In this document: positions 1 to 64,000 of the stretch, in pieces
Layout: every line of letters begins with the position of its first letter
Position numbering within the stretch: position 1 is the first letter of the stretch
From: an uncultured Verrucomicrobiota bacterium
GTDB taxonomy: Bacteria; Verrucomicrobiota; Verrucomicrobiia; Limisphaerales; JAYPEY01
Direction: 5' to 3'
Assembly (NCBI GenBank): GCA_964519245.1
Contig: CAZFLK010000004.1
Coordinates: forward strand, 12,111 to 76,110
DNA length: 64,000 nucleotides
Notes under the pieces: model-generated
What the model was told of the DNA's origin: nothing
What the model saw: the letters and a program-made list of their open reading frames with translations, nothing else
Databases searched by the model: none
Made by a program: the position numbers and the translations under genes

Positions 1-2477
1 ACGACACGCCTTTCAACCAGTTCATCAAGGAACAACTGGCCGCCGACCATCTCTTGGAGGACGACGCCAAAGACCGAAGCAAACTTGCGGCCCTGGGATT
101 CCTGACCGTCGGCAAGCGTTTTCAGGGCAACGCCCTCGAAATCATTGACGACCGTATCGACGTCGTGACCCAGGGTTTCCTCGGCCTGACAGCCGCCTGC
201 GCGCGCTGCCATGACCACAAGTTCGACCCGATTCCGACCGGCGACTACTACTCCCTGCACGGCATCTTCTCCAGCAGCGAGGAACCGGACTCCCTGCCCT
301 ACCTCAAGGAACCCAAGCGCACCCCTGAGTTTGTCGAGTTTGAGAAGCAACTCGCCAAACTGGAAGCCGAGTACGACGCGATCCGCCCCAATTTGATCGA
401 GGAAGCCCTGGAGGAGTTCCGCGCGAAGACAGGCGAGTATCTGCTGGCCTCTCATCAGGCGCTTCGGGAGAAGAACTTCGCCAAGGCGCGGGCCATCTAC
501 ACCAAGCGCAAACTCAATGTCCCCACGGCCACCTATTTCACGTCCGGCATGAAGAAGATGAAGGAGGATCATCCCGTCCTCGGACCCTGGGCGCGCTATT
601 CCAACCTGCCCGATGACGCCTTCGACAAACAGGTCAACAAGATCACAAACCAGGTCAAGCGTGACGAATCGGTGAACCCCATCGTCCGCCAGGCTCTCAG
701 CGAGGGCCACCCCACCTCCATGGCTCAGGTCGCCCGCGTCTACGGCCGGATGTTCTCGGACATCCACGACCAATGGAACCAACTCAACAAAACGGGCAAG
801 GCCGCAAAGTCGGGCTTCCCGGACCGCGATCGCGAGGAAATCCGACGACTCATCTATTCCGAAAAATCCCCCATCCATCCCACCCGACGCGAGCTCAACC
901 GCATCGTGAACAACAACACCGTGCGCCGCGAGCAACGCAAACTCTTCCCCAAGATCTTCAAGCTCAAGACCGAACACCCCGGCTCCCCCGCGCGAGCCAT
1001 GGCGCTGCAGGATACCCGCAAGCCGCGCAATTCACGCATTCTCATCCGCGGCGAAGCGCGCCGCTATGGCGACGAAGTTCCCCGCCGATTCCTGGAGATT
1101 CTCTCCGACGGGGAACGCAACGAGTATTCCAACGGCAGCGGCCGACTCGAACTCGCCGAGGACATCGCTCATCCCGACAACCCGCTCACGCCCCGCGTCA
1201 TCGTCAACCGCGTCTGGGCCTGGCATTTCGGGACCGGCCTCGTCGACTCCATCAGCGACTTCGGCCTGCGCGCGGACAAGCCCGTCCACCTCGACCTGCT
1301 GGACCACCTCACCACCTGGTTCAAGGACAACGGCTGGTCCATCAAGAAGCTCAACAAATACATCATGCTCTCCTCCGTCTACCGGCTGGCGACCGAGGAC
1401 GACGGCCGCTACGGCGAAATCGACCCGGCCAATGAATACCTCTGGAAATTCAACCTGCGTCGCCTCGACTTCGAATCCCTGCGCGACACGCTTCTCACCT
1501 GGGGCGGCAACATCGATTTCGACGCGGGCGGACAGCCGGTCGAGATCACAGCCGAAGATTACCCCGTCCGCCGGACCGTCTACGCCAAAATCGACCGCGA
1601 GGCCCTGCCGGAGCTGTTCAGCACCTTCGACTTTGCCAATCCGGACATGAGCTCCAGCAAGCGAGCCAAGACCACCGTGCCGCAACAAGCCTTGTTCATG
1701 ATGAACAGCCCCTTTGTCATCGAGCAGGCCAAGAAGATGATCGAACGATCGGATATCGCCATCCTCCACGACAAGGAGGAGCGCATCCGCTACCTCTACC
1801 AACTGGTCTACCAGCGCGATCCCTCCAACGCCGAACTCAACTCGGCCTGGGACTTTCTGGCGGCGCAGGAGAAGGAGGCCATTCAATCACAGGAACCAGA
1901 GGTCTGGAGCTACGGCTACGGAACCTTTGACGCCAAGAACAAGCGCGTGCGCTTCCAGCCCCTCCGACGTTTCGAGGTCGATCGCTGGCAGGTCACCGGA
2001 CGCTTCCCCGACAACCGCGCCGGACGCGCCTCGCTCACCGCCGACGGCGGCCATGCGCCCAAGGCCAAGAACTATGCGATCATCCGACGCTGGACCGCCC
2101 CCGCCGATGGGACCTACCGGATCGAGGGACGGCTCTCTCACCAGGCCGAGGAGGGCGACGGCGTCCGCGGCGCCATGGTCGCCCGCCGACAAGGCGTGCT
2201 GGGCGACTGGAAGCTCGACAACGACTTCGCCATGACCCAGGCCCCGGCGCTGGAGCTGAAGCAGGGCGAAACCATCGACTTCCTGGTGTTCAGCAACGGA
2301 ACGGACAAGGGTGACGCCTTCGAGTGGGCGCCTCGCGTCCTCGCGGCGGAAGGCCGCGCCTGGGACGCCAACGCCGAATTCAGCGGCCCGCGCATTCAGA
2401 ACCGCGATCCGCTCACCCCCTGGCAGAAACTCGCCCAGGCCCTGTTCCTCACGAACGAGGCCATGTATCTGAATTGA
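1..2477 (+). CDS. DUF1549/DUF1553 (PSCyt2 + PSD1 type) protein; N-terminus lies upstream of the window
   Basis: Frame 3 is open from nt 3: DTPFNQFIKEQLAADHLL... precedes the TTG at 54 where the ORF track starts, so the gene is 5'-truncated by the window edge. Motifs 'ACARCHDHKFDPIPTGDYY' (DUF1549-type) and 'PRVIVNRVWAWHFGTGLV' (DUF1553-type). Confidence 0.85.
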   Translation, partial: DTPFNQFIKEQLAADHLLEDDAKDRSKLAALGFLTVGKRFQGNALEIIDDRIDVVTQGFLGLTAACARCHDHKFDPIPTGDYYSLHGIFSSSEEPDSLPYLKEPKRTPEFVEFEKQLAKLEAEYDAIRPNLIEEALEEFRAKTGEYLLASHQALREKNFAKARAIYTKRKLNVPTATYFTSGMKKMKEDHPVLGPWARYSNLPDDAFDKQVNKITNQVKRDESVNPIVRQALSEGHPTSMAQVARVYGRMFSDIHDQWNQLNKTGKAAKSGFPDRDREEIRRLIYSEKSPIHPTRRELNRIVNNNTVRREQRKLFPKIFKLKTEHPGSPARAMALQDTRKPRNSRILIRGEARRYGDEVPRRFLEILSDGERNEYSNGSGRLELAEDIAHPDNPLTPRVIVNRVWAWHFGTGLVDSISDFGLRADKPVHLDLLDHLTTWFKDNGWSIKKLNKYIMLSSVYRLATEDDGRYGEIDPANEYLWKFNLRRLDFESLRDTLLTWGGNIDFDAGGQPVEITAEDYPVRRTVYAKIDREALPELFSTFDFANPDMSSSKRAKTTVPQQALFMMNSPFVIEQAKKMIERSDIAILHDKEERIRYLYQLVYQRDPSNAELNSAWDFLAAQEKEAIQSQEPEVWSYGYGTFDAKNKRVRFQPLRRFEVDRWQVTGRFPDNRAGRASLTADGGHAPKAKNYAIIRRWTAPADGTYRIEGRLSHQAEEGDGVRGAMVARRQGVLGDWKLDNDFAMTQAPALELKQGETIDFLVFSNGTDKGDAFEWAPRVLAAEGRAWDANAEFSGPRIQNRDPLTPWQKLAQALFLTNEAMYLN

Positions 2478-2541
2478 TGCGTGGGGCGTTGTGCGCTTCA
2501 CACCCTTGCGCATCGGTCGTTGAGCGCGCATATTCGACTGG

Positions 2542-2760
2542 ATGATCGCGGAACGAATTCCAGAAATCGCCAACCTCACATCGGAGGAAAAACTGTTGCT
2601 CGCCAACGAACTATGGGCGGACGTAGAACAGCGGCAGGAAGATATTCCTTTCAACCTGGCGGTCGTCCAACTGCTGGATCAACGATCTGAAGAATTCAAG
2701 AAAGACCCGCAATCTGCGGTGACTTGGGAGGAATTCAAACGCCGGATCGGGAAGGCCTGA
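2542..2760 (+). CDS. putative addiction-module antitoxin (72 aa)
   Basis: Small acidic protein 'LTSEEKLLLANELWADV...' typical of the putative addiction module component family. Its stop overlaps the start of the toxin gene (ATGA at 2757-2762). Confidence 0.7.
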   Translation: MIAERIPEIANLTSEEKLLLANELWADVEQRQEDIPFNLAVVQLLDQRSEEFKKDPQSAVTWEEFKRRIGKA

Positions 2761-3032
2761 TGGAGATCGTTCTGCTTCAGGGGGCGCAGGCGGACTTGCT
2801 GGAAGCCTATTCCCGATGGGGCGACCGATTCTACGAAGCCGCCGACGGAGCCTTGGAGCAAATCCGTCTTTTTCCGGAGTCCGCGCCGGTTTTTCATGGC
2901 AGGTATCGACGAAAGCTTATCCTTCGATATCCGTTTGGCATCTTCTACGATGTCGGCGATTCCCGTCTGTTTGTGAAAGCGGTGTTGGATCTTCGTCAGG
3001 ATCCCGAAACAATCCTCAAACGATTGGGGTAA
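2760..3032 (+). CDS. RelE/ParE-family type II toxin (90 aa)
   Basis: Start taken at the internal ATG 2760 (MEIVLLQGAQADLLEAY...), which overlaps the antitoxin stop. C-terminal 'RRKLILRYPFGIFYDVGDSRLFVKAVLDLRQDP' is ParE/RelE-like. Confidence 0.75.
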   Translation: MEIVLLQGAQADLLEAYSRWGDRFYEAADGALEQIRLFPESAPVFHGRYRRKLILRYPFGIFYDVGDSRLFVKAVLDLRQDPETILKRLG

Positions 3033-3071
3033 TCCGCTGCATGCCAGCCGAAACCTGCCCCATTCTATGGC

Positions 3072-4292
3072 TTACGCCGACACGACCGCCCCACCGGCGT
3101 TGGCCACGGTCACTGAAGAACCCTCCCCATCCCCGGGCATCACAGCCTGAAGCTGCTGAATGATGGGCGGCAGCTTCGCCAGGAGGTAATCGACGTCCTC
3201 CTCGGTGTTGTACCCGCCCAGACTGAAGCGCAACGCGCCCCGCGCCAGGGAGGGCTTCAGTCCCATCGCCGTCAGCACATGCGACGGTTCGATGGAGCCG
3301 GTCTTGCACGCCGATCCCGAGGAAGCGCAGATACCCTCCCGGTCCAACAGGAGCAACACCGCCTCCGCCTCGACGCCATGAAAACAAACATTGCAGGTGT
3401 TCGGCAGCCGGGCGTCGTGACTGCCATTGCGACAACTGACCTTGATTTGATTGAGGATGCCCTGCTCCATCCGGTCACGCAGCTTGCGGACCCGATGAAT
3501 ATCACGGGTCAGATGAAGCAACGCCATCTCCGCCGCCTTCCCGAATCCCACGATGTAGGGAACGTTGTAGGTGCCCCCGCGACGGCCGCGTTCCTGCCCG
3601 CCGCCCGTCACAAATGACTCGTACGGCGTCCGTCGCTTCACAAACAAGGCCCCGACCCCCTTGGGCGCGTTGAGCTTGTGTCCTGAAATCGAGAGCATGT
3701 CGACCTCGCTCAACTTGACGTCCACATCCACCTTCCCGGCGGCCTGCACCGCATCCGTGTGAAACGGAACGCCCTTCGACCGGCAGATCGCCGCCGCCTC
3801 GTGAATGGGAAACAAGACGCCCGTCTCATTGTTGGCCCACATCATCGACACAATCGCCGTATCCGGCCGGATCGCCAGCTCAAGCAGATGCAGGTCGATC
3901 GACCCGTCCGGCTCGACCGGCAGATAAGTCACCTCAAATCCCCGCTTCTCCAGTTGCGCCCCGTATGCAATGTTCGCCGCATGCTCCACTTTCGTCGTGA
4001 TCACGTGCCGCTTCTCGGGCTGCGTCGCCAAGGCCGCATGAATCGCCGAATTGTTGCTCTCCGTTCCGCAACTCGTGAAAATGATCTCCTGCGGCTCCGC
4101 GTTGATCAGGGCCGCCACCTGCTCCCGGGCACGGTCCAGGTCCTTCTGCAACCGATTCCCGAAACCATACGCCGCCGAGGGATTGCCCCAGTTCTCCGTG
4201 AAATAGGGCGTCATCGACTCAACCACTTCCGGCGCAACCCGCGTCGTGGCGTTATTGTCGAGATAGCAGATCTTTTTTCCGTCTTCACTCAT
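3072..4292 (-). CDS. cysteine desulfurase (NifS/IscS class, PLP-dependent)
   Basis: Start moved to ATG 4292 (MSEDGKKICYLDNNATTRV...). PLP-lysine motif 'SISGHKLNAPKG' and catalytic Cys loop 'SSGSACKTG'. Confidence 0.9.
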   Translation of the reverse strand: MSEDGKKICYLDNNATTRVAPEVVESMTPYFTENWGNPSAAYGFGNRLQKDLDRAREQVAALINAEPQEIIFTSCGTESNNSAIHAALATQPEKRHVITTKVEHAANIAYGAQLEKRGFEVTYLPVEPDGSIDLHLLELAIRPDTAIVSMMWANNETGVLFPIHEAAAICRSKGVPFHTDAVQAAGKVDVDVKLSEVDMLSISGHKLNAPKGVGALFVKRRTPYESFVTGGGQERGRRGGTYNVPYIVGFGKAAEMALLHLTRDIHRVRKLRDRMEQGILNQIKVSCRNGSHDARLPNTCNVCFHGVEAEAVLLLLDREGICASSGSACKTGSIEPSHVLTAMGLKPSLARGALRFSLGGYNTEEDVDYLLAKLPPIIQQLQAVMPGDGEGSSVTVANAGGAVVSA

Positions 4293-4433
4293 GAATCGTT
4301 CACTCTCCCTCGGCCAACACGTCGTAGCCCGCAAGCAAGATCGACAATTTAAGCTTTCATCCACGTCGCTGGTAAAGGACATTCTCCAGCTTGATCGACG
4401 CTGAAAACGCGTGGATTTTCCGCAAAATTCCCA

Positions 4434-4462
4434 TTGACCGGACCAGAAAACTTATTTACATA
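4434..4462 (+). promoter_or_regulatory. candidate sigma70-like promoter of the sulfate-assimilation operon
   Basis: TTGACC (4434-4439), a 17-nt spacer, then TACATA (4457-4462). It sits in the AT-rich 112-nt divergent spacer between the desulfurase and cysI. Pattern match only. Confidence 0.35.
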
Positions 4463-4494
4463 ATCATCATTAGCAACAAACTAATAATTAAATC

Positions 4495-6165
4495 ATGAGC
4501 GAAGCCAAACCATCGCACAACGAGGTCTTGAAGGAAAACAGCCCCACGCTGGCGGGCACCATCGCGCAAACATTGGCGGATCCGGAGGCGGACAAATTCT
4601 CCAAGGATGACTCCCAGTTCCTGAAGTTCCACGGGATCTACCAGCAGGACGACCGGGACAACCGCAAGGGCGGCAAGAAGTTCATGTTCATGGTTCGCGG
4701 TCGCATTCCTGGCGGGATCCTGCCGGCGGATCTCTACCTGGCCTACGACAAGCTGGCCGATCAGTATGGCAACGAAACGTTGCGCATCACCTCACGCCAG
4801 AGTTTCCAGTTTCACGGCGTGATCAAGGATGGCCTCGGCAAGGTCATCAAGGGCATCAACGACGCGATGGCCGACACCCTGGCCGCCTGTGGCGACGTCT
4901 CGCGCAACGTCATGTCCCCCCCGACTCCCGCAACCAACGCCGTGCGTGACGCTGCCTTGGAGGACTGTCGCCGCGTTTCCGACGCATTGCTGCCCGTCAC
5001 CCCCGCCTACGTCGACATCTGGGTCGAAGGCGTGAAACTGGATCTCAACGAAAAACATGAGGGCTTCGAAGATCCCCTCTACGGCAAGACCTACCTGCCG
5101 CGCAAATTCAAGACCGCCTTCGCCATTCCGCCCCTCAACGACACCGATGTCTTCACGAACTGCCTTGGCTTCATCGCCATCGAGGAGAACGGACAACTGA
5201 TCGGCTACAACCTGGTGGTCGGCGGCGGACAGGGCCGCACCCACAACAACACCAAAACCTACCCGCGTTGCGGCGACGTCGTCGGATTCTTCACTCCCGA
5301 CAAGATCATCGAGGTCGCCAAGGCCGTGCTGACCGTCCACCGCGACTTCGGCGACAGGTCAGACCGCAAACACGCGCGCCTCAAGTACGTGCTGGAGGAA
5401 AAAGGCGTCGACTGGTTCCGCACCGAGCTGGAGAAGCGCGCTGGTTTCAGCCTCGAACCCGCCAGGGAATACCAGTTCGAAAGCCAGGGCGATCTCTTTG
5501 GCTGGCATGAACAGACCGACGGAAAGCTCTTCCTCGGCCTGCACGTTTCCATGGGCCGTGTGAAGGACGCCGAAGGCTCCAAACTCAAGAGCGCCTTGCG
5601 GCACATCGTCGAAACATATCGCGCTGAAGTTCGCCTGACTCCTTCCCAGAATATTCTGCTGACCGGCATTGACGCCGCAAACCAAGACGCCATCACCCAG
5701 ATTCTGGCAGATCATGGGATCGCGGTGGCCAACCAAAGTTCAGCGCTGCAACGGGCTTCCATCGCCTGCCCGGCCCTCCCCACCTGCGGCCTGGCTCTCG
5801 CAGAGTCCGAGCGTTACCTGCCCGGCCTGATCGATCAGATCGAGGGCGCCTTGAATGAATCCGGTTTGAATGGCGAGGAGATCGTCATTCGCATGACCGG
5901 TTGCCCCAATGGCTGCGCCCGTCCCTACATGGCCGAGCTCGGCTTCGTCGGCAAGTCCCCGAAAAAGTACCAAATCTACCTCGGCGGCAGCGAGAAAAGC
6001 ATCCGCCTCAACACCCTGTGGAAGGATACGGTTCTCGAGGAAGACATCATCAACGAATTGAAACCGCTGTTCGGCCGCTTCAAATCCGAACGCCACGAAG
6101 GCGAGCGCTTCGGCGATTGGTGCAACCGCGTCGTCGTGCCGGAACTCGCCGCGGAAGAGGACTGA
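4495..6165 (+). CDS. cysI: assimilatory sulfite reductase hemoprotein (CysI/Sir family)
   Basis: 556 aa. Siroheme/[4Fe-4S] cysteine motifs 'CPALPTCGLALAESER' and 'TGCPNGCARPY'. First gene of a cysI-H-C-D-N array. Confidence 0.9.
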   Translation: MSEAKPSHNEVLKENSPTLAGTIAQTLADPEADKFSKDDSQFLKFHGIYQQDDRDNRKGGKKFMFMVRGRIPGGILPADLYLAYDKLADQYGNETLRITSRQSFQFHGVIKDGLGKVIKGINDAMADTLAACGDVSRNVMSPPTPATNAVRDAALEDCRRVSDALLPVTPAYVDIWVEGVKLDLNEKHEGFEDPLYGKTYLPRKFKTAFAIPPLNDTDVFTNCLGFIAIEENGQLIGYNLVVGGGQGRTHNNTKTYPRCGDVVGFFTPDKIIEVAKAVLTVHRDFGDRSDRKHARLKYVLEEKGVDWFRTELEKRAGFSLEPAREYQFESQGDLFGWHEQTDGKLFLGLHVSMGRVKDAEGSKLKSALRHIVETYRAEVRLTPSQNILLTGIDAANQDAITQILADHGIAVANQSSALQRASIACPALPTCGLALAESERYLPGLIDQIEGALNESGLNGEEIVIRMTGCPNGCARPYMAELGFVGKSPKKYQIYLGGSEKSIRLNTLWKDTVLEEDIINELKPLFGRFKSERHEGERFGDWCNRVVVPELAAEED

Positions 6166-6171
6166 TTCGCC

Positions 6172-6939
6172 ATGTCCGAAGCCATTGCAGAACCGAAGCC
6201 GAGGGTCCGGGAGGAGCCTCTGTTTGCGCACCTCAACCTCGACCTGGCCGCCGCCAATGCCCGGCTCGAGTCCGGTTCGGCGGAAGACCGAATCGCCTGG
6301 GGCATTGAAAACTTCGCCCCGCGCATCGTGCTTTCCTCCAGTTTCGGCGCCCAGGCCGCGGTCTCCCTGCATCTGGCAACCCAACAATGGGCGGACATCC
6401 CCGTCGTGCTGGTCGACACCGGCTACTTGTTCCCGGAGACCTACGAGTTCATTGACCGGCTGACCGAACGCCTGAAACTCAACCTCAAGGTCTACCGCGC
6501 CGAACTCAGCGCCGCCTGGCAGGAAGCCCGCTACGGCAAACTTTGGGACCACGGCGTGGAGGGCATCGAGCAGTACAACTCAATGAACAAGGTCGAACCG
6601 ATGAACCGCGCATTGGAGGAACTCGACGCGCTCGCCTCCTTCGCCGGGCTCCGCCGCCAACACAGCCAAGGCCGCAGCAAACTGCCGGTTCTCACCATCA
6701 GTCGCCGCCGTCTCAAGATTCATCCGATCATCGATTGGACCGACAAGAACGTCTACGACTACCTGACGAAGCACAATCTCCCCTACCACCCGCTCTGGGA
6801 CGAGGGCTACGTCTCCATCGGCGACACCCATACCAGCCGGAAGCTCACCGACGGCATGGACGCCGAGCAAACCCGCTTCTTCGGCCTCAAACGCGAATGC
6901 GGCCTTCATGAGGGCGACAGCGCCGACTACAGCATCTGA
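6172..6939 (+). CDS. cysH: phosphoadenosine phosphosulfate (PAPS) reductase
   Basis: C-terminal catalytic 'KRECGLHE' motif. '[11 protein letters not shown]' resembles the E. coli-type PAPS enzyme, and the CC...CxxC iron-sulfur cysteines of APS reductases are absent. Consistent with cysC immediately downstream. Confidence 0.9.
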
Positions 6940-6942
6940 CCC

Positions 6943-7557
6943 ATGGGCGCGCCGGAGAATATTCATCCCGAGTTCGATCGCATGCTCGACCGGGAGGCCA
7001 AGGAGTCCCTGCTCCAACAACACGGCTTGGTCGTCTGGCTCTACGGCCTTTCCGGCTCCGGCAAGAGCACCCTCGCGCATGCCCTGGAACGCCGTCTCCA
7101 TGAGGAAGGACGCCTCACCCAGATCCTCGACGGCGACAACATCCGCACCGGCCTCAACAACAATCTCGGCTTCACCGACGAGGACCGCCAGGAAAACATC
7201 CGGCGTATCGCCGAAGTGGCCAGGCTGTTCTGCCATGCCGGCGTCGTCACCATCGCCTCCTTCATCACCCCCAGGCGGGAGTTGCGCGCCCTGGCCCGGT
7301 CAATCGTCGGCAAAAACGACTTTCTCGAGGTCTTCGTGAAATGCTCCTTCGAAACCTGCGAACAACGGGACGTCAAGGGCCTCTACGCCAAGGCCAAGGC
7401 CGGCGAGATCAAACACTTCACCGGGCGCGATTCCTCCTTCGAGGAACCGGAGACCGCGGACCTCATCATCGACACCGACGCCGAGCATCTCGACGAGTCG
7501 ATTGAGCGCGTCTACCAGGCCGTCAAACCGCTGATCGAAAGGAGCGCCGCAGAATGA
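6943..7557 (+). CDS. cysC: adenylylsulfate (APS) kinase
   Basis: 204 aa. P-loop 'GLSGSGKSTLA' and 'LDGDNIRTGLN' motif. Confidence 0.9.
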   Translation: MGAPENIHPEFDRMLDREAKESLLQQHGLVVWLYGLSGSGKSTLAHALERRLHEEGRLTQILDGDNIRTGLNNNLGFTDEDRQENIRRIAEVARLFCHAGVVTIASFITPRRELRALARSIVGKNDFLEVFVKCSFETCEQRDVKGLYAKAKAGEIKHFTGRDSSFEEPETADLIIDTDAEHLDESIERVYQAVKPLIERSAAE

Positions 7558-7695
7558 AATCGCATTCACACCCGGCGTCCTTCGAAACCCTCCGTAGCAG
7601 CCGACGTGAGGAGGCTCAGACTCAAATCCAGAGCCTCCTTACATCGGCCGGCGCCAAACCGGAACGTCTTTGATCCCCATTCCCCCAGTTTACCA

Positions 7696-8610
7696 ATGGA
7701 ACAACACCACGGATATCGACTCACGCATCTGAAACATCTGGAATCCGAGGGCATCTTCGTCATTCGCGAAGTGGCTGCACAATTCCAGAAACCCGTCCTG
7801 CTGTTTTCAGGCGGCAAGGACTCGATCGTCATGGCCCATCTGGCGCGCAAGGCCTTCTGGCCAGCCCGACCGCCCTTCCCCATGATGCACATCGACACCG
7901 GCCACAACTTCCCCGAAACCATCGCCTACCGCGATCAGTTCATGCACGACATCGGCGCCGAGTTGATCGTCAAATACGTGCAGGACTCAATCGACCAAGG
8001 CCGCGTCGCCGAGGAAAAGGGCCCCCGCGCCAGCCGCAACAAGCTTCAGACCGTCACCCTGTTGGACGGCCTCGAGGAAGGCCAATACGACGCCGCCATG
8101 GGCGGCGCGCGCCGCGACGAGGAGAAAGCCCGCGCCAAGGAGCGCTTCTTCTCCCACCGCGACGAATTCGGCCAGTGGGACCCGAAAAACCAACGCCCCG
8201 AACTCTGGAACCTCTTCAACGGCAGGAAAGCCATCGGCGAACATTTCCGGGTGTTCCCCTTGAGCAACTGGACGGAAATGGACATCTGGCAATACATCAA
8301 GCTGGAGAGCATCCCCCTGCCCTCGATCTATTTCAGCCACGAGCGCGAAGTCATCGAGCGCGACGGCGTCCTGCTGGCCAACACCGAGTTCATCACCCTG
8401 CTCGACGGGGAAGCCCCCGAGAAACGGACCATTCGTTTCCGCACCGTCGGCGACGCCACCTGCACGGGCTGCACCGAATCCACCGCGGCCACCGTCGATG
8501 ACATCATCGAGGAGGTCGCCGCCGCCCGCCAAACCGAACGCGGCGGCCGCGCCGATGACAAACGCTCCGAGACCGCCATGGAGGACCGCAAGAAGGAAGG
8601 CTACTTTTAG
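7696..8610 (+). CDS. cysD: sulfate adenylyltransferase subunit 2
   Basis: Start moved to ATG 7696 (MEQHHGYRLTHLKHLESE...). PP-loop 'LFSGGKDS' and C-terminal 'MEDRKKEGYF'. Confidence 0.9.
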   Translation: MEQHHGYRLTHLKHLESEGIFVIREVAAQFQKPVLLFSGGKDSIVMAHLARKAFWPARPPFPMMHIDTGHNFPETIAYRDQFMHDIGAELIVKYVQDSIDQGRVAEEKGPRASRNKLQTVTLLDGLEEGQYDAAMGGARRDEEKARAKERFFSHRDEFGQWDPKNQRPELWNLFNGRKAIGEHFRVFPLSNWTEMDIWQYIKLESIPLPSIYFSHEREVIERDGVLLANTEFITLLDGEAPEKRTIRFRTVGDATCTGCTESTAATVDDIIEEVAAARQTERGGRADDKRSETAMEDRKKEGYF

Positions 8611-8661
8611 GAACTTGGAGCTTCCTTGAAATTTGGAGCTCGGAATTTGGAATTTAAGAGA

Positions 8662-9942
8662 ATGACCACCACCAAAGGATATCTCGACATGGATCTGCTC
8701 CGCTTCACGACGGCGGGCAGTGTGGACGACGGCAAGAGCACGCTCATCGGGCGACTGCTCTACGACAGCAAGGCGATCTTCGAGGATCAGATGGAGGCCG
8801 TCGAGCAGAGCAGCAAGCAGCGCGGCGATGAGATCGTCAACCTCGCCCTGCTCACCGACGGGCTGCGCGCCGAACGCGAACAGGGCATCACCATCGACGT
8901 GGCCTACCGCTACTTCGCGACGCCGCGACGCAAGTTCATCATCGCGGACACCCCGGGCCACATCCAATACACCCGCAACATGGTCACCGGCGCCTCGACC
9001 GCCAACCTGGCCATCGTGCTCATCGACGCGCGCAAGGGCGTCATCGAACAGACCTGCCGCCACGCCTTCATCGCCTCACTGCTGCAGATCCAGCACGTGG
9101 TCATCTGCGTCAACAAGATGGACCTCGTGGAATACAAGGAGGAGGTGTTCGACGAGATTGTCGCCGACTTCAAGAACTTCGCGTCACGCCTCGACATTCC
9201 CCATGTGGATTTCATTCCGATCAGCGCGCTGCACGGCGACAACGTCGTGGACAAGTCGGACAACATGCCCTGGTACCAGGGCGGCTCCCTGCTCTACACG
9301 CTGGAAACCGTCTACATCGGTCACGAATTCAATCACGTCGATCCCCGCTTCGCCGTGCAATGGGTGATCCGCCCCCAGTCGAAGGAACACCACGATTTCC
9401 GCGGCTTTGGCGGACGCGTCGTGGGCGGCGTCTTCCGCAAGGGCGACGAAGTCATGGTCCTGCCCTCCGGCTTCACCACGAAAATCAAGGCCATCCATGA
9501 GTTCGAAACCGAACTGGAGGAGGCCTTTTCCCCGATGTCGGTGGCGCTGACCCTCGAGGACGAGATCGACATCAGCCGCGGAGACATGATCGTCAAGCCG
9601 AACAACAAGCCGCAGGTCGACCAGGACGTGGAGGCCATGATCTGCTGGTTTTCGGAATCGACGAGCCTCCAAACCGGCCGCAAATACGCGCTGCTCCACA
9701 CCTCGAAGGAGGTCAAGGCAATCGTGAAGGATGTCCGCTACAAGATTGATGTGAACACGCTCCACAAGATTGAGGACGACCGTGAGATGAAGCTCAACGA
9801 CATCGGCCGAATCGTGCTGCGGACCTCGTCTCCCCTGATCCACGACTCCTACACCCGCAACCGCCTCACCGGCAGCTTCATTCTCGTCGATGAAATGACC
9901 AACAACACCGTGGCGGCGGGGATGATTTTGGGTGAGCGGTAG
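8662..9942 (+). CDS. cysN: sulfate adenylyltransferase subunit 1 (GTPase)
   Basis: Start moved to ATG 8662 (MTTTKGYLDMDLLRF...). GTPase motifs 'GSVDDGKST', 'DTPGH' and 'NKMD'. No fused APS-kinase domain. Confidence 0.9.
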   Translation: MTTTKGYLDMDLLRFTTAGSVDDGKSTLIGRLLYDSKAIFEDQMEAVEQSSKQRGDEIVNLALLTDGLRAEREQGITIDVAYRYFATPRRKFIIADTPGHIQYTRNMVTGASTANLAIVLIDARKGVIEQTCRHAFIASLLQIQHVVICVNKMDLVEYKEEVFDEIVADFKNFASRLDIPHVDFIPISALHGDNVVDKSDNMPWYQGGSLLYTLETVYIGHEFNHVDPRFAVQWVIRPQSKEHHDFRGFGGRVVGGVFRKGDEVMVLPSGFTTKIKAIHEFETELEEAFSPMSVALTLEDEIDISRGDMIVKPNNKPQVDQDVEAMICWFSESTSLQTGRKYALLHTSKEVKAIVKDVRYKIDVNTLHKIEDDREMKLNDIGRIVLRTSSPLIHDSYTRNRLTGSFILVDEMTNNTVAAGMILGER

Positions 9943-9975
9943 GAAAGCCGCAGCTTGAACGTTTCCCCCATCTTC

Positions 9976-10042
9976 GGAGCGCCGAGCATTACTCGGCATT
10001 GGCTGCCAATCCACGCCCAGGCCGAGCAATGCTCGGCGCTCC
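9976..10042. repeat. REP-like compound palindromic element, copy 1
   Basis: The 22-nt arm GGAGCGCCGAGCATTACTCGGC (9976-9997) and its near-perfect inverse GCCGAGCAATGCTCGGCGCTCC (10021-10042) match at 21/22 positions. Each arm contains its own GCCGAG-N5-CTCGGC hairpin. The same left arm recurs exactly at 22403-22424. Confidence 0.8.
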
Positions 10043-10238
10043 AGCATTGCGGCAGTTGAACTTGGGCTCTCTTGTGGAATCTCCCGACCTTTGTTACGCC
10101 GACCTTCAACCAGGTGTGGGTCACCATCATCCAGCCGTTCTCGCCATAGATGGCCGCGCCTTCCGTCGCGTCGTGCAGCTTGGGACGGGACCAAAGCCGC
10201 ATTTCATAATGGATCACCTTGCCGGGGAAACTCATCCG

Positions 10239-11006
10239 TCACAATCCTGACGGATGATCGAGGAAGGTCCAACTCAACTTGTATTTCTTCGCCAGATGCG
10301 CGGCCAGGGACTTGACCCCGAAGGTCTCGGTGGCGTAATGCCCGCCATAGAAGACATTGATTCCCGCATCCTCGGCCATCCCAAAGGTGTGGTGCGGTCC
10401 CTCCCCGGTGATGAAGGTGTCCACGCCCTCGGATGCGGCCTTGAACAGTTCCGCCCCGGCGCCGCCAGTCACCACCCCCACCCTGCGACACTGCTTGGGT
10501 CCGCCCGGCAAAATCGTTGGTTCGGCCCCCAGCGCCTTCGTCAGCTTGTTCGCCAATGCTTCCCGGGAAACCCGGACATTCGCCTGAAACCCCAGATGCA
10601 TGCCTCGATCGAAGAAGAACGGCTCCAGGTTCTTGAATCCCAGGACCGAGCAAAGACCGGCATTGTTTCCGAACTTGGGATGGGCGTCCAATGGCAGGTG
10701 CGAACTGTAGACCGCCAGATTGGCGCCGAGCAACTCCTTGAGCAGTGCGTAGCGGTTCTTGGTCCACGGATGCGACGGCCCCCAAAACAATCCGTGATGA
10801 ACAATCAGCAGATCGGCCCCAGCCTCGACCGCCATGCGCGCGGTCGCCAAGGACCCGTCCACCGCCGCGGCGATCCGCGTGACCCGTCCATCATTCTCAA
10901 CCTGCAGGCCATTGACCGCCCCTTTGTAATCCTCGATCTCCGAGGTCTTCAGGGTCCGATCGCAATAACGGACAATCGTACTGAGCGAGGCAGTGGCCAT
11001 GATCAA
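10239..11006 (-). CDS. Nif3-like dinuclear metal centre protein (GTP cyclohydrolase 1 type 2 homologue)
   Basis: 255 aa. 'NGLQVENDGRVTRIAAAVDGS...GADLLIVHHGLFW' is the characteristic NIF3/YbgI N-terminal pattern. Confidence 0.8.
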   Translation of the reverse strand: MIMATASLSTIVRYCDRTLKTSEIEDYKGAVNGLQVENDGRVTRIAAAVDGSLATARMAVEAGADLLIVHHGLFWGPSHPWTKNRYALLKELLGANLAVYSSHLPLDAHPKFGNNAGLCSVLGFKNLEPFFFDRGMHLGFQANVRVSREALANKLTKALGAEPTILPGGPKQCRRVGVVTGGAGAELFKAASEGVDTFITGEGPHHTFGMAEDAGINVFYGGHYATETFGVKSLAAHLAKKYKLSWTFLDHPSGL

Positions 11007-11031
11007 AGGGGCAAATTGAAATCAAACTAGA

Positions 11032-12012
11032 CTAGTTGTCCATCAGTCCGTCATCCCCGAACTCATCCTCAATCTCCCGCCGCAAACTCCGGGAGATGCG
11101 GGGGCGAATGAACCCGTAAACCAAAAAGGTGGTGAGCATCGCGGGAAGGAAAACCGGCAGAATCAAGCCCCGGAAGAAATAGAGCATGCCCAGGAACAGC
11201 ACGCAGCCCACCATCTTCGCAAACGGACTGCGCGACTTGAGGTTCAACGACTTGAACGAGGGATACCTGACATTGCTGACCATCATGAACGAGAGAAACA
11301 ACATCACGATCGGCAGCGCAAAACGCCAGTTCTCGGTCGTGAACTCCTTCTTCTCACACCAGAGCAGGAACATGGCAATCGAAACCACCAATCCCGCGGC
11401 CGCCGGAATGGGAAACCCGATGAAGTCCTTGCTGGTCGCCTTCTCGTCACCCACGATCGCCAGCGCGTTGAAGCGGGCCAGGCGGAACGCGCCACACACC
11501 ATGTAGACCGAGGCAATAAACCAACCCGCCTCCGGAGCCGGGAAGGTCACATCCTTCAGCACAAACCGATGCATGAGAAACGCCGGCGCCGCCCCAAAGG
11601 AAATCAAGTCCGCCAACGAATCAAACTCCTGCCCAAAGGGGCTCTCCTTGCCGCCCATTCGGGCCACACGCCCGTCCAACAAATCAAAGACACAGGCAAT
11701 GAGAATGAAAATCAGCGCCTGGTTGATCGAATGCGCGTATGCCACCTGGTTTCCCATGTCGGCCTCCACGATCTTGGTCAGCGCGACAAATCCGCAGAAC
11801 AGATTGCCCGCCGTCATCAGATTCGGCAGAAAATAGATCTTCAACTTCGCGTCCTGCGATTCCAAATCCCGCTCGGACGCAACAATGACCGGACTTGCAA
11901 GCGTCTCACCGCGCCCGTCCGCGGCATCCGAGCCGCTGATGTCTTTCTCCACACGTTTCATGACTCGCATCCTACTCATTGTCCTTCGCATGAAAAGCGG
12001 CGAATGGCTCAC
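11032..12012 (-). CDS. pssA: CDP-diacylglycerol--serine O-phosphatidyltransferase (CDP-alcohol phosphatidyltransferase family)
   Basis: Motif 'DLLDGRVARMGGKESPFGQEFDSLADLISFG' fits D-G-x2-A-R-x8-G-x3-D-x3-D, and the protein has multiple TM segments. The start is uncertain: several in-frame Met codons lie between 12012 and 11960. Confidence 0.8.
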   Translation of the reverse strand: MSHSPLFMRRTMSRMRVMKRVEKDISGSDAADGRGETLASPVIVASERDLESQDAKLKIYFLPNLMTAGNLFCGFVALTKIVEADMGNQVAYAHSINQALIFILIACVFDLLDGRVARMGGKESPFGQEFDSLADLISFGAAPAFLMHRFVLKDVTFPAPEAGWFIASVYMVCGAFRLARFNALAIVGDEKATSKDFIGFPIPAAAGLVVSIAMFLLWCEKKEFTTENWRFALPIVMLFLSFMMVSNVRYPSFKSLNLKSRSPFAKMVGCVLFLGMLYFFRGLILPVFLPAMLTTFLVYGFIRPRISRSLRREIEDEFGDDGLMDN

Positions 12013-12074
12013 TTTTCCGGATTTTTCATTGCTCCAAGCCCGCCCGCAACTAAGCTGATCCCAACTCGCGCGCC

Positions 12075-12608
12075 ATGAAGAACATCGTCTATTTCGACCT
12101 GGAAACCCAACGCTCGGCCGACGAAGTCGGCGGCTGGGACAAGATCCGCGACATGGGCATGAGCGTCGGCGTCACCTACAGCACCGCCCGCGGCGGCTAC
12201 CTGATCTACGGGGAAAACGAGGTCAATGACCTCATCAACGAATTGCTCCGCGCCGATTTGGTCGTCGGCTTCAACAACATCCGTTTCGACAATGAGGTCC
12301 TGCATGGCTACACCGTGATGGACCTGAACCAGGCGCCCACCCTGGATCTTCTCGTCGACCTCCAGAAAACACTCAATCACCGCCTGTCACTGGACGCCGT
12401 CGCCACCGCATCGCTGGGAGTCGAGAAAACCGCCGAAGGACTGCAGGCCATCGAATGGTTCAAGCAGGGCAGGTTCATGGAAATCGCGGAATATTGCTGC
12501 TTCGATGTGAAGATCACGAAACTCGTCCATGAGTTCGGCATGCAGCACAAGCAGATCTTCTATACCAACCGCTTCGGCTCGAAGTTGTCGACACCGGTGG
12601 ACTGGTAG
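12075..12608 (+). CDS. RNase H-like fold protein, probable DEDD-type 3'-5' exonuclease
   Basis: 177 aa. N-terminal 'IVYFDLET' (Exo I-like acidic motif), 'GFNNIRFDNEVL' and C-terminal 'YCCFDVKIT'. Assignment rests on motif similarity only. Confidence 0.55.
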   Translation: MKNIVYFDLETQRSADEVGGWDKIRDMGMSVGVTYSTARGGYLIYGENEVNDLINELLRADLVVGFNNIRFDNEVLHGYTVMDLNQAPTLDLLVDLQKTLNHRLSLDAVATASLGVEKTAEGLQAIEWFKQGRFMEIAEYCCFDVKITKLVHEFGMQHKQIFYTNRFGSKLSTPVDW

Positions 12609-12629
12609 ACGAGGGCCGCCCCGCCCTGA

Positions 12630-14225
12630 TCAACGCCTGATCGCCGTGTTGGCCCGACGCAGCTTGTTGGAAAGGTCCATGGCGATGTTTCTCATGACCA
12701 CCATGCCCAGATGCGGCTCCCGCTGCACGACGTCGTAAAACGCCGCGCGCTGCATGACCAGGAGAATGCTGGGCTTGTCCGCCACCGCCATTGCGACGCG
12801 CTCGGCGCCATCCAGAAACGCCTGCTCCCCAAAGATCTGCCCGTCGCTCAACGAGGCCACCGGCGCGGAATTTTCATCCAGGCAGATGTCGATCTTGCCC
12901 CGCATCACCGCATAAGCTTCATTTCCGGAATCCCCCCGTTGGAAGACCTTCTCCCCCGGTCGATAGAGCTTCTGGGTGAACAGGCGCGCAATCTTGCGCA
13001 ACTCCCCATCACCCAAGCCCTCGAAGATCGGCAGGCCACGCAGGAGATTGATGATGGCCACTCCGGTCTTCTGATCCTGAAAATTGTAATCCACCGCCTT
13101 GACGATGGCCTCGGCGTGCTCGGTCAGGTCAATGTTGTCCAAGGCGTAGTTGGTGTTCAGCTTCACCATCTTCACGACGTCCGAAGCCAACTCTGCCTCC
13201 GCGTAGAAACCCGGCATGTAAGCCACCGGCACGTAACCCAACTGCTCGGCGCTCTTGATCAGACGCGGCGCGCTCGAAACGATGTCAATCTCAACGTAGA
13301 CCGCGCTCATCCCTTCCTGCGCCACATCGGTCGCGTGCATCAACAACGCGCCCATCGACAGATCGTCCGTCGCAAATCCGGCAATGATCCGCACACAACG
13401 ATCATACTCGTCGTAGTAGAACTTGACGCCGCCAACGTCGTTGCCCTCGCGCTTGCCCAGCACAACCTTGACCTGCGCCGGCGAATCAATTCGCATGAAA
13501 CCGAACCCCAGACTGAACGACCCCGAGATCTCAAAGGGCGGGTTTTCCGCCTGCGACTGCTGAAACCACAGGTCGTATTCCTCCCCGTCGGAATCCTGAA
13601 ACTCAACCTCCGTCTTCAACGGGTAGCCGGTGATTCCATCCCGGATCAACATCGGCGGCTTGGCCCCGCAATTGCGCAGGGCCTGCGAGCACAACTCGCC
13701 GATCTGAGGCAACGACTCGGAAAGCGGAAGGCGCTGCGCCATGCCCTTGGCTCCCGCACGCACGTAAAACAGGACGCCTTCCCGGGAACGATGCAAGTGC
13801 TTGAAGGGCTGAAAACCGATGCACACATACCCCAACTTCTCAAACAGGGCCTGCTGCTCCTTGTCCGACGCCAACAGGCGCGCCACCTGCATGAATGCTT
13901 CCTCCGGATTCAGCTCATGCAATTTGGAAATCAAGGCCTCGGCCGTCCCGTTGGCAAGACTCTCCGGTCGGAACAGGGTGCGCCCCAGATTCATCACCGG
14001 GTTCATCGCGGCCGGCAATGGCGGCAGTATGGTGACCGACGCCTGAATCATCCCGTCATCCTCCGCAATCCAGGTCTGCGACTCGGTGTCCGCACCCAGC
14101 TCACTCATGATCCAAGCCGGATTATAGACTTCCTTGGAGGGATGCTCATCGCCCAAGGTGGCTTTGAGCAGGCTCAACCAACTGGGGGCGTCATCCGGTA
14201 TCGCTTCACGAACTGTGGCGGACAT
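12630..14225 (-). CDS. cyclic-nucleotide-binding domain protein with an N-terminal tandem GNAT-like region
   Basis: Start moved to ATG 14225 (MSATVREAIPDD...) so that it does not overlap the tRNA. The C-terminal ~120 aa are a clear cNMP-binding domain ('FEGLGDGELRKIA...GDSGNEAYAVMRGKIDI...GQIFGEQAFL'). The N-terminal region has weak GNAT-like signatures ('ALFEKLGYVCIGFQP', 'AEQLGYVPVAYMPGF'). Confidence 0.7.
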   Translation of the reverse strand: MSATVREAIPDDAPSWLSLLKATLGDEHPSKEVYNPAWIMSELGADTESQTWIAEDDGMIQASVTILPPLPAAMNPVMNLGRTLFRPESLANGTAEALISKLHELNPEEAFMQVARLLASDKEQQALFEKLGYVCIGFQPFKHLHRSREGVLFYVRAGAKGMAQRLPLSESLPQIGELCSQALRNCGAKPPMLIRDGITGYPLKTEVEFQDSDGEEYDLWFQQSQAENPPFEISGSFSLGFGFMRIDSPAQVKVVLGKREGNDVGGVKFYYDEYDRCVRIIAGFATDDLSMGALLMHATDVAQEGMSAVYVEIDIVSSAPRLIKSAEQLGYVPVAYMPGFYAEAELASDVVKMVKLNTNYALDNIDLTEHAEAIVKAVDYNFQDQKTGVAIINLLRGLPIFEGLGDGELRKIARLFTQKLYRPGEKVFQRGDSGNEAYAVMRGKIDICLDENSAPVASLSDGQIFGEQAFLDGAERVAMAVADKPSILLVMQRAAFYDVVQREPHLGMVVMRNIAMDLSNKLRRANTAIRR

Positions 14226-14295
14226 CTTGTTGCTCTGTAGAAGTGTGCTCGACGCTGCTGTGCGTCCAAATATGACCGTCACCCTTATCCCTGCT

Positions 14296-14382
14296 TGGTG
14301 CCCGCGACAGGACTTGAACCTGTACCCTCGTGAGAGGACTAGAACCTGAATCTAGCGCGTCTGCCAATTCCGCCACGCGGGC
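14296..14382 (-). tRNA. tRNA-Leu (anticodon CAG), 87 nt, CCA encoded
   Basis: The reverse complement folds as a class II tRNA. Acceptor GCCCGCG/CGCGGGC; anticodon stem CTAGA/TCTAG with loop TTCAGGT; long variable arm TCCTCTCACGAGGGT; T-arm ACAGG-TTCAAGT-CCTGT; discriminator A followed by CCA. Confidence 0.95.
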
Positions 14383-14787
14383 ATGCCATTCAGCCAGGAG
14401 TGACAATCCTTTCCGCCGGGCGAAGCTTCTTTCCCCCGACGAACTGAGCGGCCTTAAATACGGCGCCGCTCCCTGCATCGGCAAGCCAAAAGATGGAACA
14501 TGCACATTTCCTCCCACCCGCGCCCCCCTCCATTCCGCCCGCCGCTGGGAATCCTCACCCTCCCCCATCCGCTTGAGAATCCTGCCCCCCGGCATGCCGC
14601 ATCCTCCGACATGGGCCAAGCCGACGGAAATCGCGCGCGCTTGCGCCAAAATCACGCGCCATGCGTGAGATTCCTCAAGCCGCCAAGTCCCCCACCGCGT
14701 CTTTCTCCCGCCTTGCCCCGTGTTTGCCTCAAAAAACAACCCTCCCCATCCTTGGCACGGCTACTGCTACCCAGATCGCAAATCCAA

Positions 14788-14815
14788 TTGACAGAGTTGA
14801 GGTCCTCGTTAGAGT
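14788..14815 (+). promoter_or_regulatory. candidate promoter of the prepilin-like gene
   Basis: TTGACA (14788-14793), a 16-nt spacer, then TAGAGT (14810-14815), ending 27 nt upstream of ATG 14842. Pattern match only. Confidence 0.3.
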
Positions 14816-14841
14816 CCACCTCCGCAACTACCAAACAAAAC

Positions 14842-15729
14842 ATGAACCAACACCTCCGCAAAAGCAAAGTCGGGGCTTTCACGCTCATCGAGCTGTTAGT
14901 CGTTATTGCCATCATCGCCATTCTCGCCGGCATGCTCCTGCCCGCTCTGGCCAAGGCCAAGGCGCGCGCGCATCGCATCAAGTGCGTGAGCAACCAGAAG
15001 CAGGTCGGTCTGGCGTTCCGCATCTTCGCGAACGACCATGAGGATCGCTATCCCTTCAACGTGCAGCAGCTCTACCTCTACGGTTCCCCGGGCGGTAACG
15101 CGACCCAGATCGACGCAGAGCAGACAGCCGCCGCCGGTCAGGACGGCACCGCCGCCGGTGGTTCGACCAACCCTCTCATGTTCCGCAACGCCACTCCGGC
15201 CAGCGGTGTGGGCACGGGCTTGAACGATCACCAGACCTGGCATCACTTCCAGATCCTGTCGAACGAGCTCGCCTCGGCCAAGATCGTGATCTGCCCGGCT
15301 GACCGCAACCGTTTGAACAACGAAGCCATCGACTTCCTGCAAAACGGCAACGACAGCCTCTCCTCCGGCACCAAGGGCAACCGCGCCACCAGCTACTTCG
15401 TTGGTTTGGAAGCGGATGAGACCAAGCCGCAGGCCATCCTCGCGGGTGACCGCTCGATCGCCGGCGACAACCCCACCGGCCCCCAAACGGACGAAGCCGC
15501 GCTCGCCATCCAAGGCGTCAGGCTGCTCGGCCCGAACAACAGCTCCGGCGCTCGCCGCCGCTGGTCCAGCGCCCCGGAAAACAACATTCACGACATCGCC
15601 GGCAACATTACGCTCGCCGACGGTTCCGTGCAGCAGGTCAGCGGTCAGAAGCTGGAAGATCAGCTCGAATTGAGCCGCGCCAGCTACAGCACCAACAACT
15701 GGCTGTTCTCCTTCCCGACCACTCCCTGA
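14842..15729 (+). CDS. prepilin-type N-terminal cleavage/methylation domain protein with H-X9-DG motif
   Basis: Start moved to ATG 14842 ([36 protein letters not shown]...), a class III signal/pseudopilin N-terminus. The C-terminal '[12 protein letters not shown]' matches H-X9-DG. This family is expanded in Planctomycetota/Verrucomicrobiota. Confidence 0.85.
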
Positions 15730-15752
15730 TCCGGAAGCGAAAATCCTACTTC

Positions 15753-15780
15753 AAGGCGCCCTTCGGGGCGCCTTTTTTTG
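15753..15780 (+). terminator. intrinsic terminator
   Basis: AAGGCGCCC-TTCG-GGGCGCCTT forms a 9-bp stem with a UUCG tetraloop and runs into a 7-T tract. It begins 24 nt after the stop at 15729. Confidence 0.85.
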
Positions 15781-15833
15781 TGCCCGTGAACCGCCGAGTC
15801 GATGCGCCCGAAGGATCGGGGAATCAATCGGAA

Positions 15834-16814
15834 TCAATCCCGCAACGAAGCGGCGATCCTCTCCACAATCTCTTTCAGTGACGTTTGCGGCCGAAAGCCC
15901 ACAAATCGCTCCAGCTTGTCCACGACCGGCTTTCTCCGCAGCATGTCCTGGAACCCCGGCGCGTAAGCCTCGCTGTAGGGGATCCTCTCGATCGTCGAAT
16001 CCGAGCCAAGTGTTTCGATGATGGTTCGCGCAAACCCCAGGATCGACACTTCCTCCGAACTGCCCACATTGAACACCTCCCCCCTTGCGCGGGGGGAATC
16101 CATCAAGCGGACCAAGGCCTCCACAGTATCGCCGACGTAGCAAAAACAACGCGTCTGCAACCCGTCGCCAAAGACACGCAGCGGCTTGTTCGCCAACGCC
16201 GCCTCGACAAAGCGCGGCGCCACCATGCCGTAGCGCCCCGTCTGCCTCGGTCCAACCGTGTTGAACAACCTGACGATCACGACCGGCATGTCGTACTCCT
16301 GGGCGTAGGCCATCGCCAGAAACTCATCCATCAATTTCGAACACGCATAGCTCCAACGTCCCAGGTGCGGCGGTCCGATCAGGAGATCGTCCTCCTCGTC
16401 GAAGGCCGGCTTCTGACTCTTTCCGTAAACTTCCGATGTGGAGGTGATCAACACCGGCGTCCGGGTCCGACTGGCGGCCCTCAGGACTTCCTCAGACTCA
16501 TGCAGATTCGTATGAATCGTGTCGATCGGCGACTTGACCACCAGCTCCACGCCGACCGCGGCGGCCAGATGATAGACAAAATCCGCGTCCGCGACCGCGT
16601 CCTCTAGCCCGGCGAACTCCGACACTTTCTCCCGCACAACCGTCAGGCCCGGGTTCTGCCTGGCCGCCGCCAGGTTGTCGACACTGCCGGTCGAACAATC
16701 ATCAACCACGGTCACCTCGTGCCCGTCCGCCAACAGCCGATCCACCAGGTGCGACCCGACAAAGCCGGCGCCGCCGGTGACCAGGATCCGAGATGGTTCG
16801 CGGGCAATGGACAT
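15834..16814 (-). CDS. NAD-dependent epimerase/dehydratase (extended SDR, nucleotide-sugar modifying)
   Basis: Rossmann motif '[15 protein letters not shown]', catalytic 'YACSK' and 'STSEVYG'. Confidence 0.85.
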
Positions 16815-16864
16815 GATGGGGCAATGAAAAGCTCAGGATTCAGCGAATCGGAACGCTAAAGACA

Positions 16865-17866
16865 TTACAACGCATTGGCAACCGCCTCCGCCAACCTCTG
16901 ACGATAGGCCGGCGACGAAATGAGCCGGGCCTCGTCGGGATTCGAGAGGAATCCCGCCTCGATCAGAATGGCCGGGCGGGTCTGCCCCCTCAGGACGGTC
17001 ATGAATCGCGCGCGCTTCACCCCCCGATCCTGCGCGCCCGTATTCTCGATCAACGAGCGGTGAATGGACGTCGCCAATCGGAGATTGAACGGATCATGGG
17101 CATTCCCGGGATGCTCGACATTGACGTCATCCTGGCCGGCCCGCACCGTGGTGGAGGGCAAGCCGCGCGGGGTCAGAGCATAGGTTTCGATGCCGCTGGG
17201 ATCCAGCTTCGGAAAGGAGGAATTGAAATGCAGGCTCAAGAAAAGATCCGCCTTGCGACTATCCGCTAAGGCGACCCGGTCGGCCAGCGAAACAGCCACA
17301 TCGCTGTCGCGCGTCAAGTGGACCGTCCACCCCTTCCTCTCCAACAACGGCTTGAGTCGGAGAGCCCAATCCAGCGAATACTCCTTTTCAAACTTGGTTC
17401 CGCTCAAGATGCTCCGCGTTCCGCGATTGCCTCCGCCATGCCCGGGATCAATGACGATCGATCGCTCACGCGAAAGCCGCCAGGGCTCCGGCTTGAGCAA
17501 CGGGCGCAGATTCCGACTCAGGTCGATGCCATGGACGTGCGGCCGATTGCGGGTCCATTCCGGCGCATACCCCAGCCAAAGCAACCTCCCGTTCCAGCGC
17601 GCCGCGCGACTGCCGATGACAACCTCCATGGTTCCCGCCTTGGAGCGCAACGAATAAACCTGGTTGGTCCCCTTCCGCCGGGGCCCCGTCGCCTCGACGC
17701 CGTATTGCCCCGCCCAGGCATCCAACGGGGACCAACTTTGGATCGGCGCTTCGACCGCGGACTTCACAGGCAATCCGGACACGCGCGACGGCGCGGAATC
17801 CGAGGCGCAACCCAAGAGCCATACCGTCAGCCCGGCGGCGCCCAATTGAAATAACCACTGTCGCAT
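16865..17866 (-). CDS. N-acetylmuramoyl-L-alanine amidase (Amidase_3), lipoprotein
   Basis: Lipobox 'WLLGC'. Motifs 'IVIDPGHGGGNRG', 'DLFLSLHFNS' and 'LIEAGFLSNPDEA'. Confidence 0.85.
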   Translation of the reverse strand: MRQWLFQLGAAGLTVWLLGCASDSAPSRVSGLPVKSAVEAPIQSWSPLDAWAGQYGVEATGPRRKGTNQVYSLRSKAGTMEVVIGSRAARWNGRLLWLGYAPEWTRNRPHVHGIDLSRNLRPLLKPEPWRLSRERSIVIDPGHGGGNRGTRSILSGTKFEKEYSLDWALRLKPLLERKGWTVHLTRDSDVAVSLADRVALADSRKADLFLSLHFNSSFPKLDPSGIETYALTPRGLPSTTVRAGQDDVNVEHPGNAHDPFNLRLATSIHRSLIENTGAQDRGVKRARFMTVLRGQTRPAILIEAGFLSNPDEARLISSPAYRQRLAEAVANAL

Positions 17867-17988
17867 CGCGCGATTGTGGGAATCTCCGCGGCCAACTCAA
17901 GCACCGTATCCGATTATCCGCCGAATGCCCCGTCGCCAAGCGCCGGCAGGCTTGCGGCGACGAAGATCCGGCGCCAAGCTTTCGTCGT

Positions 17989-18546
17989 TTGAAAATCCTC
18001 GTCGCCATCACCGGAGCCAGCGGTTCGATCTACGCCCAGCGGCTACTGGACAACCTGGATACGACCGAGCACGAAGTGCATCTCGTCCTGAGCCGCTACG
18101 CCCAGTCCGTCATCGGCGAGGAACTGCCCCAGGGCCTGCGCGTGCCGGACGGCGTGACCCAGCACAGCCTCAAGAGCATGAACGCGCCCTTCGCCAGCGG
18201 CTCGAATCCCTGCGACGTCATGACGGTCGTCCCGTGCAGCATGGGGACACTGGGCCGCATTGCCCACGGCTACAGCGACAACGTGCTGCTCCGGGCCGCG
18301 GATGTCGCCCTCAAGGAACGCAAGAAGCTGGTCCTGGTTCCCCGGGAAACGCCCCTCAATCTGATTCATGTGAAGAACTTCGAACTGCTGCTGCAAGCAG
18401 GGGCGATCCTCGTGCCCGCGAACCCTTCGTTCTATACCGGACCGGACACGGTGGAAAAGGTCGCCGACACCGTCGTCGCCCGGATTCTGCAGCAAATGGG
18501 GCTGCCTCAGAAGCTTGTCCCCCGTTGGCGGGAGGAATCGGATTGA
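17989..18546 (+). CDS. ubiX: UbiX-family flavin prenyltransferase
   Basis: TTG start. '(M)KILVAITGASGSIYAQRLL' and 'MTVVPCSMGTLGRIAHG' are typical of UbiX/Pad1. Confidence 0.85.
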   Translation: MKILVAITGASGSIYAQRLLDNLDTTEHEVHLVLSRYAQSVIGEELPQGLRVPDGVTQHSLKSMNAPFASGSNPCDVMTVVPCSMGTLGRIAHGYSDNVLLRAADVALKERKKLVLVPRETPLNLIHVKNFELLLQAGAILVPANPSFYTGPDTVEKVADTVVARILQQMGLPQKLVPRWREESD

Positions 18547-20204
18547 GCGACCGCGGCAAGAACGCGACGTTGATTGCGGCGGCGGTCGCCCTCTTCCTAT
18601 TGCCTTGGATCAACAAGCCTTTCCACATCGACGATCCGCTCTACCTGTGGACGGCCCAGCACATCCAAACGGACCCGGCGGATTTCTACGGGTTTGAAGC
18701 CAATTGGGCGCTGACGCCCAAGCCGATGTATGAGTCCAACCAGAACCCGCCCTTGACCGCCTACTACCTCGCAGCCGCGGGCTGGTTGCTCGGTTGGTCA
18801 GAAACAGCGATGCATCTGGCAATGGCGCCGATCGCCATCGCGTTCGGCGTCGGCGTCTTCCTGCTGGCCGGACAGTTCTGTCAAAGTCCCCGCCTTGCCG
18901 CGCTGATCGCAATCAGCGCGCCCGGCGCCGCGCTCTCCTTTACAACCATCATGAGCGACGTTCCGATGGTCGCCCTTTGGATCTGGTCATTCTACTTCTG
19001 GACGCGCGGCTTGAAAGAGAATCGACCGCTCTTTCTCGGCGTCGCCGGAGGCCTCGCCGGATTGGCAATCCTGGCAAAGTACTTCGGCTTCAGCCTGCTG
19101 CCCCTGCTCGCCGCCTACACCCTGATGTCGGACCGAAAGCGCTGGAAAGCCCTGATCTGGCTGGCAATCCCGGCGGTCATCCTTGGAGCCTACCAATACT
19201 GGACCTGGCGACTTTACGGGGTCGGCCTTTTCGGCAATGCGCTCGGATACGCCGCGGAGGTTCGGACAAACCACGCCGCCAATCTCCTCGTCCGGGCTGT
19301 GACGGGCCTGGCCTTCCTGGGCGGTTGTTTCGGGCTTTATTGGTTGCTTCTAACGGCAAGACAATCCTGGAAACCCGCCGCAGTCCTGGCCCTCGCCTGG
19401 GGCGCCGTCCTGATCTGCATCCGTTCAACGTCCGCCTCCTGGCTGCCGGCGGACCCGGAGGCCGCCCTGACTGCCGGGGCCGCGTCCCAATTGGCCTTCT
19501 GGGCGGTTTGCGGCGCGTTCACCCTGGGTCAATGCATCCATGCGGCCTCACGCTCGCGGGATGCCGACGCCGGCGCCTTGCTGCTGTGGATTCTCGGCAC
19601 GGTCTTCTACGCGACGTTCCTCAACCATTTCGTCAACGGCCGGGTGATGTTGCCGGCATTGCCCGCCATCGCCATCCTGGCCGCGCGGCAACTGGACCAT
19701 CGCCCCCGGGATGAATCCCGGCCCGCCTGGCAATCCTGGAGCTACGCCGCCCTGGTTCCCTCGATCATTCTATCAGCGCTGATATGCGCAGCGGATCAAT
19801 CACTCGCCAGGACCGCCAAATCGGCCGCTGCAGAAATCCTGGATCGCCACGACCCCAACCAAATCCAGTTCTCCGGCCACTGGGGCTTTCACTATTACAT
19901 GGAACAAGGCGGCGCAACCCCAATGGACGCCGAGCAATTGAGCGTCGCCTTCAGAGGCCTCTACGTCACTCCAAGCAACAATTCGAACCCGATCTATCTC
20001 GAACCTGCGCAAATCCAACAGGCTCTGCCCGGCTCCCGCGCAAGTCTCGAACTCCACGAAACCCAGCCGCTGCCTTGGCTGGCGACCATGGACATCATGG
20101 GCGGCGCGGGGTTCCACTCCGCAAACTGGGGCCCGGTCCCGTTCCTCTTCGGACCCGTTCCTACCGAACAATACGCCATGATCCGGGTCGATCGAGCCCC
20201 CTGA
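18543..20204 (+). CDS. polytopic membrane protein, GT-C fold (ArnT/PMT/GT39-like) glycosyltransferase candidate
   Basis: The long ORF 17874..20204 has an Arg/Pro-rich N-terminal part that overlaps ubiX out of frame. I take the real start as TTG 18543, which overlaps the ubiX stop (TTGA). More than 10 hydrophobic segments, and a first-loop acidic motif 'PFHIDDPLYLW' as in ArnT/PMT-type enzymes. Confidence 0.55.
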   Translation: MSDRGKNATLIAAAVALFLLPWINKPFHIDDPLYLWTAQHIQTDPADFYGFEANWALTPKPMYESNQNPPLTAYYLAAAGWLLGWSETAMHLAMAPIAIAFGVGVFLLAGQFCQSPRLAALIAISAPGAALSFTTIMSDVPMVALWIWSFYFWTRGLKENRPLFLGVAGGLAGLAILAKYFGFSLLPLLAAYTLMSDRKRWKALIWLAIPAVILGAYQYWTWRLYGVGLFGNALGYAAEVRTNHAANLLVRAVTGLAFLGGCFGLYWLLLTARQSWKPAAVLALAWGAVLICIRSTSASWLPADPEAALTAGAASQLAFWAVCGAFTLGQCIHAASRSRDADAGALLLWILGTVFYATFLNHFVNGRVMLPALPAIAILAARQLDHRPRDESRPAWQSWSYAALVPSIILSALICAADQSLARTAKSAAAEILDRHDPNQIQFSGHWGFHYYMEQGGATPMDAEQLSVAFRGLYVTPSNNSNPIYLEPAQIQQALPGSRASLELHETQPLPWLATMDIMGGAGFHSANWGPVPFLFGPVPTEQYAMIRVDRAP

Positions 20205-20266
20205 ACGCCAACGCAATTGACGTTTTTCCTTTATTTTCCGATCCCAATGAGGCTTTTTCGGCGGCT

Positions 20267-21190
20267 TTGAATCCCCTTAGAGAAATAAAGAAGTGGCTGG
20301 AGTTCGTGAAGTTCTCACACACGATCTTCGCGCTCCCGTTCGCCCTGGCATCGATGCTCATCGCGGCCCGGGACAATTATGGTTGGCCGGGGGCCGGAAC
20401 CTTCCTTCTCATCCTGGCCGCCATGGTCTGCGCCCGCACCTGCGCCATGGCATTCAATCGCATCGTCGACCGGAAGTTCGACGGTGAGAACCCCCGGACC
20501 TCGGTCCGACATCTCCCCTCGGGCAAGATCAGCGTCGCCAGCGCCTGGACGCTTTGGGGCGTGAGCGCAGCCGGACTGGTCGCCGTGAGCTGGCTGTTGA
20601 ATCCCCTGTGCTTCTACCTTTCTCCCGTCGCCCTGTTCGTCGTTTGCTTCTATTCCCTGACCAAACGTTTTACGGATTTCACCCATATCTACCTCGGCAT
20701 CGCCATTGCCTTGGCCCCCATCGGCGCCTGGATCGCCGTGCGCGGCGACTTTCACCTGATCCCCGAGGGCGGCTCCTTCAATGATGGCTGCCTCGCGCCC
20801 CTGCTTCTCGCCGTCGCCGTCGTGTTCTGGCTGATCGGATTCGATGTCATCTACGCCATCCAGGACTACGAGTTCGACCGCAAGCACGGCCTGCATTCGA
20901 TCGTCGTCCGCTGGGGCCCCAAGAACGCCCTGCGCGCCGCCTTCCTCTCCCACACCGTCATGCTGCTGCTGTTGGGAGTCTTCGGATTGCTTTGCGGCTT
21001 TCGCGTGGCATATTTCGTCGGACTCGGCCTGATCATGATCGCCGTCTTGTTTGAACACTTTATCGCCCGGATCCGAAAAATGAACTGGGTGCAGAACGCT
21101 TTTTTCCGACTCAACGCCGTCATCAGCATCATCTTCCTCGCCGTAACCTTCGCCGAGATCGCCTTCCCCGGTTTCCGCGTCTCCCGATGA
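20267..21190 (+). CDS. UbiA-family aromatic prenyltransferase (MqnP-like by context)
   Basis: There is no in-frame ATG before TM1, so I take TTG 20267 as the start ((M)NPLREIKKWLEFVKFSHTIFALPFA...). Asp-rich motifs 'NRIVDRKFD' and 'DYEFDRKHG'. Confidence 0.8.
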   Translation: MNPLREIKKWLEFVKFSHTIFALPFALASMLIAARDNYGWPGAGTFLLILAAMVCARTCAMAFNRIVDRKFDGENPRTSVRHLPSGKISVASAWTLWGVSAAGLVAVSWLLNPLCFYLSPVALFVVCFYSLTKRFTDFTHIYLGIAIALAPIGAWIAVRGDFHLIPEGGSFNDGCLAPLLLAVAVVFWLIGFDVIYAIQDYEFDRKHGLHSIVVRWGPKNALRAAFLSHTVMLLLLGVFGLLCGFRVAYFVGLGLIMIAVLFEHFIARIRKMNWVQNAFFRLNAVISIIFLAVTFAEIAFPGFRVSR

Positions 21191-22365
21191 ATCCACCCAT
21201 CGCCATCCGCGACAGCGACCTCCGTGACCTCTTCGACAAGGTCGCCGAGGGGCAGCGTCTCTCGGACGATGACGCCTTGCGCCTACTGGAGAGCCGCGAT
21301 CTCAACGCCGTGGGAGCCATGGCCGATTTCGCCCGGCAGCGCAAAGTCGGCGATCGGGCCAGCTACATTGTCAACCGCTACATCAACTACTCGAACTACT
21401 GCATCCTCAGCTGCAAGTTCTGTTCCTTCGCCCGCAAGAAGCGCGACGCCGATGGGTTCCAGCTCTCGGTGGAGGAAATGGTCGACAAGGCCCGGGAGGC
21501 CCTGAAGATCGGCATCACCGAGTTGCACATCGTCGGCGGCCTCCATCCCTCGCTGAAGTTCGACTACTACCTCGACATGGTCCGCTCCCTAAAGGCGCTC
21601 GACCCGAACCTTCAGCTGAAATGCTTCACCGCAGTGGAAATACTGCACCTTGCCTGGCTGGCCAGGAAATCCACGCGCGACACACTCGCCGAGCTGAAGG
21701 CGGCCGGACTCGACTCCCTCACCGGCGGCGGCGCCGAAATCTTCCGCAAGGAAGTCCGCTCCCAGATCGCCCGCGGCAAGGAGTCGGCCGAGGAATACTG
21801 CGACGTTCATCGCCAATGGCACAAGCTCGGCGGACGCAGCACCTGCACCATGCTGTTCGGTCACGTGGAATCGCTTGAAGACCGCGTCGACCACCTGCGC
21901 TGGCTGCGCAACCTGCAGGACGAAACCGGCGGTTTCACCGGGTTCATCCCCCTCCCCTTCCAGCCCGAGAACAATCAGATCCCCGTCAACGAGCCGCCAT
22001 CCGGCTACGACGCCCTGCGCACCATTGCCGTCAGCCGGCTCTACCTGGACAACTTCGACCACGTCACCGCCTATTGGGTGGGCTTGGGAATGAACCTCGC
22101 CCAGGTCGCCCTCAACTATGGCGCCGACGACATCCACGGCACCATCGTCGAGGAACACATCTTCCATATGGCCGGCGCCCAATCACCTCAACTCCAAACC
22201 GAGACCGAGATGGCCGAGGCCATCCGCGATGCCGGCCGCATCCCCGTTCAGCGCGACACCTTCTACCAACCCATCAAGAAATGGACGGATGAGGAAAGCG
22301 TCGCGGAGGTTCGGGCTGCCGAAGCGAAGAACGCCAACAAAGAAACAACAACAGCGGCTTCCTGA
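21187..22365 (+). CDS. mqnE: radical SAM enzyme of the futalosine pathway, aminofutalosine synthase-like
   Basis: ATGA overlap with the prenyltransferase gene. Cluster motif 'CILSCKFCSF'; also 'TELHIVGGLHP' and 'FIPLPFQPENN'. Radical SAM assignment is high confidence; the MqnE versus MqnC call is from remembered family signatures. Confidence 0.65.
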   Translation: MNPPIAIRDSDLRDLFDKVAEGQRLSDDDALRLLESRDLNAVGAMADFARQRKVGDRASYIVNRYINYSNYCILSCKFCSFARKKRDADGFQLSVEEMVDKAREALKIGITELHIVGGLHPSLKFDYYLDMVRSLKALDPNLQLKCFTAVEILHLAWLARKSTRDTLAELKAAGLDSLTGGGAEIFRKEVRSQIARGKESAEEYCDVHRQWHKLGGRSTCTMLFGHVESLEDRVDHLRWLRNLQDETGGFTGFIPLPFQPENNQIPVNEPPSGYDALRTIAVSRLYLDNFDHVTAYWVGLGMNLAQVALNYGADDIHGTIVEEHIFHMAGAQSPQLQTETEMAEAIRDAGRIPVQRDTFYQPIKKWTDEESVAEVRAAEAKNANKETTTAAS

Positions 22366-22402
22366 TGGAATTCATTCACACCACCGCCTCGCTTGCTCGT
22401 TC

Positions 22403-22470
22403 GGAGCGCCGAGCATTACTCGGCCAGCGCGTTGTCCTGCGCCCGCCTGCCAAGCAATGCCCGGCGCTCC
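22403..22470. repeat. REP-like compound palindromic element, copy 2 (degenerate right arm)
   Basis: The left arm GGAGCGCCGAGCATTACTCGGC (22403-22424) is identical to the arm at 9976-9997. The right arm GCCAAGCAATGCCCGGCGCTCC (22449-22470) matches the inverse at 19/22. The element lies between mqnE and mqnA. Confidence 0.75.
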
Positions 22471-22631
22471 GGCCTTTCCAACCGAGTCCGGAATCCCAGT
22501 CTTAGCCCATGGCCGACTCCGACGACATCCCCCCGCTGAGGCTCGCCCCGAACACGCCCTTGGAGGCGGCGGTGGATCGACTGCGCAAGGAGCAGAAACT
22601 CGAGCACAAACATCGCGAGGCCAACCTCGAG

Positions 22632-23396
22632 ATGGCCGATGAGTTCCGCATCGGCTCCGTGCCCTACCTGAATTCCGTGCCCCTTACCCGGGGCATCGAA
22701 CATCAAACCCTGTTCAAGCCGCCAGCCGAACTGGCCAAACTGCTCGAGCGGGATGAGCTGGACGCCGCGCTGGTCAGCGTCACCGAGGCCATCCTGAAGG
22801 ACCGCTACGACATTCTGGGCGGGGTCGCCGTCGCCGCGCTCGGCGAGGTCATGAGCGTCTTCGTCGCCCATCGCGTCCCGATCGAGGAGACCCCGGAGAT
22901 CTGGTGCGACAAGGCCTCCCTCGCCAGCGTCAATCTGCTCAAGGTCCTGCTGGCCGAGAAGGGACTGTCTCCCGAGTTGAAACAACTCGATTCCTACGAC
23001 GCGGCCGGGGACAAGGACTGCGTCCTCTTGATCGGAAATCCCGCCATCGCCTTCCGTCGCGCAGAGCATGACCACGAGCTTTGGGACCTCGGCGCGGCCT
23101 GGTACGAACTGACTCATCTCCCTTTCGTCTTCGCCGTCTGGGCGATTCGACGCGGCGTCCAGAACGTGTCCAAACTCTGCGCCGAATTGCGCGACGCCAA
23201 GGACTTCGGCATGGACACCCTGGATTTCATCATCGCCGATCGCGCCGATTACGACCGCGAGTTTCGGCAGGACTACCTCGGCTGGCACATCCACTACCAC
23301 ATGGGATCCGACGAAAAACGAGGCCTGATGAAGTTCGTCGAACTGCTGGACAAGCACAACCTCGGCCCGGTCTTCGAGCCGAAGTTCATCGCCTGA
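22632..23396 (+). CDS. mqnA: chorismate dehydratase (futalosine pathway MqnA)
   Basis: 'FRIGSVPYLNSVPLTRGI' is the typical MqnA N-terminus, so I prefer ATG 22632. The ORF is open from ATG 22509, which would add a 41-aa extension. Confidence 0.8.
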   Translation: MADEFRIGSVPYLNSVPLTRGIEHQTLFKPPAELAKLLERDELDAALVSVTEAILKDRYDILGGVAVAALGEVMSVFVAHRVPIEETPEIWCDKASLASVNLLKVLLAEKGLSPELKQLDSYDAAGDKDCVLLIGNPAIAFRRAEHDHELWDLGAAWYELTHLPFVFAVWAIRRGVQNVSKLCAELRDAKDFGMDTLDFIIADRADYDREFRQDYLGWHIHYHMGSDEKRGLMKFVELLDKHNLGPVFEPKFIA

Positions 23397-23401
23397 TCCG
23401 C

Positions 23402-25981
23402 CTACTGATCGACCTGCACGGTAAACGTCACCGATCCGGAACCGCCGGGCTGCAACGCGCCGGCGAAGGTCCATTTCAAGGCGCCGACCGCTCCCACGCC
23501 GGGCGAGGTAATTGAGACGCCGGTCAGGCCGGAAGGCAGGGCGCCGGCGGCGGCGCTGACAAAGGTCGTGAACGTCGGTGTGTAATCCTGGATCACAATG
23601 TCCGCCAGAGGATCCGTCCCGTTGTGCGTATAAGTGATCGTGTAGTTGATGGGGTCCCCCGGTTTCGCCGTCGCCCGATCCACCTCCTTGTGCAGCGTCA
23701 GACTGGCGGTGGACGTTTCGCCGACAATGGTGAGATCATTCACGCTATATTGTCGGACCAGAAGCGGGGAGGAATCCGTGTAGGTGAAATCGGCGGTGAT
23801 GGTCACCTTGTTCTGCGCGTTGAAGGGCGCGTCGGCCGGAACGAACTGACGCAGGAGAATGCAGAGCTGCTCCCCTTCGGCGAGCGCTATCGCCCCGAGG
23901 ATAACCGGCTCTCCCACATCCACCTGTCCATTGCAGTTCGTATCCCGGTAAATCAGGTTGCTCCACAGGGAGTTGGCCGGCGATTGAACCTCCGAAAATG
24001 AGAAACTCACACTGCCCGCGCTGCCGGCGAGGAAGACATGCGGATAGGCGACCGTGCTGCCCGGCTGCGCCGTGGCCGTGTTGTCGGCGATGAAGATATT
24101 GTCCGGCACATCGCCAAACAGGATACCCGTGTGCACATCGCCCGGTGTCAGCGTGAAGGAGACTGTATCCGTCGAGCGATCATAGCTCCCTCCGGTCGTC
24201 CCGGCGGAACCGCCCGTGGAAACAAAACCCGGGGGATTCGCCTCCACCACGGTGAAGGCCGTCGCCGAGGACAACGCGACAAAGACATCAAAGGCCCCGG
24301 CGTTGTCCGTGGTGAAGGTCGTGGTGAACGCGCCGCCGCTGATCGTGACCTCCGCATTGGCCAACCCCGTTTCGCCGCCGTTCAACAAGCCGTCGTTTGC
24401 CGTGCCGCCGCCCGTGCCGGTGTCACGGAACACCTGTCCCGCAAGGCGGGCGCCCTGGATCACGCCGAAATTCTTGTTCGGTTGATCCGAGGCCACTAGA
24501 TTGACCTCCCGAATCCAGTCCGGCTCCTCCGTGCCAAACCAGCCCGAAGGAATGTTCGGCGTCACATCGGCCAGGTTGGGGTTGTCGTCGATGACGACAC
24601 GGTAACTCCCGGCCTCCAGTAGGAACTGGTAGGCTCCGGTCGTCGAGTTGACCGCCACGGCTTCCGTGGCGGGCCCTCCTGGGGACGCCGCCGGCATGAC
24701 CTTGGCGTATAACGTCAAGCCCGTGCCCGCCTCCGCGCCGTCCTTCGCATTGTTCCGGTTCGCGTCCAGATACACGTGTCCCGACAATTCCATGACGATG
24801 GTCAACACATCGAAGACCGACTCGCCGATCATCGGCTCGAAGGCCGACGTCGCCGTTGTTTCGATGGTGGCCGTGCCGCCGCCGGAACCCGGAACCTGAT
24901 AACAAATCAGGATGTTGGTCACGCCCTCCGAAATCAGCGGCCCCGTATCCGGCAGGGAACTGCCGTCGCTGTCGGTGTCGGTCAGGAGAACATCCGTCCC
25001 GGGTTCGTAGACGCCGATCGTCCCGGCATCGCCGTAATACTGAATCGAGTTGGGGCTCCAACCTCCCGTGGTGACGGAGAACAGGTTGAAGGTGTCCGTG
25101 CCTTTGCCGAAGTTCGTGATCGTGTGCGACTGGTAGGAGATCTCGCCGAAACGCACGTCGTTGGTGTTGTTCGGCGAGAAGGTCAACGCGGCAAACTGCG
25201 ACGTGCCCGCGCCGCCGCCGCAACCACCCATGTTATCGTCCGCCTGCGCGCCGATCGATTGGGAAAACGGGTTATTGTTCGAACTCGCGATGTGCCAACC
25301 GATGGCGTCGCCCGGGTCGATCCCAAGGCGATTCCAAGGCACCCGCCATTCCATCTCCGTGCCGTTCGGATGGCCCAGCCCGGTCATGTTGGCGAATGTG
25401 CGCTCGTTCTCGATCGTCCCCGGCATGTTGTAGCCGTCCGCCAGCCCATTGCCATCGGTCAGCGAATCGCCTCCGGCATTGACTGCTTCGTAGTCGCCCA
25501 GCGCCATATTCACCACCTGGTTGTTACCCTGCCAGCGGGCCACGATCACCGGCTCTCCCGACTGCATGATACCGTCATTGCTCAGATCGGCGTAGTAGAT
25601 GAAGTAAATGCGGTTGTTCTCCGAGGCCTCGCGGGTCGTGTAGGCGAACAAGTAGGAATTGTTCCAAGTAAAAGTAAACGAACGCAGGTCCCGACCCGTG
25701 GACTGAATTGGACGGTCCCGATCCTGATTGCCGATGTTGTCACAGACATTGTTGTCCGTGTCCGGAATCACGGCCGTATACCACTGCGACATGTCCCCAT
25801 CGATGTTGATGTTCACACCGATCGTCGGCAAGCCATCCTGAAAACCACACTGACAGGGCGGAATCGACTGCGAAACGGCGGCCCAGCCCAGCGTCAGCGC
25901 GAGCAGCAATGCAAGCAACCGCCCCGCCACCGTGCCCGCCGGGGACGTCCAACGCTTGCTCGTGGATCGCAGAGGTCTCAT
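23402..25981 (-). CDS. secreted 859-aa multi-domain protein: novel N-terminal domain, SdrD-B/Cna-B-like domains and a terminal DUF11 repeat (locus protein 5)
   Basis: Signal peptide 'LLALLLALTLGWAAVSQS'. 'GHVYLDANRNNAKDGAEAGTG' and 'GQVFRDTGTGGGTANDGLLNGGETGLANAEV' are SdrD-B-like. The C-terminal 'TLHKEVDRATAKPGDPINYTITYTHNG...VTFTVQV' is DUF11-like. Confidence 0.8.
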   Translation of the reverse strand: MRPLRSTSKRWTSPAGTVAGRLLALLLALTLGWAAVSQSIPPCQCGFQDGLPTIGVNINIDGDMSQWYTAVIPDTDNNVCDNIGNQDRDRPIQSTGRDLRSFTFTWNNSYLFAYTTREASENNRIYFIYYADLSNDGIMQSGEPVIVARWQGNNQVVNMALGDYEAVNAGGDSLTDGNGLADGYNMPGTIENERTFANMTGLGHPNGTEMEWRVPWNRLGIDPGDAIGWHIASSNNNPFSQSIGAQADDNMGGCGGGAGTSQFAALTFSPNNTNDVRFGEISYQSHTITNFGKGTDTFNLFSVTTGGWSPNSIQYYGDAGTIGVYEPGTDVLLTDTDSDGSSLPDTGPLISEGVTNILICYQVPGSGGGTATIETTATSAFEPMIGESVFDVLTIVMELSGHVYLDANRNNAKDGAEAGTGLTLYAKVMPAASPGGPATEAVAVNSTTGAYQFLLEAGSYRVVIDDNPNLADVTPNIPSGWFGTEEPDWIREVNLVASDQPNKNFGVIQGARLAGQVFRDTGTGGGTANDGLLNGGETGLANAEVTISGGAFTTTFTTDNAGAFDVFVALSSATAFTVVEANPPGFVSTGGSAGTTGGSYDRSTDTVSFTLTPGDVHTGILFGDVPDNIFIADNTATAQPGSTVAYPHVFLAGSAGSVSFSFSEVQSPANSLWSNLIYRDTNCNGQVDVGEPVILGAIALAEGEQLCILLRQFVPADAPFNAQNKVTITADFTYTDSSPLLVRQYSVNDLTIVGETSTASLTLHKEVDRATAKPGDPINYTITYTHNGTDPLADIVIQDYTPTFTTFVSAAAGALPSGLTGVSITSPGVGAVGALKWTFAGALQPGGSGSVTFTVQVDQ

Positions 25982-25990
25982 GTCAGCTCA

Positions 25991-27475
25991 TCATTCATCG
26001 ATCCCAAGAGGGGCCGCCAAAGCGGATTCCGCGAGGGCCGCCAGTTCACGACCTTTGGCCAAATAACGCCGCCCGGAGCCGCGTCCGTATCGTTTCGTCT
26101 GCAACTCGCCTCGAGCGAGCTCCACCTCGGCCTCGGCCAGAAGCCGGCCCAGAGCCCCGGTCTGATCACGGCTTCGCAACGCTTCCAACCGCTCGCGCAA
26201 CTCGTCACTGGCGGGCGTCGATCGACCGATCTCGCGCCATTCCCACGAATGGCCATCGCTCCCCGCGCCCAGGCGCGCCAGGCTGAGGCGGCACTCCTCC
26301 CCCAAGGCCCGAACCACGGAGGCGCTCATCCGCCGCGCGCTCGCCTCCCGAGCAAACCGCAACCAATACGCCGCCCGGGCCAAGCCATGGCTTTCGACTG
26401 ACCAACCTGCCGCGTGAGCGCGAACCAACGCCGCCTCCAACATCCCCAGGGCTTCCGCTTGCTCCCGTTTCCGGGCGGGGAACTCGGCCGCATGCCCGCC
26501 CCAGGCGTCCAGCGGAATCGGCCCCGGCGTCGCCATCTGCATCGGCTCGCCGGCAATCTTTTTCCATGCCACGGCGAGCCAACGCTCGGCCTTGGCATAT
26601 TCGTCGACAGCCGTCAGCCACCCCCGCTTCCGGGTGATATGGGCCGCCTTGACCAACTGGATCTCAATCCACGCAACTTCCGCCAACCCCTTGCCAAAGT
26701 TCTGATTCTTCTTCAACTGTTCGATCTTCTCCCACATCACTGGACAACTCCGCGGCGCATCCACAATCTGCGGGGTCGACCACTCGACCTTTTTCCCGCC
26801 TTCCAACCGGAGCACGAGATTGGTCGCCTGGCTGAGCGCGCCTTCGATCATGGGCGAGCGCGGGTTCAACGCATACTCCGTGCGGGAGAAATCCAGCCAG
26901 GCATTCGCCTTGGCGATATGATAGACCCGGATGCCGGAAGCCGCCTCGGCGAACTTGTTGATCCGTCGTTGCCACTGATCCAGGTAGCGCAGATCCTGAC
27001 CGGCGCGATAATCCGAGATCCGCTCCTTCGGCGCGCTCAAGACCAACGGCTCCGGCTCCTTCACTTCCTTCCTCTTCTTGAACCATCTTGAAAACAGCCC
27101 GCCGCCCGCCCCTGCCTCCTCCGCCTGCGTCTCCGCTTTCGCCGCCGCCTTGGACGCCGGGGCGACCACGGGGGGCGCGTTCGTCTTGGCCGTCGCGGCA
27201 ACCGCCGGAGCATTCACCGTCACCGGAACAGCCGTCGGAGGAATGACCGTGACCGACGGAGGCTTGATGGACACCGCCGGCAAGGTGATTGTCCGCCCTC
27301 CCACGGTCACGAGCTTGTTGGTCGCCGCAGGCGCGCTCGACACGGCTTGAGGCGGAGTGACGGCAATCTTGAGCGTCGGGGCATTCGTTCCGCCCTGCGA
27401 AGTGACGACCGTCTGGGCGTCAACTCCCAGACAGCCGACAATCATGCCAACAATCATGGACCCGGGTTTCCTCAT
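25991..27475 (-). CDS. lipoprotein with a Pro/Val/Ala-rich linker and an alpha-helical repeat C-terminal region; unknown family (locus protein 4)
   Basis: Lipobox 'MIVGC'. Residues ~40-120 are P/V/A/T-rich. The C-terminal ~330 aa are rich in A/R/E/L/W with helical periodicity. The start ATG overlaps the stop of the upstream 2,012-aa gene (ATGA at 27472-27475). Confidence 0.7.
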   Translation of the reverse strand: MRKPGSMIVGMIVGCLGVDAQTVVTSQGGTNAPTLKIAVTPPQAVSSAPAATNKLVTVGGRTITLPAVSIKPPSVTVIPPTAVPVTVNAPAVAATAKTNAPPVVAPASKAAAKAETQAEEAGAGGGLFSRWFKKRKEVKEPEPLVLSAPKERISDYRAGQDLRYLDQWQRRINKFAEAASGIRVYHIAKANAWLDFSRTEYALNPRSPMIEGALSQATNLVLRLEGGKKVEWSTPQIVDAPRSCPVMWEKIEQLKKNQNFGKGLAEVAWIEIQLVKAAHITRKRGWLTAVDEYAKAERWLAVAWKKIAGEPMQMATPGPIPLDAWGGHAAEFPARKREQAEALGMLEAALVRAHAAGWSVESHGLARAAYWLRFAREASARRMSASVVRALGEECRLSLARLGAGSDGHSWEWREIGRSTPASDELRERLEALRSRDQTGALGRLLAEAEVELARGELQTKRYGRGSGRRYLAKGRELAALAESALAAPLGIDE

Positions 27476-30400
27476 TCCTTGTCCTTTCCGTCGCGCAATG
27501 GTTCGAACAATCCCTCGTCAAACTTCAATCTCAAGGCCATGTAGAGACCATGGCTCGTGTAGTCCTGACCCCGCAGGTCGCGGTCCTCGAAACCAAAGAA
27601 ATTGTAGCCCAGGCCAATTCTCAGATTCTGACGCACCGTGTAGCCGATCTCCGGTCCCAGCCCGAATTTCACCGATTCGAAATCCTGCGCGAAGAGGATG
27701 CTTCCGGTCAACCCGATGTCCCATTTGTCAGTCAATTCGTAGCTGATGCGCGAACCCAGCAGATGCGCCTGGTAGACGTCCTCGAACGGGGCCTGCTCCA
27801 TCACCAACTTGCCGGCGTAGTGACCGCTGATCAGCCAGTCGGCCGTCGGTTGATAGTTCACGTCAGCCGAAAGGACATTCACATGGCGCCGCTCATTCAA
27901 GGCTCCGCCAAAGGGATTGCCGTCCTCAATCTTGAACTCGTGCTTCATCAGGGCATTCCACTCGTCCGAATCCAATTGCCGCCAGGCGAGCCCCGATTGG
28001 ATTCGCGCCTGGAGCGTGTCCTTGCCGCCCTTGTTCGACGTCACATTCAGGATCGTCTTGCCCAGGAAGGTCCAGTTCTGGTTGATCCGCCGCGCATAGC
28101 CGAACGTGTTCAGCAGGTTGTCCGTCCCATTCGAGCGACGCAGCTCGATCCTGGCCGTGCCGCGCCAGTCCGGATTGCGGGTGTACTCAATGCCCAGCGA
28201 AACCGCGGTGGATTCCGATGTCAGACCCGCGGTCATGGGATTGACGCGCTCAAACGTCGTGCGGGCGCGAAGCCCGTCCGAAAGGGTCCAGAGGTTGCGC
28301 AGGCCCATGGCGGCTTCCGCCTCGCGCCCCGCGAAGGTGTCGCGGGCCCGATACTCGTTGAACATCTGGCCGCCCTTCATGTACTCCTGCTCGAAACCAA
28401 ACACCGTGCGATTCTGGCTCTGGGAGCCATTGAGTTCGAACGGGCCTCCCAACGCGTTCATGAATTCGTGCCGCGCGTAGACGCGCCCCTTGCCGTCCGC
28501 CTTGTAGTCCGCCCCCACCGCGACCAGGCGGTTGTCCGTGTTGACCACATCATTCTCCACCTCCGCGTAAGCATCGAGATTCCGGATCGACGGCACCGGC
28601 CCGCCCGCCCGTAACCGGACACTGCGAACCTTGTTCGGCGCAACCCCCACCGTATTCGTGCTCGCCGGTCCGCCGGTTTCCTGGCTGACGCGGCCGTCCA
28701 CCTGGATCACATAATTGCCTTTGAGCGATTTCTCGACGCCGGCGCGCACGCCTTTGCGGCTGCCATTGAGCCTGAAATCCTCGGTCACGATGCCCTCGAG
28801 GTTCAACCGGAGGCCGGGCCCGATCTTGCGGGAGGCCTCAACCCCGGCTTCAACCCGCCCGGGCAACTCGAAGGACGAACTGTTGGTAAAGGTGTTTCCC
28901 GTCCTCGTGTAAAAGATCCGGGCGTCCGTCTTGTCATCGCTGTGCCGCAATTCCGCGCGACCGCCGTTGCCGGAACCCATGAGATCCGACTCACTGCGAG
29001 CAACCTCGCCGATCAGGTGGGTCTTCTCGGCCAGCTTAATGGTCGCATTGGCGCTGTAGAGCTGGAAGTTGTCGAGCGGGTTCTCGTCGCGAACGACGCC
29101 GCCGCCCAACTCCACGCGCTCATGCACCTTCACCTTGCCATCCGCGCCATAGACCCAGAACTTGGTCCCGCCCTGATCCAACTCAAACGTGGCGCGAATC
29201 GAGATCGGGTTCAGGTTGGCGTCCAGGCTCGGAATCGGCTGCCGAAAAACGACCCGGCCGGTGAACGGCTCAAATTCGTAATCCACGAAACGCGCCATCT
29301 GCTCGACCTTCAAGACCACGGCCGGCTGGTTGCGGTCGCGGGTCAGGATCTCGATGCGCTCGCTGTTAACCAGGCCGTTGGCCGTGCCGAAATTGTAGGG
29401 GCCGGAAGTGCCGTTGGCCGGAAGCTCCGCAACCATCTGCCGCGTGGTGTCCTGACTGGCCCAGGCGTTGACCTTCACCCGCTCACGCTCGTAGTGATAG
29501 TTGACGCCGTTGAGGCTGCGGTTGTAGTTGCCCAGGCTGCGCGCCTCGTCACGCTCGGTTCCCTGCGTGGTGTAGTCGCCATAAAGCAGGAAGCTCTTCC
29601 GATGGTCGATCCGGACGAACAGCTTGCCGGTCGACTGGGCGTCGAAGCCCCGCGTCGAGGAGTCGCCATAGATCGGATAGTATTCGTCCGGTTCGATGTC
29701 GCGAAACAATTTCTCGCGCTCATCCTTCTCGGAATCATAGCTGGCAGTCAGCAGATATTTGCCCAGCACCTTGCCCTTGAGGAAAAAGGCGGCGCGACCG
29801 GCCCCTTGGACGCGGCCGTCGTTTCCGGTCACCGAGAAATCGCGCAGCTCTTCCGAGAAGCCATCTGACGATCGGGCGGGGCGAATGGAGCCGGAAGCCA
29901 GGTCGCGCAGATTGATGGAGCCTTCAATGACGCCGACGGCCATGAAGGGCCTCAGGTTGGGCAGGAAAGCCAACTCCTCCTCCGCCTTGATCACGCCGGC
30001 CGAAACTCGGATCAAGGCTGTCCCGGGATCCGTCGGCGGAACCAGTTCCACCACCGCCTTGCCTCCGCGCACGAAGATCTGCGTGCCCGGCTCCTTCTCG
30101 TTCTCATCCTTGACCTCCCAACGGCCCACGCTCGCCTCCAGGGTCACCGGAGTCTGAACCGTGACCGGCAGCCCCTGGGCGTCAACAATCGTGATCTCAA
30201 TCGCCGCGTTGACATCGGTCTCCGCATAAACGTCCTGCGCTGGAAGCCGCAGGCGAATGGTCGCCAGGTCTCCCGGCGCCGTGACCCGAACCGTCTGCTC
30301 GCCACGCTGGTTGCCAAAGGGATCATACTGCTTCAAGGACAACGTGTTTTCACCGACCTCGAAATTCACGCCGATGTACTCGTTGGCGTCCACCTGCTTG

Positions 30401-33400
30401 GATGCCAGACGCGCGCGCTTGCCGATGCGCTCCGACGGGATCTCGACCCCGTTCAATTCCAGCGTCAACCGGCTGTTCATCGGCCCCTTGACGCGCACGT
30501 TCGACTGCCGGGTCGGCAACACATCGCCGTCCCGAAGGTCCATGAAGGCCAAGGCGTTGTTCTCCACCTTCGGCAGATCCGCCTCCAGATCACCGGTAAA
30601 GGAGGCGTCAACCGGGCGCGCCGGCAGATTGGAGTTGGAGCCATTCAATGAGTCCCGGGGCAGCAGCGGCTTGAAGTTGGGCCGTGAAATCGGCGCATTC
30701 GTTCCCGAGCCCATCGGCCGGGACTCATCCCCGTCAACGCGCTGCTCCAAGCTCCGGAAGGCCGCCTCGTCGATCAGGCTTCCCTGCGTCTGGTTCTGAC
30801 CGATCATGCCCGTATTCGGCCGCGCCTTGACATCGCCAATATCCAGCGGCCGCCCATCGGCCCGCAACTGCCGTTGCAGCCCGACTTCAAGTTCATTGGA
30901 CGCGCCTTCAAACTTGAGCCGCCGCCGAAGAACCTCCTCCCTTCCGCCGGCATCCGCCTCAATGGCGAAGTTCGCCTTGTGGAGTTCCCCGTTCGTCAAT
31001 TCCACAAACCGGGTGGCTCCATCGCCGGCATTCTTGGTGGAAAGCACGCTCAACCTCGCGCCGTAGGGCAGCGTGATGGGATCGACCTTCAGCACATGGG
31101 TCCGCGCCGTGATGCCGTAGAGGTTGTAGAGGCCGTTGCGGTCCGTGATCACATAGTTGCCGTTCTCCATGTAGATCCGGACGCCGGGCACGCCCATCTC
31201 GCCCTCGTCCTGGATCCGGTTGCCATTCTCATCCATGAAGATGCGCCCCACAATGACGCCCTTGTCCGTGAAGACGCCGGGCTCCACCTTGACCTGCGCG
31301 GTGGCCAGGTTGCTGGTCGACGGCGGCGCCGCCGAGGTCGCCTGGGCCCGGTTGACGCCGTCCCCTTCCAATGCCCCCGGCCCCAATCGGACCTGATACG
31401 ATAGTTCCACCGTGGTCGACGGCCCGATCGCTCCCAAGGCAAAAAGAAGCCGCGGGCCTTCGCCTCCCACCGGATCGGCCAGGGACAGCCCATTGTACCG
31501 GGCCGTTCCAGGTTGATAGCGAAAGCCCGCGGGCAAATTGTCTTCCAAGGTCACCCCGCTCATGATGAACGCGGCGGTGTTCTTGATCTCAATGTTGTAA
31601 ATGACCGAATCCCCCAGCTCGGCAACCTCTCTGGACGCCTTCTTGTCGACAAGCAGCGCCCCCAGGATGGCATCCGGATCGACCGGAACGTCCACCCGGA
31701 CCGGCCCCGTGGACAGATCCACCGGAAAGTCGCCGCCGTAGGAGGCGGAAGCGACCACCGTGCGTCCCGCCGGCAACTGCGCCGGCGCAAAGGCGCTGGG
31801 ATACTTGAACGCCGGCGGCGGCGTCACCTCCAACCGGTAGACGCTGGCCGAAACCAGCGGAAACTCATAGAGCCCGTCGACGCCGGTTGTCACCGTACTC
31901 GGCGCCGGCGTGACGGCATCCGCCAGCAGCACCGTCGCCGGACCGCCCGGATTGCCGCCATTGCCGGCTCCTGTCACATCGATCAGGCTCACCACCGCTC
32001 CCGCCACCGGCGTGTCGTCCTTGCTGCTGAAGACAATGCCGAACGGATCGATCAAGATCGTGGTCACCACCGTGCTTGAGCCGCAACCGCTGATCTCCGC
32101 CGCCAGGGAGTCGTTCTTCTTGGTCTGCATTATCCCGTCGCCGGTAACGACGGTATGCGTATTCGCATCCTGGGTGGCAATAAACGGCAACACCAGGAAA
32201 CGCCCCGTATTTGGCCCGGTTTCCACCGCCTCAAACGACTCAGCATCGCCCGTCAAGGAAGACACCAAGGTGATGACGCGCCGCTCGACGACCGTGGGAA
32301 ACTCATTGCAAGCCGAGGCCTCGGCTCCGACATACAGCGGATTCCCCAGACGGGACACCGGCGTGGGCACCAAGAAATCGCTGCTCCGGTAGTACTCGAT
32401 GGTCGGCTCGACCAGCGGCACCTCGACAACCACCGGATTCGAATCCTCCACCCGACTGGAAACGCCGTCATGGAAGTAGATCATGCCCGTGTTCACGATG
32501 TCGCCCGAGGCAATCGAGCTGATCTTCACCTTGAAGCTGATCTCGAAGGCGCTCTTGTCCGCCAAGGTGGGAAACCCGACCCCGATCGCACCGACCTCAA
32601 CCAAATCCGCGGGCGGCGTCGTGCGGTAGAAATGCAGGGGATCGCCATGGCGGTGATAGAGTCGCTCCCCGCCAAAATCCCGCTCGAAGGAGACGAACTC
32701 AGTGTTGCTCGGAATCACGTCCCGCACCACGCACATCATGCGTTCGAATCCGTCCACGTTGACCGCGATGGCTCCTAGAACGCCGCTGCCGACGTTGCTG
32801 CCCATCAAGTTGAACTCCACCTCGTCATTGCGTTGCGCCGTGGTCGTGGACGCGGATTTCACGATCTCAATCCGGGCCAACGAGCCCAGTACGGTGACAG
32901 TATCGGTCACCTGGGCGGTCACCCCCTGCACCATCGCCGTGGCCGACATGCGAACGACCGCGGCCTCATCCTTTGTGGCCCCGTCCGGGACCCGGCCCAA
33001 GATGACGAAACGCATCGATTGGCCGGCCGCCAGGGAAACCAGGGTCAAAGGATTGTGATTCTGGGGCCCCAAGGGAGGGCCTTCGGAGAAAATGACGGCC
33101 TCGCCAGCGTCAGCCAGTCCATTCCCGTTCACATCGTGGTAAAGCGTCAATCGCTCCAGATCGTAGTCGTCGGCCTGAAGATTGTGCACCTCAAGCCGGA
33201 TGTCGGACAATCCATTGCCCCTGTTTTCCAAACGATGCGCGAAGGAGACCGTCGCGCCCGGCACATGCTCCTCGGTGTGGTCCGGCTCCAACAAGAGCCG
33301 CTCTTCCAACGCCACCTGAATACGCACCTGACTCGACATGACCTGCTCCCGAAATCCTGTTTCATCCTCATACTGGGCAAAGGCGCGATTGGTGATTTCG

Positions 33401-33510
33401 ACACCGTGATCCGTCGCCAGGGCCATTGAGGAAGACAGACACAAGAGGACCGCAAGCAGCCAGACGGCGCTTCGGTCAGCACAACACGTCATGTGTCTGT
33501 AACACGTCAC
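27472..33510 (-). CDS. 2,012-aa protein: N-terminal DUF11/Cna-B/Ig-like beta-sandwich domains plus a C-terminal ~770-aa predicted outer-membrane beta-barrel (locus protein 3)
   Basis: Signal peptide 'VWLLAVLLCLSSSMALA' (start at ATG 33510 or 33492). DUF11-like segments include 'LVDKKASREVAELGDSVIYNIEIKNT...'. Cna-B/SdrD-B-like segment 'GRIFMDENGNRIQDEGEMGVPGVRIYMENG'. The C-terminal region has amphipathic, aromatic-capped strands ('KLFVRIDHRKSFLLYGDYTT', 'LRIGLGYNFFGFEDRD', 'GLYMALRLKF'). Confidence 0.8.
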   Translation of the reverse strand: MTCYRHMTCCADRSAVWLLAVLLCLSSSMALATDHGVEITNRAFAQYEDETGFREQVMSSQVRIQVALEERLLLEPDHTEEHVPGATVSFAHRLENRGNGLSDIRLEVHNLQADDYDLERLTLYHDVNGNGLADAGEAVIFSEGPPLGPQNHNPLTLVSLAAGQSMRFVILGRVPDGATKDEAAVVRMSATAMVQGVTAQVTDTVTVLGSLARIEIVKSASTTTAQRNDEVEFNLMGSNVGSGVLGAIAVNVDGFERMMCVVRDVIPSNTEFVSFERDFGGERLYHRHGDPLHFYRTTPPADLVEVGAIGVGFPTLADKSAFEISFKVKISSIASGDIVNTGMIYFHDGVSSRVEDSNPVVVEVPLVEPTIEYYRSSDFLVPTPVSRLGNPLYVGAEASACNEFPTVVERRVITLVSSLTGDAESFEAVETGPNTGRFLVLPFIATQDANTHTVVTGDGIMQTKKNDSLAAEISGCGSSTVVTTILIDPFGIVFSSKDDTPVAGAVVSLIDVTGAGNGGNPGGPATVLLADAVTPAPSTVTTGVDGLYEFPLVSASVYRLEVTPPPAFKYPSAFAPAQLPAGRTVVASASYGGDFPVDLSTGPVRVDVPVDPDAILGALLVDKKASREVAELGDSVIYNIEIKNTAAFIMSGVTLEDNLPAGFRYQPGTARYNGLSLADPVGGEGPRLLFALGAIGPSTTVELSYQVRLGPGALEGDGVNRAQATSAAPPSTSNLATAQVKVEPGVFTDKGVIVGRIFMDENGNRIQDEGEMGVPGVRIYMENGNYVITDRNGLYNLYGITARTHVLKVDPITLPYGARLSVLSTKNAGDGATRFVELTNGELHKANFAIEADAGGREEVLRRRLKFEGASNELEVGLQRQLRADGRPLDIGDVKARPNTGMIGQNQTQGSLIDEAAFRSLEQRVDGDESRPMGSGTNAPISRPNFKPLLPRDSLNGSNSNLPARPVDASFTGDLEADLPKVENNALAFMDLRDGDVLPTRQSNVRVKGPMNSRLTLELNGVEIPSERIGKRARLASKQVDANEYIGVNFEVGENTLSLKQYDPFGNQRGEQTVRVTAPGDLATIRLRLPAQDVYAETDVNAAIEITIVDAQGLPVTVQTPVTLEASVGRWEVKDENEKEPGTQIFVRGGKAVVELVPPTDPGTALIRVSAGVIKAEEELAFLPNLRPFMAVGVIEGSINLRDLASGSIRPARSSDGFSEELRDFSVTGNDGRVQGAGRAAFFLKGKVLGKYLLTASYDSEKDEREKLFRDIEPDEYYPIYGDSSTRGFDAQSTGKLFVRIDHRKSFLLYGDYTTQGTERDEARSLGNYNRSLNGVNYHYERERVKVNAWASQDTTRQMVAELPANGTSGPYNFGTANGLVNSERIEILTRDRNQPAVVLKVEQMARFVDYEFEPFTGRVVFRQPIPSLDANLNPISIRATFELDQGGTKFWVYGADGKVKVHERVELGGGVVRDENPLDNFQLYSANATIKLAEKTHLIGEVARSESDLMGSGNGGRAELRHSDDKTDARIFYTRTGNTFTNSSSFELPGRVEAGVEASRKIGPGLRLNLEGIVTEDFRLNGSRKGVRAGVEKSLKGNYVIQVDGRVSQETGGPASTNTVGVAPNKVRSVRLRAGGPVPSIRNLDAYAEVENDVVNTDNRLVAVGADYKADGKGRVYARHEFMNALGGPFELNGSQSQNRTVFGFEQEYMKGGQMFNEYRARDTFAGREAEAAMGLRNLWTLSDGLRARTTFERVNPMTAGLTSESTAVSLGIEYTRNPDWRGTARIELRRSNGTDNLLNTFGYARRINQNWTFLGKTILNVTSNKGGKDTLQARIQSGLAWRQLDSDEWNALMKHEFKIEDGNPFGGALNERRHVNVLSADVNYQPTADWLISGHYAGKLVMEQAPFEDVYQAHLLGSRISYELTDKWDIGLTGSILFAQDFESVKFGLGPEIGYTVRQNLRIGLGYNFFGFEDRDLRGQDYTSHGLYMALRLKFDEGLFEPLRDGKDKE

Positions 33511-33646
33511 TTCAAACGCGACCTAAAGGGAGATTTTCTGAGGGCACACCGGTACTGTTGCCATCCGAGAGGGTTGGAATCCGACGGTTTGCGACGACCC
33601 CCTCGCGGGGTTCCGCATCGACCTGGCCAAGCAATATTTTTGGCCC

Positions 33647-33679
33647 AAAAGGAGGGGAGAGGCTTTCGCCTCCCCCCTC
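33647..33679 (-). terminator. strong stem-loop (terminator/attenuator candidate) between locus genes 2 and 3
   Basis: On the minus strand: GAGGGGGGAGGC-GAAA-GCCTCTCCCCTC, a 12-bp stem including one G.U pair with a GNRA tetraloop, followed by CUUUUGGG. It starts 16 nt after the stop of the 912-aa gene. Confidence 0.55.
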
Positions 33680-33695
33680 GCGGGGCCGCATGGGC

Positions 33696-36434
33696 CTATT
33701 CGTTGATTCTCACCGCGAAGGTGATCGTCACTTCCTCAAGCGAGGCCAACGCCGGAATGGTCACTACCAACTGGGCCGGGTCGGCGGCGCCGTTGGCGGG
33801 CTCCGTCGTGATCGTCGGCACCGGAGTCCCAACGGTCGCTGCCGCGGCCGCCTCGTAATCCACCATGCCGAGCGTGGCCTTCAGATACGTGGTGTGGGTC
33901 GGAATCGTATCCGTCACCACCACGTTCGTCGCCGTCGTCGTGCCGCTATTCTTCACCTTGATCTGGTAAAGAATAATGGTGCCGGGAGGCGCTGTCAGCG
34001 GCGTGGCCACAAAGCCCGCGCCGTCCGCCGCGCCATCTTCGTTGGCGTCCAACGCCTGCTTCTTGGTCACCTGGACATTGCCCTCCACGATGGTGGACTG
34101 GTCCGTGGCCGTCGCATCCGTCGGCGCCGTCGTGGTGTGGCCATTGTTCGCCGTGGAGGCCGTGATGGTCGTGGTGTTGACACCCGGCGCGGACACCGTG
34201 TTGTCGGCAAACACCTTGACGATCAGCTTGACCGTGTCGCCCGGCTGCAGCGGCAGGCTGGGGACCAACGCCGCCACCCCGTCGAGGGTGACGATGTTCG
34301 GCTCGCCGGCGTCCAACTCACCGTCGCCATCCGTGTCCCAGTGAACGACGGAAGAGAACCCGGAGGTATCGTTCGAGGTGGACAGGGTGATCGTGCTGAG
34401 CACGCCGTCGCCCTCGGCGACGTTACCGGTGTTCTCCAGCGTGTGGGAGTAGGTCACCGTGCCGTTCGGGAAGATCTGCCCCGTATTGTTCGGTGTGATC
34501 GTCAGTGAACGAACGGTCTGCACCGTCACGGCGTCATGTTTGATGTCCGAGGCGGTGGTCGTCGGAGACAAGGCCCGGAAGAACACCGACTGGGTCGTGG
34601 GCGTGGCGCCCGCCGGAACGGTCACCACCGCCGTGACCTCGACGCTGCCGTTGGCCGCGATCGAACCGGTCTCCGTGTCCTCGGTTCCGCCAACGCCTCC
34701 GGCGCTGCCGACGAAGAACTTCACGCTCCAGCCGGCCGGCAAGGCCGCCATGCCGGAGGTTGAACCCGCAGCCAGATCGAAGGCGTCCGGAATCGTGCTC
34801 GTGTTGTTCACGAACAGGATGAAGGACGTCGTGACCGGGTTGTCGCGGTTCGGCGTGACCGTGTTGGTCGTGATCGCAGCGACCTCGGGGCCCGCGCCCA
34901 GACCGTCGCCCGCGTCAGCTCCGCCGGTCACGGACAAGTCGTTGGTCACATCAACCGTGTTGTCGGTGATCTCGTCCAAGGTATCGTCCGCATCGTCGCT
35001 CGCGGGCGTCGCGCCGGGATCCTTGGTCGAGGTCGCGGTCTTGGTCAACGTCGCCGGGACGTCCGCGTCGGTCATGCCGGGCGGCAGGATAACGCGCACC
35101 TTGACGTTGATCGTGGCTCCGGCGGCGACCGGCCCCGTATCGGGAATGGAGTCGCCCGTGCTGTCCGTCTGCAGCGTAACGCCGTCCAACTTCATGAAGT
35201 CGATCTGCGCCCCAGCCGGGAAATTGCCCCGGACGTAGGTCAGGTTGAAGGTGTCCTCGACATTGCCATCGTTGGTCAGGGTGTTCGTGAAGATCACGGT
35301 GGCGCCCTGGGTGACCGGGCCCTGGGTGTCGCCGGTCAGGGTGACGCCGTAGGTCTCATTCACCGTCACGGTCGCCGGACCTGCGATAAATGGGCCCTGG
35401 TCGTCCGTGCCGTCATTGTATTCATAGCTGACGGTGTTGTTCTTGCCTCCCGGAGTCGCGCCCGCGGCAATATTGACCTGGAAGTCGATCGTGCCGGAGT
35501 CGCCGGGTAGCACTTCATTGACCACGACCGTGATCGTGGAACCGGTGATCGAGTAGTCGATCGTGTTGGGCGCCGTGCCCTGGGTGTCGCCGGTGTTATC
35601 CGTGAGCACGGTGGCTCCGGTGACGGACCAACGGCCGCTGTCGTCGACGTACTCCAGTTCCGCGTTGATCGTATCCGTAAAGGTCAGCGTCTGGGCCGCG
35701 CCGATACCGATGTTTTCATAGGTGAAGCGGAAGGTGAAGGGACCGTCTCCGGGCGCGCCGTCATCGGCTCCAACCACGGTCTTGCTGACCGTGACGTTGG
35801 CCGCGCCGGTGACGTCGGCGGTGTCCGTGTTCGTGTCCGTCGCCGTGCCCGTCGCCTGACTGGTCGCGGTGATGGTCAACTGCCCCTGGTCGCCGTCCAC
35901 GGCCGAGCCCGGCACGGTGGCGATCACGAGGATGTTGACATCCGCATCACGACCGAGGTTGTCCACGCTCGTGATGGCCGCGCCGTCCGCAACGCCATTC
36001 TTGTCCGCATCCAGAAAGATCTGGATGGACGTGAAGTTGAAGTCGTCGGTTCCAAGCTGCGCGGTCACGAGGTTGAAGCTGTCCGTGCCGTTGCCTGTGT
36101 TGACCAGGTTGTGGACGAAGGTCACCGGCTGACCGGGCGAGGCCGGCAACGTCTGCGTTGCGGTCAAGGTCAAAGACCCGACCTGCTCAACCGTGGTGAT
36201 CACGGGCAGCGAGTTCGCTGTGCGCGAGGTTCCGCCGCCGTCCAGATAGCTGGCGGTGGCGATGTTTCCGACACTCGACCCGGCATCCGGAGCCGCCGCC
36301 TGCGCCTTGCCGCCGCCCGTAAAGAGCGATGCGGCAAACACAAGCGCACCCGCCAAACCGGCGATCATCGCTTTGGGACGCGATCGATAAAATCGACCGG
36401 GTCCGGTGTTCATGGTTGTTTTCATTTGTATCAT
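33696..36434 (-). CDS. secreted 912-aa protein made of tandem DUF11-type beta-sandwich domains (locus protein 2)
   Basis: Signal peptide '...AGALVFAASLFTGGGKAQA'. Repeated pattern 'G..V.F.H.L.N.GN..D.F.L', 'D.DGDGELDAGEP' and terminal 'ILYQIKVKNSGTTTATNVVVTDTIP...VTITFAVRI'. Confidence 0.8.
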   Translation of the reverse strand: MIQMKTTMNTGPGRFYRSRPKAMIAGLAGALVFAASLFTGGGKAQAAAPDAGSSVGNIATASYLDGGGTSRTANSLPVITTVEQVGSLTLTATQTLPASPGQPVTFVHNLVNTGNGTDSFNLVTAQLGTDDFNFTSIQIFLDADKNGVADGAAITSVDNLGRDADVNILVIATVPGSAVDGDQGQLTITATSQATGTATDTNTDTADVTGAANVTVSKTVVGADDGAPGDGPFTFRFTYENIGIGAAQTLTFTDTINAELEYVDDSGRWSVTGATVLTDNTGDTQGTAPNTIDYSITGSTITVVVNEVLPGDSGTIDFQVNIAAGATPGGKNNTVSYEYNDGTDDQGPFIAGPATVTVNETYGVTLTGDTQGPVTQGATVIFTNTLTNDGNVEDTFNLTYVRGNFPAGAQIDFMKLDGVTLQTDSTGDSIPDTGPVAAGATINVKVRVILPPGMTDADVPATLTKTATSTKDPGATPASDDADDTLDEITDNTVDVTNDLSVTGGADAGDGLGAGPEVAAITTNTVTPNRDNPVTTSFILFVNNTSTIPDAFDLAAGSTSGMAALPAGWSVKFFVGSAGGVGGTEDTETGSIAANGSVEVTAVVTVPAGATPTTQSVFFRALSPTTTASDIKHDAVTVQTVRSLTITPNNTGQIFPNGTVTYSHTLENTGNVAEGDGVLSTITLSTSNDTSGFSSVVHWDTDGDGELDAGEPNIVTLDGVAALVPSLPLQPGDTVKLIVKVFADNTVSAPGVNTTTITASTANNGHTTTAPTDATATDQSTIVEGNVQVTKKQALDANEDGAADGAGFVATPLTAPPGTIILYQIKVKNSGTTTATNVVVTDTIPTHTTYLKATLGMVDYEAAAAATVGTPVPTITTEPANGAADPAQLVVTIPALASLEEVTITFAVRINE

Positions 36435-36513
36435 GGTTGCTTTTCCTAGGGTTTGTTTTGTCTTGGGGAAATGACGACGGCGATCGCTGAGCGCGGGCCG
36501 ACCGCCGTGAAAG

Positions 36514-37062
36514 TTACTGCTTGGCCGCCGTGGTCGGCGCGTCCGCGGGATCGATCCTCGTGCGCATCTTCACCGTGACCGTCTGTTTAGCCGGAAGGTC
36601 AACAGGCGCCCAGCGGACGGCCCGATACTCGGAGGGAGCGACCTTGACCCGCACCTGCTTGCCATCGGCCGAGGTGACGGTCTTCATAAGCGGAACCGGC
36701 AGGAAATTTGCGCCGTCAATGGTGGCGAACTTGATCTTCGGCTTGGCGCTGCCGCCAATATACTTGGTCCCGGCGGGAATCGGCACGGTGGGCGCCAACT
36801 TGCGCAAGGTGTCGTCCGTCTTGTTTCGGTACGAAGCGGTGTATTCAAGCACTTCGCCGGGCTTGGCCTTGTTCCCCGGCAACATCTGCTCCTTGCCTTG
36901 GGAATCCTTCACGACCTTCTTCGCGACCAGCTTGATGTCCAGATTTGGATCATTCTGGGCGCTCGCCGAGCCGACGAATGCGGTGATTAACATTCCCACC
37001 AGGGCCGCCATCGCCGCCCCTTTCCGTCGGAATCCGGTTTTTTCGTCAACTGATGTTTTCAT
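36514..37062 (-). CDS. secreted 182-aa single-domain DUF11-like protein (locus protein 1, candidate major subunit)
   Basis: Signal peptide 'AALVGMLITAFVGSASA|QN'. One beta-sandwich-sized domain: 'KAKPGEVLEYTASYRNKTDDTLRKLAPTVPIPAGTKY...QTVTVKMRTRI'. Confidence 0.75.
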   Translation of the reverse strand: MKTSVDEKTGFRRKGAAMAALVGMLITAFVGSASAQNDPNLDIKLVAKKVVKDSQGKEQMLPGNKAKPGEVLEYTASYRNKTDDTLRKLAPTVPIPAGTKYIGGSAKPKIKFATIDGANFLPVPLMKTVTSADGKQVRVKVAPSEYRAVRWAPVDLPAKQTVTVKMRTRIDPADAPTTAAKQ

Positions 37063-37404
37063 TTGGGCTGTCTTTGTTTTCTCCCGGGCGAACGCAGTCG
37101 CCCCGAAATTTGGTTATGCTCAAATTGCGACACAATGTGTACTTTTTCTATACATCAAGTTCCGCAAAAGCTCATCCGTACACCTACGTAGAATCAACCG
37201 GCGCGAAATCGAAGCCTCGAGGCCTGTTCCGTCACCCGCTAAATCGGCTGTCACATTCTCGAACGACCGAACCGGACCAGACGCATTTTGACTTGAATTA
37301 AAACACGTTATCCAATTACTGGACACATACGCCGTTCAGCAGACAAAGTCCAGTTGTTTTGAAGCTTCCGACAGGACAGGGGGAGGAATTCACACTTACT
37401 GAAC

Positions 37405-37432
37405 AAAACGCCCTCTTCCCGGGCAGCGTTTT
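37405..37432 (-). terminator. possible (bidirectional-looking) terminator after the response-regulator unit
   Basis: AAAACGC...GCGTTTT arms flank a GC-rich loop region (plus strand 'aaaacgccctcttcccgggcagcgtttt'). The stem is weak. Confidence 0.3.
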
Positions 37433-37494
37433 CGAAGTCGAGCGGGTGAGGAGACTCCTAAAGGAAGGGGCGGCCAACCGGCTTCAGGTTTCCA

Positions 37495-37626
37495 TCATAG
37501 CGAGCGAAGCAGAAGGAATCCGCCGATCAAGAATGTCGCCGCCAGAATCACCAACAGCAAGATGAGGGCAATGCGCCACACAGCTCTGGATGAGATCCGA
37601 CTCGGCGGATACTTGAAGAAGGGCAT
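37495..37626 (-). CDS. possible 43-aa single-pass membrane peptide
   Basis: Internal ATG 37626 of ORF 37495..37722 gives MPFFKYPPSRISSRAVWRIALILLLVILAATFLIGGFLLLRSL, which has one clear TM helix. There is no homology evidence and it may be spurious. Confidence 0.3.
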   Translation of the reverse strand: MPFFKYPPSRISSRAVWRIALILLLVILAATFLIGGFLLLRSL

Positions 37627-37718
37627 GGTTGCCCGTTGTTTCCCCCGCGATCGATCAGCATCCACGGCAATGTCCCGGCAACTGCCTTGCAGCTCATCGG
37701 CATGAGGTTCGGGGCCTT

Positions 37719-38363
37719 TCATGCTTCGATTATACCCTTCCTGATCGCCAGTCGAACCAGATCAGTCTGCGATTTCAGGTTCAATTTGCGCATCAGGTTG
37801 GCGCGATGCGTCTCGGCCGTCCGCGGGCTGATGAACAATTTGGCGGCAATCTCGGCGCTGGTCATGCCCTCGGCAGCCAACTGCAGCACCAAGCGCTCCC
37901 GCTTGGTCAGGGACTCGATCGGATCGGCGTTCTTGTCTCCCTCGGGCCGGATATAGCCGGCGATCGCCTTGTCCGCCAACTCCGGACTCAGATATCGCCT
38001 GCCAACCGCCACCGCCCGAACCGCCGCGACCAGATCCGAACCTGAGGAGTCCTTCAAGACATAACCCAGAGCGCCGCTGCGAAGCGCCTCGACGACATAC
38101 GGCTCGTCGGCATGCATGGACAAGACCAGCATCCGCGTCTCCTTGAACTCGGCGCTCACCCGCCGCGCCAACTCCAGACCATGCAAACGAGGAATCATCA
38201 GGTCCATGACCAGGACATCCGGCCGATGACGCTCCACCATTTCCACGGCGGTCAGACCATCCGCGGCCTCGCCGACCAACTCGAAATCCCGCTCGGACTC
38301 AAGAATCCGGCGCAGTCCCTCCCTCACCATGTGATGATCTTCCACCAGCACGATTCGCGTCAT
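37719..38363 (-). CDS. NarL/FixJ (LuxR-type HTH) response regulator
   Basis: Receiver domain 'IVLVEDHHMVREGL...DVLVMDLMIPRLHG', and C-terminal HTH 'LTKRERLVLQLAAEGMTSAEIAAKLFISPRTAETHRANLMRKL'. Confidence 0.9.
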   Translation of the reverse strand: MTRIVLVEDHHMVREGLRRILESERDFELVGEAADGLTAVEMVERHRPDVLVMDLMIPRLHGLELARRVSAEFKETRMLVLSMHADEPYVVEALRSGALGYVLKDSSGSDLVAAVRAVAVGRRYLSPELADKAIAGYIRPEGDKNADPIESLTKRERLVLQLAAEGMTSAEIAAKLFISPRTAETHRANLMRKLNLKSQTDLVRLAIRKGIIEA

Positions 38364-38969
38364 GAGTCCTCCTCATTGGAGTGTTCGTCCCGGTATCGGG
38401 CGGGCGCGGTAATGTTGAGAGTCGTTCCCGCCCCAGCGTCAGAACGCGCCGAGAAGATGCCGTCCACCATGGCCGTCCGTTCACGCATCCCGGCCAGCCC
38501 GTTCGAACGTTTGGATTCCAAAGCCGCCGCCACATCGAAGCCATCGCCATCATCCGAGATCGTCAACTCCAACTGATCGTCGACAGCATAAAGGGATACA
38601 TCAATGACGCTCGCATTGGCATGCCTTCCGATATTGGTCAACGCCTCTTGCGTCACTCGATACAGGGTCGTCCACAACGAATACGCCTTCCTGAAGAATG
38701 GCGTGTCCACAGAAAGAGATCTCCCGGGGCATCTCCGGAGTCTCGATTCCGTATCGCGACTTGAACCACTGCCTGCCGTGGTCCAACAGGCTCACCAAGG
38801 CAATGGGAACGTCACAGACCGCTGCCGCCATGCGTGTGATCTCGTCGAAAACCTCCTCCGGCGCCGTGTCAATGACACGGTATCGGTCCAGCGCCGCCTG
38901 GCGCTCTGCTTCGTTGATGGGGATGGGCGCTTCCAACGCTGTCGCGGATGCTAAAGGTTTCACTGCCAA
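38360..38969 (-). pseudogene. remnant of a GAF-sensor histidine kinase (GAF N-terminal part and HATPase_c in different frames; no His-phosphotransfer domain)
   Basis: Frame A (38969->38601) encodes 'INEAERQAALDRYRVIDTAPEEVFDEITRMAAAVCDVPIALVSLLDHGRQWFKSRYG...SFCGHAIL', a GAF start, then runs into nonsense. Frame B (38710->38360) encodes 'LYRVTQEALTNIGRHANAS...DDGDGF...GLAGMRERTAMVDG', the N, G1 and G2 boxes. No HisKA_3 H-box lies between them. The whole locus is 610 nt. Confidence 0.6.
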
Positions 38970-39090
38970 CTCGCGCGGACTCTATCCCATCACCGCCCGA
39001 ACGCCAATCAATCCGCTCGCCTCTCCCGTTGCCCCAGCGGAACCTGCTGGCGATTCCTCGCAAGTTGGATTAGGTTCCCCCCATTCAATC

Positions 39091-40182
39091 ATGCTTCAAG
39101 ACACAGCCACCGACGAATTGCTCCAGAAGGTCTGGGACGGCGAACGCATCTGTCCGCGCGAGGCCCGGGAACTTTGGAGCCTGCCGCTGGAGGAGCTCGG
39201 CGCCCTCGCCGATCGCCGCCGCCGCCTGGCCAAGGCCGAAGCCTACGACGGGCGCGGCAATGAGATCGTCACCTACATCGTCGACCGCAATGTCAACTAC
39301 ACCAACGTCTGCAACGTCTATTGCACGTTTTGCGCCTTCTACCGTCTCGAAAAGGACGATGACTCCTACGTGATCACCCATGAGGAGATGGACCGGAAAA
39401 TCGAGGAAACCGTCGCCCTCGGCGGCACCCAGATCCTCATGCAGGGCGGCCATCACCCGAAACTGAGCAAGCAGTGGTATCTGGATCTCTTGTCGCACAT
39501 CCGCAACCGCTGGCCCCAGATCAACATCCACGCCTTCAGCCCCAGCGAGTTCATCCATTTCCAGGAAGTCTTCGATGAACCGCTCGACGCCATCATCCGC
39601 GACTTTGCAGATGCCGGACTCGGCTCGATTCCCGGCGGCGGCGGCGAAATCCTCGTCGATCGCGTGCGCAAACGGATTTCGCCGCTCAAGGCCATGAGCG
39701 ACGACTGGATGAGGGTGATGGACATCGCGCACAAACACGGCCTGAAATCCAGCGCCACCATGATGTTCGGCCACGTCGAAACCCTGGACGAACGCATCGA
39801 ACACTTCGAGCGCGTGCGGGCGCAGCAGGATGAGACCGGTGGATTCACCGCCTTCATTTCCTGGAACTTCCAAGCCGAGAACACCCGGCTCAAGGCGCCG
39901 ACCACCGGCGCAAACGAATACCTGAAGGTTCAGGCCTTGAGCCGCATCTACCTCGACAACGTCGACAACATCCAGAGTTCCTGGGTCACCCAGGGCCTCG
40001 ACATCGGCCAGGTGGCGCTCAACTACGGAGCCAACGACCTGGGCAGCATCATGATCGAGGAGAACGTCGTCTCGCAAGCGGGCGCAACCTATTGCATGGG
40101 AGTCAAAGACATGAGGCGCCTCATCGAGGAACTCGGCTACGAGGCCCGGCAACGGGACAATTGGTACAACCTTCTGAACTGA
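39091..40182 (+). CDS. mqnC: radical SAM enzyme of the futalosine pathway, cyclic dehypoxanthinyl futalosine synthase-like
   Basis: Start moved to ATG 39091 (MLQDTATDELLQKVWDGERI...). Cluster motif 'CNVYCTFCAF'; also 'GGTQILMQGGHHP', 'NIHAFSPSE' and 'GANDLGSIMIEENVVSQAGA', which resemble MqnC as I remember it. Confidence 0.7.
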   Translation: MLQDTATDELLQKVWDGERICPREARELWSLPLEELGALADRRRRLAKAEAYDGRGNEIVTYIVDRNVNYTNVCNVYCTFCAFYRLEKDDDSYVITHEEMDRKIEETVALGGTQILMQGGHHPKLSKQWYLDLLSHIRNRWPQINIHAFSPSEFIHFQEVFDEPLDAIIRDFADAGLGSIPGGGGEILVDRVRKRISPLKAMSDDWMRVMDIAHKHGLKSSATMMFGHVETLDERIEHFERVRAQQDETGGFTAFISWNFQAENTRLKAPTTGANEYLKVQALSRIYLDNVDNIQSSWVTQGLDIGQVALNYGANDLGSIMIEENVVSQAGATYCMGVKDMRRLIEELGYEARQRDNWYNLLN

Positions 40183-40208
40183 GCGGGCCGCGGACGAAGG
40201 TGGCTGCC

Positions 40209-41060
40209 TTAGTCGCCCTCGACGCCCGGCTTGCGCGCCCGCAGGATGTCGTCCGTATCCATCCCCGTTCCTGCGGACCGGTCGTCCCGTTCAGGCATGA
40301 GCGGGTCCGCCGCCGCCTCGAAGCCATCCCCCGCGCCCCCATCCTCACCGAGGAGGCGCGGCGGAACGGGTTCCCGGACCGCCTGCTCGAACACCCCCAT
40401 CAAGGCCGCCTCCTTGATCTTCCACAGCAACGTCATCGTCATCGCCAGGGGCAACAACACAAAGAACAGCATCAGAAACCTGCGCCCTTCGGCCAGCAGA
40501 TCAATGCGCAGGACAACCAATCGGGGCAGGTTGAAGAAAAATTGCAGCGTCCAGAACAGCATCGTCAGGAACATCACTCCCACAATCAACCCCAGGTTGA
40601 TCGCGGTGAACAGATGCGTCTCCTCCCGCAGGCCGTCGTCCGGCAGCAACTCGGTCAGACAGCGCAGGGAACGGTTCAGGGAAAACAGGAACATCAAACC
40701 CGAAAGCCCCAGCAGCCCCATCATGTTGTTGTAGAAATCAACCCAGGGAAGACGCCCCCAGAGAAAGACGAACGGGGAAAGCCCGACGCACAGCAGCCCG
40801 AACATCTTCGCCTGGTTCAACGCGGCAGTCCAACCCGACCGACAAGGCTGGTAGCCTTCCAATTGGATCACCCCGAAGAGCAGCAACCCCGTCGCCGCAG
40901 CAGCCGGCAAGACGCCAAACGGCCGCAATATCATGTTCAGCGAGGTTTGTGCGCAAACCAGCGTCGCCAGGGGCAACCCCCAGAACAGGCCCGACAGCCC
41001 CTTCACCAATCGCCGCAACGATTCCCTCAACTCGGCCTTGGCTGCGTCGGGTTCGGACAT
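40209..41060 (-). CDS. hypothetical polytopic membrane protein (283 aa)
   Basis: About six hydrophobic segments. It starts 15 nt downstream of the speA stop on the same strand, so it is probably co-transcribed. I recognise no family. Confidence 0.6.
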   Translation of the reverse strand: MSEPDAAKAELRESLRRLVKGLSGLFWGLPLATLVCAQTSLNMILRPFGVLPAAAATGLLLFGVIQLEGYQPCRSGWTAALNQAKMFGLLCVGLSPFVFLWGRLPWVDFYNNMMGLLGLSGLMFLFSLNRSLRCLTELLPDDGLREETHLFTAINLGLIVGVMFLTMLFWTLQFFFNLPRLVVLRIDLLAEGRRFLMLFFVLLPLAMTMTLLWKIKEAALMGVFEQAVREPVPPRLLGEDGGAGDGFEAAADPLMPERDDRSAGTGMDTDDILRARKPGVEGD

Positions 41061-41075
41061 GCAACGATCGCTTGG

Positions 41076-43028
41076 CTAGAACGTCAGGTAGGTGTAATCC
41101 TCCAACCCACGCTCATACTCCTTCAACATCCGCATGCCGACCGAGGCTTTGAGCCGGTCGCCCTTGATCGCTAAGTCGACCTGTGTCTTCATCCGCCGCT
41201 TCAACTCCCGTTCATCGTACTGCACGGAGTCCAGCGACCGGGCGATGGTGCTGCCTTCGATCACTTCCTCCACATAGTAGCCGTCGGGCTCATCCGGATC
41301 GAGGAAGATGTGGGCCTCGCTCACCGAGCCAAAGAGATTGTGCAGGTCGCCCATGATGTCCTGGTAGGCGCCCATGAGAAAGAACCCAAGATAGTAGGGT
41401 TCTGTCGCAGAATCCGCCGGCGGCAACGGATGCAGGGCCAGTGATTTCCGACTCTCCTGCAGCCCTATAAAATCATCGATCTGCCCGTCCGAGTCACAGG
41501 TGATATCCACCAGCGTCGCGGAGATCTCGGGCTGCTCAAGGTGGCGGGAAAGCGGCACGATCGGAAAAAGCTGATCCAACGCCCAATTGTCCAACAACGA
41601 CTGGAACACCGAAAAATTGCAGATATACTGATCTCCCAAGCTGTCACGGAGTTGAACCACCTCTTCCGGCGCATGCTCCTCCTTTTCGAACCGAAGGACC
41701 ACCGCCCGGGCAATCTCTCGATAAAGCCGTTCGATCTTCGCCTTGTCCGGCAGATCCAGATGCCCCAGCGTGAACAGGGTCTGGGCATCGTCCCGAAATT
41801 TTTCCGCGTCGTGCAGGGCCTCCAATGGATTCTGACTCTCCAGTTGATCGCGCATGTCCAGCATCTCACACACAAACTTGTGGTCGCTGTCATCCCGTAC
41901 CACCGGCTCGGCCGAGCCGCCCCCATGCACGGATCCCAACGCCTGGACCACCAGGACGCTGTGATGCGCCACAATGGCGCGCCCACTCTCGCTGACAATC
42001 GTCGGATGAGGAACATTCTCCTCATCGCAGACCGAGCCGATGGCGTAGACGACGTCATTGGCATACTCCTGCAGGGAGTAGTTGGCCGAACTGTCGCTGG
42101 TCGATCGGCTGCCGTCATAATCGACCGCCAACCCGCCGCCCACGTCCAGATACTCCAGCCGAAACCCCTGCTTGTAGACCTTCGCGTAGAAACGCGCGGC
42201 TTCCTGAACGGCATTCTTGACGATCTGGATGTCCGGCACCTGCGAACCGATGTGAAAATGGAGCAGCTTGAACGACTTGTTGAGTCCGCGGTCTTTCAGG
42301 AAGCCCATCGCCTCGATCAACTCCGCGGTGCTGAGCCCGAACTTGGCGTGCTCCCCCCCGCTCTCAGCCCACAATCCACGGCTCTTGCTTTGCAACCGAA
42401 CCCGAATTCCCAACAACGGCTTCAATTTCAATTCCTGGGCGATGGCGACCACCTGCTTCAACTCTTCCAGCTTCTCCACCACGATCAGGACCTTCTTGCC
42501 CAACTGCAGGCCCATCAACGCCATCCGAATGAATTTCCTGTCCTTGTAGCCGTTGCAAATAATGAGGTCGCCCGGTTGATCCTGTAAAGCAAGGACGGCC
42601 ATGAGCTCCGGCTTGCTGCCAACCTCCAATCCATGCCCAAATTGCTCCCCAGCGTCGATGATCTCTTCCACTACCTCCCGGAGATGATTCACCTTGATCG
42701 GAAAAACAGCCTGATATCGCCCCTCGTATTCGATCTCGGATATGGCCCTGCCGAAAGCCCGGTTGATGGACTCGACCCGATCCCGGAGAATGTCCTGAAA
42801 GCGGATCAACAAGGGAGCGTGCAATCCCCGGGAACGCAGTTCCTCGATCACATCTCCGATAGCCACCTCGCCGCCCGCATCGCGCCGCGGACGGGCGACC
42901 ACCTTACCCTGGTCGTTGATGTCGAAGTATCCCTCACCCCAACGCTGGATGTGGTAAAGTTCACGCGCGGAATCGAGATTCCACGCGTCGTCGGCGATAG
43001 TCGGTTCGCTCATGTCGTCCGCAATCAA
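41076..43028 (-). CDS. speA: biosynthetic arginine decarboxylase
   Basis: 650 aa. N-terminal 'YHIQRWGEGYFDINDQGKVVARP' and the PLP-fold region 'FPIKVN...' are typical of SpeA. Confidence 0.9.
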   Translation of the reverse strand: MIADDMSEPTIADDAWNLDSARELYHIQRWGEGYFDINDQGKVVARPRRDAGGEVAIGDVIEELRSRGLHAPLLIRFQDILRDRVESINRAFGRAISEIEYEGRYQAVFPIKVNHLREVVEEIIDAGEQFGHGLEVGSKPELMAVLALQDQPGDLIICNGYKDRKFIRMALMGLQLGKKVLIVVEKLEELKQVVAIAQELKLKPLLGIRVRLQSKSRGLWAESGGEHAKFGLSTAELIEAMGFLKDRGLNKSFKLLHFHIGSQVPDIQIVKNAVQEAARFYAKVYKQGFRLEYLDVGGGLAVDYDGSRSTSDSSANYSLQEYANDVVYAIGSVCDEENVPHPTIVSESGRAIVAHHSVLVVQALGSVHGGGSAEPVVRDDSDHKFVCEMLDMRDQLESQNPLEALHDAEKFRDDAQTLFTLGHLDLPDKAKIERLYREIARAVVLRFEKEEHAPEEVVQLRDSLGDQYICNFSVFQSLLDNWALDQLFPIVPLSRHLEQPEISATLVDITCDSDGQIDDFIGLQESRKSLALHPLPPADSATEPYYLGFFLMGAYQDIMGDLHNLFGSVSEAHIFLDPDEPDGYYVEEVIEGSTIARSLDSVQYDERELKRRMKTQVDLAIKGDRLKASVGMRMLKEYERGLEDYTYLTF

Positions 43029-43122
43029 TCAAGGCCGCCCCGGCTCCGGTCGGAGCGTGGGGCTTGGTCGGTAGGAATCGCGCTAGCCCCCGCAGGCGCA
43101 ACAATACCTGGGTCGATGGCGC

Positions 43123-44823
43123 CTAGTTGGCGGGGCCGGCGATGCCCGCCGCCTGAAGCTCCCGTGACATCCAGGCCTGAAAGGCGGCGCTCTGCCGGCG
43201 CTGCCGCACCATGGCGACATAGTCTTCCAACTCTTCCTTCAGCTTGCTTTCATCCGCATCCAGCCGCTCCTTAACATGCAGGATGTAACCGGCATCGCCC
43301 ACCGTTTGCGGATAACAGATGTCGCCCACGTCCGTGCGAAACGCCGTGCCGCGATACATCGAGAAACTGACTGCGTTCTGGGCGACCGTCACGCTGGTCT
43401 GCTCGGATTCGGCAAAGGGCGGCACGTCAACCACCTTGAGTTTCAACTCCTCCGCCGCCGTCTTGAAACCCTTGTCCCCGGCAACGCTGTTGGTCAACTT
43501 CTTGTATATCTCGGCCGTATGCGTCCGAAGGAACTTCAGGGCCTCCTGCTGCTGATAGGCTTCGGTCACTTCCTTCTCAACTTCCTCGAACGTCTTCGCC
43601 TGGCTGCTGATTCTTCGGTTCAAAGCCATGAGATAGACGCCGGAGTCGCCGACCACCGGGTTGATCGTCACCTGGTTCGTCCCGCTCAGTTGAAACGCGG
43701 TCGAACTGAACTGAAACGGAAGCCCCAGGTCGCTCACCCCTTCCAACCTCGAGAACGGCGGAGTCGTCGTCGCCTTCAACCCCGCAGCCTGCGCCGTCGA
43801 AACAAAATTCGTTTCCAAGAGAAAGCTTCCCGGCTTCTCCGCCGAGAGTTTCTGCGCCACCGAGTAGAGGTCATTGGCAAAATCGGAGGCCGCCTTTCTG
43901 GCTTCGCGCAGCGCAAGCGGCTTCAAAAACTCCTCCTCGCGAATCTGCGCCTTCGCCTTCTCAGCGGACAGGGTCTTGCCCTCGTCATCCGTGAACGCCT
44001 CGGCGCCGCGATTCTCATACTCCTTGTCGATCTCAGCGGTGAGATTCGTCACGGCCTCCGCCAATCGCTCCTCAGCCTCGCCGAAATAATTGGTGGCGTC
44101 GAATCGCACGTAGGTTACCTGCACCTTCGCCTCGGTGCGATAACTGGCCGCGCGATTGGTGAAATAGGTCCGGATGGCATTGGTGTCCATCTTCACTTGG
44201 GCCAGGAAATTGGAGGCGTGAAAGAAGACGGCTTCCGTTGCTAGACGTTGATTCTCCCGACGAAAGGCCGCCTCCGCAGCGGCCTCGGTCACCAGATTGC
44301 CCCTGACCGCGACGGTGTCCCGCAACTGTTCCATCGCAGCTTCGCGACGAACAAAGCGGTAGAGGTCTTCCCGCCCCATTCCGACGCGTTCCAAACCGTT
44401 GGTCACAAAACCATTGTAGATGGCCGGATCATAGGCCCCATCGCTGTTCCGCATCATCAGCTTCAATCTCGCCACCACGGCCTCGTCCCCAACTTCGATC
44501 CCCAATTCAGACAGCTTGTTGTTCGCCGCCACGCGCTCGATTACGCTGCGATTGAAATTGGTGCGAATGAACTCGGGAGCCCGACCGCCGCTCTGCGAGG
44601 GCCATTCCCCCCAATTGAGAAAGTAACGGATCGCCTCCTCGTCCCGCGCCTCGAAGAACTCACTCCGGGAAACCGGCCGGCCGTTGACCGTGCCAAAGTC
44701 GGCAGGTCCGCCGCCCGATCCCGAGCCCACATCCGGGCTGAAGAAGACGACAAAACTGATGATGACCACCCCGCAGATCAGGATGAACAACCACTGCTGG
44801 TGTTTTCGAATCGTAGCAAACAT
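43123..44823 (-). CDS. PpiD/SurA-N-like periplasmic chaperone, membrane anchored
   Basis: Start moved to ATG 44823 (MFATIRKHQQWLFILICGVVIISFVVFF...). The N-terminal anchor plus SurA_N-like region resembles PpiD. I did not recognise a clear parvulin motif. Confidence 0.6.
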   Translation of the reverse strand: MFATIRKHQQWLFILICGVVIISFVVFFSPDVGSGSGGGPADFGTVNGRPVSRSEFFEARDEEAIRYFLNWGEWPSQSGGRAPEFIRTNFNRSVIERVAANNKLSELGIEVGDEAVVARLKLMMRNSDGAYDPAIYNGFVTNGLERVGMGREDLYRFVRREAAMEQLRDTVAVRGNLVTEAAAEAAFRRENQRLATEAVFFHASNFLAQVKMDTNAIRTYFTNRAASYRTEAKVQVTYVRFDATNYFGEAEERLAEAVTNLTAEIDKEYENRGAEAFTDDEGKTLSAEKAKAQIREEEFLKPLALREARKAASDFANDLYSVAQKLSAEKPGSFLLETNFVSTAQAAGLKATTTPPFSRLEGVSDLGLPFQFSSTAFQLSGTNQVTINPVVGDSGVYLMALNRRISSQAKTFEEVEKEVTEAYQQQEALKFLRTHTAEIYKKLTNSVAGDKGFKTAAEELKLKVVDVPPFAESEQTSVTVAQNAVSFSMYRGTAFRTDVGDICYPQTVGDAGYILHVKERLDADESKLKEELEDYVAMVRQRRQSAAFQAWMSRELQAAGIAGPAN

Positions 44824-45003
44824 GACGGTAAACTCTGATGGATTGTCAGCGCGCGTTCCGAGGTGTTCCGGAACTGGCGAAAGGGCGACAAAGTAAACGC
44901 GCCGCATAAAGCGGGTCAAACGGAAAAAGCTCTTATCGGGCCTCGCTTCGATTGCCATTCCCGCTTTACAACCGTCTGAATACCGTGGCACGCTTCGCCG
45001 GAT

Positions 45004-45402
45004 ATGATGAAGGCGTCAAAAGCGATTGTTCCCGCCATTCTGGCCTTGATACTGGTCGGCTGCGCCTCCAGCGCTCCCACTCGATCCAGCATCGTCAATC
45101 TCACCCCCCCCGAACTCCCCCGAAACGACGAGAATCAATACGTGATCGAATGTCTTTGGAACACGAATCAACAGAGCATTCGCAGGGATTCCTACAAGGC
45201 CTACGTCATGGTAGGGCTGACTTTCTACGAGATGCGCCGGGTCCCCATGATGAAGAACCGCTGGGAAGCCATCATTCCCGGGCCCGCTGGAAGGGAACCG
45301 CTCAACTATCGCATCAAGTTCGACTACCTTTACAACCGGATTCCAGAAGCCAGGCAGGACAGCAAGCTTTCCGAGCAGTTCCAGCTCAGAATTGTCGAGT
45401 AG
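45004..45402 (+). CDS. small lipoprotein, unknown function (132 aa)
   Basis: Signal peptide and lipobox 'LALILVGC|ASS'. I recognise no family. Confidence 0.6.
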   Translation: MMKASKAIVPAILALILVGCASSAPTRSSIVNLTPPELPRNDENQYVIECLWNTNQQSIRRDSYKAYVMVGLTFYEMRRVPMMKNRWEAIIPGPAGREPLNYRIKFDYLYNRIPEARQDSKLSEQFQLRIVE

Positions 45403-45734
45403 CGGCTCCACTTCTCAGCCCGCCGGATAAGACGCGCCAAGACAGAGGCGGCCGGAGGGAAGGCGTCGCCGTGATCGACGGTGGTAGGGCTGCTCCCGAT
45501 GCCTCGGTGAATTAGGGGGCGATCTTTGGCAACCGGCTCAATCGTCGGGGAGAGTCGCCCGGGCCTGACTGCCTGATTCCCTTCTCAAGAGATTGGAGTC
45601 CTCCCGGAATCTAGCCCCCATTTGGAGAAGAACGACTCCCCAGCACCCCATACAGGCGCCTCCTCCAAGGCGCACATGGCCGGCACAAACCAAAGCCCTG
45701 CAGGCGCTGCCTGCCTGTCGGAGAGGGGTGACAA

Positions 45735-48700
45735 TCAGCGGCGAACGACGCGATAAAAGCGTTGCCAAGCCTGGCCCGCCCGATCGTCGTTGAAACTGAG
45801 TTCACCATTCACCGCCTGAACCGAACCGACCGGAGACCAATGAATCAAATCACTCGATGCCTCAATGAGGTAGACCCCGTCATCCGGCGTCTGCATGACA
45901 ATCTGAAAACCGTCACTCGGATTGGAATCAACCGCTTTTGTCACCGCTGTGCGCCGCGCCACAATGACCGCGGAGATCGTGTTGTCCGCCGGGTTCAGAT
46001 CCAACTCGTCCGCGCTGACGCTGAACGTGTTGGTCAAGGCTCCGATCGAGTTGACCTGAACGCGAACAGTCACCTCCGCGCTGCCCCCGCTGACCAGACT
46101 CCCCAATGAGACACTGAATGGATCGCCCGCCGAGTTGATGGCGGGTTGATGCATCACTGAGGGGATGAAGGTGACGTCCGTTGTCATGACCGGAGTCAGC
46201 TCAACCCCGGTCGCAATATCGCCGGTCAGGGTGACATTGCTGGCCGTCGAGGGGCCGTCATTGCGCACGGTGACCGTGTAGCTCTGCAGATTTCCGAGAA
46301 CCAACGCGCTCTCTGCCGGAGTCACGGAAACGGAAAGCCCTGCGCTGGACCCAACCGGACTGACGGTATCAATCGAAAGACTCCAACCACCGGTAATGGC
46401 TCCGGAATCACTGGTGGCGTCATCAACGACATGTAGACGCCAAAACCCGTTCGGGTTTGCTCCCTTGAAAGCGGAAAGCGCGGTGGCATACGGGCCGGCT
46501 GGCGCCCCCGGATAGGTGTCCGTCTCACTCTCAACGTGATCCGTCGGCTGATACGCACCCGAGGCGATGCCTTCCAACCGGGGCAATCCTTCAGCCGCCT
46601 GATCGGAAAAGGTGAGATCCACATCCACCAGATCGATGCCGCGCCCCGCATCGGACATCAGCACAACCCCGGTTCCATTGGGCCCGACCAAAAGGATATC
46701 CAGATCGGCGGGAAAGGTGTGGTTCACGTCATTCAACGTCACCTGGATCCGATTCACGACCAGATCCGTCAGTCCGGTGATCTCGACTTCCGAGACGCTT
46801 GCCGCGCCGGAATCGGGGATGACAACCGCCGCGCCGACCACGGGCGTCTGCGCCGCAGGCAGGGCGAAAGTTCCGGTTGCCATGCCAAGATCATGCGTGA
46901 CGGCTCCGGCATCATCGGCCAGCGAGACATTGATCTGCACCATGCCGGTCGCGGCGGCATCGACGGTGAACGTGAAGTCACGCGCCGCCTTGGCCCCGTC
47001 CGCCAGGGCTCCGTATGACTGGCTCTGGGCGCCGCCCGCCGGAAGCACGTCGCTGGAAGCAACCAAGGTCGCCACAATGTTGGTCCCTCGGACGGTGCCG
47101 GTGTTCTGAAGTTCCAGGGACAACGTGACGGTCTCTCCAGGATCCAGCGACCCGTTGGCCGGAGCGAAACTTTCCGAAACGAGTTGGAAGGAGTACTTGG
47201 CATTGTCAACCACAACCATCGGCTCATCGACCGTCGTGTTCACCATGGCGGTGTCATTGGCGACGTCGGACTCCGGCTGATCCGAGGAAACCATCACCGT
47301 GAAATCAACGGCATCCAACGTGGTGGGTCGAACCACAATCTGAAGGTCGCTGTTTTCGGCGCTGGCTGCGACATCGCCCATCTGAAAGGTCAACATGCCG
47401 GCCATGTCGTCGGACGCAACCGGAACGGTCGCCGAGACAAATTCGACCGTCGGAGCCAATTGCGTAGCCACAATCACATTCTCCGCGCCAAACATGGCCC
47501 CATGGTTCGTCACCGCGATGGAATAGGTCAGTTCATGTAATTGAAACGCGGGTTCCTTGTCGGCGACGACCTCGACCCCAAGATCCACCAGGGTGTCGTC
47601 ATCCGCGATGGTGACCAGGCCCCGGGAATCGGACATGGTCGCGTTAACCGGGCTGGCGAGGACAATCTCAAACGTTTCATCGCTCTCGGCGTCGCTGTCG
47701 CCGTTGACCTGAAAGGAGATTATCTTGCTGGTTTCGCCCGGATTGAAAACCAAGGTCGCCGGGCCAACCAGCGCCACGTAATCAGTGGGCGCCGTCGCTG
47801 AACCATCAGCCGTCGCGAAGTTCACCGAAACCTGACTCATGCCCGCTTCACTCAGATTCACAGTCACCTGCCCCATGACGCTGCCGGTGTTGCCTTCAGT
47901 CACGGTCGCATCGGTGATTGAGATGATCGGGCCGTCGTCGTTGACAATCGTCACATCCGCCGTCATGTCTCCCGCCACCGCAAACGTGGGATTGGAAAGG
48001 GTCACCGTGAAGACTTCATCCGCTTCGGGATCGGCGTCGCCATTGATGGGAATGGCAATGACCGCGCTCTGTGCGCCAGCCGGAATGGTCACGGTGGCGG
48101 GCACGGTCTCGTAGTCGCCGTCCGCAGTGGTTGCCGTTCCATCCGCAGCCGCGACGTCGGCGGAGATGGCGAGGCCGCTCACCTGGCTCAGGTTGACAGT
48201 CACCATGGCCGTGGCCTGCCCCGAATCGCCCTCGGTGACCTGCGCATCCGCGATGGATATCGTGGGAGCGCTGTCGTTATCCGTGATCGTCCCGACGCCG
48301 ACGCCTTGCAGAATGGTGGCCCCGATTTCATTGCGCAGCCGGAACTCAAAGGTTTCGTCCTGCTCGTGAGTCGTGTCGCCGATAACATCGATATTCACGG
48401 TCCGCATTGTGTCGCCGGCTTGAAAGATCAAGGTGCCTGAGTTGGCGCGGTAGTCGCGCCCCACGCTGGCGGTCGCAACGCCGGTAAGATAGTTGACCAC
48501 CACCGGCAGACCGCTGGGCGTATTCAGTTGGACCGTCATGGGCAACTGAGTTGTTCCCGTGTCCCCTTCGGTGACCCCGCCGCTGACAACGCTCAACTGG
48601 GGCTTGGGATCGTCGCCGACCGTGTTGCGGATGGTCACGGTGGTCAGGTCGGTCAGGATGATCGCGTTGGTGGCGTTGAACAGGCGAATGCCGAAGGTCT

Positions 48701-51653
48701 CGTCGTTCTCGTAGAGGGTGTCCCCATTGATCTGCAGGGTGATGATCTGGTTCGTCACTCCCGGCCGGAAGGTCAGCGTTCCGGATTTGGCGACATAATC
48801 GCCCGTTAGCCCGTCCGCTTTGGCCGTCAAATTCGTGGTCGCATACTCAACCGTAATGTCGCTCGCGCCGGCCTTGGTGAGTTTTACATCGACGACCACA
48901 TCCCGCAGCCCGGAGTTTCCTTCGAGCAACTGCAACGGTTCGATGGCGAGGCGTGGTTCATCGTCCAAAATCGTGCCGACACCATGACCATCCAACACCG
49001 AGCTGAATACGGCGTTGGTGAGGAAAAGGGCGAAGGTTTCGTCCGCCTCCAGCAAATTGTCTCCCAGGATGTCCACCTGAACGGTCAAGTTCGTCTGTCC
49101 CGGATTCAAGGTGGCAACGCCATTGGTCGGAAGATAGTCCAGCCCCGCGAGGGCGGTCTCGTCCGAAGTATAGAAGAAGACGGAAACCGTGTTGGTGCTG
49201 ACTTCAGAGATGGAAAGATCGAACACGACGCTGTTGGTCCCGCCCGCGTCGGCTTCCGTGACGCTGACGTCCGTTACGCTCCAGACCGGCCCGTCGTCGT
49301 TCAGAATCTCACCCACGCCCGTGTCATCGATGATCTGGGCGTCCGTGGCGTTGAAGATGCTCACCAAAAAGGTTTCATTCTGCTCTTCAAGCTCGTCGCC
49401 GTTTACCGGGACGAGGATGGACTTGCTGGTTTCACCCGGCACAAAAACCAGGGTTCCGGCCGCCGGACGGTAGTCCACCACGGGATTGGCGTTGCCGCCC
49501 GCAGTGGAATAACTGACGCTGATGAACTGGCTCACCGGCTGGGACAACGTCACCGTGAAAACGGCGTTGGTCGTTCCGCTGTCACCTTCCTGGACCGCTG
49601 CATCCGTAATCGCGATGTCGGGCACCACGTTGGTCGAGGTGCCCCACACATCCAATTTGGCGTAATCCAAGGTTCCCACTCCGCCGAAACCGCGGTCGGC
49701 AACCCGAAGCGACCACGTTCCAGCCGCCAATTCGCCCCAGTTCCGGACGGTCATGAGCTTCCAGCCGTTGTAATCGAAGAATGGCGTAAAGTCGGTCTCT
49801 GCCAGCCGGCTGACCATGCCGCTGGGAGAGATCAAGTCAATCTCCAGATCGCCGGCTGACGAGTGGGTGGTGTCGATCGTGAGCGTCACATGCTCAACTC
49901 GAAAGTCCTGAGCCTGGACGTCGAAATTGACCGAAACGCCCGTTGCCGCCAGATCGGGGATGGCGAGGTTGAGATTCGTCTGCACCGCGGAAACCACCAG
50001 ATGCTCGGGGAGGTTCGTCCAGGTTTGAGCCATCGCGACAGCCGCTCCCGCGTCGACCATGCCGGCGCCGTAGCTGTCGTGGAAATGGAATCCGGCGGCG
50101 TTGTTGGTCCAACCGCGGTCAAATCGGTCGTTCTGCGCCGCAGTGCTCATCAGGATCTCCTGAACATCGCGCCAACCGAGGTTCGGGTTGGCTTCAAGCA
50201 TCAACGCGACCACCCCGGAAACGACAGGAGCCGCCGAGGAAGTCCCATTGAAACCCTCCGTGTAATCAGCATCAAGAAGGTCGCCCCCGGCTCCGTCGTT
50301 GAAACCAGCGGTTCCGACCGTATCCGTGGTCGTCGTCGCATGGGTCAATCCACTCAGGGAGATCTCGCCGCCGGAAGGCGCGGAAACCACCAAGGCCGCT
50401 CCCCGGTTGCTGTAGTCAGCCTTGCCGCCGCGGTTGTCCAACGCCCCGACCGCGACCGTATAGATCGAATTGGCGTAACCGTTGTAATTGACGTTCTCCA
50501 TGTCGAGGTCGCCGTTCCCTGCCGCAAAGACGAAGATATTGCCCAATCCGTTGCGCCCATTGGTGACGCCTTCCAACAAGGCGGCATCGGTAAGCGGACC
50601 GGTCGTTCCGAGGAAAATGCCGAAAGAAACCGGTCCCCAACTATTGTTGCTGACTTCAACCACCTGATTGCTGTGCAGCAGGACCGACGCGGTCGTGCTG
50701 TCCGAGGTGAACCCGGAAAGAAACCGCAACCCGACCATCTCGGAATTGAAGGCGACACCCGTGATGCCGATTCCATTGTTGCCGACACCGGAGGCCACAC
50801 CCGCAACGGCAGTGCCGTGAGCGTCCGTCACCCCGTTGCCCGGCGAGGGATCGGAATCGAAGAAGTTGTAGTCGAAATCAATGATCGTGTTGGCGTTCAC
50901 CAAAAGGTCCGGATGCGCGGTTTGCACCCCGGTATCCACCACCGAGATGGTGACGCCCTGCCCGGTGTAGCTGTCCCACAAATCCGTCACATTGATGTCC
51001 ACGCCGAATGCGGCGTTGCTCTGCCCCGTGTTCAGGAGATGCCATTGATTGGTGAACAACGGATCGTTGGGAATCAACAAAGGTTGTTTCCAGGTCGCCA
51101 ACAGGGGCTCAACGGCCAATACGCCGGGTTGTGATGCGAGGGCGTCGGAGAGCTCAAGCGCGGCGCCAACCTGTGCGCCGGTGAACAAATGGAACCCCGG
51201 GGCATAGGCGACCGACTCCGTCGAACTGGCTCCAATCCGGGTCGCGACGGCGGCCGGATCTGTTCCCGGAGTCAAACGGGCCAACGCTGTCCGGGTGACA
51301 ACGTGGCGCGAGAACTGGGTCCTCGGCGCCCCCTCAGGATAGATGACCAGATCCGCCCGCCCACCCGTCAGCGCCGCGATCCGATCAGCCTCTGCGCGCA
51401 CCGCCTCGGCGTCCGCTTGGAGCGCGATGGTCCGCGAAGCGCCGACGCGGCGTTGATCGACCAGGTGAATTTCGTCCTTCGCGAGGCTGAAACGGACGGT
51501 TTGACCGGACCGGCGCAGGCTGAAGTTATCCTGCAGCGCGGCCCCGTGCGCCTCACCATGTATGCCCGCGACCAAGGTCGCGGCGCTCACACAGAGCATG
51601 CGAACGACGCGCCTCGCGAATCGGTTTTGAAAGAGGTTGCTCATCAATGCCAC
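45735..51653 (-). CDS. 1,972-aa secreted kexin/furin-like S8 serine protease with P-domain, Calx-beta array, DUF11 domains, a second (orphan) P-domain and a conserved C-terminal domain
   Basis: Catalytic triad motifs 'VVDTGV' (Asp), 'HGTAVAGV' (His) and 'GTSSAAPVVSG' (Ser), with 'NNSWGP' for the oxyanion Asn. P-domain 'HSSAGDLEIDLISPSG...GTWSLRVAD'. At least 8 Calx-beta-like repeats ('...EGDSG...DY....GTL.F.PGET.K...V.I.GD...E.DETF'). Second P-domain 'HTFPADLDILLVGPNG...GFWRLHVVDD...GGWSLSI'. Confidence 0.9.
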   Translation of the reverse strand: MALMSNLFQNRFARRVVRMLCVSAATLVAGIHGEAHGAALQDNFSLRRSGQTVRFSLAKDEIHLVDQRRVGASRTIALQADAEAVRAEADRIAALTGGRADLVIYPEGAPRTQFSRHVVTRTALARLTPGTDPAAVATRIGASSTESVAYAPGFHLFTGAQVGAALELSDALASQPGVLAVEPLLATWKQPLLIPNDPLFTNQWHLLNTGQSNAAFGVDINVTDLWDSYTGQGVTISVVDTGVQTAHPDLLVNANTIIDFDYNFFDSDPSPGNGVTDAHGTAVAGVASGVGNNGIGITGVAFNSEMVGLRFLSGFTSDSTTASVLLHSNQVVEVSNNSWGPVSFGIFLGTTGPLTDAALLEGVTNGRNGLGNIFVFAAGNGDLDMENVNYNGYANSIYTVAVGALDNRGGKADYSNRGAALVVSAPSGGEISLSGLTHATTTTDTVGTAGFNDGAGGDLLDADYTEGFNGTSSAAPVVSGVVALMLEANPNLGWRDVQEILMSTAAQNDRFDRGWTNNAAGFHFHDSYGAGMVDAGAAVAMAQTWTNLPEHLVVSAVQTNLNLAIPDLAATGVSVNFDVQAQDFRVEHVTLTIDTTHSSAGDLEIDLISPSGMVSRLAETDFTPFFDYNGWKLMTVRNWGELAAGTWSLRVADRGFGGVGTLDYAKLDVWGTSTNVVPDIAITDAAVQEGDSGTTNAVFTVTLSQPVSQFISVSYSTAGGNANPVVDYRPAAGTLVFVPGETSKSILVPVNGDELEEQNETFLVSIFNATDAQIIDDTGVGEILNDDGPVWSVTDVSVTEADAGGTNSVVFDLSISEVSTNTVSVFFYTSDETALAGLDYLPTNGVATLNPGQTNLTVQVDILGDNLLEADETFALFLTNAVFSSVLDGHGVGTILDDEPRLAIEPLQLLEGNSGLRDVVVDVKLTKAGASDITVEYATTNLTAKADGLTGDYVAKSGTLTFRPGVTNQIITLQINGDTLYENDETFGIRLFNATNAIILTDLTTVTIRNTVGDDPKPQLSVVSGGVTEGDTGTTQLPMTVQLNTPSGLPVVVNYLTGVATASVGRDYRANSGTLIFQAGDTMRTVNIDVIGDTTHEQDETFEFRLRNEIGATILQGVGVGTITDNDSAPTISIADAQVTEGDSGQATAMVTVNLSQVSGLAISADVAAADGTATTADGDYETVPATVTIPAGAQSAVIAIPINGDADPEADEVFTVTLSNPTFAVAGDMTADVTIVNDDGPIISITDATVTEGNTGSVMGQVTVNLSEAGMSQVSVNFATADGSATAPTDYVALVGPATLVFNPGETSKIISFQVNGDSDAESDETFEIVLASPVNATMSDSRGLVTIADDDTLVDLGVEVVADKEPAFQLHELTYSIAVTNHGAMFGAENVIVATQLAPTVEFVSATVPVASDDMAGMLTFQMGDVAASAENSDLQIVVRPTTLDAVDFTVMVSSDQPESDVANDTAMVNTTVDEPMVVVDNAKYSFQLVSESFAPANGSLDPGETVTLSLELQNTGTVRGTNIVATLVASSDVLPAGGAQSQSYGALADGAKAARDFTFTVDAAATGMVQINVSLADDAGAVTHDLGMATGTFALPAAQTPVVGAAVVIPDSGAASVSEVEITGLTDLVVNRIQVTLNDVNHTFPADLDILLVGPNGTGVVLMSDAGRGIDLVDVDLTFSDQAAEGLPRLEGIASGAYQPTDHVESETDTYPGAPAGPYATALSAFKGANPNGFWRLHVVDDATSDSGAITGGWSLSIDTVSPVGSSAGLSVSVTPAESALVLGNLQSYTVTVRNDGPSTASNVTLTGDIATGVELTPVMTTDVTFIPSVMHQPAINSAGDPFSVSLGSLVSGGSAEVTVRVQVNSIGALTNTFSVSADELDLNPADNTISAVIVARRTAVTKAVDSNPSDGFQIVMQTPDDGVYLIEASSDLIHWSPVGSVQAVNGELSFNDDRAGQAWQRFYRVVRR

Positions 51654-51700
51654 AATATCGTTGAACGTGTCGCGCTGCGCGCGGCGTTCGTGGGGTTACA

Positions 51701-54700
51701 TCATTTCTCGCTGGTGCGGTAGAAGCGTTTGTCCTGGCCGGCCGCCTGCGTATCCTGGAAGGTGACAACGCCGTTCATCGTCTTGTTGGTCGCGACCGGC
51801 GTCCATGACTGGAGATCGGCTGACGCTTCCAGCACGTAGGTCACGCCCACCCGGCCGGCAACGCTGATCTGAAGCGGTTGACCAGGATCGGCCATGTCCA
51901 TGGCCCCGGGCAGACTCAAGGTGACCTGGTTGTTGATGCCCACCAGCGTCGTCAGGTTCAGACTCCATCCGCCGGAGATGGCGCCGTGGTCGTGTCCCTG
52001 GTCGTCGTAAATATACAACTTCCACGTTCCGGCGGGATCCGTGCCCGTGAAAACGCCCAATGTCGTCCCATAGGGGCCGGCCGGCGCGTCGGCCGGGAAG
52101 ACATCAATGCCCGAAGCTTCGGTGCTGTCGGTGACATTGGTCGGCTTGTAGGCTCCCGTGCTGATGCTCGGGGAATGGCTGTCCGGCAAGGAAGCGGTGG
52201 CCTGATCATCAAAGGTCAGCGTCACGCCAGTCAAACCGACGCCGCCGCCCACATCCGACATCAACATGACATTGGCTCCGGTCGGCCCCACGAGGAGCAT
52301 GTTGATGTCATCGGGGAACGAGTGGCTGAGATCGCTGACGGTGACCGTCGCCTTGACTATCTCACCCGCCAACATGCCCATCGGCACCACGATCTCGGAC
52401 GGATACGGCCCGGCGGGACCAAAGTTGCCGGCAATCGACTGATCGCCCGGGATATTGATTTCCATGGCGGATGCAAACACCGAATCCTCGTTCAAGCGGA
52501 AGCGAACGACAATCACGCCCAACTCGACCACTCCATCCCGCAACTCAAAGGTGGCGGCAATGGTCTCCCCGCGCTCGCCGTCAGCCAAAAACTCGAAGTT
52601 CTTTGTCTTGGCTCCATCGCTCTTGTTCAGGACGCCATAACTGGCGGTCGCACCGGTTCCCGACGGATTGTAAGGAGAGGCGTCGTCGACCGCCACGGGA
52701 TTGGCAATGCCGCCGGAGGCCTGAAGCGTCACATTCAGGTCGGCGATCGGCGTGTTCAAAAGGTTGTCCAAGGCAATGCCGACGACCACGGTTTCCTGCG
52801 GGTCCACGGCATTGTTGGCCGGAACATTGCTCTCCGAAAGCAGGCTGACGTTGACGCCCACATTATTGGAACGCTCAAGAACGGCCGTGGTGACCATGGC
52901 GGCGTTGTTGGATGCGTCCGTGTCATTGGTGGTCGTTGCAACGGTGACCACGTTGTCGATGTCCGGCTGCGCCCCTGGCACGGGCGGGATATCAAGCGCA
53001 ATGGTCACGACTACGTTGGTTCCTACCGGAAGCGCTCCGAGCGAACAGGTGACGACACCGCCGGCGAAGACGCATTCCGGGGACGAATCGGCTGCGACAA
53101 ACGTCCCCGCTTCGAGGACGTCGGTAAGTATCACATTTGCGGCCGTGGAAGGGCCGTTGTTGGTGACGCCGATCGTGTAGACAAGCCGCTCGCCCTCGAT
53201 CACGCGAGAGGGCGTATTTGTGAGCGTCACCGCCACATCAGCCGCCTCGCTGACGGTGGTTGTCGCGGCGACCGCGGTATTGTTCGCGGCGTCGGGATCC
53301 ATCAGCCCAGAGGTCACACTGCCCTGCGCGGCAAAGACGCCGGTGGCGGAGGCGCGCGCGGTTATGGTAATCGTGGCCGTCCCGCCACTGGCCAGCGTGC
53401 CGAGCGTCGCCGTCACCCTGCCGGAGTTCACCACGGTGGCAAGCCCCCGAGACGATTGTGCGGCAACGCTGCTCAAACCGGCCGGGAGGCTGCCATCGAA
53501 GAGAACCGAGGGCGCCGCCAGCGGGCCGTTGTTGGTCACGGTGAAAACAAACCTCAGATCGGAATCCAGCGTGACAATGTTGCCGACGCCGGTGAGAGCC
53601 AGATCAGCCGCGCCGTTGACGGTGACGGTCGTGACGACAGAATTGTTCCGCGGGGCCGGGTCCGGCTGGTCCGCTGAAACTGTCGCGCCGTTGGTCAACG
53701 TGCCCGAGGCATTCGGCCGGATGGTGAGCGTGACGGACGCGGTCGCATCGCGAGCGATATCTCCCAGCGCCCATGTGACCTTGCCGCCGGCTGCGACCCC
53801 GCCGCCGGATGCGGAGACAAAGGTTGTGTTGGCCGGCAACGTGTCTTCCAGAATGACGTTGGTCGCGGTCTCCGGTCCCAGGTTGACGACGTCGAGCGTG
53901 TAAGTCAGATCCGCCCCCACTGTGACGGCGTTGGTGGACGGAACGACGCTCAGGCCAAGGTTGGCCGGGGGATCAACGGCGAACACCGTGCTGATATCGA
54001 GGCTCCAACCGCCAGCGATACTGCCGGTGTCGAGGCGGGAGTCATCCACCACAAACAGGGACCACGTGCCATTCGGATCACTGCCGTTGAAATCACTCAG
54101 CCGGTCGCCAAAAGTCCCGCTCGGGGCCGGGCTGGGGAACTCGTCCGGAGCCTCGTCCCGCGTCGTGTAGTTGGCGGGGCGATACGTTCCGGCCGTCAGC
54201 GGCCCGCCATCCGGCAGCGCCAGGGCGGCCTGATCGTCGATCGTGAGAGTCAGGTTGAGGATGTCGTCGCCGCCGCCCACATCCGACATGACGATAACGC
54301 CTTGTCCGGTGGGCCCGACCAGCAGGATATCCACATCATCCGGGAAACTGTGGGTGAAGTTGCTCAACGTCAGGGCGACGTTGTTCACGTAACCGACCGC
54401 GCCGCTGATGTCCACAGACGCGGGATAAGGCAACGCCTCCCCTTTCTCGATGATTGCGATCGTCGCGCTGTTGGTTCCCGCCGCGGCGCTGCCGAGCACG
54501 AACGGGAAGACCACGGTGTTGTCTGTCCGCACATTGCCGCCCTCGGAGATCTGCAGCATGACATTGATCACCTCGCCGGCCGCGCCATTGGCCGTGAACT
54601 GGAAATCGCGTCCCACCGGCGCATTGCCAACAGCCATGGCTCCGTAGTTCTGAGTTGTCGTGCCGCTCGGGGTGATGTTGGCGTTGGGCACCAAGGTCGC

Positions 54701-57700
54701 CTCAATGTCGCCGGCGGTGGGAAGGTTGCCGGCGTTTCGCAGATTCAAGGTCAGGCTGACCAACTCGCCCGGGTCAATGGCTCCATTGGCCGGAGCCTTG
54801 CTTTCCGAAACGATTTGGGCGCCGGCAGGCGCCATGAAGGATTGATCGTCGCGAATCGTGGTAACCAAGGTGACCGCATTGTTGGAGAGATCCGGATCGG
54901 TGGCTCCGCTGCCGTTTTGGAATTCCAATGCCGAGACGCCTGCGGTGTTGGCCACGGTTCCCGCCGCGTTCGGCGCGGTGACATCGAAACTCACGGTCTG
55001 GCTGCCGCCGTTGGTGATCTGACCCAGGTCGAAGCTGACAAAACCGGCGACATTCAGATCGCCGGGAATCGAAAGACTGCCCGGATCAAGCGTGACTTCG
55101 GCCGGCAATTGATCCACCAGCGAGACGCCGTTCAATGTGGCGGGACCCGCATTGGTGACAATGATGGTGTAAGTGTATTTCTGCCCCTTGTAGATGGGAT
55201 CCGCGGTCGCCATCTTCAACACGGCGAGGTCGGCGCTGGTGTCATCGTCAGCGATGATGACCGGGATGGCCGTGTTGCCAACGAAGGTGGTTGAAGCGTC
55301 CGGACTTTCCACAATCAGCGACAACTCCTCGTCGCCTTCGATCAGCGTGTCGGGCAGGATATCGAGGACGACCGTCTTGTTGGTCTCCCCGGGGTTGAAG
55401 GTCAGGACGGCGCTGAGCTCCGTGTAGTCAAATCCGGCGGCAGCGGCGGTGGCAGGCGTTGTTCCGTCCTGCGTCCGCACCAGCGCGCTGACGGTCTCGT
55501 TCGTTCTGGTCAGGCGGCCTATATTCAGAGTGATGTTGGTCGCGCTCTCGCTGACCGTGTAGGTCGGGGCTCCAAAGCCGAGTTCGATGTCGTTGTCGAC
55601 AATGGTGAGACTGGACATGGCGAGCCCCAAGGCCAAGCCCGGCTGGAGCCGCGCCAGGTTTAGAATGGTTTGTCCGCTGAACATGGTAAAATTGCCACCG
55701 ACGATTAACTGTTCGTCCACTTGGAGGGTGAAATCAAATACAGGCCCGTCAAATCCCCAGCACGGCTCGAAATTGGTGTCGCGCGCGCCGTCAAAATTCA
55801 GTCGCTCGATCCGGTTGCGGTTGACGCCATTGAAGCTTCTGAAGTTGCCGCCAACAAGAATCTTTTGGTCGAGAACATTCGTGGCGGGCGTAATCGCCAA
55901 GGCAAGAACGGAGGTCTGGAATCCGTTCAATGTGTCGGCGCCGGAGCCAATGTTGAAGGTATTGTCCAAGGCCCCGTTGGGCAGGAGTCGGGCAACGCCA
56001 TTGTAAGCGGCATTGGCAATATTGTTGAAGCTGCCGCCCAGAACGATGCGCCCGTCCAGCATGTCATCCAGCGCGAACGCGGAACCGCCCCGGATTCCCT
56101 GGAACGGACCGCCTATGACGCCCCCTGACTGGAAGTTGGTGTCCAAATTCCCGTTCTGAAGCAGGCGAGCATAGCCCACCACATTGTTGGTGCCGCCATA
56201 GGAGGTAAATCCGCCGGCGATCACGGCTCCGAAGTCCAAGGCGCCACTGTTCTCCAACACTCGCGTGTGGGGGAGCACGGCAAAGACCGGGCCATTCGCC
56301 CCGGTCTGCGTGTTCAGACCGCCATTCAGGGTGCCGTTCGCATTCAAGAGCGCCACGCGTTGAGCATCGGTCCCGTCAAATTGCGTGAAATCACCGCCGA
56401 TGAGGAGACGCCCGTCCACGGTGCGATGCTCAATACTGCGGATCGTGCCATTGGCGCCGGTTCCCGCCATGTAGTTCGTGTCAATCGTGCCGCTGGGCAA
56501 CAAACGGACTATGCGATTATGGGTGTTGGTGTTGAAGCTGGTGAAGGAACCGGCCAGCACGATGTTCTGATCGGGCTGCACATAAATATCGAGAATTTGT
56601 CCGTTGGCCCCGAATCCCGGATTGAAGGTCAAATCCAATTCCCCGTTGGCAAGCACACGGACAATTCCACGCACCGGAGTTGAACCGTTGCTGTCAACCC
56701 AGGTATTGAACGCGCCCGCGACCAGAATTCGACCATCCTGCTGAACTTCGGATGCAAGCACCGGTCCATTGGGCCCGCGGAACCCGCCGCCCAAGGGATC
56801 GAAGCCGACGTTGAAATTGGTGTTCAGTTCACCAAACGGAGCAAATCCGGAAAGCAAGGCTCCTTGCGCGCCCAACAGGGTCAGATTCACCGTTTCGTCG
56901 CCCTCCACCAAGGCCGGAACTTCATCGACGATGGGCACATTGACGAACTGTTCCGTTTCGCCGTCCGCAAAGGTAACCGGCTGTTCCACATGTGTGAAGT
57001 CGAGGCCGGCTGTCGCCGTGCCGTTCGTGGTCGCAAAGTTGGCGCTGGCAACGCCGTTGGCGCCATGCACACGCTCGATCCGGATCCTGGCCTCCCCCGC
57101 GTTCTCGTTGGTGGCATACGAAACACTGTCGAACCGGATGAAGCCCGGGCTGAACTCGTTGTCCACAATCCGCAATTCCGCATTGCGCTGACTCAGGATG
57201 GCGTTCCCGACCAGGTTGGAGAGCGTCAGATTGACGGTCTCAGTCCGTTCGATTTTTGTGTCGTCGAACAAACCAACCTGGAAGGTTGCCGTCCGCTGAC
57301 CGTTCGAGAAGCTGAGCGTCCCATTGGTCGCGATGTAGTCGACAATCACATTCGCGGTTCCGTCGCTGACCGCGAAGTCAACAGTCAACGGCTCAATGGC
57401 GCCGCCGGCACGCACCACCGAGATCGTCGCGTTGGTCTCATTTTCAGTCACCGCGAAGAAGGCGGACTCAAATCCGACCACGCCATCGTTGTCGAGAATC
57501 GTAAGAACCGAGGCGCTTGGTTCAATCAGGAGGTTCGGATCCGCGGCAAAAACGCCCATGCCGTTCTCTTGCTGGGAATTGGATAGCGAGAGGTTGACCG
57601 TCTTGTCGCCAAACGGGTTGCTGTTGTCGATCACCGGAATGACAATGTTCTTGAGGGTCTCGCCCTCTTCGAACACCAGTGTTCCCGAGACACCGGTATA

Positions 57701-60700
57701 ATTCACCGACTCCAGGGCGGAGCCGTTCGAGGTGGCATAGTCCACGGAAATTCTGCCCGTCAGGCCCCGGGTCCGAATGATGGCGACTTCCGCGAAAACG
57801 GCGTTCTCAGCGACGGTATAGGCGGCCGACGCAAAATTGAGATTGCCCGGGCCGATGTTCTCCCCCCCGTGCAGTCTCGCGATCCGATTGTGAGCAATGC
57901 CATCCACGGTTGAAAAGCCACCGCCAATGACCACCGTGCCGTCGCCCTGAATCAGCGATGTGGTGACAATGCCGTCGACTCCGCGGCCGATGTTGAAGGT
58001 CGAGTCCAGGGAGCCATCCTGATTCAACCGGACAATCCGATTCAAGTTGGTGACCGAACCAACGGAATTGAATCCGCCGCCGATGAAGATGCGTTCCGTG
58101 TCGTCGCGGGAGGCGTCGACGGCAACCGTATGAACCAGACCATTGGGTCCACCGGCGGTGTCAAAGTTTGCCGCGAGGGAACCGTCCGAGTTCAGGAGCG
58201 CCACGCCGGCCATCCGGGTTTCCCCGTTGACTGCAGTGAATTCACCGCCCAGCACGACCGAGCCGTCGTCGCCGAGAAAGTCGATCGAGTAAACAGAGCC
58301 GTTCGCGCCGGTTCCGGGATTGAAGGTCTTGTCGACCGAGCCGTCGGTCCGCAAACGGACAATTGAACCCGCCGCCACCCCATCAAACTCCGTGAAATCG
58401 CCGCCCACCACGACAAAGCCGGCGGCATCCACCGCCAAGGTCCGGACGATGTTGTTGGCTCCATAGCCCGGGTTGAAGGAGAGATCCAACGAACCGTCAT
58501 CATTCAGGCGGGCAATGTGATTCCGCTCCACCCCGTCGACCAGGGTGAAATCGCCGCCGATCACGATTCGACCGTCATTCTGCGCCAGCACGGCGTGCAC
58601 AAAACCGTTGGGTCCGGTTCCGGTGTCAAAGGTGGGGTCGATGGATCCGTTCTCATTCAGTCGCGCGATGTTGAAACGGTTGGTTCCGCCAATCTGGTCG
58701 AATCGACCGCCGATGATCACCTTGCCGATATGCACGCCGTTCGTGACCAAACTGACAGAACGGACAGTGGCGTTCGTGCCGTCATAGGTGATGCCGCCCG
58801 CGTCGAAGAGCGTGTCCAAAGTCCCGTCCATGTTCAATCGCGCAACATTGGCGCGACTGATTCCGTTGAAGGACTGGAAGTCGCCGCCGATCGTCAGTTT
58901 GCCCGTCGGGGCAAACTCGGCGACAGAGTAGACGGTCGCATCCGCGCCGATGGTCTGAGCGAAGGAATCGTCTTGAGACCCAGCGGCGGCCTCATTGTCG
59001 ATCAGGACCAGCGTCGCCGATGTCTGCCCGATCGCAGCGCCGCCAGTGGCGGCCGACAGGGCAAGGTTGACGGTGAAGAATCCTTCGCGGGCCGGGTTGT
59101 GGGAGATCGGCACATCGAAGGTGAGTTCGTCTTGTTGATCGGCGAAGTTCAAGGTTCCCGAGACATCCGTGTAATCCTCACCCGGTGTCGCAGTGCCGGC
59201 CGAAGTGGCGAAATCGACGCTGACCGCACCAAACACGCCGTTGGTTCGCACGACGGTGATGGTGGCGACACCCGCGGTCTCGTTGACGTTGAAGCGCGCC
59301 TCGGAGAAGGCGAACACACCGTTCAGGTCGTCGTCATTCTCGGTGATGTTCACCTGCATGGTCGGATTGGCCCCCAACGAAGATCCGCGTGTCGGGTTCG
59401 ACAAGGTGAGAAACAGGGTTTCGTCGCCTTCAAACAGGCGAGGATTCTCATCGAAAATGGTCAGGGGGTGTTCCATCTGCGTCTCGCCCTCGAGGAACTC
59501 AAAGGTGATGGGAGCGAAGTCCTGGTAATCCAAGCCGGGCGTCGCCGTTCCCGGAACGATCGCAAGATCCACTTTCACGTCACGGGTTGTCCCACCGGTG
59601 CGGTTGATTTTCACCATGTGTGTCCCAACGCCCTCATCCAGGTCAAGTGCAACAAACTCGAAGGAGAAGGCTCCGTGGAGGAAACCGTCGTTGTTCAGGA
59701 TCTCAAGGTTCGCGGTGTTGCGACCGCCGAGAACAGCCCCGCCCCGCGGATTCGAAAGCAGCAGCACCACGTTCTCCGTTTTCTCTTCCGCTTCCATCTC
59801 GTTCCCATTGACCTCCACCACGAACGTCCGATTCGTGACGCCATCGGCAAAGGTGAGAACTCCGGAAGTGGCGGTATAATCCTTGTCCGGACCTGCGATC
59901 GCCAATCCATCACGGGTGGCGTAATCGACCGAAATCGTGCCTGTGACGCCATTGGTGCGCAGCACGGTGATCTCGATGCTCCCGCCATTCTCATCGATGG
60001 TGTACTTCGACGCGGAGAAATTGAGTTCTCCAGTCCTGAGATCATCATCGACAATGACCAGCGGGACGGACGCGCGGTCGGGATCGATGGTGGTGGCCCC
60101 CTGTTCGTTCATCAGAAGCAGGGTCAAGGCCTCTTCACCCTCGACCAACTGGTCGTCCAAGAGCGGCACGCCAAAGGATTTTCGAACCTCTCCCGCGGCA
60201 AACGAAAGCGTGTTGGTCACGGGCGTATAATCAACGCCGGAGGTCGCGGTTCCCTCCACAGTGATGAAGCCCACGCTGGCGGGGCCGGTCGCTCCCCCGA
60301 CACGTTCAACCGTGATGACCGCAACGCCTTCGCCCTCAGCCAGGCTGAACGAGTTGGCGGCAAAGCCAATCAGGCTGTCGTCTTCGGAAATCGTCACCGT
60401 CGCGGTCGCATCCGGACCGAGCAAGGCCGGATCAGGAGCCATCACACCCTGTCTGGGATCGGTCAGGCGCAGGAGAATCGTCTTGTCGAACGGATCTCCA
60501 ATCGTGTCGTCAATCAACGGGATAGAAAGCGTTTGCAGCGACTCACCATGGGGAAAGGTGATGGTCGTGGTGCCGAGCGCCGTAAAATCGGTTCCGTTGA
60601 CCGCGGTCCCTCCGTCGATGGTGACGCCCACATTGAGCTCGCCTTCAAGTCCGCGGGAACGAATCACAGTGATTTCCACGGAGGCCGCGTTCTCAGTCAC

Positions 60701-63700
60701 CACGATGTCGGTGTGTAGGAAGTCCAATTCCCCGAAGCGCTCCTGCGGGCCGTCATTGGCTCCGCCGATGATGCGGGCCACGTACGGACGGGCGACCCGG
60801 TTGAACTCCGTAAAACCGCCACCGATGACCAAGCGACCGTCTTTCTGAACCGAGACGCTGGCAATGAAGTTGTTGGCGCCGGTGCCAAAGTTGATATACG
60901 GATCGAGAGAGCCATCCGGATTCAAGCGAACGATGCGGTTTGCGGTGACTCCGTCGAAGGTCGTGAAATCGCCTACCGCCACAACCTTGCCGTCCTCCTG
61001 CAAGGCAAGATCCAGCGCGGTGTTGTCAACGCCCGCTCCCGGATCGAACGTCAGATCCACGGAGCCATCCGCGTTTAAGCGCGCGATTCCCGAACGGGGA
61101 ACCCCGTTCACATGCGAGAAAACACCGCCGATCACGATCTTCCCGTCGGTGGGCTGGATAGCCACCGCATGCACGGCTCCATTCGTCACCCCGGCATTCA
61201 AGGCAAGCCGAAACGCCTCATCAATGGAGCCGTCCGAAAGGTTGAGACGGGCAACACGATTGACCGTTCGGCCATCCAGGTTGACGAAGTCGCCAACCAC
61301 GACCACCTTGCCTGAGTGTGCGCCATTCGTATGGATTGCAACCCCGCGGATGCGTGCGTCGGCGCCGGTTCCCGGATTGAAGCTTTGCTCCAGAAAACCA
61401 TCGGGACGAATCAGGGCCACGCGATTGCGCCCCACACCGTTGTAGGTGGTAAACTCCCCGACGACCACCGCCGTGCCATTGGTGTTCAAGGCAATGTCCA
61501 GAACAGGGTTGTCTGTCCCGGCGCCAGGATTGAAGGTTGTGTCGACGCTCCCGTCTTTCATCACCCGGACAATTCCCGAACGATTGGTGGCGGAGTAGCG
61601 ATCGAAACCGCCGACAAAGATGATGCGTCCGTCGGGTTGCAGGGCCATGCCGTTCACCACCCCATTCGCCCCCTCGCCGGGATCGAATCCCGTGTCGACG
61701 GCGCCGGACAGATCCAACCGGGCGACCTTTGAAAGGAAGGTGCCATTGACCGAATCGAAGGCGCCGCCAAGAAGAATACGACGGTCGTCTTGAATCTCGG
61801 TCGCGAAGACGAAGTTATCCGGTCCCAACCCGCTATCGAAAAAGGTGTCGTCGGAACCCGCCGGGCGGTGAAGTGAGTCGGTGTCGACAATGGTGAGCGT
61901 GGCGGACAAGGGATCCCCCGGAGTTGCTTTGTCCAGGTTGTTCAACACCAGGGAGATGGTCTCCTCCGGCTCAACCAACACGTCCGAAGCGATATTGATC
62001 TCGATGCTCTGTTGGGTGATGCCGCCCGGGAAGGTGACGGTTGCCATGGCGATGCCTTGGTAGTCCGAGCCGACCGAAGCGGTGTCGTTGAAGGGGTCGC
62101 CAATGGAAATGGAGGCCGAGACTTCCTCGGCGGATCCGCCGACGCGCACGACCGTAATGACCGCCTTTCCGGCGTCCTCGTTCACAAAGAAATCCGTGGA
62201 AAGGAACTGCAACGAGCCGTAAAAATCGTCGTTCGCGATCTCAATCACGCCGCGTCCATCCACGCCGATTGACGCGCCCTGACTGACGCTGACAATCTCC
62301 AGATCGACCACAACATCGCCGTTGATGGCGGTGTCGTCGAGGATCGGAATATCGACTGTTTTCTCGGTTTCGCCATTGGCGAAGGTAATGGTTTCCAACA
62401 CGCCCACGTAGTCGACGCCGCTGAATGCCGTATTGTCGACGGTGCGGAATACGACGTCCACCGCGCCGCGTTCGCCGCTGGTGCGCTTCAACGTGACGGT
62501 GGCGACGCCGGAGGATTCGGTGACGCTGTAGGTGTTGGTGGAGAGCGAGATGGTGCCGGTGCCGAAATCGTCGTCGAGGATCGTCACCGTGGCAAAGGTG
62601 CGGGAGCCGAGCGTGGCGCCGCCGTTCGGATTATCCAGGATCATGTGGATCGTCTGGTCAAATTCGCGCTCCGTGTCACTGATGATGGGAATGCGGAAAA
62701 CCCGACTGGTCTGCCCCGGCCCAAATGAGAGGGTGTTTGTCACGCCCACATAATCCAGGCCCACATCCGCGCTTCCGCCCGGGATCGTGGAATACTGAAC
62801 CGAGACATTGCCGACGCCGCCATCGGTGCGATTGACCGTGATCACCGCCTCCCCGGCGGCCTCATCGATGAAATAGTTCGTCACCGAGAAATCGAAGACG
62901 CCGAAGGCGAAATCATTGTCAAACAGCGTCACCTTCGCGGAGCCCTGGCTGGCGACAGCCACGCCGATCGCGACATTGGTCGGGGTCAGAACCGACTGGA
63001 TGTTGAAGACGCTGTTGTCCGGCAGCAACAAGGAGGAGACCGGGTTCTCCAGCACGATATCGAAAGTCTCATCGCCCTCGACCAAGGGATCGTCGAGGAT
63101 GGGAACCGAGAACAGCTTGTTGGTGAGGTCGGAGGAGCCGAACATCTGCAACCCTTGGAAACCATGACGGGCCACCCAGGTACGGGTGTCGACAAGGCCC
63201 TGGTAGTCCGCGCCCGAAGTGGCCGTTTCATCGATCGTCCGCATCGTGATTGTGGCCGTGGCCAGGCGACCGTTGGTTCGGGTCACCTGCATCACAACAT
63301 TGGTGCCATTCTCGTCTTCGGAGTAGGATGTCCGGACAAAGCCAAGGTTGCCCGGTCCGCCATGCTCGCCAAAATGGTTTTCGGTGTTGCCGCCATGAAC
63401 GCGGGCGAAATTTCGCCGGGTGCGCAAGCCCCAGCGCGTGCCGCCGGTGCCGCCCAACTGTCTCGGACGCACAAACCCGGTTCCCGCGAACTGGTGATCC
63501 AGCGGGTCGTCCACTGCGTTCAATCCGTCGTCCGGCCAAGTGACGCCGAGCGGCGTTCCGATGAACTGCCGACCGCCGACCTCAATGCCATGGCCCAGCC
63601 GACCATGGGTTCCGCCGACCTCGGTGAACGAGCCGCCGATCACCACGTTGCCGTCCGGCTGGATGGCCAGGTCGTTGATGTGACTGCGAATGATGGGACT

Positions 63701-64000
63701 GTTGTTGGTCACACCGGCCTGCTGGTTGTAAGCCGTGTCCATGAAGCTGGTGTCCAGCGCGCCATCCTGGAAGATTCGGGCGAGGTTGGTCCTCGCGACC
63801 TGGTTGAAGCTATGGAAAATACCGCCGAGGATGAAACGCCCGTCGGGCTGCTGCTCCACGGAAAAAACCGTATCGTCAAAGCCGCGCCCCACCGAGAAGC
63901 TCTCATCGAGCGTTCCGTCCGAATTCAAGCGCGCAATGCCATTGCGGCTGCGGAAGTCGACAGTGTTGAAGGCTCCAACAATGACCGGCTTCTCAATGCC
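51701..64000 (-). CDS. giant (>4,099 aa, N-terminus outside window) surface protein: alternating delta-60-type beta-propeller blocks and Calx-beta blocks, then DUF11 domains with two orphan P-domain modules and a conserved C-terminal domain
   Basis: The frame stays open through 64000: [32 protein letters not shown] precedes the TTG the ORF track starts at. Delta-60-type repeats are numerous ('F..G.G.NG.V.A...Q.DG.I..GG.F....G..R..IARLN.DGSLD..F'), and there are at least 14 Calx-beta-like units. P-domains '[16 protein letters not shown]' and '[16 protein letters not shown]'. Confidence 0.9.

Follow-up and report, generated by a model that had tools for sequence, protein, structure and literature searches.

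An Ig-like and protease-less P-domain cassette present three times in two tandem giant genes of an uncultured Verrucomicrobiota bacterium

Two tandem genes and their shared block

The window analysed here, a 64,000-nt stretch of DNA from an uncultured Verrucomicrobiota bacterium, carries two tandem, co-oriented genes, A and B, with two-domain modules located near the C-terminus of each product. The features are the following:

45735..51653, minus strand: gene A, 1972 aa, secreted (open reading frame and translation)
50061..50963, minus strand: Peptidase_S8 catalytic domain of gene A, aa 231-531 (PF00082, E = 3.8e-43)
49653..49898, minus strand: canonical protease-attached P-domain of gene A, aa 586-667 (PF01483, 66.9 bits)
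47241..47585, minus strand: DUF11/CLIPPER before module A_M (PF01345, 45.2 bits)
46857..47192, minus strand: A_M N-domain (Ig-like, CARDB-like), aa 1488-1599 (HMM envelope; holds the 36-nt site 47152-47187)
46344..46856, minus strand: A_M protease-less P-domain, aa 1600-1770 (HMM envelope; PF01483, 35.9 bits, cutoff 21)
45966..46337, minus strand: DUF11/CLIPPER after A_M, aa 1773-1896 (PF01345)
45738..45974, minus strand: C-terminal ~70-aa domain of gene A, with a counterpart in gene B (BLASTP against gene B)
51701..64000, minus strand: gene B, giant surface protein of >4098 aa, 5′ end outside the window (frame open to the window end)
54869..55231, minus strand: DUF11/CLIPPER before module B_M1 (PF01345, 68.9 bits)
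54485..54823, minus strand: B_M1 N-domain, aa 3059-3171 (HMM envelope; AF2 beta-sandwich; holds the 36-nt site 54783-54818)
53966..54484, minus strand: B_M1 protease-less P-domain, aa 3172-3344 (PF01483, 26.7 bits; AF2; Foldseek)
52868..53980, minus strand: three tandem DUF11/CLIPPER domains between the two modules of gene B (PF01345, 87.2, 67.2 and 73.2 bits)
52484..52852, minus strand: B_M2 N-domain, aa 3716-3838, with a 12-aa insertion (HMM envelope; alignment)
51926..52483, minus strand: B_M2 protease-less P-domain, aa 3839-4024 (PF01483, 27.5 bits; HMM envelope)
51704..51931, minus strand: C-terminal ~70-aa domain of gene B, directly after B_M2 with no DUF11 between

According to Pfam, the gene A product consists of an S8 kexin-like protease, the canonical P-domain, six Calx-beta repeats, a DUF11, the module, another DUF11 and the C-terminal domain, whereas that of gene B comprises DUF5122 propeller blades, 13 Calx-beta repeats, a DUF11, module 1, three DUF11, module 2 and the C-terminal domain. 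Together, the two proteins contain 19 Calx-beta and 7 DUF11 domains, with the S8 head in A and the propeller repeats in B. The N-terminus of the gene A product has, by eye, the look of a Sec signal. Except for one residue, this product equals the database protein P0239, which starts at M19, and the gene B product is 58.6% identical to the 4754-aa protein P0148 over residues 658-4754 of the latter.

A six-frame HMM scan of the 64 kb located the ~285-aa module, an Ig-like N-domain followed by a P-domain, exactly three times (A_M, 46344-47192; B_M1, 53966-54823; B_M2, 51926-52852). The motifs SESx[AV]PAN, HxFPxD and GGWxL are each present exactly three times and in register, and the modules align end to end with pairwise amino-acid identities of 39.5%, 34% and 39.6% and around 70 invariant columns. 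These three lines of analysis agree with an earlier note on this DNA, which had described a ~280-aa module present once in gene A and twice in gene B. The shared boundaries in the pairwise alignments identify the three copies as true paralogues. As that note also proposed, no copy is attached to a protease domain: two are encoded by a protease-free gene, and A_M lies ~950 aa past the end of the S8 domain, separated from it by the canonical P-domain, the six Calx-beta repeats and one DUF11. A DUF11 precedes all three copies in the Pfam analysis. The notion that a DUF11 also follows every copy held for two of them but not for 51926-52852, where the ~70-aa C-terminal domain comes next.

Judged from the protein alignments, homology extends beyond the module to a block that comprises DUF11-N-P(-DUF11) plus the shared C-terminal domain. 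Residues 1291-1903 of A are collinear with 2857-3464 of B (628 aa, 33.6% identity, E = 6e-75), a second stretch aligns A 1357-1775 to B 3587-4029, and the last 63 aa (A 1910-1972 and B 4036-4098) are 33% identical by BLASTP. In 71 of 270 database proteins, this ~70-aa domain lies strictly at the C-terminus, and searches of Pfam, NCBIfam and PDB gave no match to it. The cassettes adjoin this putative sorting domain near the C-terminus.

Fold, families and distribution of the two domains

AF2 modelled the whole B_M1 module with a pLDDT of 94.3 and a pTM of 0.85, and its P-half alone with values of 96.1 and 0.91, respectively. The P-half adopts the jelly-roll fold of the furin and Kex2 P-domains in the AF2 model, and its top 27 Foldseek matches, the only confident neighbours in the PDB, were all P-domains of furin, Kex2 or ASP (probability 0.96-1.0, TMq 0.38-0.52, identity 11-16%). 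The N-half matched Ig-like, MG and TRAP-beta folds. The database set contained 132 full modules in 77 proteins. In 71 modules the length of the N-to-P junction deviated by only 0-6 aa, 45 of these showing no deviation at all, so that boundaries and junction are conserved in these N-P pairs. In line with the fixed CARDB-like plus P unit for which the earlier note had suggested a structure prediction, the two domains apparently form a rigid, linker-free unit, the inter-domain rigidity being read from the pTM alone. Nevertheless, pairing is not obligate in the database and metagenome samples, because each domain occurs without the other. In a metagenome sample of N-domains chosen regardless of P, each having 60 or more residues of reading frame downstream, 19 of 60 were followed by a P-domain and 41 by something else, and 620 of 769 P-domains in the database sample had no N-domain.

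What is the N-domain? Its best Pfam match is CARDB (PF07705), in keeping with the label "CARDB-like" of the earlier note, though with 19.8 bits in A_M, under the gathering cutoff of 22.7, and no CARDB was detected in B_M1 or B_M2. It has in common with CARDB and with the Ig-like "NxG" domains (DUF11, NPCBM_assoc) an all-beta sandwich and the motif DPGE-V-x-L-x-L-x-N-x-G...A-x-N-V. Comparison with the DUF11 copies of the window by hhalign gave a probability of 40.7% over 33 columns only, which does not place it in DUF11; TIGR01451 reached E = 0.015 in one copy, and a PDB search by sequence returned no relative. From these profile comparisons, the N-domain is, in effect, an unmodelled family. 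It is covered by the NCBIfam models of M36 peptidases (NF038111 and NF038112), but in such secreted hydrolases the jelly roll is MAM-like (InhA-like_MAM, PF20773), whereas in the window it is a P-domain and the hosts are stalk-rich giants. Since in many metagenomic proteins the N-domain likewise precedes a MAM-like jelly roll, the pairing of an Ig-like domain with a downstream jelly roll is a recurring design.

As for the P-domain, PF01483 passes its gathering score in all copies. The module P-domains share with those of convertases (furin 1P8J, Kex2 1OT5/2ID4, Aeromonas sobria ASP 3HJR) the motifs H-x4-D-x-[DE]-x5-P-x-G and G-x-W-x-L...G-x-[IL]...W-x-L, but in them an insertion of ~45 aa separates the halves of the Pfam model, and they have an Ig-like domain upstream instead of a protease; none of them lies directly C-terminal to a subtilisin/kexin catalytic domain. 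They constitute a subfamily separate from the canonical P-domain of gene A, with which the best BLAST E-value is 6e-4. A derivation of the module P-domains from that canonical domain was considered and ruled out, given that the canonical domain reaches 5.4 bits on the module-P HMM, on which the modules score 277-288 bits.

The cassette is, by profile matches, a widespread and very common extracellular two-domain unit. It matched 13,462 representative proteins at E <= 1e-3 and 4,209 at E <= 1e-30, and many of these proteins carry 2-10 copies, often interleaved with DUF11/CLIPPER stalk domains; P0134, for instance, combines an S8 domain with 10 DUF11 and four modules, and P0175 has six DUF11.

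Putative role and age of the cassettes

The most likely role, considering the fold class and the context, is that of an element for binding or for the stalk, putatively stabilised by Ca2+, in fibrillar surface proteins. The binding or lectin-like function that the earlier note ascribed to protease-less P-domains is reasonable because of the predicted jelly-roll fold. Might the modules be purely structural instead, with no specific ligand, lengthening and stiffening the stalk as DUF11 and Calx-beta do? We consider this possible but rather unlikely. The modules are embedded among DUF11/CLIPPER domains, in several copies in many proteins, they lie near the C-terminus and their junction is predicted to be rigid; moreover, the boundary between stalk and adhesive domains of fibrillar adhesins is blurred (PMC9210967). 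If the C-terminus is anchored, the cassettes would be cell-proximal, and a spacer or anchoring function would be favoured over a distal adhesive tip. However, H, D, D, D, DD and DD, a pattern compatible with metal binding, are near-invariant across 81 diverse sequences of 30-57% identity, as are N and W, and such conserved polar and charged residues are more than a pure spacer would need. Recognition is a common role of jelly-roll domains of the P and MAM-like class, and by analogy those that follow the N-domain may mediate it as well.

Much less probable is a role of the orphan P-domains as additional chaperones or regulators that would assist or control the S8 protease of gene A in cis or in trans. 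Convertases need their P-domain in order to fold (PMC2605481), and the protease gene contains one copy, its neighbour the remaining two. Yet gene A already has a canonical P-domain adjoining S8, the P-domains of the modules fall into another subfamily, and they are carried by thousands of protease-free proteins, which among JGI and NCBI matches include TIG, Big_5, CarboxypepD_reg, HYR, Calx-beta or DUF11 domains.

The earlier note had also proposed that the modules were duplicated or exchanged between the neighbouring genes, pointing to similarity at the DNA level. The comparisons bear out paralogy but do not support a recent event. The 30/36-nt match between 47152-47187 and 54783-54818 at the module start is real, and no other match of at least 30/36 exists on any diagonal between the two genes. 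In addition, the three best blastn self-matches of the 18 kb all fall inside modules (72% over 104 nt, 70.5% over 129 nt and 73.7% over 95 nt). Over whole modules, however, nucleotide identity is 46-52%, and every DNA match coincides with an invariant protein motif (VSESxAPANG, HxFPxD, MSDVGGG). Identical codons at conserved residues are not in excess of codon-usage expectation (z = 1.15, -0.50 and 1.68), dS among the paralogues is 1.3-1.8, and silent-site run tests were not significant (p = 0.40-0.73). Purifying selection on a few motifs, together with GC-rich codon bias, accounts for such local similarity.

Related genomes point in the same direction. In two Verrucomicrobiales MAG loci, L002 (71% identity) and L003 (50%), gene B is likewise followed by gene A in tandem, with the modules again arranged 2+1. 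Across the window and these loci, identity is 57-85% between orthologous modules and, in every genome, 38-45% between paralogues. In a neighbour-joining tree, modules group by position across five B-like giants of 4585-5760 aa, and when the 131 other database modules are ranked by nearness, the window's own paralogues come 47th to 126th. The 36-nt site of B_M1 matches that of A_M at 30/36 positions and that of the A module of L002 at 29/36; being about equally alike across genomes, it reflects motif conservation and not conversion. An exact run of 22 nt that B_M1 and B_M2 share where MSDVGGG is encoded (naive permutation p = 0.0004), and a similar within-genome run with matching synonymous codons in L003 leave room for very short conversion tracts. 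A recent duplication or gene conversion swapping the module between the two genes is thus largely refuted, and we regard it as the least probable of the alternatives. Judged from these comparisons, the three copies are anciently diverged paralogues within an ordinary domain architecture, and their duplication is older than the split of the related genomes examined.

Taken as a whole, the locus probably holds ancient paralogues of a widespread Ig-like plus protease-less P-domain cassette of fibrillar surface proteins. The DUF11-N-P(-DUF11) unit was duplicated before the related genomes split. Each cassette consists, as predicted, of an Ig-like beta-sandwich fused without linker to a jelly-roll P-domain of the proprotein-convertase P / galactose-binding-like type with its ~45-aa insertion, and sits in the DUF11(CLIPPER)/Calx-beta stalk of two tandem giants, an S8 "fibrillar enzyme" and a beta-propeller/Calx-beta protein. 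Rigid and probably Ca2+-stabilised, it may bind a ligand, either glycan or protein, or space the stalk, rather than chaperone a protease domain.

Comparison with fibrillar surface proteins

DUF11, since renamed CLIPPER, has been described as part of the stalk in fibrillar adhesins (Costa et al. 2025, PMC12617251), and proteins predicted to be fibrillar adhesins or "fibrillar enzymes" have been noted to include P_proprotein-like regions (Monzon et al. 2022, PMC9210967). The products of genes A and B differ from known systems in several respects: the host bacterium is known from metagenomes only; in place of a recognised anchor or sorting domain, they carry the unmodelled ~70-aa C-terminal domain; and, unlike CLIPPER stalks, most DUF11 copies here appear, by eye, to be without the isopeptide lysine of the first strand. 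They resemble fibrillar adhesins and enzymes in being giant and secreted, with tandem DUF11/CLIPPER and other Ig-like stalk repeats, and in containing P_proprotein-like regions. The arrangement of signal peptide, Ig-like stalk and head is also found, the signal being assigned by eye in A and the N-terminus of B lying outside the window. As in fibrillar enzymes, the gene A product displays an enzymatic head, the S8 protease.

Three modules in two neighbouring giant genes

Gene A, which encodes an S8 protease, and gene B, which encodes a giant surface protein, are co-oriented on the minus strand and together carry three copies of a ~285-aa module made of an Ig-like N-domain and a protease-less P-domain (A_M in gene A, B_M1 and B_M2 in gene B). 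Module limits are HMM envelopes.

45735-51653, minus strand: gene A, 1972 aa
Gene A N-terminus: Sec-like, judged by eye
Gene A aa 231-531: Peptidase_S8 domain
Gene A aa 586-667: canonical P-domain
Gene A after the canonical P-domain, in order: six Calx-beta, DUF11, module, DUF11, ~70-aa C-terminal domain
46344-47192, minus strand: module A_M
45738-45974, minus strand: C-terminal ~70-aa domain of gene A
Start beyond the window end, stop at 51701, minus strand: gene B, >4098 aa visible
Gene B domains, in order: ~20 DUF5122 propeller blades, 13 Calx-beta, DUF11, module 1, three DUF11, module 2, C-terminal domain
53966-54823, minus strand: module B_M1
51926-52852, minus strand: module B_M2
51704-51931, minus strand: C-terminal ~70-aa domain of gene B, 33% identical to that of gene A

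Gene B aligned to residues 658-4754 of a 4754-aa database protein. The database copy of the gene A protein (P0239) differs by one residue, and a near-identical 22.3-kb contig from a public metagenome assembly (ENA ERZ27313062, k141_820264) encodes gene A with 1 aa different. Housekeeping genes (SurA-like chaperone, arginine decarboxylase) lie downstream of gene A at 41076-44991, and no dedicated secretion system is encoded adjoining the two genes. A second cluster of large ORFs, of 859, 494, 2012 and 912 aa, occupies 23402-36434 on the minus strand; the first, third and fourth contain a DUF11 domain, those of 859 and 2012 aa also SdrD_B, the 494-aa ORF has no Pfam match at E <= 1e-5, and none of the four carries the module. 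The cluster, ~10 kb downstream of gene A, has the look of a further surface-protein locus.

The earlier note had reported three copies of the module, and on this point motifs, alignment, HMM envelopes and six-frame scan agree: each of three diagnostic motifs occurs exactly three times, in register, where that note had placed the copies; the modules align end to end with 34-40% identity and ~70 invariant columns; and a six-frame HMM scan of the whole 64 kb found no fourth copy. The additional statement that each copy is followed by DUF11 was wrong for B_M2, which leads directly into the C-terminal domain, so that DUF11 precedes all three modules and follows two of them.

Similarity between the two proteins extends beyond the module. 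Their best alignment runs collinearly for 628 aa (A 1291-1903 vs B 2857-3464, 33.6% identity, E = 6e-75) and covers the last Calx-beta, DUF11, N-domain, P-domain and DUF11; a second one (A 1357-1775 vs B 3587-4029) covers DUF11-N-P, and the C-terminal 63 aa are 33% identical. Because of this collinearity outside the module, the limits first assigned to it are domain boundaries, not duplication boundaries, and the two proteins are paralogous throughout their C-terminal tails.

Recent exchange or ancient paralogy

The earlier note proposed that modules had been duplicated or exchanged between the neighbouring genes; did this happen recently? The 30/36-nt match between A_M (47152-47187) and B_M1 (54783-54818) is real and unique: no other stretch on any diagonal between genes A and B reaches 30/36. 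The top three matches of a sensitive blastn self-comparison (18 kb) also fall within modules, with 70-74% identity over 95-129 nt; over whole modules, nucleotide identity is 46-52%. Recent exchange is nevertheless refuted by several results: i) at protein-identical residues, the three module pairs share 51, 36 and 55 identical codons vs 45.2, 38.4 and 46.4 predicted from the two genes' own codon usage (z = 1.15, -0.50 and 1.68); ii) NG86 dS between modules is 1.3-1.8, and third-position identity barely exceeds compositional expectation; iii) silent sites show no significant runs in a Sawyer-type test (p = 0.40-0.73); and iv) in a 10 x 10 module identity matrix orthologues share 57-85% and every paralogous pair 38-45%, in every genome, and therefore no concerted evolution has occurred since the lineages split.

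Three Verrucomicrobiales MAG loci emerged from a genome scan, and the B-then-A tandem with its two-plus-one module layout is kept in the related loci L002 (71% identity) and L003 (50%). Ranked against 131 other full modules from database proteins, the window's own paralogues are only the 47th to 126th nearest neighbours of one another, and in a neighbour-joining tree modules cluster by position over five B-like giants of 4585-5760 aa. Judged from these comparisons, the data point firmly to ancient paralogy of a block larger than the module. At the 36-nt site, B_M1 matches the A module of L002 (29/36) almost as well as it matches A_M, and A_M matches its own orthologue at 29/36; the match reflects a conserved QxVSESxAPANG motif spelled with the same codon preferences.

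B_M1 (54268-54289) and B_M2 (52240-52261) are also identical over 22 nt, ATGTCGGATGTGGGCGGCGGCG, which encode MSDVGGG, and at this position L003 has a within-genome run of 20 nt with other synonymous codons. A naive all-nucleotide run test would suggest conversion between B_M1 and B_M2 (p = 0.0004); we rejected it as evidence because the run encodes the invariant MSDVGGG and the silent-site test is not significant (p = 0.54). The run could be a micro-conversion or a codon-bias coincidence. More generally, gene conversion should not be read from short DNA matches between repeated domains of GC-rich genomes unless synonymous sites and orthologues have served as controls.

The two halves of the module and their pairing

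The C-terminal half is covered by the Pfam model P_proprotein, above threshold in all three copies and interrupted by a ~45-aa insertion. AlphaFold2 modelled this half alone with pLDDT 96.1 and pTM 0.91, and its sole confident PDB neighbours in Foldseek were the P-domains of furin, Kex2 and Aeromonas ASP (probability 0.96-1.0, TMq 0.4-0.5, ~12% identity). The module-P HMM scores the three modules at 277-288 bits vs 5.4 bits for the canonical P-domain of gene A, and the module P-domains thus belong to a subfamily apart from it. In short protease-less entries named 'subtilisin-like proprotein convertase family protein', this kind of P-domain occurs together with TIG, Big_5, CarboxypepD_reg, HYR or Calx-beta; the homologue search with a 296-aa query returned matches of up to 518 aa though giants with the same domains exist, and its counts are biased to short or fragmentary entries.

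The N-terminal half has no significant family model: it scores 19.8 bits against CARDB, below threshold and in one copy only, and its reading as a divergent DUF11 was rejected (hhalign probability 41%). PDB sequence searches with the N-domain or the whole module gave nothing significant. In Foldseek it resembles Ig-like, MG and TRAP-beta sandwiches, and NCBIfam M36-peptidase models also cover it. The whole module was modelled from a 60-sequence alignment with pLDDT 94.3 and pTM 0.85, and we found no solved structure containing the N-P pair.

How fixed is this pair? A HMMER scan of 1.84 billion representatives matched 13,462 proteins at E <= 1e-3 and 4,209 at E <= 1e-30, many with 2-10 copies and many spanning the full profile length. 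Protease-less P-domains are thus a very common part of giant bacterial surface proteins (>13,000 representative clusters). We counted 132 full modules among 270 retrieved proteins; they typically alternate with DUF11, as in the database protein P0134 (S8, 10 DUF11, 4 modules), and an architecture of this sort is nothing unusual among giant surface proteins of Verrucomicrobiota and related phyla. The N-to-P junction differs in length from the window's by 0-6 aa, and by 0 aa in 45 of the 71 measurable cases. An apparent rule that the N-domain is always followed by a P-domain (149/152) proved to be a sampling artefact, the proteins having been chosen via a P-half-dominated profile, and an N-domain-only search (113-aa query) yielded matches of up to 214 aa, mostly fragments, unsuited to an architecture census. 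We obtained a P-independent sample by scanning metagenome contigs for DNA encoding PANG[AS]xDPGE. Among 60 N-domains with at least 60 residues of reading frame after them, 19 were followed by a module-type P-domain and 41 by something else. The N-P pair is therefore a frequent cassette of conserved geometry, not an obligate one.

N-domains without a P-domain, from metagenome loci L005-L080, mostly precede a ~190-aa MAM-like jelly roll with the pattern 'SENFDGVT.PALPAGW...FDGGVLEISINGG.F.DI...GGSFV.GGYN...GW.VD'. Examples are:

L009, 1941-4484, plus strand: N-domain without P-domain
L018, 2662-6891, plus strand: N-domain without P-domain
L044, 3460-6078, minus strand: N-domain without P-domain

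Their host proteins carry a head of the sedolisin, nuclease (Exo_endo_phos) or sortilin/BNR type. Of 20 MAM-like segments, no more than 5 match InhA-like_MAM PF20773 at E <= 0.01, and N-domain plus MAM-like is therefore a second unmodelled pairing. The more general pattern is an N-type Ig-like domain followed by a jelly roll.

The C-terminal domain and possible functions

The C-terminal domains of genes A and B are of the same kind, with the pattern '...Y.lEAS.DL..W.PV.....nG...F.D......RFYR' and no Pfam, NCBIfam or PDB match. Searched with a two-copy HMM, 71 of 270 module-bearing database proteins have the domain, nearly always within 0-3 aa of the C-terminus, and the domain behaves like a putative sorting or secretion domain. 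What is mildly new here is an unmodelled Ig-like 'pre-jelly-roll' domain family and this unmodelled, strictly C-terminal domain. The N-domain, Ig-like and lacking a family model or solved structure, and the C-terminal domain, recurring on module-bearing proteins, are both reasonable targets for new family models, and for structural and localisation studies in Verrucomicrobiota surface biology.

DUF11, a CnaA-like domain now called CLIPPER, forms part of the stalk of fibrillar adhesins, and its isopeptide Lys sits in the first strand (PMC12617251). Among six aligned copies (45966-46337, 47241-47585, 52868-53980 and 54869-55231), the first-strand lysine is absent, by eye, in five, and most may therefore be isopeptide-free variants; the copy before B_M1 is the only one with it. 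Regions resembling P_proprotein are on record for predicted fibrillar adhesins or 'fibrillar enzymes' (PMC9210967). Our literature search on P-domain-containing proteins found nothing relevant.

In our preferred reading the module is a surface-protein element for recognition or for the stalk, rigid and probably stabilised by Ca2+. The main rival is a pure spacer. Against it speak numerous H, D, N and W residues that hardly vary among 81 sequences, including H45, D50, D52, D68, D83/84 and D147/148 in P-domain numbering; they may make up a ligand site, a Ca2+ site of structural kind, or both. That the module regulates the S8 protease is unlikely. Placed towards the C-terminus beside the putative sorting domain, the modules may be distal or cell-proximal. 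The binding or lectin-like role suggested in the earlier note would be plausible.

The canonical P-domain supports folding of the adjacent convertase domain (PMC2605481). This role does not fit the module P-domains because gene A has its own canonical P-domain, because those of the modules represent a different subfamily, and because thousands of protease-free proteins carry them. In a joint reading that we hold only tentatively and consider rather doubtful, the N-domain would represent an 'adaptor' Ig-like family not described before, onto which different jelly-roll recognition domains (P here, MAM-like elsewhere) could be mounted rigidly and without a linker, and it would in effect stand in for the subtilisin domain as packing partner of the P-domain. 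Its combination with the C-terminal ~70-aa domain, which would act as a new secretion or anchoring signal like the T9SS C-terminal domain or PEP-CTERM, would define a class of sorted surface proteins so far unrecognised in Verrucomicrobiota and allied phyla.
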